32,000 bases of DNA, taken from positions 720,001-752,000 of the forward strand of contig CP060222.1 of NCBI GenBank assembly GCA_023898425.1, written 5' to 3'. The notes below the pieces were generated by a model that was not told the DNA's origin, did no database searches, and saw only the letters and a list, made by a program, of their open reading frames with translations. This stretch comes from Candidatus Saccharimonadota bacterium. GTDB lineage: Bacteria; Patescibacteriota; Patescibacteriia; 2-12-FULL-60-25. Below, piece after piece: positions 1-32,000 of the stretch; within the stretch, counting starts at the first letter, position 1, and each line of letters begins with the position of its first letter. Both the position numbers and the translations under genes were made by a program.

Positions 1-1186
1 GTGCAGGAAAAAAACCAAAGACGACACCAATAATTGTCGACACGCTAAATGAGAGAATGATGGCATCTGTTGGAAAAGCAAAGCTCCAACCAGCCTGATA
101 GTTACCAAGTGCCGTAAGACCTAAGTAAGATAGACCTACCCCAATAACAATACCAATCAATCCACCAAGACCTGTTACAACAATAGCCTCAGCAAGAAAT
201 TGATTTAAGATATCTTTTGGCTTTGCTCCGATAGCTTTGCGTAAACCAATTTCGCTTGTACGCTCCGTAACCGTCACATACATGATGTTCATAATACCAA
301 TACCACCAACAAGTAGCGAGATCGCTGCAATAGAGCCAAGCAATACCTGTAAGATCAAACCAATTTGCCCAGCATTTTTTGCTGCATCTTCTTGCGCGCC
401 TAAGCGAAAATCATCTTTTGCGAGATCATCTTCATAATTATCTATATTGTGATTTTCTCGTAAAACTTCGCGAATACGATCCTTTGTTTGGTTGATCCCT
501 AAGCCAGTTTTCATGGCGATAAAGTCTACATTTTTACGATTATAGGCATCCATCGCTGTAGAAACCGGGATATATACTTGATCATCAACATTTGTAAAAA
601 AACGAGTACCACCCTTCTCCATAACACCAACAACACGATAACTTCTTTTGCCAATTTTTACTGTCTTGCCTATAGGCTCACTATTTGCGAATAAATCCAA
701 AGCAACCGCACGTCCTAAAACGATAACACGCGCTCGTCCATCTACGTCACTCTCTTCGATAAATCGCCCTGTCTCCGGCCGATCTGGATACACATCAAGC
801 GATGCTTGCGTAACACCGTTAAGCGATACACGTCTTGAACGTCCTTCGAACGTTGCGAGATCAGACTGAATGATAAATGGCTCAACAACATTAAGCCAAG
901 AAACTTTTCTTAATGAATCAACGTCTTTATCTGTTAGGGATTTTTTCTGTGTAGGACTTGGAGGTCCGCCTCTTTCCGCACCGCGACCATTTTGAGCAAA
1001 AATAAGATCTGAGCTAAATGAACTTGCAATCTGACTCAATAAAAAACGCTCAGCCGCTTGCCCGATCGAAAGCATGAGAATGACGGACATGATACCAATC
1101 ACAAGACCCAACATGGTTAATGCTGTTCTACTTTTGTTGCGCGTTAAACTTGAAAACGCTACTGGGATAATATCTCGGATCTTCAT
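1..1186 (-). CDS. ABC transporter permease, MacB/FtsX family (partial; C-terminus runs off the window start)
   Basis: Not in the ORF track because it is open at the window edge. My reverse-complement translation from ATG 1186..1184 reads MKIRDIIPVAFSSLTRNKSRTALTMLGLVIGIMSVILMLSIGQAA...LLVGGIGIMNIMYVTVTERTSEIGLRKAIGAKPKDIL... This parallels the neighbouring permease, including the FtsX-type GGIGIMNIM..V.ERT.EIGLRKA.GA motif. The ATG lies 1 nt after the upstream stop at 1188..1190. Confidence 0.85.
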   Translation of the reverse strand, partial: MKIRDIIPVAFSSLTRNKSRTALTMLGLVIGIMSVILMLSIGQAAERFLLSQIASSFSSDLIFAQNGRGAERGGPPSPTQKKSLTDKDVDSLRKVSWLNVVEPFIIQSDLATFEGRSRRVSLNGVTQASLDVYPDRPETGRFIEESDVDGRARVIVLGRAVALDLFANSEPIGKTVKIGKRSYRVVGVMEKGGTRFFTNVDDQVYIPVSTAMDAYNRKNVDFIAMKTGLGINQTKDRIREVLRENHNIDNYEDDLAKDDFRLGAQEDAAKNAGQIGLILQVLLGSIAAISLLVGGIGIMNIMYVTVTERTSEIGLRKAIGAKPKDILNQFLAEAIVVTGLGGLIGIVIGVGLSYLGLTALGNYQAGWSFAFPTDAIILSFSVSTIIGVVFGFFPA

Positions 1187-1187
1187 A

Positions 1188-2408
1188 CTAATCTTTTCTT
1201 AATGCCTCAATTGGTCGTAGTTTTGATGCTTGTTTCGCTGGCGCATATCCAAATAAAATTCCAACTCCGGCAGAGACAAAGAAACCAAGCAAAATACCAT
1301 TGGTAGATACGCTAAACGTCCAACCGTCTTGTACGTTTGAGATGCCCTTTATCGCAAGCCATGTAGCACCAATACCCAAAACGACACCTACGATACCACT
1401 TAATGCCGTTAGCACGACGGCTTCCATCAGGAATTGTCCCAATACGTCTCGATTCTTCGCTCCCAATGCCTTTCTCAAGCCGATTTCACGGGTACGCTCA
1501 GTTACACTGACGTACATAATATTCATAATCCCAATACCACCAACAAGTAATGAGATTGCAGCCACAGAAGAGAGAAAAATACTTAAGATATCCGTAATCT
1601 GCGAAACAGATTGCACGGATTCATCCATTGTCTCCATAAAGAAATCATCATTATCACCTTCTCTTAAGCGATGTGTTTCTCTCATTAGTTCTGTTACACG
1701 ATATACCGTCTCATTTTGAGAAATACCATTTGGTTGAACAATGATATAGGTCATGTATTTTTGACCATACAAATCGAGCGCTGAGGTAACCGGAACATAC
1801 ACAGACTTATCAAGGTTTGTGAAAGCGCGTGATCCAGACTCAACAACAACACCAATAACACGATAGTTTTGATTATTGATCTTTACTGAATTACCTACTG
1901 CCTGTTCATCACCAAAAATCGTTTTTGCTACTTCATGTCCTAGGACAACAACACGACTTCTCCCTTCAACATCAGAAACATCAAAAAAACCACCTTCTTT
2001 AAAAGTAAGATCGTAAAGCTCTGCTTCATCTGGAGATGTACCCGTAACTTGAACAGTAATGTCTTCACCTCTACCGGTTACGAGATCGTTTGTGATAACC
2101 AGGGGCAAGACATAGCGAAGCCATGTTTGATCTTTTAATTTTTTACTGTCCGCGTAAGTAAGTGAGGGCGTAGCAAATACCTGATCTGGTGAGTTCGCTA
2201 GCTCTTTGTCACCGTTCTGTAGAAAAATTAGATCTGTTCCAAGTGAATTTATTTGACCAAGGATTGAATGTTGTGCCGCTTCACCGATTGAAAGGACCAA
2301 GATAACCGAAAGAATACCAATCACAATACCGAGCATCGTTAATACGGTGCGTCCTTTATTGCGCGTTAAGCTTTGCAACGCACTTAAAAAGAGATCTCGG
2401 ATTCGCAT
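1188..2408 (-). CDS. ABC transporter permease, MacB/FtsX family (N-terminal TM, periplasmic MacB-type domain, C-terminal FtsX 4-TM region)
   Basis: 406-aa ORF. N-terminal LTRNKGRTVLTMLGIVIGILSVILVLSIG; C-terminal LLVGGIGIMNIMYVSVTERTREIGLRKALGAKNRDVLGQFLMEA. Paralogous to the 1..1186 gene. Separated by 2 nt from the upstream ATPase gene. Confidence 0.9.
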   Translation of the reverse strand: MRIRDLFLSALQSLTRNKGRTVLTMLGIVIGILSVILVLSIGEAAQHSILGQINSLGTDLIFLQNGDKELANSPDQVFATPSLTYADSKKLKDQTWLRYVLPLVITNDLVTGRGEDITVQVTGTSPDEAELYDLTFKEGGFFDVSDVEGRSRVVVLGHEVAKTIFGDEQAVGNSVKINNQNYRVIGVVVESGSRAFTNLDKSVYVPVTSALDLYGQKYMTYIIVQPNGISQNETVYRVTELMRETHRLREGDNDDFFMETMDESVQSVSQITDILSIFLSSVAAISLLVGGIGIMNIMYVSVTERTREIGLRKALGAKNRDVLGQFLMEAVVLTALSGIVGVVLGIGATWLAIKGISNVQDGWTFSVSTNGILLGFFVSAGVGILFGYAPAKQASKLRPIEALRKD

Positions 2409-2410
2409 GG

Positions 2411-3133
2411 TTATTTTGAGTATTCTGATCCTAACTGGATACGGTTCTTCACAACTTCATCTCCTACAACTAATCCATCCTTCATAGTGATGATACGCTC
2501 TGCGTATTGCGCCGTTGTTTTTTCGTGTGTCACAAGAATAATGGTATGACCGTGACGCATATTTAACTCAAGTAATGTATCCATCACAATTTTGCCTGAC
2601 TTCGAATCAAGGTTACCCGTAGGCTCATCAGCAAAGATGACCGCTGGCTTGCGAACGAGTGTGCGCGCAATTGCAACACGCTGACGCTCACCACCAGAAA
2701 GCTGGTTAGAAAGATTATTTGCACGGTGCTCAAGACCTACAAGCTTAATTGCCTCCATGGCTAACGCTGTACGGTCTTTTACTGGTACATCCGAATAGAG
2801 CAACGGCAACATTACGTTTTCAAGCACACTTGTCTTAGGTAAGAGATTAAATGCTTGAAAAATAAAGCCGACTCTTTCACCACGCACCACAGCCTGTTCG
2901 TCTTCATCAAAGGTGGAGATTTCTTCACCGTCAAAGTAGTACTTACCGGTTGTTAACGTGTCGAGAAAACCCAAGATATGCATGAAGGTTGATTTACCAG
3001 ATCCCGAAGGTCCCATAATGGCAACAAATTGCCCTTTTGGAACCTCAAGGTTTACACCATGCAATACCGGAGTTTTTGCACCATCCGTCTCGTAGGTCTT
3101 CGTGAGGTCTACGACCTTAATGAGAGCAGACAT
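2411..3133 (-). CDS. ABC transporter ATP-binding protein (MacB/LolD-type, stand-alone ATPase)
   Basis: 240-aa ORF with Walker A GPSGSGKST, ABC signature LSGGERQRVAIARTL, Walker B VIFADEPTGNLD and H-loop VTHE. Confidence 0.95.
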   Translation of the reverse strand: MSALIKVVDLTKTYETDGAKTPVLHGVNLEVPKGQFVAIMGPSGSGKSTFMHILGFLDTLTTGKYYFDGEEISTFDEDEQAVVRGERVGFIFQAFNLLPKTSVLENVMLPLLYSDVPVKDRTALAMEAIKLVGLEHRANNLSNQLSGGERQRVAIARTLVRKPAVIFADEPTGNLDSKSGKIVMDTLLELNMRHGHTIILVTHEKTTAQYAERIITMKDGLVVGDEVVKNRIQLGSEYSK

Positions 3134-3135
3134 AG

Positions 3136-5028
3136 TTATTTTTGTTCTTCGTTTTTATTCTCAAAACGCATGTCGTCCGCGAGGTTTTTATACTCTTCTG
3201 CTGTTACTTCGCGAAGCAAGATACGATCGCCGGCATTTAATCCGCTAAGAACCTCGCTCTTACCTTCGTCAGCGCGTAAACCGGTGACAACTTCTTTTTC
3301 ATTGATGGATGAGCCATCGATTACACGTGCCGTTTTCTTATTATTTGCATCACGTAACGAACGAGATGGAACAAAGAGTGCATCTGTACGTGAAGCTGTT
3401 GTGATAATCAAGTTTGCTGTCATACCTGGCTTTACATCTTTATCACCAATATCAATGGTAGCGTATACTTTGTAATAGATCGCATCTTGGACTTTTGTTT
3501 GATCAGCGTTCTCGCCAACAATTTTCCCTTTGAATTTTACGCTATCACCATAGGCATCAAGAGTGATTTCTACTTCTTGATTTACATCAACAATGGTCAC
3601 ATCAGATTCTGGGACAAGTGCTTCGATACCATAGCCTTCGGTGCTTACCATACGAATAACCGCAGCACTTTGATTGACGAGCTCGCCTGTTGTAGGAACA
3701 ACATCAGTAATAACACCATCCGCTGGAGCAATGATTTGTGCATCAGAAAGACGTTCAGATGCTTGCGCGTAGGCAGTTTGCGCATCTAATACCGCTGCAC
3801 GAAGACCAGCTACATCTACGGCACGAGGACCGGCAATACGCGCATCAAGATTTGCTTGAGCGGAGTTGAGAGCCGCTTGCTGAATCATGACATTTGTTTC
3901 AGCAGTCTTTACCTTATTGATACGATTACGATCTGCAATCGAAAGATTTGCTTCTGCTTGTTTAAATGCCGCTTCAAGTTGTGCTTTTGATGTTGTGATG
4001 GAATAGGTCGCTGAACGATACCCTTCTACAGCACCTGCTACTGAACCGAGCTGTGCACTTACTGCTGTACGCTGCCCATCAATACTAGAACGTTTAGCCG
4101 CCAAAGAAGCCTCGGTTAAATACGCGTTTGTGATGGAGGCGTTTAGCACACGCTGAACAGAATCAAGATATTCTTGTGTTTTTTCGATAGCATCTTGTGT
4201 TTTGTCACCAGTGGCTTCAAATACGCTTGGCGCATCAGTATCATTTAAGGACGCAATTGCCGATTCTGCTGACTTAAAAGCAATTTTTGCCGCTTCATAC
4301 TGATACTTGGCTGTTTCTTTTGATAATGAATCTGAAATACCTAAGACATTTTCATAATTGTCATTTGCTGCTGCATTATCAACACCAATAATTTCGTCAC
4401 CCGCAGAAAGACCTGAGCGCATGGTGCCGAGCGATGCTTTCATTGCACTCACAAGAGCAACTCTTGCAGAGATAACCGATTGGTCAGCTGTAGCACCTCC
4501 GCTCGTAATATCGGATGATGCTTTATCGTAAGAAATTTGCGCTAAACGAAATTCGTCCTCTACGCTTTGTTTTGTAAGGTTTAAATCAACAATAGACTTA
4601 TCATAGGATGCCTTTGCCTGATCTACTGACGCTTGTGCGATAGCAATAGACTCTTTTGTTTCTCCAGCAAGACGTGCATTAAGATTTGCCTCAGCGATCG
4701 CTAATGCAGCACGAGCACGCTCAGCACTAAAACGAAGGTCGCGTGATTCTAGCTCAGCGAGTAAATCGCCACGCTTTACCTTTTGACCAACTTTTACCGC
4801 AACACGGTTAAGCGTGCCTGAGCTCTTAAAACCCAAACTTAAACGCAAATCAGGCTTTACTTCTCCTGTCACTTCTACAGTGCGAACAAGGTTACCTTTT
4901 TCAGCTTTTGCCGTTTCGTAAAATACTGAATTTGACCCACCACGACCAAAGAAAAGCCAGCCAAAGAAAACGATGGCGAGTACAATATAGGTCCACTTGT
5001 TTTTCAACAGATTCTTCAAGAAATTCAT
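3136..5028 (-). CDS. HlyD/MacA-family membrane fusion (periplasmic adaptor) protein with a greatly extended coiled-coil hairpin
   Basis: 630-aa ORF. N-terminal TM WTYIVLAIVFFGWLFFG. Split lipoyl-like halves (GEVKPD...VKVGQKVKRGDLLAELE and AQIIAPADGVITDV). About 340 aa of Ala/Gln/Ser-rich helical sequence lies between them. C-terminal beta-barrel-like region. Sits directly upstream of the ABC ATPase. Confidence 0.85.
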   Translation of the reverse strand: MNFLKNLLKNKWTYIVLAIVFFGWLFFGRGGSNSVFYETAKAEKGNLVRTVEVTGEVKPDLRLSLGFKSSGTLNRVAVKVGQKVKRGDLLAELESRDLRFSAERARAALAIAEANLNARLAGETKESIAIAQASVDQAKASYDKSIVDLNLTKQSVEDEFRLAQISYDKASSDITSGGATADQSVISARVALVSAMKASLGTMRSGLSAGDEIIGVDNAAANDNYENVLGISDSLSKETAKYQYEAAKIAFKSAESAIASLNDTDAPSVFEATGDKTQDAIEKTQEYLDSVQRVLNASITNAYLTEASLAAKRSSIDGQRTAVSAQLGSVAGAVEGYRSATYSITTSKAQLEAAFKQAEANLSIADRNRINKVKTAETNVMIQQAALNSAQANLDARIAGPRAVDVAGLRAAVLDAQTAYAQASERLSDAQIIAPADGVITDVVPTTGELVNQSAAVIRMVSTEGYGIEALVPESDVTIVDVNQEVEITLDAYGDSVKFKGKIVGENADQTKVQDAIYYKVYATIDIGDKDVKPGMTANLIITTASRTDALFVPSRSLRDANNKKTARVIDGSSINEKEVVTGLRADEGKSEVLSGLNAGDRILLREVTAEEYKNLADDMRFENKNEEQK

Positions 5029-5037
5029 AGGGTTAGT

Positions 5038-5298
5038 TTACACGTTTTTTAGCGCTTGCGCGATACGGTCAGAAAAAGAAGCCACCATCTCTTGGAGCGA
5101 GGAGGCAGGCAAGATCACAAGAGGTCCGTCACCGTTTTGCATTAAGACAATACGATCACCTGACTTAAAGCCAAGCTTCTCTCTCATTTCTTTTGGGATA
5201 ACGATTTGTCCTCTTTCTCCCAAAACAGCTGCTCCAACGAGCGCATCCTTCGGGTTAAAGGGGCAAATATCCCCTTTCTTCGATGGTTTCTTTATCAT
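5038..5298 (-). CDS. AbrB/MazE/SpoVT-family DNA-binding protein
   Basis: 86-aa ORF containing the SpoVT-AbrB looped-hinge signature GQIVIPKEMREKLGFKSGDRIVL. First gene of the efflux operon, 9 nt upstream of the HlyD-like gene. Confidence 0.7.
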   Translation of the reverse strand: MIKKPSKKGDICPFNPKDALVGAAVLGERGQIVIPKEMREKLGFKSGDRIVLMQNGDGPLVILPASSLQEMVASFSDRIAQALKNV

Positions 5299-5312
5299 AA
5301 TTTAGTACGAAA

Positions 5313-5341
5313 AGTATGAATTAACATACTGGTTTTGTCAA
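5313..5341 (-). promoter_or_regulatory. Candidate sigma70-type promoter for the AbrB-like/efflux operon
   Basis: On the minus strand: TTGACA (plus 5336..5341), a 17-nt spacer, then CATACT (plus 5313..5318). It lies about 15 nt upstream of ATG 5298, implying a very short leader. Pattern match only. Confidence 0.35.
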
Positions 5342-5371
5342 GGGTAATGAATAACTTGACCAGGTCGATAA

Positions 5372-6409
5372 ATGCGCTATCTTTCGCCTATGTCTACGCC
5401 ACTTTTTGACTTTGATTATCACCTTCCTGTTGACCGTATTGCTCAAGAGTCGCTTGCAGACCGTGAGTCAGCAAAGCTACTCCTATTAGCTCGTGAAGAT
5501 GGCGCCATCATAGATCGTCATATTCGTGATCTGCCAGATCTGTTAGCACCAGGAGATCTATTGATTTTTAATGACAGCAAAGTCTTTAAGGCGCGCCTAG
5601 AAGGACGTCTCGACGACGGTACGCAAGCAGAGTGTTTTCTCCTCCATCCGACGGAGCACGGCTATTGGGAAGCCCTTATCAAGCCAGGTAAAAAACTCGC
5701 TCCTGGATCAACAATCTATTTTTCCTCTGACACAAAGTGCGTATTGCAAGAAAAAACCAACCAAGGTACCGCCATAGTTGATTTTGGCTTAACAACTGAT
5801 GAAGTATTCGCATTTTCTGATAAAGCAGGTTCGGTGCCAGTCCCGCCCTATGTTGAAAAAAATGCACGTAACCAGAGCGAGTACCAAACCATCTATGCCA
5901 AAGAACGCGGTTCAGTGGCAGCACCTACAGCAGGATTTCATTTTACTGAAAATCTCTTTAACAAACTTGAACAAAAAGGCGTTCAAAAAGCCTTTGTCAC
6001 TCTTCATGTAGGACTCGGTACATTTAGACCCATCAAAACAGAAACACTTGAAACGCATGACATGCACAGAGAGTGGGGCCATGTTCCTCAAGAAACGATT
6101 GATCAAATCTATAAAACAAAGAAACGCGGTAATCGCGTCATTGCTGTTGGTACTACGGCGACACGCGCTCTTGAGTCGTGGGGCGGCGTAGGAGAAGCTT
6201 GGGCTGATTCAACCGATCTCTTTATTACTCCGGGCTATTCGTTTCGAGTAATTGACGGATTGCTAACGAATTTTCATTTACCAAAATCTACGCTCATCGT
6301 ACTTGTTTCTGCCTTTGCAGGACGTAAGTCCGTATTAAATGCCTATAAACACGCCATTGATAATAAGTATCGTTTTTATAGCTTTGGTGATGCGATGCTT
6401 ATCCTTTAG
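5372..6409 (+). CDS. queA: S-adenosylmethionine:tRNA ribosyltransferase-isomerase (queuosine biosynthesis)
   Basis: 345-aa ORF with QueA hallmarks: N-terminal FDFDYHLP..RIAQ, GSVAAPTAGFHFT, HVGLGTFRPI, AVGTTATRALES, TNFHLPKSTLIVLVSAF and YRFYSFGDAMLI. The second ATG at 5390 (MSTPLFDFDY) fits typical QueA N-termini better, so the start is uncertain. Confidence 0.93.
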   Translation: MRYLSPMSTPLFDFDYHLPVDRIAQESLADRESAKLLLLAREDGAIIDRHIRDLPDLLAPGDLLIFNDSKVFKARLEGRLDDGTQAECFLLHPTEHGYWEALIKPGKKLAPGSTIYFSSDTKCVLQEKTNQGTAIVDFGLTTDEVFAFSDKAGSVPVPPYVEKNARNQSEYQTIYAKERGSVAAPTAGFHFTENLFNKLEQKGVQKAFVTLHVGLGTFRPIKTETLETHDMHREWGHVPQETIDQIYKTKKRGNRVIAVGTTATRALESWGGVGEAWADSTDLFITPGYSFRVIDGLLTNFHLPKSTLIVLVSAFAGRKSVLNAYKHAIDNKYRFYSFGDAMLIL

Positions 6410-7541
6410 GCTTTACAAGCAGCAACCCATCCTCAGGAGGGACGCTTACTTCGTTTAGAATTTCTCCCGTATTGATTTGCGGATCTTGTCGTCCAAAAAG
6501 TTTTTGATATCTCGTTGGCAATTGTATGGTGATCGCTTTTTTTGTTGGGTTTACAATAACGTAACCATTTGTAAATTGACGTGACCAAAGTCCCGAACTG
6601 TTTTTAGGCGCTGAATTTGGTACACCAATCGGTGCTTCGTATTCGTCATACCACCAGGTGCGATGATGTTTTGCATCTCCCGCATCAAACGAATAGTAGC
6701 CACCCGCTATGAGCGTTGAAGCTAATCCATAACGCATCAAACGATAATCATTTGGACGCTCTAGATTATTTGTATTGGTATTGATCGCTAATACGTTTGG
6801 CTGCTCTAATAGCGGAGATATATCTTGCATTGAACGAAAGGGCCAATCAAACCCATAACGTGGAAAATTTTCAAATAAAATACCGTTCGTTTCTTGCGCA
6901 AATTCTAATGAACTATTGGCAATAATAATCCGATCATCTCCTATGGCTTTGCGGGTATTTTGTAAAAGCGTTTTCATCCCATCACGATAAGCCTCATCAA
7001 CGGTTTTAGGGTCATCAACTATACCATCATTATTTATATCTAATCCTGCACCAAACTTAGATGTGACCTCACTATACCCGCCATCTAAAAAGACACCGTC
7101 CCAAATACCCTTAGACATGAGTTCTTGATGAATATATCTCGGTAAAAACGTATTCCAACGCTCGCCATTTATCAGCGGTGCACCATTTGTTGCGTTCATG
7201 AGCCATGCGCCTGGCCACCAACTAATCCTGCTTTGGCTTGGACGACCCAAGAACCATTGTTCCGGAATTTGATCTGCAAGATTTCTACCCGGCGAACCTA
7301 AGCTGCCATGAAAACGCGCTTCACTAATCTCACCAGCACTAATATAAGCGATAAGCTTTATGTCTGGATTTAACCGTTTTATCAACTTCATCTGCTCAGG
7401 AAATTGATACGTCTGATCCATGTCTAATACGACAATATCCCAACGCGATAACATGGTGGCTGTCTCATCCGTAAGTTCATACCCTAAGAAAAAATTTATG
7501 AGTGGCGGTGTCTCAATATCATCCGTTGAAGCAACCGCCAT
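6399..7541 (-). CDS. Putative glycoside hydrolase-like TIM-barrel protein (GH114 / GHL-type, exopolysaccharide hydrolase-like)
   Basis: 380-aa ORF with motifs I associate with GH114-like TIM barrels: WDIVVLDMD, LIAYISAGEI, WWPGAWLMN and WDGVFLDGGY. The family call is from memory of motifs, not a search. No signal peptide in this frame (see 7496..7615). Confidence 0.5.
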   Translation of the reverse strand: MAVASTDDIETPPLINFFLGYELTDETATMLSRWDIVVLDMDQTYQFPEQMKLIKRLNPDIKLIAYISAGEISEARFHGSLGSPGRNLADQIPEQWFLGRPSQSRISWWPGAWLMNATNGAPLINGERWNTFLPRYIHQELMSKGIWDGVFLDGGYSEVTSKFGAGLDINNDGIVDDPKTVDEAYRDGMKTLLQNTRKAIGDDRIIIANSSLEFAQETNGILFENFPRYGFDWPFRSMQDISPLLEQPNVLAINTNTNNLERPNDYRLMRYGLASTLIAGGYYSFDAGDAKHHRTWWYDEYEAPIGVPNSAPKNSSGLWSRQFTNGYVIVNPTKKAITIQLPTRYQKLFGRQDPQINTGEILNEVSVPPEDGLLLVKPKG

Positions 7542-7615
7542 TTGTGGTAATTACAAAGACAAGCGAGCAAAGCAATAATGCTCGTTCTGATACTATTTTG
7601 CACCCGCTTCTTCAT
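7496..7615 (-). other. Out-of-frame 39-codon mini-ORF encoding a signal-peptide/lipobox-like sequence immediately upstream of the GH-like gene
   Basis: My minus-strand translation from ATG 7615..7613: MKKRVQNSIRTSIIALLACLCNYHKWRLLQRMILRHRHS*. It has a basic n-region, a hydrophobic core and LLAC. Its frame differs from the 380-aa ORF; one extra A in the AAA run at 7541..7543 would fuse them (..CNYHK-MAVASTDD..). Confidence 0.4.
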
Positions 7616-8816
7616 AGCAACTTAATACCTGAAGCGTGTGAGCGTGCCAATCATGGCGTGCGGCAACCTTTTCTCGACCCGACTGACCCATTGCATCGCG
7701 TACTTCGGTTGGTGTAGCCAAAAAACGATGCAGAGTGCGTGTCCAATCTTCTACGGATCCAGGCGTCACAAGAAATCCTTGCTTACCGTCCTCGATAAGT
7801 TCTGGGTTACCTCCCGTACGCGTGACAAGACAAGGTAATCCACTAGCCATCGCCTCAAGTATTGAACCGCTGCAATTTTCATAACTTAACGTTGGTAGAA
7901 CAAGTGCTTCGGCGCGATGACGTAATTCTCTAAGCGTTACTGGATCAACAAACCCCAAAAATTCGATATGTGATGCACCGTGTTTTTCGACAATAGCACG
8001 GAGTTTTGCCTCATCTGGACCACTCCCAGCGAGCTTTACAGGTAGACTTGGAAAAAGACAGGCTGCTTCGAGAAAAGATTCGAGACCTTTCTCTTCGGAT
8101 AAACGTCCAGCATAAATCAAATAACCTCCGCCACGCACTGCGGCTACTTCGACACGATCCGTTGGATTTCTCACCAAGCGCATTTTACTCGCGGGCTCAC
8201 CCCAATCAATCATTTTTTCTTTCATGAATTGCGAAGGACAAAGAAAGAGAGCGATCGTTCGTTCATATGACTGCACCGTTTTTGTCATATACATCTCTAC
8301 GGCAGCCAATACATTACGAATCGTCGAGTCCGATAAACACTTGTACTTTACCACTTCATAATATCGACCACCCTTACTGTGTTCACAGATCGTTCCGTGG
8401 GCAAACATACTATAATTTGGAGAAGCGAGCTTATAATCGTGTAGCGTTTGTACGCATGGGATCTTTCGTTTACGAATCTCTGCTAATACTGATGTCGAAA
8501 GATGATGATAGATATTATGGATATGAATAATGTCTGGCTTTACTTCATCGAGCATTTTACCTAGAGCTTTTTTTGCCTCTACGTTCCAGATAAAATTTGC
8601 CGCAATTTTTGCTTGCGTATATAAATCCGTCTTTTTTTTAAGATCGTAACGCTTTACAAAGAACCTTTCATCTTTAGATGGAAGATTTTTGATGCTGTGG
8701 GTAGAAAAAGCGTGTACTTCATGACCTAATGCCTCTTGATACCGCATCAGTCCATGCATATAGACCTCAGCCCCTCCTTGGAAATCAAAAAATTTATTTA
8801 CGTGCAATATCTTCAT
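7593..8816 (-). CDS. Glycosyltransferase family 4 (GT-B fold)
   Basis: 407-aa ORF. MKILHVNKFF..GGAEVY N-terminus, GRLSEEKG, and the E..FG/EAMASGLPCLVTRTGG C-terminal GT4 motif. ATGA overlap with the upstream GT4 gene. Confidence 0.85.
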   Translation of the reverse strand: MKILHVNKFFDFQGGAEVYMHGLMRYQEALGHEVHAFSTHSIKNLPSKDERFFVKRYDLKKKTDLYTQAKIAANFIWNVEAKKALGKMLDEVKPDIIHIHNIYHHLSTSVLAEIRKRKIPCVQTLHDYKLASPNYSMFAHGTICEHSKGGRYYEVVKYKCLSDSTIRNVLAAVEMYMTKTVQSYERTIALFLCPSQFMKEKMIDWGEPASKMRLVRNPTDRVEVAAVRGGGYLIYAGRLSEEKGLESFLEAACLFPSLPVKLAGSGPDEAKLRAIVEKHGASHIEFLGFVDPVTLRELRHRAEALVLPTLSYENCSGSILEAMASGLPCLVTRTGGNPELIEDGKQGFLVTPGSVEDWTRTLHRFLATPTEVRDAMGQSGREKVAARHDWHAHTLQVLSCYEEAGAK

Positions 8817-9871
8817 AGGGAGGCGTAAAGCGTATCATACAAGCGAACAACCACCTGAATACCAAAACGATCGCGTACAATGTTTGCGGCTAAATCAGCC
8901 CTTATTAAGGCGTCGGTATATTGAGTAAGTGTTTGATGTATTGCTTTACTCAAAGCATCAACATCGCTCACTGGTATAAGCAACATCGATCTACGATCAA
9001 AGACTTCGCGAATTGCAGGTAAGTCGGTAGCGATAGCAGGTAAGCGTGATGCCGCCGCTTCGAGAAGCGCCATCCCCTGACCTTCGTGTAACGAAGGCAT
9101 GCAAAAAAGATCAGATGTTGTCAGATAATAGGAAGGGTCATTTACTGACCCTGCCCAGTGAATACGTTGTGCAATACCAAGACGTTCGCTCTCACGTTGT
9201 AATGTTAAGCGCAATGGTCCATCGCCAACAATGGTTAATGCCCAAGGACGATGTAAGAGCGCTAATGCCTCGAGAAGCACTCGATGACCTTTTTCTGGAG
9301 CGAGCCTACCAACAATAACGAGCTTTGGAATATCACCCGCTTGATGTCTCTCGCGTAAGGCAAAACGCTGAAGATCTAATCCAACAGGAATGACTGTTAC
9401 TTTTTTTTCTAAAACACCATAACGCCAAGTCACCATATCTTTAACAGAACGTGAGACAGCCGCGATATGCCCAGCAGAGCGATAGGCCAAAAAGCGTAAT
9501 ATTCTTGTGATGATGCTTAGTTCTGGTTCATGACTATGAGCTGTCATCACCCACTTAATACCAAGCGGTTTTGCCGCAAAGTAACCCGCCCATACATCTG
9601 CACCTAAATGCGTATGCACGATATCGGGCTGACATTCTCGATATAGTTCTTTGCATTGTTCGATGATACGAAAACGCTCTTTTAGTGTATGCGGTTGTTT
9701 ACCTAATACTTTTAAGTCTATTTCTGCATCTAAAAATAATTGCTCCATTTCTCCACCGCATACCGCGATTACACGTACATCGTGTGATCGTTGCTGAGCT
9801 TGTGCCAAATCCAAAACAAAACGCTCAGCACCGCCTCTACCTAATGACCAAACGACATGGATAATACGCAT
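8813..9871 (-). CDS. Glycosyltransferase family 4 (GT-B fold)
   Basis: 352-aa ORF. MRIIHVVWSLGRGGAERF, GRLAPEKG and PSLHEGQGMALLEAAASRLPAIATD. Confidence 0.85.
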   Translation of the reverse strand: MRIIHVVWSLGRGGAERFVLDLAQAQQRSHDVRVIAVCGGEMEQLFLDAEIDLKVLGKQPHTLKERFRIIEQCKELYRECQPDIVHTHLGADVWAGYFAAKPLGIKWVMTAHSHEPELSIITRILRFLAYRSAGHIAAVSRSVKDMVTWRYGVLEKKVTVIPVGLDLQRFALRERHQAGDIPKLVIVGRLAPEKGHRVLLEALALLHRPWALTIVGDGPLRLTLQRESERLGIAQRIHWAGSVNDPSYYLTTSDLFCMPSLHEGQGMALLEAAASRLPAIATDLPAIREVFDRRSMLLIPVSDVDALSKAIHQTLTQYTDALIRADLAANIVRDRFGIQVVVRLYDTLYASL

Positions 9872-9875
9872 ACTC

Positions 9876-11324
9876 TTATTTTAATAGAGTTTCTTTTAAG
9901 AAATCTGGATCTTTTGCTTTTTCGCTACTTACAAAAACTCTCGAAGCAGCTAATACCAAACCAACCGGCAACCATAAACGCGGCGTCCAATAGGTCGTGC
10001 TAAAACATTCAAACAGAAACATGCTTGCCACAAGGATACAAAGATACATATAAGCCTCACGTTCATCACTACTCGTGGAAAGCGCTTTATTATTTTTCCA
10101 CATTGTATGCCCAAGTGCATACAGCAATATACCTAGCGCCAGTAAGCCAATACCGCCTAATTCGCCTGCGACTTTCTGTATGATGCCATGCGCATCAAAG
10201 GCAGGACCAAATTCAACAAAAAAAGCACGTGAATTACCGACAAGTTGCAAATAGCCTCCCGCTCCAACACCGAATACAGGCGAATCCTTAAAAGCATTAA
10301 AGCCAATTGCAGCAATCATATTACGAGAACTTACTGAACTCATTGCCCCGCTTGATAGAGTATAAACAACCATCGCTATAGCAATAGGTGACAAAAGAAT
10401 ACCAGCACCGATAATAGATGATCGATAGTGTTGCCACCAAGGACGCCAAACGGTCGCACAAAGACAGACAAAGGCAAAAGCAAGCACGATCCACGCTGTT
10501 CGACTAAAGGTAAACAAGGTAACAATAAACATTAAAACAACACCTGCTTTTATCCATTTTTTTTGTTCTTCTGATTTTGATAATGCCCCTAAAGCAAGCA
10601 AAGCGCCCATGCCAATAATTAATGTCTCTGCCAAAGCATGCTGATTACCACCGAGTGCATTTACACCAAGTATAGGTAATGGCATAGCGCGACCAAGCTG
10701 AAGAACGCCATTTGAATACACCATAGAGATAAGTCCACCGATAGCAAATAAAGCACCACTCATACCAAGTGAACCCAGTATTGGCTTAAGACGTTTTTTT
10801 GATCGAACAAAATTTGCCACCAAAACGATACAGCTGAGATAGATAAAACCAATATATCGTATAGCATGTTTTACAACTTCGATTTTACTAGGAAGTGCAG
10901 GCGAAAACATTGATACTAGCTCAGCAAGAAACAATAGCGAGAATGGTAGGAGTATCGGAAACCAAGGCTTCCAATTGAGATCACGTCTCCCCTTCCAGTA
11001 GAATAAAAGTCTGAGCGCCCATGCTGCCAACAATGAAAGCGCTAATAACTCACCAACGCTTATTTCTGCGTAAACATGTAACACTTGTTCGCCAATGCGA
11101 TATTCTCCCGTATCTAAACTCACCACCCAACCAATCATGAGTGAGATTGGAGCCCAAGCAAATAAGACCAGGTAAGGCTCACGCCAAGCGAGCAAGGTAC
11201 AAGCCAATAGAGATGCCAGAAAAGCAAGCGCAAGAGGCGTTCCAATAATAAAGCCTAAAAGGAAAAGCGCTACAAATAGCCCTAGACCTAGGGCGATACG
11301 TGTAGACAAAGAACGACTGAACAT
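9876..11324 (-). CDS. O-antigen ligase/polymerase-like (Wzy_C-type) polytopic membrane protein
   Basis: 482-aa ORF, hydrophobic throughout with at least 10 predicted TM segments by eye. Central FTFSRTAW segment followed by a loop, typical of Wzy_C/O-antigen-ligase-like proteins. Embedded among GT genes. Confidence 0.65.
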   Translation of the reverse strand: MFSRSLSTRIALGLGLFVALFLLGFIIGTPLALAFLASLLACTLLAWREPYLVLFAWAPISLMIGWVVSLDTGEYRIGEQVLHVYAEISVGELLALSLLAAWALRLLFYWKGRRDLNWKPWFPILLPFSLLFLAELVSMFSPALPSKIEVVKHAIRYIGFIYLSCIVLVANFVRSKKRLKPILGSLGMSGALFAIGGLISMVYSNGVLQLGRAMPLPILGVNALGGNQHALAETLIIGMGALLALGALSKSEEQKKWIKAGVVLMFIVTLFTFSRTAWIVLAFAFVCLCATVWRPWWQHYRSSIIGAGILLSPIAIAMVVYTLSSGAMSSVSSRNMIAAIGFNAFKDSPVFGVGAGGYLQLVGNSRAFFVEFGPAFDAHGIIQKVAGELGGIGLLALGILLYALGHTMWKNNKALSTSSDEREAYMYLCILVASMFLFECFSTTYWTPRLWLPVGLVLAASRVFVSSEKAKDPDFLKETLLK

Positions 11325-11370
11325 TAAGCAAAGTATACCATAGAGAAGTCGTTCATGATACGCTTTTTCT

Positions 11371-11943
11371 ATGCAAACAAGCCCCTATCACCTCCTACCA
11401 AAAGTATTAGACATCATCGATTGCCTACAACCGAAACGTATTTTAGATATTGGTTGCGGCGATGGTTTTGTTGGGCTTGCTATCCATCGTTATATCGACC
11501 AATCTATCCGATTAGATGGAATTGATAAAACAGCTACGAAGTCACCCTTATTATCAAGCGACTATCAGCTTTTTACAAAAATAGATTTTCGCTCTCTAGA
11601 GGCTAAGGATCTCCCGCACTATGATCTCGTTCTCTTGCTTGAGACACTTCAATCAGTCAATAAACGCGAAGGCAAAAAACTCTTAACGCAACTCCTTCAA
11701 CAAAATAATAGCTTGCTTATTAGTGTTGATCGAAGCCAGTGGGACAAAGGGGATTTTGCTGAGCTGAGTAATGCGTTATTTCTATTTGATAGTGAACGCA
11801 CCCTCGTTTTTTTAACAAAAGACCCTGAAAAAATAAAACAATTAAGAAAAAATAGAATTACCTCAAAATTATTACGCGGTATTGGTAGTTCAAAAACAGC
11901 TACTCGTATTATAAAACGTGTTACCAAAACAAAATCAAAGTAA
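11371..11943 (+). CDS. Class I SAM-dependent methyltransferase
   Basis: 190-aa ORF with SAM-binding motif I ILDIGCGDGFVG, followed by an acidic residue after beta2 (LDGID). Lys-rich C-terminal tail. Confidence 0.65.
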   Translation: MQTSPYHLLPKVLDIIDCLQPKRILDIGCGDGFVGLAIHRYIDQSIRLDGIDKTATKSPLLSSDYQLFTKIDFRSLEAKDLPHYDLVLLLETLQSVNKREGKKLLTQLLQQNNSLLISVDRSQWDKGDFAELSNALFLFDSERTLVFLTKDPEKIKQLRKNRITSKLLRGIGSSKTATRIIKRVTKTKSK

Positions 11944-11954
11944 GATACGAAAAA

Positions 11955-11981
11955 GCCCCTCTTGAAGTTCAAGAAGGGCTC
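11955..11981. terminator. Bidirectional rho-independent terminator between convergent genes
   Basis: AGCCCCTCTTGAA-G-TTCAAGAAGGGCT, a 13-nt inverted repeat with one mismatch. It is preceded by AAAAA (a TTTTT tail for the minus-strand transcript) and followed by CATTTCAGTTT on the plus strand. Confidence 0.6.
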
Positions 11982-12023
11982 ATTTCAGTTTGCGCTAGAA
12001 GCGCTCAAGGACACCGCGCTTGA

Positions 12024-14939
12024 TCAGAGCGCGCCGTTGCGGCAGACACCCGAAGATGTCGTACCCGTGATCGGCGAACCATTGCCAGCGGTGATCGACG
12101 CGTAGTCGCTATACCCGGAGGTAGAGGCGACACACGTACCACCGTAGTTATGCGCCATGTGGACGATGTAGACCGTCCCGTTGACGTTGACGCAACTGCG
12201 GATCGTCCAAGGAACACCCGTAGGCACTCCAGAGCACGAAACCACGGTATTGCCACCGCTCACAGCACACGAAGAGCCGGGCACCACACTCAGAGTGGTC
12301 GCATCGACGACCGTGGGCTGTGCCGTACACGGAACACCGTTGGTGTCGCTGCCCGTGAGGACAAAGACACGCGTGGCATTGCTCGTATTGAGCGTTGCAC
12401 TGACCGTGGTCGTCCCAGAAGGACAACCCTCGTTCACCACACCGCTGCAGTTGTTGTCGAGCAAGTCACCGCAGACCTCAGTTGCACCGGGATTGACCGA
12501 TGCATTGGAGGGACTGCAGTCGTTGTTGTTCGACACCTGACCAGACGGACAAACCGCGCCCGAGACGACGTTGACCGCGCCTGCACCGTAACCATCGTTG
12601 TCGGTGTCGGCGTAGCAATTGGTCGTCACGCAGCCTTCGTTCACCAGGGCATCGCAGTCGTTGTCGACCTGATCACCGCAGAGCTCAGCCGCGTTGGGGT
12701 GGGTGGTCGGCGCTGCATCGTTGCAGTCGCCATTGGCCGACGAGGTACCCGCGGGACACATGGCTGCGCTGTACACGAAGCCCGCTCCCACACCGTAGCC
12801 ATCTGCGTCAGCGTCCGTGTAGCACGTGACACTCACACAAGACAGGTTCTCGTTGACCATGCCGTCGCAGTCGTTGTCGATCATGTCGCAGACCTCCAAC
12901 TGGAGGGGGTTCTGTGACGCATTGGCGTCGTTGCAGTCCGAGTTGTTCGTCACGCGACCAGCGGGGCAGGAACCGTAGACCTGGAGGGCCGTACCGGTAC
13001 CGAAGCCGTCGTTGTCGGCGTCGACGAAGCAACTCGTGATGATGCAGCCATCATCCACGATCGTATTGCAGTTCTGATCGATGGCATCGCCACAGACCTC
13101 GACCGCATTGGGGTGGATGGTATTGACGTTGTTGTTGCAGTCACCTGCAACCGTCACCTGTCCTGCGGGGCACGCCAGAGCCGCGAGGCTATTGGGTGCA
13201 CCGGCGCCATAGCCATCACCATCGGTGTCGGCGTAGCACGTGATCACCTCGCACGAGAGACCGTCGTCGATCGTGAGATCGCAGTCGTCGTCGATGAGAT
13301 TGCACATCTCAATTGCGCCGGGGTGAATTGTGTCGTCACCGTCGTCGCAGTCGTCGTCGAGACCAACCTGACCATCGGGACAGACCGCGGGAGCCGCAGC
13401 CGTACCATTGATCGGGTTTGCCACACCAGCGCCGTGACCATCACCGTCCGCGTCGACGTAGCAGAACACCATATTGCAGGTGAGTCCGTCGTCGGCCACG
13501 AGCGTGCAGTCGTCGTCGATCGTATTGCAGATCTCTATGGCACCGGGGAAGACCGCAGAAGAAGCGTCGTTGCAGTCACCGAAGATCGCCGAAGTACCCG
13601 AGGGGCACTGCGTCGTATTCGGCATGACCATACCGACACCGCTACCGAAGCCGTCCATGTCACCATCCGTGTAGCAGGTCGTCGCCATGCAAACGAGCAT
13701 GTCGTCGATCGTACCGTCACAGTTGTCGTCGAAGCCGTTGCAGATCTCGGTGGCACCGGGATGGATCTGGTCGTTCGCGTCGTTGCACTCACCGCCGAGC
13801 TTTACCTCGCCAGCAAGACACGTCGTACCGATACGAACCACGCCCACACCCGTACCGAACCCGTCACCATCGGCGTCAGGGAAGCAGCGGACAGACTCGC
13901 AGGTGTTGCCACCATCGATCATTCCGTCGCAGTTGTCGTCGATGAGGTTGCAGATCTCGGTGGCACCAGGGTGCACAGCGGGATCGTTGGGAGCGCAGTC
14001 GTTGGGGACCGCGGACTCACCAGCGTTACAGCTGGTACCAAGGCGGGTCACGGGCAAGCCGTAACCGAAGCCATCGTCGTCGACATCCTCGTAGCAGTCG
14101 ATCGACTCGCAGCTCAGACCTTCGTTGATCTGACCGTCGCAGTCGTTGTCGATGCCCGTGGGCAAGTCACAGATCTCGGGGGCACCCGGAAAGGTGCTCG
14201 AGACCGTATCATCGCAGTCGCCAGGGACCGTCGCCATACCAGCGCCGCAAGCGGCACCGTTATTGGCGAGGACACCGTCACCCGTTCCGAACCCGTCACC
14301 ATCCGCATCGACGTAGCACGTCTGCTGAGAGCAGATGAGCGCGCCGCTTGGGGTGCTGTCGGGCGTACCGTCGCAGTCGTCGTCGAGACCGTTGCAGGTC
14401 TCGGCTTGCGGGGCCAGCGGGGTCGCGTTGCAGAACAACGTGGCCGTAGGCTTGTCGCAAGTGAAGGTGCCCGCTTGGGTACATTCACCGACTCCGTTGG
14501 TACAGGGCTCACCCATCACGCCGACGTTCGAGACGACACACCCAAGGGGGATGTCGGTTTGCACGCAGATCGTGTAGACACCCGGCGACAGCTGATACTG
14601 CCAGCCAAGGGGGCCACCGGGGCCACCGATCGTGCAGAAGCGACCATCGGTGGAGTTCACGCCGCCATCGGGATTCGACGGGACGGGAGCCACGCAGGTG
14701 CACTCGGTCCACGTGTTGTTGGCCGGGTCGCAGTACTGCGTCGCCTGGGGGCTGTAGCCCGGAGGGCAAGTGTTGGGGCAATAGTTGATGTCGCCCGGCT
14801 GATTGCCGGTCGAATCACAGGTGCCGGTGAGGGCAGCATGCGAATCCGAGGCATCGAACGGGCTGGCACAGCCAGCCTGAACGAGGACGAGCCCCAAGGT
14901 TGCCATCATGGCGACCTTGAGAAGGTTGAAATTTCTCAT
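12024..14939 (-). CDS. Secreted lipoprotein, Cys/Asp-rich, nine tandem MopE-like putative metal/calcium-binding modules; GC-rich compositional outlier
   Basis: 971-aa ORF. N-terminus MRNFNLLKVAMMATLGLVLVQAG|C is a lipoprotein signal with Cys24. Strong SD (AAGGAGAG) ends 3 nt before the ATG. Nine repeats of C[YF]xDxDxDG[FYH]GxG...C..G......DC.D......P.A.E.C......D..C. About 60% GC against low-40s in flanking genes (hand counts of single 60-nt lines: 37/60, 30/60 and 40/60 inside; 25/60 in a flanking gene). Confidence 0.9.
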   Translation of the reverse strand: MRNFNLLKVAMMATLGLVLVQAGCASPFDASDSHAALTGTCDSTGNQPGDINYCPNTCPPGYSPQATQYCDPANNTWTECTCVAPVPSNPDGGVNSTDGRFCTIGGPGGPLGWQYQLSPGVYTICVQTDIPLGCVVSNVGVMGEPCTNGVGECTQAGTFTCDKPTATLFCNATPLAPQAETCNGLDDDCDGTPDSTPSGALICSQQTCYVDADGDGFGTGDGVLANNGAACGAGMATVPGDCDDTVSSTFPGAPEICDLPTGIDNDCDGQINEGLSCESIDCYEDVDDDGFGYGLPVTRLGTSCNAGESAVPNDCAPNDPAVHPGATEICNLIDDNCDGMIDGGNTCESVRCFPDADGDGFGTGVGVVRIGTTCLAGEVKLGGECNDANDQIHPGATEICNGFDDNCDGTIDDMLVCMATTCYTDGDMDGFGSGVGMVMPNTTQCPSGTSAIFGDCNDASSAVFPGAIEICNTIDDDCTLVADDGLTCNMVFCYVDADGDGHGAGVANPINGTAAAPAVCPDGQVGLDDDCDDGDDTIHPGAIEMCNLIDDDCDLTIDDGLSCEVITCYADTDGDGYGAGAPNSLAALACPAGQVTVAGDCNNNVNTIHPNAVEVCGDAIDQNCNTIVDDGCIITSCFVDADNDGFGTGTALQVYGSCPAGRVTNNSDCNDANASQNPLQLEVCDMIDNDCDGMVNENLSCVSVTCYTDADADGYGVGAGFVYSAAMCPAGTSSANGDCNDAAPTTHPNAAELCGDQVDNDCDALVNEGCVTTNCYADTDNDGYGAGAVNVVSGAVCPSGQVSNNNDCSPSNASVNPGATEVCGDLLDNNCSGVVNEGCPSGTTTVSATLNTSNATRVFVLTGSDTNGVPCTAQPTVVDATTLSVVPGSSCAVSGGNTVVSCSGVPTGVPWTIRSCVNVNGTVYIVHMAHNYGGTCVASTSGYSDYASITAGNGSPITGTTSSGVCRNGAL
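12423..14318 (-). repeat. Nine tandem coding repeats of ~195-225 nt (65-75 aa modules, aa 208-839 of the lipoprotein)
   Basis: Module boundaries on the minus strand: 14318-14097, 14096-13887, 13886-13677, 13676-13464, 13463-13239, 13238-13032, 13031-12825, 12824-12618 and 12617-12423. Each starts with a Cys codon followed by Y/F-x-D-x-D-x-D-G. Six Cys per module. Modules are diverged; I estimate about half identical at protein level for similar pairs. Confidence 0.85.
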
Positions 14940-15050
14940 TTTCTCTCCTTGCGTATTTGATTACCCGGCACGCATCCGGGGTAGATAACTGATTGTAGGG
15001 TCCAATTAATGCAGCCGGGTTCTTATCCCAGAGATACATCAAGCTCAGCT

Positions 15051-15079
15051 TAACTATCATATTTATAAATAAATGTCAA
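15051..15079 (-). promoter_or_regulatory. Candidate sigma70-type promoter for the GC-rich lipoprotein gene
   Basis: On the minus strand: TTGACA (plus 15074..15079), a 17-nt AT-rich spacer ending in TGA, then TAGTTA (plus 15051..15056). It sits in a ~22% GC intergenic region and would give a ~100-nt 5' UTR. Pattern match only. Confidence 0.4.
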
Positions 15080-15215
15080 TCGTCTATAGGACAAAAATAT
15101 CCTTATTCATATAATTCTGACTCTTTGAAAGACGTATTTGTAAAATAATGGCTAATATTAGCGCTATTTACTATTTAATGTAGAAAAATCCTGGGATAAT
15201 AGTTTTTCTATTCTG

Positions 15216-15977
15216 CTATCTTTTCGGTATCATTACTGCCTGTGACCAAACTAACTCAAAAACGGTTCTCATCATTTGTGTAAGAGCTGGCGAATAAATA
15301 ACGAGCACAGCGGGTTCTTTACCATGGGTAAAAAGATACGATTTTTGACCTGTGATCGCGAGTCCACCAGAAAAAGGAGCCTGATCAACATAACAAGCTC
15401 TTACATCGAATCTATTTGCATCAAAACTCGGTAAAGCACTCCCTCTTGGTGTCACAAGAACCGTACGACCATGTTGTAGACGCATTTGTCGATCGCGTTT
15501 ATCACTCGCGGCTTCGATAATTCGATGAAAATACTCATCAATAACAAACCATTCCAAAAGCGCATCTTGGCTCATGGCGATCTCATCACGTAAACGCAAG
15601 ATCTCGCTCATACCTTCGAAATACTGCACATGCGGCTTACCTTGACCGTCTTGAAAAGCAGCGAGCAATTCTTTCATCGAATCATTAAGGCGTTGCATGC
15701 GATATCGCATTGTCTCTAAATCTCCTGCGAGATTTTCTCTTAATCGTTCTGGAGAACGTGCGGTAAATACCGCTCTCCCTGCTTGCTCGCCTTCGATGAC
15801 AAGACCTTTTTCTATCAATGACTCTAAGGCTGGATAGGTAGCCGTGCGATTTACGTGACTTTTTTCTGCGATCTCTTGCACGGAACTTGTACCGAGTATT
15901 AACAACGTTAAATAAATATCACTTTCGCGCTGTGTAAAGCCGCAATCTTTGAGCAGCGGTCGAATATGATCAAACAT
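15216..15977 (-). CDS. TrmB-family transcriptional regulator (N-terminal winged HTH plus C-terminal effector-like domain)
   Basis: 253-aa ORF. N-terminus GFTQRESDIYLTLLILGTSSVQEIAEKSHVNRTATYPALESLIEKGLV matches the TrmB HTH pattern. Confidence 0.75.
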   Translation of the reverse strand: MFDHIRPLLKDCGFTQRESDIYLTLLILGTSSVQEIAEKSHVNRTATYPALESLIEKGLVIEGEQAGRAVFTARSPERLRENLAGDLETMRYRMQRLNDSMKELLAAFQDGQGKPHVQYFEGMSEILRLRDEIAMSQDALLEWFVIDEYFHRIIEAASDKRDRQMRLQHGRTVLVTPRGSALPSFDANRFDVRACYVDQAPFSGGLAITGQKSYLFTHGKEPAVLVIYSPALTQMMRTVFELVWSQAVMIPKR

Positions 15978-15980
15978 AAA

Positions 15981-17096
15981 TTACCAATTGGTCAGTAGTG
16001 GCAAAATAATCTCAGCTGTTTTCTTCCATGAAAACTGTTCTTCGCGCCTTTTTCCTTTCTCGCTTAATTGCTGACGTAACTCGGTAGAGCGTAATTGGTT
16101 CATTTGTTCTGCCAGTTGTTGTGCAAAAGCCGGATTAAAAAACAAAGCATTGCCCTCCCCTGCAATCTCTGGCATTGAACTTGTACTTGCAGCGATTACT
16201 GGTGTACCGCACTTCATAGCTTCAAGCACCGGTATACCAAATCCTTCATACCATGAAGGCTGAGCATAATATTCTGCAGCAGATAAAAGCGCCCCTTTAT
16301 CACTCTCTGCGAGATAACCGGTAAATAGAATATCGTCCACAAGACCGAGCTCTTGAATACGCTCACGCAAACGTTCAATACCAAATCCTTCACGACCCGC
16401 AAGAACAAGTTTTAAATCACGGTCATGTGTTTGTTGATAGTACAACGACAAAGCCTCAATCAATACACGAACATTTTTCTTTTCTTCGATGCGACCAATA
16501 AAAAGAACAAAACGTTGTGGTAATCCCATCTTTTGACGCAATAGATCTATCTGATCACTATTTGCTTCTTGCAAGGATTCTGAAACCGCGAGAGGCGCTA
16601 CTGTTATTTGTTCGGATTTCGCTCCGTAAAAATTAATGATTTCTTGTTTTGAAAATTCTGACACCGTTACAATTCGAGGACAACGACGCACAATATCACG
16701 CGTGGTCCACTCATGATAAAGACGTTGTTTTAACGGATAGAGTTCTGGATGACGTCGAAAACCAACATCATGAATTGTGACGACATTTTTCTTTGGCGCG
16801 ATAAGTGGCAATACATGCGCTGGTACAAATAAAACATCGGTAGGATTGCGCCACATCTCCCAAGACAAACGTAATTGCGTCCAAAGATACTTTGGTGGCC
16901 ATAATAATCGCACTTCACTCCAATGTTTTGGCAAAGTGGCCAGAGCACCCGTCAATGAATCATTTGTTAACAGCGACCAAGAATCATTACTACTTGCTGT
17001 TAGCTTTTTTAATTCTTCGATCACATTTAACGCATACCACTCTACGCCGGTTTTTTGTACACGATTTGCGCGTGACGCTTCGATGCCGATTTTCAT
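15981..17096 (-). CDS. Glycosyltransferase family 4 (mannosyltransferase-like)
   Basis: 371-aa [11 protein letters not shown] and [33 protein letters not shown]4 motifs. Confidence 0.85.
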
Positions 17097-17123
17097 AACC
17101 GTAGGATAGCAAAATCTCTTCGG

Positions 17124-18128
17124 TTAGGAAGAGAAGACGCTACGTTTATAGAGATCGAGATTTTCGAGTGCGATGCCTGTGCCTTTTGCCACGCATTGCT
17201 GTGGGTTATCAGCCATAAAGGCAGGAACGCCGGTTGCTTCTGAAAAAAGACGATCTAAATTTCGTAATTGTGACGAACCTCCAGAGAGGACCATACCCTT
17301 TTGCATCACATCTGCCGAAAGCTCAGGAGGCGTGTTGCGTAAAACGTCTTTGATGGCATCAACGATTCCAGCGAGCTCATGTTGAATCGCGTCCGTTACA
17401 TCATCAGAGGTCACGGTGATGACACGCGGCAAACCATTGATCATATCGCGACCCTTTACTTCGAGCTCTAGTTTTTCTTCGAGATAGAGTGCTGAACCGA
17501 TACGGATTTTAATTTCTTCTGATGTACGCTCACCAATAGCGAGACCGTATTTACGACGAACATGTTCTTGAATAGCACCATCCAATTTATTGCCACCAAT
17601 ACGAACAGAAGAAGAAGCCACAATGCCACCCAAAGAAATAACAGCGATCTCAGAAGTGCCGCCGCCGATATCAATAATCATGTGTCCAGATGCTGAGCCA
17701 ATTGGAATATCAGCACCAATAGCAGCAACAACAGGTTCTTTGATAATGTAAGCCGCTCTAGCACCAGCACTAATCGTGGCATCGATAACCGCACGACGTT
17801 CGGTAGAAGTGATACCACCCGGAACAGCAACCATTACCTCTGGACGAAACAAACGCACGCCTCCGAGCGCCTTATTAATAAAGTAACGTAGCATCGCCTC
17901 CGTGGTGCGGTAGTCAGCGATAACACCGTCTTTAAGTGGACGTTTTGCCACGATGGTGTCTGGAGTACGGCCAATCATGTCTTTTGCTTCTTTGCCTACG
18001 GCGAGTACTTTTTTATCTGCTAACGAAATCGCAACAACTGAAGGTTCGTTAATAATGATCCCTTTTTTTGGGATGTAGACGAGTACGGTCGTGGTGCCTA
18101 GATCGATACCAATTTTTTTTCCGAACAT
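17124..18128 (-). CDS. mreB: Rod shape-determining actin homologue MreB
   Basis: 334-aa ORF. IGIDLGTTTVLVY phosphate-1 motif, MIIDIGGGTSEIAVISLGGIV, and GMVLSGGSSQLRNLDRL. Confidence 0.93.
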   Translation of the reverse strand: MFGKKIGIDLGTTTVLVYIPKKGIIINEPSVVAISLADKKVLAVGKEAKDMIGRTPDTIVAKRPLKDGVIADYRTTEAMLRYFINKALGGVRLFRPEVMVAVPGGITSTERRAVIDATISAGARAAYIIKEPVVAAIGADIPIGSASGHMIIDIGGGTSEIAVISLGGIVASSSVRIGGNKLDGAIQEHVRRKYGLAIGERTSEEIKIRIGSALYLEEKLELEVKGRDMINGLPRVITVTSDDVTDAIQHELAGIVDAIKDVLRNTPPELSADVMQKGMVLSGGSSQLRNLDRLFSEATGVPAFMADNPQQCVAKGTGIALENLDLYKRSVFSS

Positions 18129-18130
18129 AG

Positions 18131-20107
18131 CTAGAAGGTAATATGAAAATCACGAGTCAGATCCCAAAACTTGGTATAACGGTAGTAGAGATCTCCCCAC
18201 TCCACGCGGTCTTCAGGAGGAACCGCGTCTTTAATGTTCTTACCGAATGAGAGATCTAGCGTCAATTCACGCTTAGCTCCTGGTTGTTTTTGGGCCAAAA
18301 GCACATATTCACCCTTTTGTACCTGAGACAAGATACGTGGCGGTAATTTATAGGTAAATGAGATTGTATTACGAGATGCGAGATCAACGGACCAGTGACA
18401 GCCAAAAACCTGCTTACCTAATTCTTTATACACATCCGGTCGACAGCCGGTTGCGGTAATAAATTCTGAACCCTCAGGCACATAGACCCTGGTATAACTA
18501 CGATACCTTGTATAACGCCAATCCGCGGTTTGTGCATTATTTCGATATTGAAGTTTTGTTGTTGCTATAAGATCACCGTTAGCATCTTCGTTAATACTAT
18601 AGAGCACTTCTTTATCAACAACACCATCCGTTTTTTGCGCATTAATATTTGCATCAACAACCCAGAGATAGTCGTTATCTGTTGCAAGCGTTCTCCCCGC
18701 CCAGCCACGTCGATCAAGCACCTCTTGTGTGGACTTATCTTTTACAGCAACGATCATATCTCCCTGATTAAGCGACTGAGTCACCACAGTTAACAGTGTA
18801 GGCCAAGAAGATGCCGGCAAGGTCATAAGACGCTGAATAAGCGCATCCCCTACTTGTTTTACGATCTCTTTGCGTTGTGCGACGGGCTTACCTTCAAATA
18901 AAAAGCCTTGGTCAACATCAAATTGCAACTTATCAAAAAAGTTTGCCTCATCAAATACACGACCCTCAACGGTGATAGGACCCGTTAAACGCAAGAAGCC
19001 CTTAAAAATTTCTGGTGTTAAGAAAATAACACCGTCAACATGAACATTTTTATTTCGACCTAAGGCATTTTCGCGAACATAAAAGTCCATAATTGTTGCC
19101 GCAGAAGAAGGCGCATCAGGGGACCAGTTTGCATCACGTAGATAGAAAACTTTGTTTAAAAATTGTCCTGCTAGACCGATTGGTTGTGGCTCGTTCCATT
19201 TGCCATCAACAGATTGATCGAGAGCGTACACATCCTCGAATTCAAAAGATTCAAGATGACCCGCATCAACCGTAACAACGCCAATATTTCCGATAAAGCC
19301 ACCTGTTGGACGTAACTCGTCACTATTTTGCAATAAAACTAGATAGGTTTTTTGTTCTGGAACGCCGGATAGCGGTACGAGCCACTCAAGAACATCAACA
19401 GCATTTTTTAATGCTGTATCAGCTTCGGCCAGCCGATTTGCATAAGGAGCGATGACTTCTCGCACTGGTAATAACAATTCTTCTTGTGGGATTTGTGACC
19501 ATGTATTTGAAGCAATAGCAATACGTTCTCGCGCTAAACGTAATTTTGGCAATAACTCGTAGAGCTTTGCCATAATCGCCTTTCGCTCATCACTTGTAAG
19601 ATCTTGATACGAACGATTACTACCAATCACTTGCCCAGGGAGCGCGGCTTCGTTTAATGCCTCATTTATCTCTCGAGCCACTTGAACAAGTTCGCGTGCT
19701 CCGGCGATAGCGGATCCGCCTACACGACTAACAGACTCAAGCGACTGAATACGAGTACCGATCCAAGGTGCATAGCGCCAAGCGCCAAAGGCCTTAAAAC
19801 CTTTTTGCACATCCGCCAAACCAGCTTCGGCAATAAGAAGATCTTCGTCAGCACCGGCAAAATCAAGACTCGCGACGCGCTCTGGTAAACGCTTTAGTGC
19901 ACTCCTAGCCGTAAGCGCACCAGTACTAGCAAGTGCCGAACCATAAAGAACAGGTAAAATAAACACCACAACAAGAAGCGTTACGAAAAGTGCAACGGGC
20001 CATCCCATGCCTTTAAGCCATGACGGCCACTTTGTCGGTTTTTTATTTAACGAAGCATCTGTATGCGATGTTACTTCGTGTAGTAGATTTGGAGACTCAT
20101 GCGACAT
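18131..20107 (-). CDS. DUF4012 domain-containing membrane-anchored protein
   Basis: 658-aa ORF. N-terminal TM WPVALFVTLLVVVFILPVLY. The LLQNSDELRPTGGFIGNIG motif is the one I recall as the DUF4012 hallmark. Stop is 2 nt before the mreB start. Confidence 0.7.
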   Translation of the reverse strand: MSHESPNLLHEVTSHTDASLNKKPTKWPSWLKGMGWPVALFVTLLVVVFILPVLYGSALASTGALTARSALKRLPERVASLDFAGADEDLLIAEAGLADVQKGFKAFGAWRYAPWIGTRIQSLESVSRVGGSAIAGARELVQVAREINEALNEAALPGQVIGSNRSYQDLTSDERKAIMAKLYELLPKLRLARERIAIASNTWSQIPQEELLLPVREVIAPYANRLAEADTALKNAVDVLEWLVPLSGVPEQKTYLVLLQNSDELRPTGGFIGNIGVVTVDAGHLESFEFEDVYALDQSVDGKWNEPQPIGLAGQFLNKVFYLRDANWSPDAPSSAATIMDFYVRENALGRNKNVHVDGVIFLTPEIFKGFLRLTGPITVEGRVFDEANFFDKLQFDVDQGFLFEGKPVAQRKEIVKQVGDALIQRLMTLPASSWPTLLTVVTQSLNQGDMIVAVKDKSTQEVLDRRGWAGRTLATDNDYLWVVDANINAQKTDGVVDKEVLYSINEDANGDLIATTKLQYRNNAQTADWRYTRYRSYTRVYVPEGSEFITATGCRPDVYKELGKQVFGCHWSVDLASRNTISFTYKLPPRILSQVQKGEYVLLAQKQPGAKRELTLDLSFGKNIKDAVPPEDRVEWGDLYYRYTKFWDLTRDFHITF

Positions 20108-20112
20108 ATCCC

Positions 20113-20943
20113 CTATGATACACGGGGATGCCGTTTGCCGCGATGTTTTGCAAAATAATAGAGAGCGCTTTTGATATGCTCACGCGCAATGCGATTTGTA
20201 ATAATGTCTAATGGCGTACGCAAACGACTCTCGCGTTTATGATAATGAACGATTCTTGCATGCGGGTAATAGGTAACCTTGTGACCCGCCTCCCAAGCTC
20301 GGCGGCACAAGTCGGTGTCTTCAAAGTACATAAAGAATCTGTCATCAAAACCCTTTAGAGCCTCGAGAATCGGCCGACGGATGAGCATGGCGGAACCCAT
20401 AATCCAATCAACATCTTGTATTTGCTCGCGATTCATCGTTTTTAAAAGATAACGATCAAGGGTTCGCTTTGCCCATGGTAATGCCCCTAAAATGGTACGA
20501 CGATACACGGGCACCATAATAGAAGGAAATGCATAACAGTTATCCTGATCTGATCCGTCTGGGTTTGTTGTTCGTGGACCTGAGATGGCAACTTCTTCGG
20601 ATTCATCCATCCACTGGACCCAACGCTCTAACTCCCCAGAGAAAAGAAGGACATCTGGATTTACTAAGGCAATATACTGACCCGTCGCTTGCTCTAATGC
20701 AAGGTTATTACCTCGACCAAAACCTACATTGCCACCAGCGGATAGATACGTCACCCATGGGTACTTTGTTTCGATCATCTCCTGAAGGCCATCGCCACCG
20801 TCACAATCAACGACAATATACTCATAATCAAAAGCAAGCGCTGCATCTTGAACGCTTTGCAATAAATGTCTAATGAGATGTGCCGAACGATAGTTTACCG
20901 TGACAAAACTCACCTTTGGTCGAGTGATCGACATGCCGCACAT
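20113..20943 (-). CDS. Glycosyltransferase family 2 (rhamnosyltransferase-like, soluble)
   Basis: 276-aa ORF. VSFVTVNYRS, VVDCDGGDG, GGNVGFGRGNN, VNPDV and FMYFEDTDLCRR, typical of GT2/WbbL-like enzymes. An alternative start lies at the M of MSITRP. Confidence 0.85.
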   Translation of the reverse strand: MCGMSITRPKVSFVTVNYRSAHLIRHLLQSVQDAALAFDYEYIVVDCDGGDGLQEMIETKYPWVTYLSAGGNVGFGRGNNLALEQATGQYIALVNPDVLLFSGELERWVQWMDESEEVAISGPRTTNPDGSDQDNCYAFPSIMVPVYRRTILGALPWAKRTLDRYLLKTMNREQIQDVDWIMGSAMLIRRPILEALKGFDDRFFMYFEDTDLCRRAWEAGHKVTYYPHARIVHYHKRESRLRTPLDIITNRIAREHIKSALYYFAKHRGKRHPRVS

Positions 20944-20946
20944 GTA

Positions 20947-21957
20947 TCAGATTTTGTCCGCTCCGACAAGGGGCGTGAACCATGATCGACGTTTTGAAGC
21001 GCCGATACTTTGTGCGCGAAAACGGTAATGCCAGCGGTATGCGACGAAACGCTGTTTCCAATAATCCAACGTTTGAGGCCACTGCTTGGGGCTGACAATG
21101 AAGAGCAGCCACCCATAAAGCATACGGATAAACAACCAAGGAAAATGTCTTAACCGCCACCAACCATTATCCATAGCGGATTCTGCAATACGAAAACAGC
21201 GATACATCTCGAGAGAGGATTTGCCACGATCAAGTGATAAGCTAGCAGGCCACCAAATAGCCGCATCGTCTAAACGTTCTGAAAGTGTGCCGGTAGCTGT
21301 TAATACAGCTAATAGATGTTCGGGCGAACATGGCAAAATCGAACGCTCGTCTAGCCACTCTGCCATCTCTGGCGTTGAGAGCTCTGCGGCACGCACGATA
21401 AAAGCGTGAGGCGCTGGAGCAAACCACACCATCGGCGAAACAAGCTCCTTACGATCACGACCCTGAAGCAAATGAATAGGACGACGAAAACGATTGAGCG
21501 CTTGTCCTGCTGAAAGAATCGTCGGAGAAAAAGTATAAACGCGACGTTCGTCACTATCTTGCTCTTGCGAAGCAGCGCAGACCGTGGCACCAAGCATCCC
21601 AATCTCTGGCTCGCGATCAAGTTTTTCAAGAAAGCGTTTGAGCGCCTCTTGCCCAAATAAGACACCAGGACGAACAAAAACGAGATACCGCTTTGATAAG
21701 TCTTGACCTTCCCATCGGCTGAGCGCAAAACGAATAGCGCGTTTCCAACAAAGTGAGAGCTCTTGTCTTTTTGCTTGTCGCAAAACAACAGTTTTTACAT
21801 CTTCTTCGAGCGCCTCAGATCTATCTGGGGTGTTTTGCACAACAAGTGACTGCCATTCTTCTGTTGTTTGACCTTCTAATGTTGATCTCGTTTCTTGCCA
21901 AAGCGTTTCATCTCCATCCAAAACGGCAACGGTCATTAGTCGTGTAGCTGACTGCAT
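20947..21957 (-). CDS. Hypothetical protein, weakly GT2-like (divergent, Arg/Trp-rich)
   Basis: 336-aa ORF tightly packed between two GT2 genes (1-nt and 3-nt gaps). The segments VAVLDGDE and YLVFVRPGVLF loosely resemble GT2 strands. No confident motif. Confidence 0.3.
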   Translation of the reverse strand: MQSATRLMTVAVLDGDETLWQETRSTLEGQTTEEWQSLVVQNTPDRSEALEEDVKTVVLRQAKRQELSLCWKRAIRFALSRWEGQDLSKRYLVFVRPGVLFGQEALKRFLEKLDREPEIGMLGATVCAASQEQDSDERRVYTFSPTILSAGQALNRFRRPIHLLQGRDRKELVSPMVWFAPAPHAFIVRAAELSTPEMAEWLDERSILPCSPEHLLAVLTATGTLSERLDDAAIWWPASLSLDRGKSSLEMYRCFRIAESAMDNGWWRLRHFPWLFIRMLYGWLLFIVSPKQWPQTLDYWKQRFVAYRWHYRFRAQSIGASKRRSWFTPLVGADKI

Positions 21958-21958
21958 A

Positions 21959-23452
21959 TCATGATCGTTGTTTTGTCTCTTTTCGTTTTAATGTGACATT
22001 AAAACCTAGAGGCTTATTAAGCATCATACGTGTTTGTGCATCGATTGCAGGGATGGATCCAAAGAGAATCAAGGTCACTGGAGCCAATAACCACTGTAAA
22101 ACGATCGTAAGATAAGCAAATGGCCTTGGATAGCGGTGTGGTATAGGCGGTAATAATGTTAAGGCAAGACCCGCTGAAACAAACATACCGAGCAACGAAA
22201 GTCGCATCAGCCATTGCAAGGTAAAAGGCGTATTTTGAAAGATGGCATACGAACGAAATGCTTCTGGCGCCACGAAAAATGGTAAGAACCCTAAAACCGT
22301 AATAAGCAAAGGCGCCGTCGCCCAGGTTAAAGTTCCTTCAAATTGCTTAAAAATCCATACCGTCTTTTCCCATCGAGGCATTTCTTTATCTTTAGAAAAT
22401 TTCTCGATCATATAAGGAAAATTTTCTACTCCCCAAGCCCAACGTCTCAGTTGTTTATAGAGAGCTGGTAAGGCCTGAAAGTATTTGCCTGTCATTACCG
22501 TGTCCATCGATACAGGGAGATGAATGGGAATAACGTGATAATCACCATGATAACGAACAAGACCCTGTAAGAAAATACGAGAGTCTTCTGAAACAATGTC
22601 TTTTTGCCAATACCCTACATCCATAAGCATGCGCAAAGACATTGAGTGAGATGAAAACGTCATCATTCCTTCTGGACGAGCGAGTTCCGTCATTAACCAA
22701 AACGTTGTACCAAACATTGCTACGCGTACAGCCGCTGGAGACTCCCAAAGATTATTATTATAAAGCGCTACCGGCTGATACGAGCAACGCGTTGGTACAG
22801 GGGCGTTTAAATACTCCCAAGAAACACTCGAAAAGTATTGAGGGTGAACAATAGTATCGATATCAAACGAAGAAACCACCGTCCAATCAGGATCAATACC
22901 CGCTGCCAATAATGTGGGCTCTATAACTTTTGCTGCAAAATTTAAATTTGAACCTTTACCAGGAATCTCATCAGGTAAGCCTGCGGGGTGTACCGTAGAA
23001 TAAAGCCCAGCAAAAACCCCTTGAAACTCAGGAAAGACTGTATCTACGATTGTACGAAAATTTGCCTCATCTCTCCCCTCGCCAGCGATCACGATAAACA
23101 TCCGTTCTGACGGATAAGTTGTTTTAGATAATGAGTGCAACGTTTCACGAATAACTTCTAAAGGCTCTTTGTACGTTGGTAAAAAAATCACGTGCCGCAA
23201 CTTATCGTAATGCGGCAATAGTCGCGCTTCTGACTCCCAATCTCTTTTGATTGCCTTGCGATAGCGCCACCAAGAGAGAATAAGAAACGGCGCAAAGTAG
23301 GTAATACGTAATAACCAATACAAATCAAAAACAATGATAAAATACACCATCCAAAGTGGACGAATGAAGGAAAATAACGTTGCTAAAAGCAAAACGGTCC
23401 AGGTTGTCGCGCCGGGTAAAATTTCAAAAAAACGTTTTTGAGAAAATTTCAT
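21959..23452 (-). CDS. Membrane-embedded GT2 synthase-like glycosyltransferase (processive, cellulose/chitin-synthase-like)
   Basis: 497-aa ORF. N-terminal and C-terminal TM clusters. IFLPTYKEPLEVIRETLHSLSKTTYP, SSFDIDT and the QxxRW motif in YKQLRRWAWG. Confidence 0.8.
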   Translation of the reverse strand: MKFSQKRFFEILPGATTWTVLLLATLFSFIRPLWMVYFIIVFDLYWLLRITYFAPFLILSWWRYRKAIKRDWESEARLLPHYDKLRHVIFLPTYKEPLEVIRETLHSLSKTTYPSERMFIVIAGEGRDEANFRTIVDTVFPEFQGVFAGLYSTVHPAGLPDEIPGKGSNLNFAAKVIEPTLLAAGIDPDWTVVSSFDIDTIVHPQYFSSVSWEYLNAPVPTRCSYQPVALYNNNLWESPAAVRVAMFGTTFWLMTELARPEGMMTFSSHSMSLRMLMDVGYWQKDIVSEDSRIFLQGLVRYHGDYHVIPIHLPVSMDTVMTGKYFQALPALYKQLRRWAWGVENFPYMIEKFSKDKEMPRWEKTVWIFKQFEGTLTWATAPLLITVLGFLPFFVAPEAFRSYAIFQNTPFTLQWLMRLSLLGMFVSAGLALTLLPPIPHRYPRPFAYLTIVLQWLLAPVTLILFGSIPAIDAQTRMMLNKPLGFNVTLKRKETKQRS

Positions 23453-23829
23453 GCTTTTGGAAGCGTAATATTGGGCTCTGCGTCGTAAACCGGGGCTAGA
23501 TATTCTGTAGCGCTATAGGAATTTGTATCAAGCTGATCTTGAGCAACTTTGACTGTTTCTTGATCACCAAGATAATGCAATCCTACTAACGGTATAGACT
23601 TTAGTCTAGCAATAAGATTTGCGTCGAGCACACCCGTGCGAATGGCCGAAAAAGATCCTGGACCCGATATACAAAAAATACCTTCTAAATCACCCATATT
23701 TTTTGCCACCGCAGGAAGCAGCTTTTGACCACGGCCCTCAATTATTTTTAACCGAGGTTCTCCGTTCTTTTTCAGCAACGCATAACGAATAACACCGGAT
23801 TCATGCGTATCGATATAGAGCCATGACAT
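23449..23829 (-). CDS. tsaB: TsaB-like (tRNA t6A biosynthesis, YeaZ N-terminal domain only; short form)
   Basis: 126-aa ORF. IDTHE...ISGPGSFSAIRTGVLDANLIA matches the TsaB/YeaZ GPGSFTGLRIG region. It is about half the usual length. ATGA-type 4-nt overlap with the GT2 synthase. Confidence 0.55.
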   Translation of the reverse strand: MSWLYIDTHESGVIRYALLKKNGEPRLKIIEGRGQKLLPAVAKNMGDLEGIFCISGPGSFSAIRTGVLDANLIARLKSIPLVGLHYLGDQETVKVAQDQLDTNSYSATEYLAPVYDAEPNITLPKA

Positions 23830-23884
23830 AGCTACACTTCTGTTCGTTCGTGCAACTTACTCACAATAACCGTTTGAGGAGACT

Positions 23885-24445
23885 CTAAGATCGCGTATAA
23901 AAACGATCGGTCATGTCTTTGCGATAGCGATATTCTTCATTCGTCATCACGGTAAAGTTAATCTCAAACCCTAGCTGCTTTTCTGCATCGACAACAAGAG
24001 CTTTAAGCTTTGTCATTGGTAGACGATCTGCTACCACAAAAAGATCCACAGGAGCTGACCCCTGCTTACCTAAAAAGGCACCGTGCAAAGACAGATGACG
24101 TATGTCACCTAACTCAAGGATAGACTTATCGAGTCTACCACCCATCATTACCTGTGCTCGCAAGATTAATGCTGTGAGCTCATCAAGAAGAGTAAAATTT
24201 GGATTCACACGATAATACTTCTTTTTTGTTGCGGATACTTTTTTGCCTTTTACGGGTTTTTCTTCATCAATAATCTCTTCGATAAGCCCAATATCCACAA
24301 GATTCTTGATTTCGCGACGTACGGCGTTAATTTGAGTACTGATGCGACGGGTTAATTCACGTACAAAAATAGCTTCGTCCGGGTTTCGCAAGAAGAGGCT
24401 GAGGAGCTTTACGCGGGTACGAGAACCAAAAAGGTGTTCAAGCAT
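23885..24445 (-). CDS. Winged-helix (ArsR/MarR-like) transcriptional regulator with an uncharacterised C-terminal domain
   Basis: The ORF track starts at a TTG (24496). I prefer ATG 24445 (MLEHLFGSRTRVKLLSLFLRNPDEAIFVRELTRRISTQINAVRREIKNLVDIGLIEE), a wHTH pattern. TATACT lies 6 nt upstream of this ATG. Confidence 0.6.
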   Translation of the reverse strand: MLEHLFGSRTRVKLLSLFLRNPDEAIFVRELTRRISTQINAVRREIKNLVDIGLIEEIIDEEKPVKGKKVSATKKKYYRVNPNFTLLDELTALILRAQVMMGGRLDKSILELGDIRHLSLHGAFLGKQGSAPVDLFVVADRLPMTKLKALVVDAEKQLGFEINFTVMTNEEYRYRKDMTDRFYTRS

Positions 24446-24552
24446 ACAATTAGTATAAGATTGCCCTACTTGTGGCGCCTTGACAAGTTTGTGCAATTAT
24501 CCCTGTTTTCACTCGACGCATTGCCCAGTCCACCCTATACTCTATCTATTCT

Positions 24553-26526
24553 ATGGAGCAGACTATCAGATTGGCAGAAATCGAAGTAAGCCGTGATATT
24601 GAGCAAGAACGCATTGTTGGGCTTTTTCGTTATCAAGATGAAAAACTTGGCACCAAGAGTCCTCAATTGTTGCTCATGGCGGACATCGCATCTTCGCTTT
24701 ATGTCTATGAACAACTATTGGACACATTAAATGATGCCGCCGAACGTGTTTATCGCCAGCTCTCGTCTACAAACACTGAACCGATGTCACGATTTGAAAA
24801 AATCGTAAAAAGACTGAATGACGCCGTGAGTCAATTTGTGGCATCAGAACCATCAGAAATGAATTGGGGTCGAGTAAGTCTTTATGTCTTTGAAATTCAT
24901 GACAAATCATTGTGCGTAAGTGGTATCGGTCACCTTAGTAACGCTTTCTTACAAAAGGCTGGAGACAGTTATCGTACCTTTGATCTTTTTGGTTCATTAG
25001 ATGTTCCGGCCGTCCCTGATACGAATAAGTTATTTAGCGCATTAGTGTGTGGCGATATGAAGCCGGGTGATGTCTTTTTTGCTGGCACATCAAACTTTGA
25101 ACGATTGCGTGGTGAGCTCGATCTCGTAAATAAACTAAAGTCTCTCCCACCTGTGAGCGCTGCACTTGAAATCACGCAAGAAATCGAGCGTTATTCTACG
25201 GATGAGGATTTTGCCGGTATTGTTATCTCTTGCAATGCCGTTCAACAACGTCCTACAACAATAGCGCCAAAATCTGAACCTCAACACAGCGGACAATCGA
25301 TGCAGGATCTCTACAAACGTGAAAAAGCGACCGAACAAATGCTCTCACCCTCGGTGAGTAATAAACTCGTAGAAAAAGATACCGATGATCTTCCTCCTTC
25401 ACCACGTCGATCACAAACAAGCTTTAGCTTTGTCGCACTCTTAGCAGAATTTAAAAATACCTTAAAACAACGCAAGCGCTCGCCACTAAGCAATCTCGGA
25501 AAGGATGCTACCACCTTAGCTGGTATGCGAAATATGGGTGCAGGACACGGCACCGCTCTCTCTAAGACGCGTAAACGTCAGTTGATCCTACTTGGAGCTA
25601 CCCTGTTTCTTATTGCTATTGGTGGACTTTTTTGGAACTCGCATACAAAAAAACAAAAAGCCTTAGCTCTTTGGAATACACAATTTGAACAAGCTCAAGA
25701 TCGACGTACACGCGCCGAAAGCTCACTCCTCTATGGCAATGAGCAAGGTGCGCGTAATCTTCTTCAAGAAGCTCGCACTCTCGCAAATGGACTTAGCGAA
25801 GACGAAAATGATCTAAAAGAGAAAAAGACCAACCTTCTTAACGAGCTTGATGCGGTCGCTGTAAAAATTCGTCGTAATGTGGTCGTCACACCTGTGCAGC
25901 TTGCGAGCGCATCTTTAGGAGCTCAACCAGGAGCGCTTCGCACGCCATTTATCTTGGGTGGTAATATCTACGCGATTGATCAAAGCGCTCAAAGCATTAT
26001 TCGGGTTGACCCTTCGCAAACAAATGTTCAACGCTATCCATTTACCGCTGACTCTGGCGAGATTGTCGCTGCAGCCGGAGGCGCTACAACTGGCCTCCTC
26101 GTAACCTCTGGTGGCAATGCGCTCTCAATGAACCCAACAACAGGCAATACAACCTCGTTAGGATCCATTAGCACCTCTACCTTGGCCGCAATGACGATCT
26201 ATAACCGTCGTCTCTATAGCCTTAATCCACAAAATGGCACGCTGTTACGTCACGAAGCGAGTGGCTCCGGATTTGGTGCAGGCACAAGCTATATCAAACA
26301 AACATCTACCCCTCTTACAAATACGAGTGGTATCGCTATTGATTCGTCTGTCTATGTTTCTTGGAGTGATGGTCGCATCAAACGCTACCTTTCAGGAGCT
26401 GAAGAATCTTGGTCCGTCGCAACGGTTGATCCAGCGGTTACCTCTATCAGTTCTATTTGGACGGATTCAGCAAATCACGATCGCATTGTCGCTACAGATC
26501 CACAAGGCAAACGTATTCTTGTCTAG
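24553..26526 (+). CDS. Large single-pass membrane protein: cytoplasmic N-domain, TM, extracytoplasmic coiled-coil and beta-propeller-like repeats (3' end apparently frameshifted)
   Basis: 657-aa ORF. TM LILLGATLFLIAIGGLFW at about aa 345. C-terminal blade-like repeats: IYAIDQSAQSIIRVD, LYSLNPQNGTLLRHE, VYVSWSDGRIKRY and IVATDPQGKRILV. No family recognised. Confidence 0.6.
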   Translation: MEQTIRLAEIEVSRDIEQERIVGLFRYQDEKLGTKSPQLLLMADIASSLYVYEQLLDTLNDAAERVYRQLSSTNTEPMSRFEKIVKRLNDAVSQFVASEPSEMNWGRVSLYVFEIHDKSLCVSGIGHLSNAFLQKAGDSYRTFDLFGSLDVPAVPDTNKLFSALVCGDMKPGDVFFAGTSNFERLRGELDLVNKLKSLPPVSAALEITQEIERYSTDEDFAGIVISCNAVQQRPTTIAPKSEPQHSGQSMQDLYKREKATEQMLSPSVSNKLVEKDTDDLPPSPRRSQTSFSFVALLAEFKNTLKQRKRSPLSNLGKDATTLAGMRNMGAGHGTALSKTRKRQLILLGATLFLIAIGGLFWNSHTKKQKALALWNTQFEQAQDRRTRAESSLLYGNEQGARNLLQEARTLANGLSEDENDLKEKKTNLLNELDAVAVKIRRNVVVTPVQLASASLGAQPGALRTPFILGGNIYAIDQSAQSIIRVDPSQTNVQRYPFTADSGEIVAAAGGATTGLLVTSGGNALSMNPTTGNTTSLGSISTSTLAAMTIYNRRLYSLNPQNGTLLRHEASGSGFGAGTSYIKQTSTPLTNTSGIAIDSSVYVSWSDGRIKRYLSGAEESWSVATVDPAVTSISSIWTDSANHDRIVATDPQGKRILV

Positions 26527-26665
26527 GCGTAAATCTGACGGTGCTTTTATCGCGCAACTCACCTCTCCAAACTTTCAAGGCCCTACCTATGTAACAGGTG
26601 ATGGCGAAAAGAAAAAACTCTACGTTACCGACAATAATATTCTTTGGGAACTAGATCTGCCTTAA
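26524..26665 (+). pseudogene. Out-of-frame (+1) continuation of the preceding gene: a likely final propeller blade separated by a frameshift
   Basis: Tail of ORF 26234..26665: ..VFLSRRKSDGAFIAQLTSPNFQGPTYVTGDGEKKKLYVTDNNILWELDLP*. It continues the repeat pattern (LYVTDNNILWELD) directly after ..DPQGKRILV*. Confidence 0.5.
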
Positions 26666-26739
26666 TGTTGTCCACGTGTGCTATTTCTTAAAAAGAAAAA
26701 ATCCGTTATACTAAGAGCAAGTTGAATGACTTGCTCTTT

Positions 26740-27117
26740 ATGACGACAAAAAAACCTTTGCGCAAAAAACGTGCGCCTGCAAAAAAATCTTCCACTCCTC
26801 GAGTGGTAAAGACCTCACCAAAAGCTGAGGCACAAGGACATCATCTCGCCTCTTGGCTTTTGATGTGGACCATGTTTGCCTGTGCACTTGTTGTATCGAT
26901 CGCCGCGCTCACACAAGTTGATTGGAAGTGGCTCACTTCCTACGCTTACGAACAAACACATCAAGAAGAAATCGCTCAAGATTTACTGATTCAAGCACTC
27001 GATAAAGCAACTTGCGAAATGGCGGCAAGCGCATCAGCTGCGTCTGAGGCAACCTGTGCCGCTATTGGATTTACCGCACCTGTGCTCACAACAAGTACCG
27101 CAACAACAACACAATAA
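26740..27117 (+). CDS. Hypothetical small membrane protein (basic N-terminus, one TM)
   Basis: The ORF track starts at TTG 26722; the first ATG is at 26740 (MTTKKPLRKKRAPAKKSS...). TM LASWLLMWTMFACALVVSIAALT. Ala/Ser/Thr-rich C-terminus. No family recognised. Confidence 0.45.
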   Translation: MTTKKPLRKKRAPAKKSSTPRVVKTSPKAEAQGHHLASWLLMWTMFACALVVSIAALTQVDWKWLTSYAYEQTHQEEIAQDLLIQALDKATCEMAASASAASEATCAAIGFTAPVLTTSTATTTQ

Positions 27118-27129
27118 TTTTTTTTCATA

Positions 27130-27160
27130 AAAACACCTCGACATAATATCGAGGTGTTTT
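27130..27160. terminator. Bidirectional rho-independent terminator (convergent hypothetical gene and rplL)
   Basis: AAAACACCTCGA-CATAATA-TCGAGGTGTTTT. A perfect 8-bp GC-containing stem, flanked by an A-run and a T-run that give U-tails on both strands. Confidence 0.8.
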
Positions 27161-27174
27161 TGGTACCGAGAGGA

Positions 27175-27564
27175 TTATTTAAGCGTAGCTTGACCGCCAG
27201 CTTCTTCAATCTTCTTTTTGATTTCTTCAGCTTCTGCTTTAGGAGCGTTTTCTTTTACAGCTTTTGGAGCTGCGTCAACGATATCCTTCGCTTCTTTGAG
27301 GCCGAGACCGGTCAATTCGCGAACGACTTTGATAACAGCAATCTTGTTGCTGCCAGCATTTGTCAATTCAACCGTGAAGGAGGATTGCTCTTCAGCGGCA
27401 GACGCTGGACCAGCTGCCATCATGACAGGAGCCGCAGCGGATACGCCGAATTTATCTTCGAGGAGGCTAACGAGCTCAGCAAGCTCGATAACAGTAAGTT
27501 TTTCGATCGCAGCGACTAAGTCCGTGAACTTTGCTGGGATCTCAACGTTCTTCATTTCCGACAT
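27175..27564 (-). CDS. rplL: 50S ribosomal protein L7/L12
   Basis: 129-aa ORF. N-terminal dimerisation region, Ala/Pro hinge, and C-terminal [21 protein letters not shown]...[19 protein letters not shown]. Confidence 0.95.
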
Positions 27565-27590
27565 AGGAATGTAAGTAAGATCTAAAGGGA

Positions 27591-28271
27591 TTATTCGGCT
27601 GCTGGAGCTTCTGGAGCTGGTTCAGCAGGTGCCTCAGGGGCGACTTCGACTGGAGCTTCGGCTGGAGCGGCTTCAGGTGCTGCTTCTGGAGCAGTTTCTG
27701 GAGCGACTTCAGCTGCAGGAGCTTCAGTAGCAGGTTCAGCAGGAGCTTCAGCAACCGGAGCGGCTGGAGCAGGAGCTGGGGAACCTTTTTCCTGTTCTTC
27801 CTTATAGGCGTTAAGCAAGCGCACGAAGGCACCAGCTGGACCATTGAGGACAGAAAGGAGTTGGCCGAGGAGTTGCGAACGGCTTGGGAGCTTGGAAAGC
27901 GTGGTGACGTATTCCTTGTCAACGATTTGGCCATCAAAGATACCACCTACCAATTTGATAGTCGTATCTTTACTAGCTTCACCGGTGAGCTTTGCTGGAG
28001 CCATTTCGTCCTCAGTGCCGATGGCGGCACCGATCATACCCGGAAAGGATTTGAAGTCGACGTCAAAACCAGCCTCTTTTGCTGCTACAGTGAGCAACGT
28101 TTTCTTAGCAACAACGTAACGAACACCTTCGGTAAACATCTTCTTACGAAGATCGGTGATGCTCGAAACAGTCATGCCTTGAAAATCAGAGAAGGCGACG
28201 GACTTTGCTTCCTTAAGGGCGGACGCAAGAGCGGCAACTTCCTCGTTCTTTTGAGAACGGGATTTTGGCAT
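27591..28271 (-). CDS. rplJ: 50S ribosomal protein L10 with a 63-aa Pro/Ala/Glu-rich C-terminal extension
   Basis: 226-aa ORF. L10 core ([36 protein letters not shown]...[24 protein letters not shown]), then [63 protein letters not shown]. Confidence 0.93.
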
Positions 28272-28445
28272 AGGTGTAAATACCTAATGTGTAAAATAAA
28301 ACGACCGCAGAAACAACATGTCCTGCGGTCGATCGACCCCTCGTTCTCCACGTTATGAGGAGGTCTGAGAGGTATCACGATCCTCGGCGAGCGGTTTAAA
28401 CCATTATCCCTTACGGGGCTCAGCTGTCTTAGGACTGCGTTCGTT
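28272..28445 (-). promoter_or_regulatory. rplJ 5' leader (candidate L10-leader autoregulatory RNA) with an attenuator-like intrinsic terminator
   Basis: A ~175-nt untranslated region between the candidate promoter and the rplJ ATG. On the minus strand: CCC-GUAA-GGG (GNRA hairpin), GAGG..CCUC and CUCC..GGAG hairpins, then CGACCGCAG-GACAUGUUGUUU-CUGCGGUCG (plus 28302..28331), followed directly by UUUUAUUUU about 30 nt before the ATG. Confidence 0.5.
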
Positions 28446-28452
28446 TGCGCTA

Positions 28453-28481
28453 TTTATAGCGAAAACCCCGAGATTCGTCAA
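28453..28481 (-). promoter_or_regulatory. Candidate sigma70-type promoter for rplJ-rplL
   Basis: On the minus strand: TTGACG (plus 28476..28481), an exactly 17-nt spacer, then TATAAA (plus 28453..28458). The -35 box lies in the loop of the upstream gene's terminator hairpin. Confidence 0.5.
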
Positions 28482-28494
28482 GAACTCGGGGTTT
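28462..28494 (-). terminator. Rho-independent terminator of the 242-aa hypothetical gene
   Basis: On the minus strand: AAACCCCGAG-TTCTTGACGAAT-CTCGGGGTTTTC. It begins 7 nt after the stop codon and has a 7-bp GC-rich core stem plus a U-tail. Confidence 0.7.
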
Positions 28495-28500
28495 CAGAGC

Positions 28501-29229
28501 TTAAAATGTGCCATAGGTTGCCCATCTATCACCCTTAGACTCCATGCTCGCCTGAATTGAGCCGTTGCTCAGTACACGCAGACGACCTTCTGGAGGCAGT
28601 GCGCATGGTAGATAAAAACGGGGCTTTCCGAAGGCCTGTACAAACCACTTGCGACCCTTTGGGGTATAAATCGACGCACCAATCCACCAGACATTTGCAT
28701 GTGTAAACCCACAGGAAAGTATGTCAATATCTTCTGTGATAACACAACTTGGTGGTTTTTCGAGACTCTTAACCAACAGAACAGTATTACGTTCTTCGTC
28801 AGTGAACGGTAGGATAAAATTCCGATCTGGGTGATCAAATCCCATCCCCGATAACCAATGCTGATGATGTTTGGTCTCAATAACGTCAGTTGAGTCCGCA
28901 GCATAAATCACATTTTTATTTATCGGAAACTTTAATCGCTGAATGTAGTTTTCGATACTTTGACCATTCCACGCATCAAGGGTGACATGAATAAAAAGCT
29001 CATCACGCCAAGGAGCGAGACGCAGATCCGCTATTCTCATACGATGACTATCCAATTTAAGATATTTTTGCGGTAAGGCCTTGAGGGAAACTCGCTCATT
29101 CTTTACATCAAATGTGATCGTGCTTTGGTGATAGTAGAAGATCATCTCAAAGGTACCATCTTCTGAGTACCATCCTACTTCGGAACCATTATGCCGCTCT
29201 ACCTTGGACAATGATCGAGACATGGCCAC
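28501..29229 (-). CDS. Hypothetical protein (no recognisable family)
   Basis: 242-aa ORF with a strong SD (AGGAGGTG, 3 nt before the ATG) and its own terminator. No TM or signal peptide is apparent. Trp/His-rich; no motif I can name. Confidence 0.6.
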   Translation of the reverse strand: MAMSRSLSKVERHNGSEVGWYSEDGTFEMIFYYHQSTITFDVKNERVSLKALPQKYLKLDSHRMRIADLRLAPWRDELFIHVTLDAWNGQSIENYIQRLKFPINKNVIYAADSTDVIETKHHQHWLSGMGFDHPDRNFILPFTDEERNTVLLVKSLEKPPSCVITEDIDILSCGFTHANVWWIGASIYTPKGRKWFVQAFGKPRFYLPCALPPEGRLRVLSNGSIQASMESKGDRWATYGTF

Positions 29230-29280
29230 CTCCTAAAGAACTTGCTTCAACCTACACAAACAATTATTTTCCTTCAAGTC

Positions 29281-29652
29281 TTAATCACGAGTGGGCATCA
29301 ATAACCCATTAATCACATAAGAAAGCACTGAGTACACAATCGCTCCCCAAAACGCTGGCCAAAAACCAAGTACACTGAAACCTGGCACGAGACCAGCAGC
29401 GAGACCAAACATCAAACCATTAATAACAAGCGCAAAAAGACCAAACGTAATGATGGTGATTGGTAGCGCCAAGAGGTGCATCAATGGGCGGATAAGCGCG
29501 TTAATAATACCAAGAACTAATGCAGCTAAAATTGCTGTGCTATATCCCGAGACAACGATACCGGATACGAGCTTTGCAACAAGCAAAATAGCGACAGCAT
29601 TAAGAAGAAGACGTAAGATAAATTTAATCATAGAAGAGAGGTTATTCGTCAA
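29281..29652 (-). CDS. Phage holin family 4 / YvlD-like small membrane protein
   Basis: 123-aa ORF. IKFILRLLLNAVAILLVAKLVSGI...ALVLGIINALIRPLMHLLALPITIITFGLFALVINGLMFGLAAGLVPGF matches the 4-TM Phage_holin_4_2 (YvlD/DUF360) pattern. The likely true start is at MIKF (29631), which removes the overlap with xseB. Confidence 0.75.
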   Translation of the reverse strand: MTNNLSSMIKFILRLLLNAVAILLVAKLVSGIVVSGYSTAILAALVLGIINALIRPLMHLLALPITIITFGLFALVINGLMFGLAAGLVPGFSVLGFWPAFWGAIVYSVLSYVINGLLMPTRD

Positions 29653-29863
29653 TTATAGTACCACGAATTTCTTGGATTCGGTTTTGTGCCTCAGTAAGCT
29701 TTTCTTTGAGAGATTTTGCCAACTCGGTTGCACGCTCAAATTTTGCCATCCCTTCGTCGATATCTGTTTTGTCAGATTCAAACCAGGTGGCAATGTGTTC
29801 TAGCTCTTCGAAGGCTTTTGATACATCAACAGACGCATCTGTTTTTTTCTTTTTTGTCGTCAT
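29642..29863 (-). CDS. xseB: Exodeoxyribonuclease VII small subunit
   Basis: 73-aa helical ORF (FEELEHIATWFESDKTDIDEGMAKFERATELAKSLKEKLTEAQNRIQEI) immediately downstream of xseA. Confidence 0.85.
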   Translation of the reverse strand: MTTKKKKTDASVDVSKAFEELEHIATWFESDKTDIDEGMAKFERATELAKSLKEKLTEAQNRIQEIRGTIIDE

Positions 29864-29881
29864 AGGTAGTAATAGGATTTA

Positions 29882-31087
29882 TTAAAGCAATGTAGCCTGT
29901 TCGCCATCTATCGTGGCATGGACGGTACCATCTCGCAAACGGATATTGATATGCTGACCTGCTTTTAGTTGTTTGGCTGACGTAATAATCTCATCTTTTG
30001 CGAGCTCGATAATGGCATATCCGCGTGCCATAACAGCGGTAGGATCAACCGATTTTAAGAAACGCTCATACCCATCGACTCTCTGCAGTAAATGTATTAT
30101 CCAATGTTGCGCATAGGTACTCGTTGCTACCGCTAATTCTTGAGACCTATGCAATACGGTCACAAGCCATTTATCAACATTCGTAAAAATAGTGTGGATT
30201 ACTTGTGTATACTCATCAATAATCCCTTGCATACGATCACCGATAGCTTGCTCAAGCATTGATAGCTCATACAAAACATCTTCTTTATCTGGCACAAGTC
30301 GTCTTGCGCAATCTGTTGGTGTAGATCCACGCACATCTGCGACCTCTTCGGCGAGCGTTGTATCGCGCTCGTGGCCGATAGCAACCATGGTTGGCACTTT
30401 TGAGGCGTAGAGCTCTCGAACAAGCTGTTCATCATTAAATGCCATAAGCTCATCAAATGAACCACCACCACGAGTAAGGACTAATGCGTCATAATACCCC
30501 GCGCCATTTTCTTGTTCGCGTTTTTGGATTTGTTTTAAGGCTTTGATAATACTCGCCGGCGCTCGATCCCCTTGAACAACAACGTGAAATAACTCAATTT
30601 CTAACCCTGCCCAACGTTCGTTTATGATACGAATGATGTCTCCATAGGCTGCAGACTCGCGCGAAGCGACGAGTGCAATACGTTTAGGAAAGCGTGGCAA
30701 AGTACGTTTGCGTGATGGGTCAAATAATCCTTCAGTATCCAATTTTGCACGCAGTTGCGCGAGGGCTTTTTTTATTGCCCCTTCACCTACAAGCTCTAAC
30801 CGATCTACCGTAAAAGAAAACTTTCCGTATTTTGGATAGATGCGTGGCGTACCGTAAATACGTACCTTCATACCGTCTTCGAGCGGGACACGAAGCTTAG
30901 GTAAAACCATAAAAGCCGAGATCAGTCCCCCGTCATCTTTGATATCAAAGTTTACCCATTGACCTTGAGATACGCGAAAACCCGATACTTCGCCTTCGAT
31001 AGCAACAGCATCTCCGTCCCAAATTGCTTTGAGCGTATCGTTTATATAGCTAACAAAATCGCTAACGGTAAAAAACTGTGGGGTCAT
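29882..31087 (-). CDS. xseA: Exodeoxyribonuclease VII large subunit
   Basis: 401-aa ORF. N-terminal OB-fold (FTVSDFVSYINDTLKAIW..VAIEGEVSGFRVSQGQWVNFDIKD), catalytic region (IALVASRESAAYGDII, VLTRGGGSFDELMAFNDE, AIGHERDTTLAEEVAD). Confidence 0.92.
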   Translation of the reverse strand: MTPQFFTVSDFVSYINDTLKAIWDGDAVAIEGEVSGFRVSQGQWVNFDIKDDGGLISAFMVLPKLRVPLEDGMKVRIYGTPRIYPKYGKFSFTVDRLELVGEGAIKKALAQLRAKLDTEGLFDPSRKRTLPRFPKRIALVASRESAAYGDIIRIINERWAGLEIELFHVVVQGDRAPASIIKALKQIQKREQENGAGYYDALVLTRGGGSFDELMAFNDEQLVRELYASKVPTMVAIGHERDTTLAEEVADVRGSTPTDCARRLVPDKEDVLYELSMLEQAIGDRMQGIIDEYTQVIHTIFTNVDKWLVTVLHRSQELAVATSTYAQHWIIHLLQRVDGYERFLKSVDPTAVMARGYAIIELAKDEIITSAKQLKAGQHINIRLRDGTVHATIDGEQATLL

Positions 31088-32000
31088 TTGAGTATGATCC
31101 TGCCAGACCGTACACCGTCTGCCAACTCTAGGTCAGAACGCTTGGCGAGCTCTTCTAATCGTAAACGTTTTTGCTCACCTTCTAATAGATGTGGCTGACT
31201 GAGATCAATTCGTACTGGATACAGATCAATCCCTACGACTTTTTTCTCCACAACCACTAGTGAGGCGGCTAGACCGTATCGTGTTTCTTCTGACCAATCC
31301 TGATCGAAAATAAAGTTACCCAATGCCCACAGAATCGGCTTACCTTTATAGGTTGAGGCGCCTTGCGACCAATGAGGATGACCACCGATAACAACATCCA
31401 CTCCTTGATCAATCAACCAATGCGCCAATTCTACTGAGGATGCGTCTGGTTGCGCACGATACTCTGTCCCCCAATGTAAGTACGCGATTACAAGATCGTT
31501 TTGCTCTTTTGCTTTTGCGATAACCGCTTCGGCATCTTTTCGAATCACGGGATTGTCGGTAGAGTTCCATCCCAAAAACGCAACCTTGGTATCACCGATG
31601 GTCGCTGTTCCGAGTGCGATATCTCCATCCTCGACTTGCTCACCAAAAGCCAAAATCCCTTCTGCGGTTAGACGTTTTCTTGAATCCTCAAAACCAATGC
31701 GACCTTGATCAAAGGCGTGATTATTCGCTTGTGATACTGCATCAATCCCCTCTGATACCAATACTTTTAACCATTCGGGACGAAAAAGGAAATCTATACT
31801 CTTGACCGGTGAACGACGCTGATCTGTCACTGGCCCCTCAAGATTCGCCACTGCATAATCAAAGTTCTCAAACCATCGTAATGGGAGTTTAGCAAAAGGG
31901 TATGAGGGATTTTTTGATGCATCCGTTCTTGCTTGTACATTACGATCAAGCATAATATCACCAACAAAAAGAATGGTCGTTGTCGTAGGTTGAATGCCCG
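31084..32000 (-). CDS. CapA-family (PGA_cap) metallophosphoesterase-like protein (partial; N-terminus beyond the window end)
   Basis: The reading frame stays open upstream of the M at 31953 (..TTTILFVGDIMLDRNV, the typical CapA GDxMxxR start). Also NLEGPVT, ANNHAFDQG, HWGTEY and GGHPHW motifs. 4-nt overlap with xseA. Confidence 0.8.
   Translation of the reverse strand, partial: GIQPTTTTILFVGDIMLDRNVQARTDASKNPSYPFAKLPLRWFENFDYAVANLEGPVTDQRRSPVKSIDFLFRPEWLKVLVSEGIDAVSQANNHAFDQGRIGFEDSRKRLTAEGILAFGEQVEDGDIALGTATIGDTKVAFLGWNSTDNPVIRKDAEAVIAKAKEQNDLVIAYLHWGTEYRAQPDASSVELAHWLIDQGVDVVIGGHPHWSQGASTYKGKPILWALGNFIFDQDWSEETRYGLAASLVVVEKKVVGIDLYPVRIDLSQPHLLEGEQKRLRLEELAKRSDLELADGVRSGRIILK

Follow-up and report, generated by a model that had tools for sequence, protein, structure and literature searches.

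A resident GC-rich MopE-repeat gene in an AT-leaning Saccharimonadota genome: a probable recombining surface cassette under sustained AT-to-GC fixation bias

Introduction

The established picture of horizontally acquired segments is that of genomic islands undergoing amelioration (the Lawrence–Ochman model), and GC-biased gene conversion at recombination hot spots is likewise an established concept. The locus described here raises the question of how a single gene may come to hold, and to keep, a composition that looks foreign to its genome. Within the window (the whole stretch of 32,000 nucleotides of a Candidatus Saccharimonadota contig that was analysed), a coding sequence for a MopE-repeat surface protein of 971 aa (12024..14939, minus strand) forms a GC-rich island on its own. 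The first-pass annotation, made from the window alone, had left three explanations side by side, namely recent acquisition from a high-GC donor, a native gene of extreme composition and an assembly chimera. The reading favoured here, to which a probability of roughly 60 % is given, is that of a long-resident, recombining surface cassette whose GC-rich composition has persisted under a sustained AT-to-GC fixation bias. The comparison covers five lineages, represented by metagenomic contigs with inconsistent taxonomic labels: W (the window with L004, L005 and L121), L001/L025, L002, L009 and L132.

A sharp compositional step at one gene

The jump in composition at the MopE gene is confirmed, and it is a sharp one. 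Measured in 500-nt windows, GC is 0.60–0.64 across positions 12001–15000 and 0.36–0.53 in the rest of the window, and the gene itself has a GC of 0.615 (GC1 0.577, GC2 0.525, GC3 0.744), while the GC3 of the 25 other window ORFs ranges from 0.298 to 0.416. When GC3 is predicted from the amino acids that this protein uses and the codon preferences of flanking genes, 0.348 is expected against the 0.744 observed (z = 26.9), and |z| does not exceed 2.4 for any other gene of the window. The raw 4-mer distance of the gene is 0.73 (versus 0.15–0.25), and its composition-normalised tetranucleotides correlate with those elsewhere in the window at 0.28 (versus 0.74–0.87). The sliding-window GC, GC3, tetranucleotide and codon-usage checks proposed in the first-pass annotation thus all single out this gene, upholding its view of one gene much richer in GC than its surroundings, with an excess at synonymous positions, to which the minus-strand orientation is now added. 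The compositional edges are no more than about 40 nt away from the start and stop codons; the first approximately eight codons are AT-rich and host-like, GC is moderate in the UTRs (0.47 and 0.52), and it is 0.26 in the untranscribed upstream region.

Architecture of the protein and of its locus

The protein begins with what reads as a lipoprotein-type signal peptide extending to Cys24 (14868..14939, minus strand). This Cys is kept in all five lineages, while the lipobox is degenerate, the −3 position being Q, W, L, P or V across lineages and, by sequence reading, fitting [LVI][ASTVI][GAS]C in only some of them. There follow, on the same strand, a clade-specific, Cys-rich N-terminal domain (aa 25–179, 14403..14867, GC3 ~0.80), a repeat array of one half-module and nine modules of 69–75 aa each (aa 180–838, 12426..14402), and a clade-specific C-terminal domain (aa 839–971, 12027..12425), which is also present in P0130, P0131 and P0132. 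Every module consists of a DxDxDG loop and a MopE Cys motif, and the array yields ten matches to the Pfam family PF11617 (Cu-binding_MopE; 269.8 bits, E = 6.7e-82, above the gathering score of 27 bits). The motif aligns to residues 12–44 of 2VOV, the PDB entry for MopE of Methylococcus capsulatus, and a Foldseek search returned no match for the protein. Copper binding, which is known for MopE, would be putative at most for the present protein. The Cys/Asp pattern of the modules (DxDxDG and Cys columns) is invariant and compatible with Ca2+ and disulfide modules, and, to judge from this pattern and a dN/dS of 0.07–0.29, the gene is functional. Surface exposure, and with it a surface or adhesin role, is suggested by the signal peptide with its Cys and by the envelope-gene context (GT4, Wzy_C, GT2, DUF4012, MreB). 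The protein shares ten motif matches and the 2VOV alignment with the 'putative metal-binding motif' proteins of Myxococcota and other phyla, from which it differs in its clade-restricted terminal domains and in that the Bacteroidota homologues are host-like in composition.

The gene is set between two anchors of host-like or low GC3. Upstream lies the gene of a TrmB-family HTH regulator (15216..15977, minus strand; host-like composition, GC3 0.35), with the perfect palindrome GCTAATATTAGC (15151..15162) just downstream of its stop codon; this palindrome occurs once in the window, is kept in four of the five lineages and is a candidate operator. It is followed by a conserved promoter-like block (15051..15079, minus strand) composed of TTGACA, 17 nt with TG, and TAGTTA, the −35 box of which is identical in all five lineages; a simple consensus scan missed the block because the −10 element is weak. 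The leader opens with a 5'-terminal stem-loop (15006..15043, minus strand), conserved in every lineage as a helix of two tiers that shows compensatory changes and carries an invariant AUAAGAA loop (GGGATAAGAACCC at 15017–15029), and continues with a second hairpin (ACCCCGG...CCGGGT; 14963..14982, minus strand), conserved in position and differing in sequence by lineage. The Shine–Dalgarno sequence AAGGAGAG (14943..14950, minus strand) and the hairpin terminator (11953..11981) had both been recognised in the first-pass annotation; the terminator is common to the MopE gene and the convergent downstream anchor, a SAM-methyltransferase-like gene (11371..11943, plus strand; GC3 0.30).

A long-standing resident of a small clade

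The order TrmB–MopE behind the conserved promoter and leader is found in five of five lineages, and the terminator and methyltransferase gene follow in the four with contigs long enough to include the 3' end, the L132 contig stopping inside the MopE gene. Between lineages, flank proteins are 55–98 % identical and MopE proteins 36–76 %, and synonymous sites are largely saturated. The clade appears to be small, since only six TrmB clusters were retrieved at E ≤ 1e-20 among 5.8 billion proteins. Homologues of the repeats number in the thousands (~35–44 % identity), and no full-length homologue was found outside the clade. Beyond Patescibacteria, the closest homologue matches over the repeats alone, at ~40 % identity. 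No occurrence of the N- and C-terminal domains was found beyond this Patescibacteria clade and a few relatives, the C-terminal domain having only a handful of relatives among 1.8 billion representative proteins.

A chimera, in which assembly would have fused a high-GC fragment with a low-GC contig, can be dismissed: although several assemblies break near the MopE gene into short contigs of 3–4.4 kb, three other assemblies of the same species, with flanks ~99–100 % identical to the window, reproduce both junctions (L004, L005) or the 5' one (L121), a protein of 100 % identity is encoded on a contig of 1.03 Mb, four diverged lineages have their GC step at this locus too, and the gene joins its signal peptide, Shine–Dalgarno sequence, leader and terminator without a break.

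An overlapping antisense gene that constrains the third codon positions of the MopE gene is very unlikely. The frames noted earlier as nearly stop-free on both strands include a 615-aa 'shadow' ORF (13113..14960, plus strand), which stays open in every lineage (522 aa in L009, more than 450 aa in L132). However, stops in this frame can arise only from sense TTA, CTA or TCA, which occur 0, 0 and 1 times, yet A-ending codons are avoided across all codon families (35 of 972 codons). Four-fold sites are, moreover, nearly saturated between orthologues, which leaves no specific antisense sequence conserved. The ORF is a by-product of the avoidance of A-ending codons and not a gene, and its equivalent in L132 was mis-annotated by a gene caller.

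Recent acquisition by this genome from a high-GC donor, such as a member of the Myxococcota or the host of an episymbiont, is equally improbable. The codon usage and tetranucleotide signature are strongly foreign-looking, and the MopE repeat family is abundant in Myxococcota; the link to that phylum drawn in the first-pass annotation holds at the level of the repeat family (PF11617) and no closer. Such transfer is refuted by conserved synteny, for the gene occupies the same TrmB-flanked locus, behind the same promoter and leader, in five diverged lineages with largely saturated synonymous sites, which the annotation itself had named as evidence against transfer, and the outside homologues reach only ~40 % over the repeats. 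Genomic islands are resembled in that GC3, codon usage and oligonucleotide signature are atypical in a discrete segment. Unlike such islands, the locus shows neither patchy presence nor a close donor homologue, its synteny is conserved in all relatives found, and its composition has not converged on that of the host despite saturated synonymous sites. Mobility signatures are also absent, in agreement, for integrase, transposase and direct repeats, with the earlier reading: no tRNA gene or flanking direct repeats were found around the gene, and none of the 28 window ORFs scanned, some short ones of which had no match at all, gave an integrase or transposase Pfam match.

Exchange of alleles at the locus

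Within the species, comparison of the window with L004 gives a dS of 0.30 in the N- and C-terminal domains, whereas repeats and flanks give 0.008 and 0.009, respectively, the swap at the C-terminus covering the distal ~60 aa (dS 0.30). Exchange extends to diverged lineages. The MopE proteins of L132 and L009 share 59 % identity, and synonymous sites in their genes are unsaturated (residual 0.38), whereas their TrmB proteins are 55 % identical with synonymous sites that appear saturated (residual 0.06, over only 30 sites), and the L132 allele looks recently imported. W and L001 carry one allele class, whereas the flanks of L001 group with those of L002 and L009, and in the matrix of TrmB against MopE identities the distribution of allele classes conflicts with the relationships of the flanking genes. 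Because allele classes disagree with flanking genes and terminal domains are swapped within the species, the MopE gene is a recombining cassette, resident and syntenic, with a probable role at the cell surface. Of the three explanations first considered, that of a native gene of extreme composition comes closest to the evidence, but it is incomplete for a recombining cassette whose alleles move between lineages.

The nearest known parallel is provided by the rfb and capsule cassettes of Enterobacteria (PMC3715488), in which a surface-structure locus lies between conserved flanking genes, deeply diverged alleles pass between lineages by recombination in the flanks, and GC is persistently atypical; in Salmonella enterica, the O-antigen clusters have a GC of 28–37 % versus 51–52 % for the genome, an oddity usually put down to unidentified foreign donors (PMC3715488). 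The present locus likewise has conserved anchors on both sides and deep allele classes discordant with the flanks. It differs in that the sign is reversed (GC-rich in an AT-leaning genome), in that the cassette is a single protein-coding gene and not a multi-gene sugar pathway, and in that the excess is quantified at synonymous sites in five lineages and tested against passive decay.

Persistence of the GC bias

The bias persists in every related lineage found. Four-fold GC in gene and flank, respectively, is 0.709 and 0.349 in W, 0.812 and 0.500 in L001/L025, 0.889 and 0.636 in L002, 0.788 and 0.545 in L009, and 0.886 and 0.428 in L132, corresponding to logit offsets of 1.51, 1.46, 1.52, 1.13 and 2.33, the flank samples of L009 (66 four-fold sites) and L132 (partial gene) being small. 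The offset varies, at 2.33 in L132 versus ~1.5 in other lineages; split by base, it is 1.2–2.3 for C against T and 1.2–2.3 for G against A. A-ending codons make up 2–5 % of four-fold codons in the MopE genes of all lineages, compared with 12–27 % in the flanks.

Two candidate causes were rejected. The amino-acid composition or repeat family is discounted by host-like relatives: the MopE genes of two Bacteroidota genomes have a GC3 of 0.25–0.28, not above most of their neighbours (0.19–0.37, with one outlier at 0.51), and the paralogue P0130, at another locus in the genome of L002, has an offset of 0.10 ± 0.17. Conversion among repeats is excluded by modules that are 34–51 % identical to one another and positionally orthologous between lineages.

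Ordinary translational selection, by which a very highly expressed gene would have adopted host-optimal codons, is improbable. High expression is suggested by the consensus −35 box, strong Shine–Dalgarno sequence, 5' stem-loop and strong terminator, and in two-fold NNY codons C is preferred to T (0.74) much as in L7/L12 (0.73, n = 11). This is the only likeness to ribosomal-protein codon preference. L10, L7/L12 and MreB favour codons that end in T or A, with avoidance of a final G; in the ribosomal-protein genes and MreB, four-fold G3 is 0.07–0.12, T exceeds C, and the G-ending fraction of Lys/Glu/Gln codons is 0.24–0.31, compared with a G3 of 0.29, an excess of C over T and a fraction of 0.88 in the MopE gene. 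The GC3 of L10 is only 0.405. If the cause were selection linked to the folding or export of the protein, the paralogue and the Bacteroidota MopE genes should show the bias as well, and they do not; the excess mRNA folding of MopE genes is also seen in unrelated GC-rich genes.

GC-biased conversion, on the other hand, is resembled in that the AT-to-GC shift affects all synonymous classes (C over T, G over A) in a gene with more recombination than the genes next to it. Tract-based conversion predicts that GC should spill over into adjacent gene ends, but the quarters abutting the cassette are AT-rich (GC3 0.30 for TrmB and 0.15 for the methyltransferase), and the effect is very large (logit 1.1–2.3) and confined to the gene.

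A further possibility, which we consider doubtful yet worth serious attention, is that of a passive relic in a mobile allele pool, in which unseen high-GC members of the clade, to which the cassette would be native or which would have acquired it, would supply alleles that introgress into lower-GC relatives through the conserved flanks and then undergo ordinary amelioration, no gene-specific force being required. For a passive relic with a donor GC4 of up to 1.0, a residual identity of 0.30–0.43 at four-fold sites is needed, whereas the family-specific residual identity is 0.05–0.15 (one pair at −0.14; upper 95 % limits 0.04–0.22); synonymous turnover is thus too high for such a relic, unless an unseen high-GC reservoir supplies alleles. 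This test presupposes that the past hosts of each allele resembled the present one and is weakened because alleles are mobile between lineages: on re-calculation, with alleles residing mostly in hosts with a four-fold GC of at least 0.64, some pairs fit passive decay. Exchange between lineages is demonstrated, L132 combines an allele among the most GC-rich with a background among the lowest in GC, the allele being recent by comparison with its flanks, and the shift of W relative to L002 is mostly C-to-T, resembling partial amelioration. Furthermore, gene callers may miss orthologues through the antisense ORF, so that protein databases could fail to show such a reservoir. Against this, no lineage was found with an orthologue matching its background, the highest flank four-fold GC being 0.64 where the gene has 0.89; the clade is small by its six TrmB clusters; the pairs L002–L009 and L001–L002 remain below the required residual identity even at a background of 0.64; and A-ending four-fold codons stay rare in all lineages.

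Conclusions

The MopE gene is a long-standing resident cassette of a small Patescibacteria clade, set between the TrmB-like regulator, promoter and leader upstream and the shared terminator and methyltransferase gene downstream. Homologous recombination exchanges deep allele classes between lineages and terminal domains within a species, as may be expected of a protein that is exposed at the surface or serves attachment. The GC-rich synonymous composition travels with the cassette in every lineage and, under the favoured reading, is most likely kept there by a sustained AT-to-GC fixation bias acting on the MopE gene, in the form of either synonymous-site selection or biased conversion linked to recombination; the MopE modules themselves would probably be of ancient foreign origin, with the bias superimposed. 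We infer that the bias is actively maintained. A stricter version, in which the gene has kept a private compositional equilibrium throughout the history of the clade, with four-fold GC log-odds ~1.5 (up to 2.3) above the genome and against both the mutational bias and the codon optimum of the host, is given even odds; the force would then be limited to the gene, as selection on synonymous sites for some property at the nucleic-acid level or as extremely local biased conversion tied to cassette exchange.

If this is true, the locus would offer a clean natural system in which a foreign-looking composition is an adaptation or a footprint of recombination and not the mark of recent transfer.

Composition of the MopE gene

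The MopE gene forms a real and striking compositional island. The GC-rich single-gene island described in the first-pass annotation is confirmed by a 500-nt profile, in which GC is 0.60–0.64 at window positions 12001–15000 and 0.36–0.53 in the remainder of the window, and by the GC3 values of individual genes. The ORF at 12024..14939 (minus strand) has a GC content of 0.615 (GC1 0.577, GC2 0.525), and its excess lies mostly at synonymous positions, since its GC3 is 0.744 versus 0.298–0.416 in the 25 other ORFs of the window. The excess stands when amino acid composition is controlled for: the GC3 expected from the amino acids of the protein itself and the codon preferences of the flanking genes is 0.348 (z = 26.9), and |z| is at most 2.4 for every other gene in the window. 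The tetranucleotide signature of the gene is also an outlier in the window.

GC3 is high throughout the gene, with values of 0.71 in the signal peptide, 0.80 in the N-terminal domain, 0.75 in the repeats and 0.68 in the C-terminal domain, and the step in composition is located no more than approximately 40 nt from the start and stop codons. The UTRs are moderate in GC (0.47 and 0.52), the untranscribed upstream DNA has a GC content of 0.26, and GC3 in the abutting quarters of the neighbouring genes is 0.30 for the TrmB-like regulator (15216..15977, minus strand) and 0.15 for the methyltransferase-like gene (11371..11943, plus strand). The latter quarter (11800–11943) is extremely AT-rich and codes for a basic, Lys/Arg/Thr-rich tail of the methyltransferase-like protein (...RIIKRVTKTKSK) that is kept in all lineages. 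The Shine-Dalgarno sequence and shared terminator match their earlier description. The window also lacks tRNA genes and, in agreement with the first-pass annotation, the island is not flanked by direct repeats and a scan of 28 ORFs gave no match to integrase or transposase families.

The encoded protein and its neighbourhood

The 971-aa protein contains ten matches to PF11617 (Cu-binding_MopE, 'putative metal-binding motif'; 269.8 bits in total; Pfam), the sole relative of solved structure being the motif of Methylococcus MopE (PDB 2VOV). Reading of the sequence suggests a signal peptide ending at Cys24, a Cys-rich N-terminal domain (aa 25–179), an array of one half-module and nine modules of 69–75 aa, each of which combines a DxDxDG loop with a Cys motif, and a C-terminal domain of approximately 133 aa. 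AlphaFold2 pLDDT is 70–90 for the repeats and below 50 for the N- and C-terminal domains. A Foldseek search against the PDB returned no meaningful match, NCBIfam holds no family for the protein, and no publication on MopE proteins from Patescibacteria emerged from a literature search. The databases contain a 100% identical protein, assigned to a 'Candidatus Nomurabacteria' MAG and encoded on a contig of 1.03 Mb. The best homologues outside the clade come from many phyla; their match is confined to the repeat region, at approximately 40% identity. In a set of 1.8 billion representative proteins, very few are related to the C-terminal domain. When the 154-aa N-terminal domain is used as query, a word-indexed search returns no hit and misses even P0001, a database entry with 100% identity, so that a null result is uninformative for short Cys-rich queries of this kind.

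The gene lies next to envelope genes encoding GT4 and GT2 glycosyltransferases, Wzy_C, DUF4012, MreB and GHL15 proteins, with the TrmB-family regulator upstream and the methyltransferase-like gene converging from downstream. Two of these neighbours differ in architecture from their counterparts in the related contig L002: the DUF4012 protein has 658 aa in the window (18131–20107) and is split there into two called genes of 277 and 400 aa (3457–5432), and the GHL15 protein has 380 aa in the window (6399–7541) versus a 664-aa GHL15 and FG-GAP protein (17388–19382).

Conservation of the locus

Three separate assemblies of the same species (L004, L005 and L121) carry flanking genes that are approximately 99–100% identical in nucleotide sequence to the window, and near-identical MopE proteins occur in further assemblies. 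An assembly chimera, one of the three explanations first offered, is refuted, as both junctions are reproduced in L004 and L005 and the 5' junction in L121. Another of them, recent horizontal acquisition, is refuted as well, because orthologues share the slot in four further lineages and the upstream DNA is conserved in all five. The MopE protein of the L001/L025 lineage, in the same slot, is 76% identical to that of the window; L002, a 212-kb contig, retains full synteny (TrmB-MopE-MTase-Wzy-GT4-GT4) and is 56–58% identical; L009 (36%) has fewer repeats and the same terminal domains; and L132 is 38% identical, its TrmB being 57% identical to that of the window. Between lineages, flanking proteins are 55–98% identical. 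A contig scan for TrmB, with two narrow N-terminal peptides as queries, recovered the L002 contig alone, while a DNA-motif scan of metagenomes returned 120 loci, of which 3 were true.

In L132, the automatic gene call is an antisense shadow ORF (2773–4131, minus strand, 452 aa), the true MopE gene starting at 2749 on the plus strand. In the long antisense frame, stops can arise only from sense TTA, CTA and TCA, of which the MopE gene of the window has 0, 0 and 1; the long antisense ORFs are thus an arithmetic consequence of the avoidance of A-ending codons. Owing to such miscalls, orthologues of these GC-rich genes can be absent from protein databases.

The expression signals are conserved as well. 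A promoter block (TTGACA-N17(TG)-TAnnnA) is kept upstream of the MopE gene in all five lineages, and is followed by a conserved mRNA leader of approximately 105 nt with two hairpins (15006–15043 and 14963–14982, minus strand). The 5'-terminal two-tier stem-loop, in which paired positions change in a compensatory manner and the AUAAGAA loop is invariant, and the second hairpin are each found in five of five lineages. Rfam holds no family for this leader, which might stabilise the mRNA through its 5' hairpin or act as a clade-specific regulatory RNA element. Directly after the TrmB-like stop codon lies a perfect 12-nt palindrome, GCTAATATTAGC (15151–15162), which is unique in the window, occurs in four of the five lineages (including the upstream regions of L001, L002, L009 and L025) and is absent in L132; it may be an operator of the adjacent TrmB-family regulator.

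Exchange of alleles and domains

Between the window and L004, the N-terminal domain and the distal part of the C-terminal domain each differ at a dS of 0.30, compared with 0.008 for the repeat core and 0.009 for eight flanking genes, and dN/dS is 0.07–0.29. The diverged blocks lie at 12034–12198 and 14463–14868, and divergence reaches slightly into the leader (14983–14992) and the 3' half of the methyltransferase-like gene. This pattern indicates that the terminal domains have been swapped within one species by domain-wise allelic replacement through recombination. Among lineages, the MopE proteins of L132 and L009 share 59% identity, and the synonymous sites of their genes are not saturated (residual identity 0.38 [0.25–0.50]); their TrmB proteins are 55% identical with sites that appear saturated, as judged from only 30 sites. 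The window lineage and L001 share the same MopE allele class (76%); the TrmB and methyltransferase of L001 group with those of L002 and L009.

The closest known pattern is that of O-antigen and capsule cassettes, which resemble the MopE cassette in their conserved anchors, in deep alleles exchanged through flank recombination and in persistently atypical GC. Salmonella O-antigen cassettes have 28–37% GC compared with 51–52% for the genome (PMC3715488). In the MopE cassette, however, the GC difference has the opposite sign and concerns a single gene. The signal peptide with its cysteine, the envelope-gene context and the cassette-type variation, together with the strong conserved promoter, leader and Shine-Dalgarno sequence, suggest that the product is likely abundant and variable and serves at the surface or in attachment.

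The GC excess across lineages

The excess was expressed as a logit offset, the log-odds of GC at four-fold sites in the gene minus that in its own flanks. Four-fold GC in gene and flanks is 0.709 and 0.349 in the window lineage (offset 1.51 ± 0.10), 0.812 and 0.500 in L001/L025 (1.46 ± 0.14), 0.889 and 0.636 in L002 (1.52 ± 0.14), 0.788 and 0.545 in L009 (1.13 ± 0.27), and 0.886 and 0.428 in L132 (2.33 ± 0.22). The shift affects both C-over-T and G-over-A, and A-ending four-fold codons make up 2–5% in the MopE genes of all lineages versus 12–27% in the flanks. A strictly constant offset as an equilibrium signature had to be scaled down, given that it applies to the three well-sampled lineages (1.46–1.52), roughly to L009 and not to L132.

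Possible causes of the excess

Several simple causes are rejected. The protein family does not force the composition, because MopE-repeat genes in two Bacteroidota genomes (GC3 0.25–0.28; neighbours mostly 0.19–0.37, with one outlier of 0.51) and a paralogue in the genome of L002, P0130, are host-like. P0130 (contig L130, 8001–9002) has 333 aa with an N-terminal hydrophobic segment and three MopE modules, and lies at an unrelated locus, preceded by a separate TTGACA promoter. The C-terminal domain of P0130 is of the MopE gene's type, being 60–61% identical to the window and L001 alleles versus 47% to the main MopE gene in the genome of L002, and the third-position spectrum of P0130 is host-like (offset 0.10 ± 0.17). 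The same contig carries a 542-aa gene (12976–14604) with a GC3 of 0.895 versus a background of approximately 0.58 and a faint Transposase_20 (IS110-like) match, which is plausibly mobile.

Repeat-driven concerted evolution or conversion is rejected since the modules are old, diverged (34–51% identical to one another) and positionally orthologous across lineages. Host-optimal codon use is likewise rejected, as the MopE preferences are opposite to those of L10, L7/L12 and MreB, in which T-ending four-fold codons are favoured, G-ending ones avoided and A-ending Lys, Glu and Gln codons favoured. The stretches 27175–28271 and 29281–29652 contain the ribosomal L10-L7/L12 operon, which is strongly T-ending at four-fold sites and served as the highly expressed reference, and, near it, a Phage_holin_4_2 family gene. 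With regard to selection for mRNA structure, MopE genes fold more stably than their synonymous-codon shuffles (z = −4.5 to −8.5), a signal that is not specific, because unrelated GC-rich genes do so too (IS110-like transposase, z = −4.7; NDH2, −2.5).

Were the excess left over from a donor (four-fold GC at most 1.0) and decaying passively towards the present flanks, orthologues would need to share a residual four-fold identity of at least 0.30–0.43, a requirement that site-rate variation would, by Jensen's inequality, raise further. With codon-family-specific expectations, the residual identity is 0.15 for the window and L001, 0.11 for the window and L002 and 0.13 for L001 and L002; pairs with L009 (N- and C-terminal domains only) give 0.05, 0.07 and −0.14. 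The upper 95% limits are 0.04–0.22, and the flanks of the window and L002 give 0.09. As these values fall below the requirement of passive decay, active maintenance of the excess is favoured. If a constant background four-fold GC of 0.64 is assumed, a re-calculation lets some pairs fit passive decay, but not L002–L009 or L001–L002. Polarising within-species differences by the L001 and L002 outgroups was dropped, since these are saturated and GC-rich, and the apparent GC-to-AT excess (approximately 20 versus 6) is for that reason the chance expectation.

The conclusion of maintenance is tempered by the offset not being strictly constant (2.33 in L132) and by the movement of alleles between lineages, so that the past hosts of an allele may differ from its present one. 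The main rival, which we consider less likely, is that lower-GC relatives receive their alleles from a high-GC reservoir as yet unseen. We favour, with a probability of approximately 0.55–0.6, a sustained AT-to-GC fixation bias limited to the MopE cassette. Such a bias could arise from selection on synonymous sites, which would fit the sharp boundaries, or from recombination-linked biased conversion, which would fit the recombination and the symmetric shift, although the AT-rich gene ends abutting the cassette do not fit the latter.

Implications

The MopE gene has resided for long at one locus, with conserved expression signals and under purifying selection, while its alleles and domains have been exchanged and its GC offset extends to all synonymous site classes in five of five lineages. 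Of the explanations first offered, a native gene of extreme composition comes nearest; in refined form, the gene is a surface cassette that recombines and whose codon usage stays GC-rich. It is plausible that the MopE modules derive from an ancient foreign source.

It is routine to take unusual GC and codon usage as evidence of recent transfer, or else as a sign of mis-assembly or mis-binning in metagenome-assembled genomes. This textbook-looking island is neither, being a conserved locus at which synonymous sites are saturated across lineages and the offset is retained, and it mirrors an old question, namely why GC remains atypical in the cassettes for O-antigen and capsule. Gene callers may choose the antisense shadow ORF of such genes and so hide orthologues, which constitutes an annotation hazard. 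As a one-gene system, the cassette could allow population data to separate selection, biased conversion and reservoir introgression. In an uncultured group of Patescibacteria, the findings also highlight a protein that is probably major and variable and acts at the surface or in attachment, together with its conserved regulatory leader.

Follow-up and report, generated by a model that had tools for sequence, protein, structure and literature searches.

The Ca2+-binding motif Dx[DN]xDG is found in at least 12 structural contexts, in which it binds the ion in a near-identical manner (PMC3123361). TSP type 3-like repeats are tandem, Asp-rich and disulfide-stapled units, which fold with Ca2+ and have scarce secondary structure (PMC3123361; PMC9058538). 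The teneurin C-rich domain (residues 834-871 of human Ten4), whose crystal structure is available at 1.5 Å, holds three Ca2+ with eight acidic residues at TSP type 3-like and LDLR-A-like sites (PMC9058538), and a link between teneurin and the Pfam family PF11617 (Cu-binding_MopE, 'putative metal-binding motif') was noted earlier by Tucker et al. (PMC3278476). MopE itself functions through a β-rich domain that has, apart from its His/His/kynurenine Cu site, a structural site for Ca2+ (PMC3423442; PMC3912023); in MopE*, the Cu site consists of two His and a kynurenine formed from Trp (PMC3423442).

Arrays of PF11617 motifs are among the commoner uncharacterised extracellular repeats of bacteria. 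Pfam models 30 of the about 70 residues of each module, and neither a solved module structure nor a known function exists for MopE-related array proteins; a full-text literature search on the MopE-related and PF11617 names returned only a teneurin paper and no described function, as the original prediction for this DNA had presumed for such arrays. The locus analysed here is a compact case, with nine non-identical modules, confident AF2 models and one head domain borne on stalks of several natural lengths, and it allows the idea of a Ca2+-stabilised spacer to be tested. For CPR biology, it offers a candidate surface or attachment protein.

The gene and its neighbourhood

Within the window, the whole stretch of 32,000 nucleotides analysed, the complete gene lies at 12024..14939 on the minus strand according to the ORF list (stop codon, 12024-12026), as do all features located below, and encodes a 971-aa probable surface lipoprotein. 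A Shine-Dalgarno-like AGGAG can be read from the sequence 5 nt 5′ of the ATG (14945..14949), and an intrinsic-terminator-like hairpin, with a 13-bp stem and then a T-run, is located 43 nt past the stop codon (11953..11981). The protein is 100% identical to P0001, which NCBI names 'putative metal-binding motif-containing protein' and which lies on a 1.03-Mb contig of a Candidatus Nomurabacteria MAG. Its three orthologues (P0001-P0003) are collinear module by module, and this orthology and the synteny extend over three assemblies: the conserved cluster comprises TrmB, the gene, a methyltransferase, Wzy_C, two GT4 genes and GHL15, with MreB and DUF4012 nearby.

The protein begins with a signal peptide (aa 1-24, 14868..14939; MRNFNLLKVAMMATLGLVLVQAG followed by C), which has n- and h-regions and Gly23-Cys24 at its end. 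A signal peptide with Cys, in line with the N-terminal lipid of the original prediction, is present, and G23 and C24 are invariant across the three orthologues. When a lipobox is defined as a signal peptide ending in [LVI][ASTVI][GAS]-C, that of this protein (VQAGC) is non-canonical, position -3 being Q here, W in P0002 and L in P0003; the C-terminal-domain relatives P0123, P0125 and P0126 have the canonical L-T-G-C. Judged from these residues, the protein is probably a lipoprotein with a non-canonical lipobox, and it would be a secreted, probably lipid-anchored surface protein of a Patescibacteria (CPR) bacterium, for which the signal peptide and the envelope-type neighbours in the cluster provide the context. 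The order of its parts is the signal peptide with Cys24, a Cys-rich N-terminal domain, nine MopE-type modules and a small all-β C-terminal domain.

The nine-module array

Residues 208-839, which correspond exactly to 12423..14318, consist of nine modules of 65-75 aa with six Cys each. The pattern C[YF]xDxDxDG[FYH]GxG matches exactly nine times (aa 208, 282, 352, 422, 493, 568, 637, 706 and 775), the starts of the nine units being 69-75 aa apart, and the modules aligned with MAFFT are 37-56% identical in pairs, so that the coordinates, the pattern and the self-alignment all confirm the nine tandem six-Cys units of about 70 aa that had been proposed. Six modules are of type A: module 1 (aa 208-281, 14097..14318), with a 3-residue insert in its Asp knot, module 2 (aa 282-351, 13887..14096), module 3 (aa 352-421, 13677..13886), module 4 (aa 422-492, 13464..13676), module 5 (aa 493-567, 13239..13463), with a 5-residue insert past the hairpin, and module 7 (aa 637-705, 12825..13031). 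Type B, CGDxxDxxCxxxV[DN][DE]GC, is represented by module 6 (aa 568-636, 13032..13238; CGDAIDQNCNTIVDDGC), module 8 (aa 706-774, 12618..12824), which gives the best match to residues 12-44 of MopE*, and module 9 (aa 775-839, 12423..12617); type B occupies positions 6, 8 and 9 in all three orthologues, and the two subtypes are distributed as originally stated. No tandem repeat of about 210 bp is detectable at the DNA level, and the module copies are therefore old.

The DxDxDG linear motif (Dx[DN]xDG type) stands at the start of every module (9/9), and the extreme acidity anticipated for the array is borne out by its composition (D+E = 111, K+R = 5; net charge about -106). The consensus strings of the original prediction need minor corrections: the C..G element also reads CGAG, CPSG or CPDG; DC[ND]D is replaced by DCAP in module 2, ECND in module 3 and DCSP in module 9; P.A.E is lost in module 7 (NPLQLE); the Asp knot has its insert in module 1; and CDG reads CTL in module 4 and CDL in module 5. 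The GC-rich island, the rarity of the six-Cys state and the lineage-specific N- and C-terminal domains, all described below, were not part of that prediction.

An AF2 model of modules 2-3 (aa 278-427; mean pLDDT 92.9, pTM 0.57) has strands at positions 2-7 and 16-23, which form a hairpin around the DxDxDG loop at its tip, and is mostly coil elsewhere. Each module of about 70 aa is a compact unit of little secondary structure, in which the hairpin with its Dx[DN]xDG loop is followed by the Asp-rich Cys knot of PF11617; two to three Ca2+ ions and three disulfides probably stabilise it. It is plausible that the array forms a rod, the orientation between modules not being fixed by a pTM of 0.57 for two modules.

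The number of Cys is even in each region (16 in the N-terminal domain, 54 in the array and 6 in the C-terminal domain; 77 in the whole protein), and three disulfides per module may be formed. The third pair, C1 directly before the hairpin and C6, is found only in P0001-P0003, in the C-terminal-domain relatives and in one or two modules of P0068, and was seen only in a small clade of Patescibacteria, in which C1 and C6 always co-occur. In other variants, C6 accompanies loss of Ca, the first of the four canonical Cys (Ca, Cb, Cc and Cd), or a CxC at the hairpin end. The six-Cys state is a rare feature of these modules, the repeat itself being ordinary.

Membership of the MopE-related family

PF11617, a 30-position HMM with a gathering score of 27 bits, matches ten stretches of the protein with a total of 269.8 bits (E 6.7e-82), far beyond chance, and modules taken singly reach 43 and 33.3 bits over module positions 33-63. 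The second half of the module therefore belongs where the original prediction had placed it, in the family named after MopE, and the Pfam search that it called for assigns the modules to a family of uncharacterised function. No other Pfam family matches the whole protein at E <= 1 or the isolated halves at E <= 10, and TSP_3, TSP3_bac, EF-hand, FG-GAP and Ldl_recept_a give no match even at E <= 10. The sole match among the curated NCBIfam models at E <= 1 is FlgL, which is spurious (11.5 bits, the cut-off being 749; E 0.056); these models include the Myxococcus cysteine-rich repeat TIGR02232.

A single query matched more than 6,491 homologues, and in the best 120 of them the spacing from one DxDxDG to the next peaks at 66-71 aa. 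Such a bipartite module is therefore what members of a very large family, already annotated but uncharacterised, are normally built from: a 66-71-aa unit of DxDxDG and MopE motif is standard in thousands of proteins named 'MopE-related' or 'putative metal-binding motif', which occur in Myxococcota, Bacteroidota, Thermodesulfobacteriota and other phyla. To regard a regular DxDxDG-plus-MopE array as unusual was an overstatement. The present protein belongs to these arrays when they are defined by tandem DxDxDG[FYHW]G hairpins 60-80 aa apart, each with a PF11617 motif and four canonical Cys behind it. These Cys are shared by 795 of 851 homologous modules, their columns show 95-100% conservation in a set of 870 modules, and the present array has them as well. 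Among 95 two-module segments, D8, D10, D12, G13, G15, D37, C38, D40, E51, C53, D57, C60 and D65 are invariant or nearly so; almost all of them are Asp, Glu, Gly or Cys, which is the pattern of metal and disulfide ligands and not of a hydrophobic core.

The Pfam name invites a reading as a protein for metal scavenging or copper handling, with which the frequent His of the [HFN]PGA element and a match to residues 12-44 of MopE* (E about 2e-4) are consistent. However, only this 33-residue N-terminal motif is matched, whereas the Cu site lies outside it in the fold of MopE*. Moreover, the whole protein has 3 Trp and 9 His, the His position of the element can also be F or N, all 54 Cys of the array can pair as disulfides, and no copper or metal-transport genes are found near the gene. 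The results lend no support to MopE-like copper binding, homology to the Cu domain of MopE not having been found, and a copper-related function is very improbable.

Terminal domains and the length of the array

The N-terminal Cys-rich domain (aa 25-207, 14319..14867; 16 Cys) is highly conserved in the orthologues and includes an EGF-like C..G.G.C unit. The partial copy of the motif predicted to precede the array, ETCNGLDDDCDGTPD (aa 180-194, 14358..14402), is present as the tenth PF11617 stretch and is the only Pfam match in this domain. The N-terminus is 33% identical to that of P0122 (E 4e-11). The C-terminal domain (aa 840-971, 12027..12422; 6 Cys), presumed to be a distal 'head', has just 6 matches among 1.84 billion representative proteins. 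Its AF2 model is all-β (pLDDT 76.5), for which Foldseek returned generic Ig-like matches alone (E > 0.2). Both terminal domains are rare, conserved and lineage-specific parts; that the C-terminal one is a binding head is our assumption, the structural matches being uninformative on this point.

The C-terminal domain occurs with nine modules in P0001-P0003, with two or three in P0121 and P0122, and with none in P0123, P0125 and P0126, which are lipoproteins with an acidic linker only. Since the same domain is found on lipoproteins with none or with two to three modules, the array is argued to be a stalk of variable length. We favour, with even confidence, the interpretation, by analogy with the teneurin C-rich domain, TSP type 3 repeats and Dx[DN]xDG sites, that the array is a spacer at the cell surface, stabilised by Ca2+ and disulfides. 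It would have no catalytic or transport role; stiff and very acidic, it would act through its module copy number, which sets the distance of the C-terminal domain, the specific binding part, from the membrane.

It is possible, though rather unlikely, that the array itself is a multivalent Ca2+-dependent adhesin for polysaccharides of a host or matrix or for mineral, to which the terminal domains are accessory. Variable array length would likewise be expected of ligand-binding repeats; each of the nine modules keeps its identity in three diverged orthologues, which fits a position-specific function better than a pure spacer; the array has a charge of about -106 with some 10 conserved acidic residues per module; and in other phyla such arrays are fused to a wide range of adhesion-type domains (lectin_C, FG-GAP, HYR, SprB and Por_Secre_tail). 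On the other hand, the residues conserved family-wide are presumed structural ligands (Asp, Cys and Gly) and the exposed positions between them are highly variable, the C-terminal domain is kept when the array is absent or short, and neither a lectin-like fold nor any other known binding fold turned up.

GC-rich codons and origin of the gene

The GC content of the gene is 0.61 vs 0.42, with a sharp step exactly at the gene borders, and its GC3 is 0.74 vs about 0.33 (0.30-0.42) in the neighbouring genes. So abrupt a step could mark an assembly chimera or a contaminant, in which case the segment would be no true gene of this genome. However, the independent assembly L002 has the same neighbourhood, with the gene between TrmB and the converging methyltransferase and then Wzy_C, and L001 (4.4 kb) shares the matching 190-aa converging gene downstream. 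The borders are intergenic, with a host-like AT-rich promoter region, RBS and terminator, and the synonymous divergence of the gene equals that of its neighbours. An artefact of this kind is hardly credible.

A-ending codons are strongly avoided, C-ending ones are favoured in NNY, and GAG, CAG and GCG are also favoured. Codon bias of the host ribosomal genes was rejected as the cause, because the host ribosomal protein genes are without this pattern, and so was a high GC3 intrinsic to the family, because the arrays of low-GC Bacteroidota have a GC3 of 0.26-0.28, equal to that of their neighbours. Most likely, a GC-rich lineage was the source from which an ancestor of the small clade received the gene horizontally. 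The excess is kept in the orthologues despite near-saturated synonymous divergence, and a simple ancient transfer leaves this survival unexplained; an excess in GC3 of about 0.4 maintained through such divergence calls into question the usual view that horizontally transferred genes ameliorate.

The codons also bear on a reading in which the protein is an abundant polyanion, serving as a cation reservoir or envelope charge layer that buffers Ca2+/Mg2+ or nucleates mineral with no specific partner. Avoidance of A-ending and preference for C-ending NNY codons could mean high expression, and the extreme acidity, with Lys and Arg nearly absent (3 and 9 in the whole protein), would suit such a layer. 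Nevertheless, the preference for GAG, CAG and GCG is unlike the host ribosomal protein genes, the terminal domains, being conserved and rare, speak for a specific function, and the rarity of the family makes a general envelope component unlikely, so that we consider this function quite improbable.

The spacer interpretation can be extended to a more speculative proposal, unlikely as a whole, that the MopE-type array was turned into a 'calcium-gated molecular ruler' in a clade of ultra-small Patescibacteria. Horizontally acquired, with 0, 2-3 or 9 triple-disulfide modules, it would set the reach of a rare β-sandwich head contacting a host cell or matrix, and the coding sequence would be actively kept GC-rich and A3-depleted within AT-rich genomes, through selection acting on mRNA or DNA or through biased conversion, and would not be a fading trace of transfer.

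Comparison with known systems

Dx[DN]xDG sites of TSP type 3 repeats, EF-hand-like sites, integrin-type β-hairpin loops and the SusG GH13 site 'DxDGDGxGD' share with the module the motif at the hairpin tip in its AF2 model. In the coordination geometry of such loops, Ca2+ is bound by side chains at positions 1, 3 and 5, by the backbone at position 7 and by one more acidic ligand. The sole PDB sequence match of the hairpin profile is 'FADSDGDGYGD' of SusG (E 0.068), a short motif below database-wide significance. TSP type 3 repeats further resemble the array as tandem Asp-rich Cys repeats, whereas module length and Cys framework differ here from those of TSP type 3 repeats and the other Dx[DN]xDG sites.

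The teneurin C-rich domain, which we define by its core, by disulfides paired 1-3, 2-5 and 4-6 and by three bound Ca2+, is extracellular and has six Cys like the module, and its C-x-D-x-x-D-N-D-x-D-x-x-x-D core resembles the type-B knot. The two cores align by hhalign with 88.9% probability over 14 columns only, too short for database-level significance, and teneurin gave no PDB sequence match at E <= 10. It differs in being a single domain of a eukaryotic receptor without the DxDxDG hairpin half, and in having Gly at the Cd position and a CC pair.

MopE*/CorA of methanotrophs (PDB 2VOV, 2VOW and 2VOX), a copper-binding protein that is secreted or at the surface, shares one motif copy: DCND....HPGA.E...D.NCDG matches residues 12-44 only of the 336-residue 2vov chain (E 1.7e-4 to 2.8e-4), and Foldseek did not recover 2vov. 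MopE has a single motif and no array, and its β-rich Cu domain is unmatched here.

In receptors of the TraA type, a stalk of Cys-rich repeats bears a variable head, the repeat being the Myxococcus cysteine-rich repeat TIGR02232. These myxobacterial receptors share with the present protein the logic of Cys-rich tandem repeats between a membrane or sorting signal and a recognition domain, but differ in repeat family, in head domain and in their C-terminal MYXO-CTERM anchor as against the probable N-terminal lipid here (related paper, PMC3325183).

The MopE-related arrays are built from the same bipartite unit. They share the [WYF]YxDxDGDG[YF]G hairpin followed by Ca, DCxD, PGAxExC and xxDDDCDGxxDE, the four canonical Cys, the acidity and 33-44% identity over the array, and the family has both type-A (CNGxDDDCDG) and type-B (CGDxxDNDCDG) knots. 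The differences are Cys here at the C1 position, where W, Y or F is usual, nine modules as against 10-20 in the best homologues, lineage-specific N- and C-terminal domains, the CPR host and a GC3 far above that of the host. The CPR modules are also without the Asp after DGxG, at motif position 9 (DGDG[FY]G-D), that is found in many canonical modules and in SusG. The repeat unit is already known, and what is not ordinary at this locus is the extra disulfide and the foreign-looking GC-rich codons.

The gene and its nine modules

The gene for the 971-aa protein appears in the ORF list at window 12024..14939 on the minus strand, with a ribosome-binding site, AGGAG, 5 nt upstream of its ATG and a terminator with a 13-bp stem 43 nt past its stop codon. 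The pattern C[YF]xDxDxDG[FYH]GxG matches the protein nine times (aa 208, 282, 352, 422, 493, 568, 637, 706 and 775), and a partial motif lies at aa 180-194. When aligned to each other, the nine modules of the array (aa 208-839, exactly window 12423..14318) measure 65-75 aa, share 37-56% identity and carry six Cys apiece. Regular expression, coordinates and alignment agree that the nine-module, six-Cys array of the original prediction is real, with slight departures from the predicted consensus strings. Its two subtypes are likewise borne out by the module alignment; type B comprises modules 6, 8 and 9, with the shorter ending CGDxxDxxCxxxV[DN][DE]GC, and type A the remaining modules, which end in C[ND]xxDD[DN]C..x.[DN]..L.C. 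The acidity and the scarcity of Lys and Arg expected of the array are also found (111 Asp+Glu vs 5 Lys+Arg). No DNA-level tandem repeat was detected in the array, and because none survives, the module duplication is old. The product is most plausibly a surface protein, secreted and probably lipidated at its N-terminus, because it has a signal peptide and an invariant Gly-Cys and its relatives have canonical lipoboxes, although its own lipobox is non-canonical.

The module as a unit of a large family

A profile search against Pfam matched only one family, PF11617 (Cu-binding_MopE, 'putative metal-binding motif'), in ten stretches of the protein (E 6.7e-82), and the second half of the module had been rightly identified as the motif named after MopE. 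The PF11617 model spans module positions 33-63 only; at E <= 10, the hairpin half, the N-domain (aa 25-207) and the C-terminal domain (aa 840-971) had no other Pfam match, and NCBIfam returned nothing meaningful for the protein. A 100% identical GenBank entry, from a 1.03-Mb contig of a Candidatus Nomurabacteria MAG, carries the name 'putative metal-binding motif-containing protein'. Of 8,000 candidates scored, more than 6,491 were significant homologues, from Myxococcota, Bacteroidota, Thermodesulfobacteriota, 'Proteobacteria' and other groups, and these align to the array only (~68% of the query) at 33-44% identity. Among the best 120 homologues, the spacing of consecutive DxDxDG[FYHW]G motifs has a sharp peak at 66-71 aa. 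Therefore, the module joining DxDxDG to the MopE motif, whose novelty had been implied, is the ordinary unit of a very large family. A full-text search of the literature on MopE-related, PF11617 or Cu-binding_MopE proteins yielded nothing relevant apart from work on teneurin, and the family is large, known and annotated yet uncharacterised. The setting of a MopE-type array in a CPR bacterium is a new point.

An additional cysteine pair

Four Cys columns are 95-100% conserved in 870 modules from 120 proteins: Ca past the hairpin, Cb in DCxD, Cc in ExC and Cd in DDDCDG. Exactly four Cys are present in 795/851 modules outside the orthologues. In ~93% of the 870 aligned modules, an aromatic residue (W, Y or F) stands immediately ahead of the hairpin. 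A Cys at this position, C1, is found in all scored modules of the 971-aa protein and its two full-length orthologues and in 3/851 other modules, and is invariably accompanied by a sixth Cys, C6, past the Asp knot. Because the start of strand 1 neighbours the end of strand 2, C6 probably reaches the base of the hairpin, where C1 and C6 would form an added intramodule staple. Rare variants comprise 20 modules without Ca but with C6, and 26 with CxC at the hairpin end plus C6. The N-domain has 16 Cys (after Cys24), the array 54 and the C-terminal domain 6, a parity that would agree with self-contained modules. This triple-disulfide module variant, with its predicted disulfides, is one new point here.

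Orthologues and synteny

Full-length relatives are very few, namely P0002 (75% identity to the 971-aa protein), on a 4.4-kb contig, and, in 'Patescibacteria group bacterium STL-PAT1', P0003 (55% identity). L002, where P0003 is encoded, keeps synteny with the window in the order TrmB-like regulator, the gene itself, a converging methyltransferase, Wzy_C, GT4, GT4 and GHL15, and MreB and DUF4012 lie near the shared cluster. On the short P0002 contig, only the same 190-aa converging gene is visible downstream. In an alignment of the three proteins each module has its counterpart, and type B falls at positions 6, 8 and 9 in 3/3; thus the two-subtype architecture was inherited by descent, without homogenisation.

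The gene lies within a conserved envelope cluster (window 5372..23452) encoding three GT4, one GT2, a weaker GT2-like match, a Wzy_C-like polymerase/ligase, GHL15, DUF4012 and MreB, with the TrmB-family regulator immediately upstream of the gene under study; a MacB/HlyD-type ABC exporter is encoded at 1188..5028. In P0136 and P0137, members of the P0002 cluster from JGI contigs of 19 and 48 kb, the predicted product of a P0002-type gene is 296 aa long and stops within the module 2 DxDxDG loop (…CYEDVDMTGSASACP), which may reflect a frameshift, a sequencing error or a genuine pseudogene.

One putative head domain on proposed stalks of different length

Searched as a profile against 1.84 billion representative proteins, the C-terminal domain gave six matches. 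P0121 (333 aa), a paralogue in the MAG of P0003 encoded at L004 8001..9002 (GCA_046350895.1), consists of a signal or anchor, 2-3 six-Cys modules and the C-terminal domain. In P0122 (681 aa), both the N-domain of the 971-aa protein (33% identity, E 4e-11) and its C-terminal domain recur, and hairpin modules number only about two, accompanied by EGF-like/MopE units. The array is wholly missing from P0123, P0125 and P0126 (197-240 aa), lipoproteins in which a short acidic linker joins a canonical LTGC lipobox to the C-terminal domain; P0124 is a weak match with SprB-like repeats. Therefore, one head domain is carried on stalks of 0, 2-3 or 9 modules. A transposase-like gene with GC3 0.90 lies 4 kb from the P0121 gene in L004.

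The AF2 model of the C-terminal domain, built from an 8-sequence alignment, is all-beta (pLDDT 76.5), and Foldseek returned only generic Ig-like matches for it, at E > 0.2. Scans of GTDB genomes and JGI metagenomes for this domain brought up no new contigs. A word-indexed homologue search with aa 25-180 of the N-domain (156 aa) gave zero matches even though the query's own protein is in the database, so negatives of this search are unreliable on Cys/Gly/Pro-rich sequence. Rare terminal domains combined with a stalk of variable length are a new point.

In the reading that we propose, Ca2+ and three disulfides in each module would stabilise the nine-module array as a polyanionic spacer that would hold the rare beta-sandwich C-terminal domain off the membrane. 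Among comparative data, the best support for this reading is that a single head domain occurs on a natural series of stalk lengths. As the main rival, the array itself could act as a multivalent Ca2+-dependent adhesin, as suggested by the conserved individuality of each module and by the varied adhesion domains fused to such arrays elsewhere. We infer the rod-like rigidity of the array, its Ca2+ stoichiometry, its surface exposure and any ligand.

A persistent anomaly of base composition

The gene coincides with a GC island (window 11990-15000; 0.61 vs about 0.42 GC) whose borders lie at its ends, and no tRNA, Rfam element or DNA-level tandem repeat was found flanking or within it. GC3 is 0.74 vs 0.30-0.42 in the 19 other ORFs of the window, with third-position A at 4% vs 29% and third-position C at 51% vs 17%. 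The orthologues show the same excess (0.82 vs 0.49 in the P0002 contig, L001; 0.91 vs 0.54-0.65 in L002), which, together with the synteny of L002, rules out a chimera; the Uhrbacteria locus L003 is uninformative, its host being already 60% GC.

Several other explanations were ruled out. First, amino-acid composition does not account for the excess, since MopE arrays of low-GC Bacteroidota have the GC3 of their neighbours (0.26-0.28). Second, codon bias of highly expressed host genes fails, since L10 and L7/L12 of the window have GC3 of 0.41-0.45 and prefer GAA, GCT and GTT, whereas the gene uses GAG (0.88), GCC/GCG and GTC/GTG. These control genes for L7/L12 and L10 lie at window 27175..28271 and 29281..29652 (minus strand), and downstream of them is a gene for a membrane protein of the PF04020 'phage holin 4_2' family. 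Third, repeat-driven conversion alone is excluded by the non-repeat N- and C-domains (GC3 0.79 and 0.69). Fourth, recent transfer is excluded because synonymous divergence of the gene equals that of its neighbours. Between the window and L002, the third base at conserved four-fold sites is identical at 0.48 in the gene vs 0.35 expected from composition, and at 0.21-0.44 vs 0.24-0.27 expected in the syntenic neighbours, whose proteins are 73-98% identical. MreB (window 17124..18128, minus strand; L002 5439..6443) is 98% identical in protein and keeps the same base at 35% of conserved four-fold sites, and its four-fold-site GC moves from 0.36 in the window to 0.67 in L002, a measure of how far base composition has drifted apart between the two genomes.

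The GC excess is thus retained in both orthologues though synonymous divergence is near-saturated. The simplest acquisition history is transfer from a GC-rich donor to an ancestor of the clade, which does not account for the persistence of the excess. This persistent codon-composition anomaly is a new point, absent from the original prediction. Antisense ORFs of 615 and 255 aa (window 13113..14960 and 12150..12917, plus strand) overlap the gene, lack support from Pfam or any other family and are most plausibly by-products of its high GC. A four-gene GC-rich block (0.62-0.65 vs about 0.50 in the flanks) is present at L005 4623..10274 (JGI 3300056624, contig Ga0558117_01302); it encodes a 499-aa PF11617 lipoprotein, P0126 with the C-terminal domain only, and two unannotated secreted proteins, and may be a mobile surface-protein cassette. 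L006 has the same arrangement.

Predicted structure and comparison with known metal-binding proteins

Modules 2-3 (aa 278-427) were modelled by AF2 from an alignment of 95 two-module windows (mean pLDDT 92.9, pTM 0.57). In the model, the module opens with a beta-hairpin (strands 2-7 and 16-23) bearing the DxDxDG loop at its tip, and the remainder is coil with a one-turn helix past CDG. Against the PDB, the two-module model had no Foldseek match with E < 1, the top match being acyloxyacyl hydrolase (AOAH; E 2.5), and PDB sequence and profile searches gave no match to teneurin, TSP or LDLR. The sequence relatives in the PDB are residues 12-44 of MopE*, a copper-binding surface protein (E about 2e-4), and a marginal motif in mammalian AOAH, where residues ~44-81 of the large subunit (PDB 5w7a, 5w7c and 5w78) give both the weak profile match (E about 0.9) and the Foldseek match. 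The AOAH segment GYHWRGRDCNDSDESVYPG…DSNCNG resembles a lone PF11617-type motif in a mammalian enzyme.

The copper site of MopE* sits in a domain outside residues 12-44. A copper reading of the array fails, as the 971-aa protein has no match to this copper-site domain, in which the metal is held by two His and a kynurenine (PMC3423442). The positions invariant throughout the family are nearly all Asp, Glu, Gly or Cys, which is the signature to be expected of a fold organised by ions and disulfides.

Links of such acidic motifs to Ca2+ are analogies at the motif level rather than cases of established homology. First, Dx[DN]xDG binds Ca2+ in a near-identical manner in at least 12 structural contexts (PMC3123361). 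Second, the sole PDB match of the hairpin profile is the SusG segment FADSDGDGYGD (E 0.068). Third, hhalign pairs the type-B knot with the C-rich core of teneurin (88.9% over 14 columns), a link first drawn for PF11617 in PMC3278476, and in the 1.5-A structure of this core eight acidic residues hold three Ca2+, in sites like those of TSP type 3 and LDLR-A (PMC9058538).
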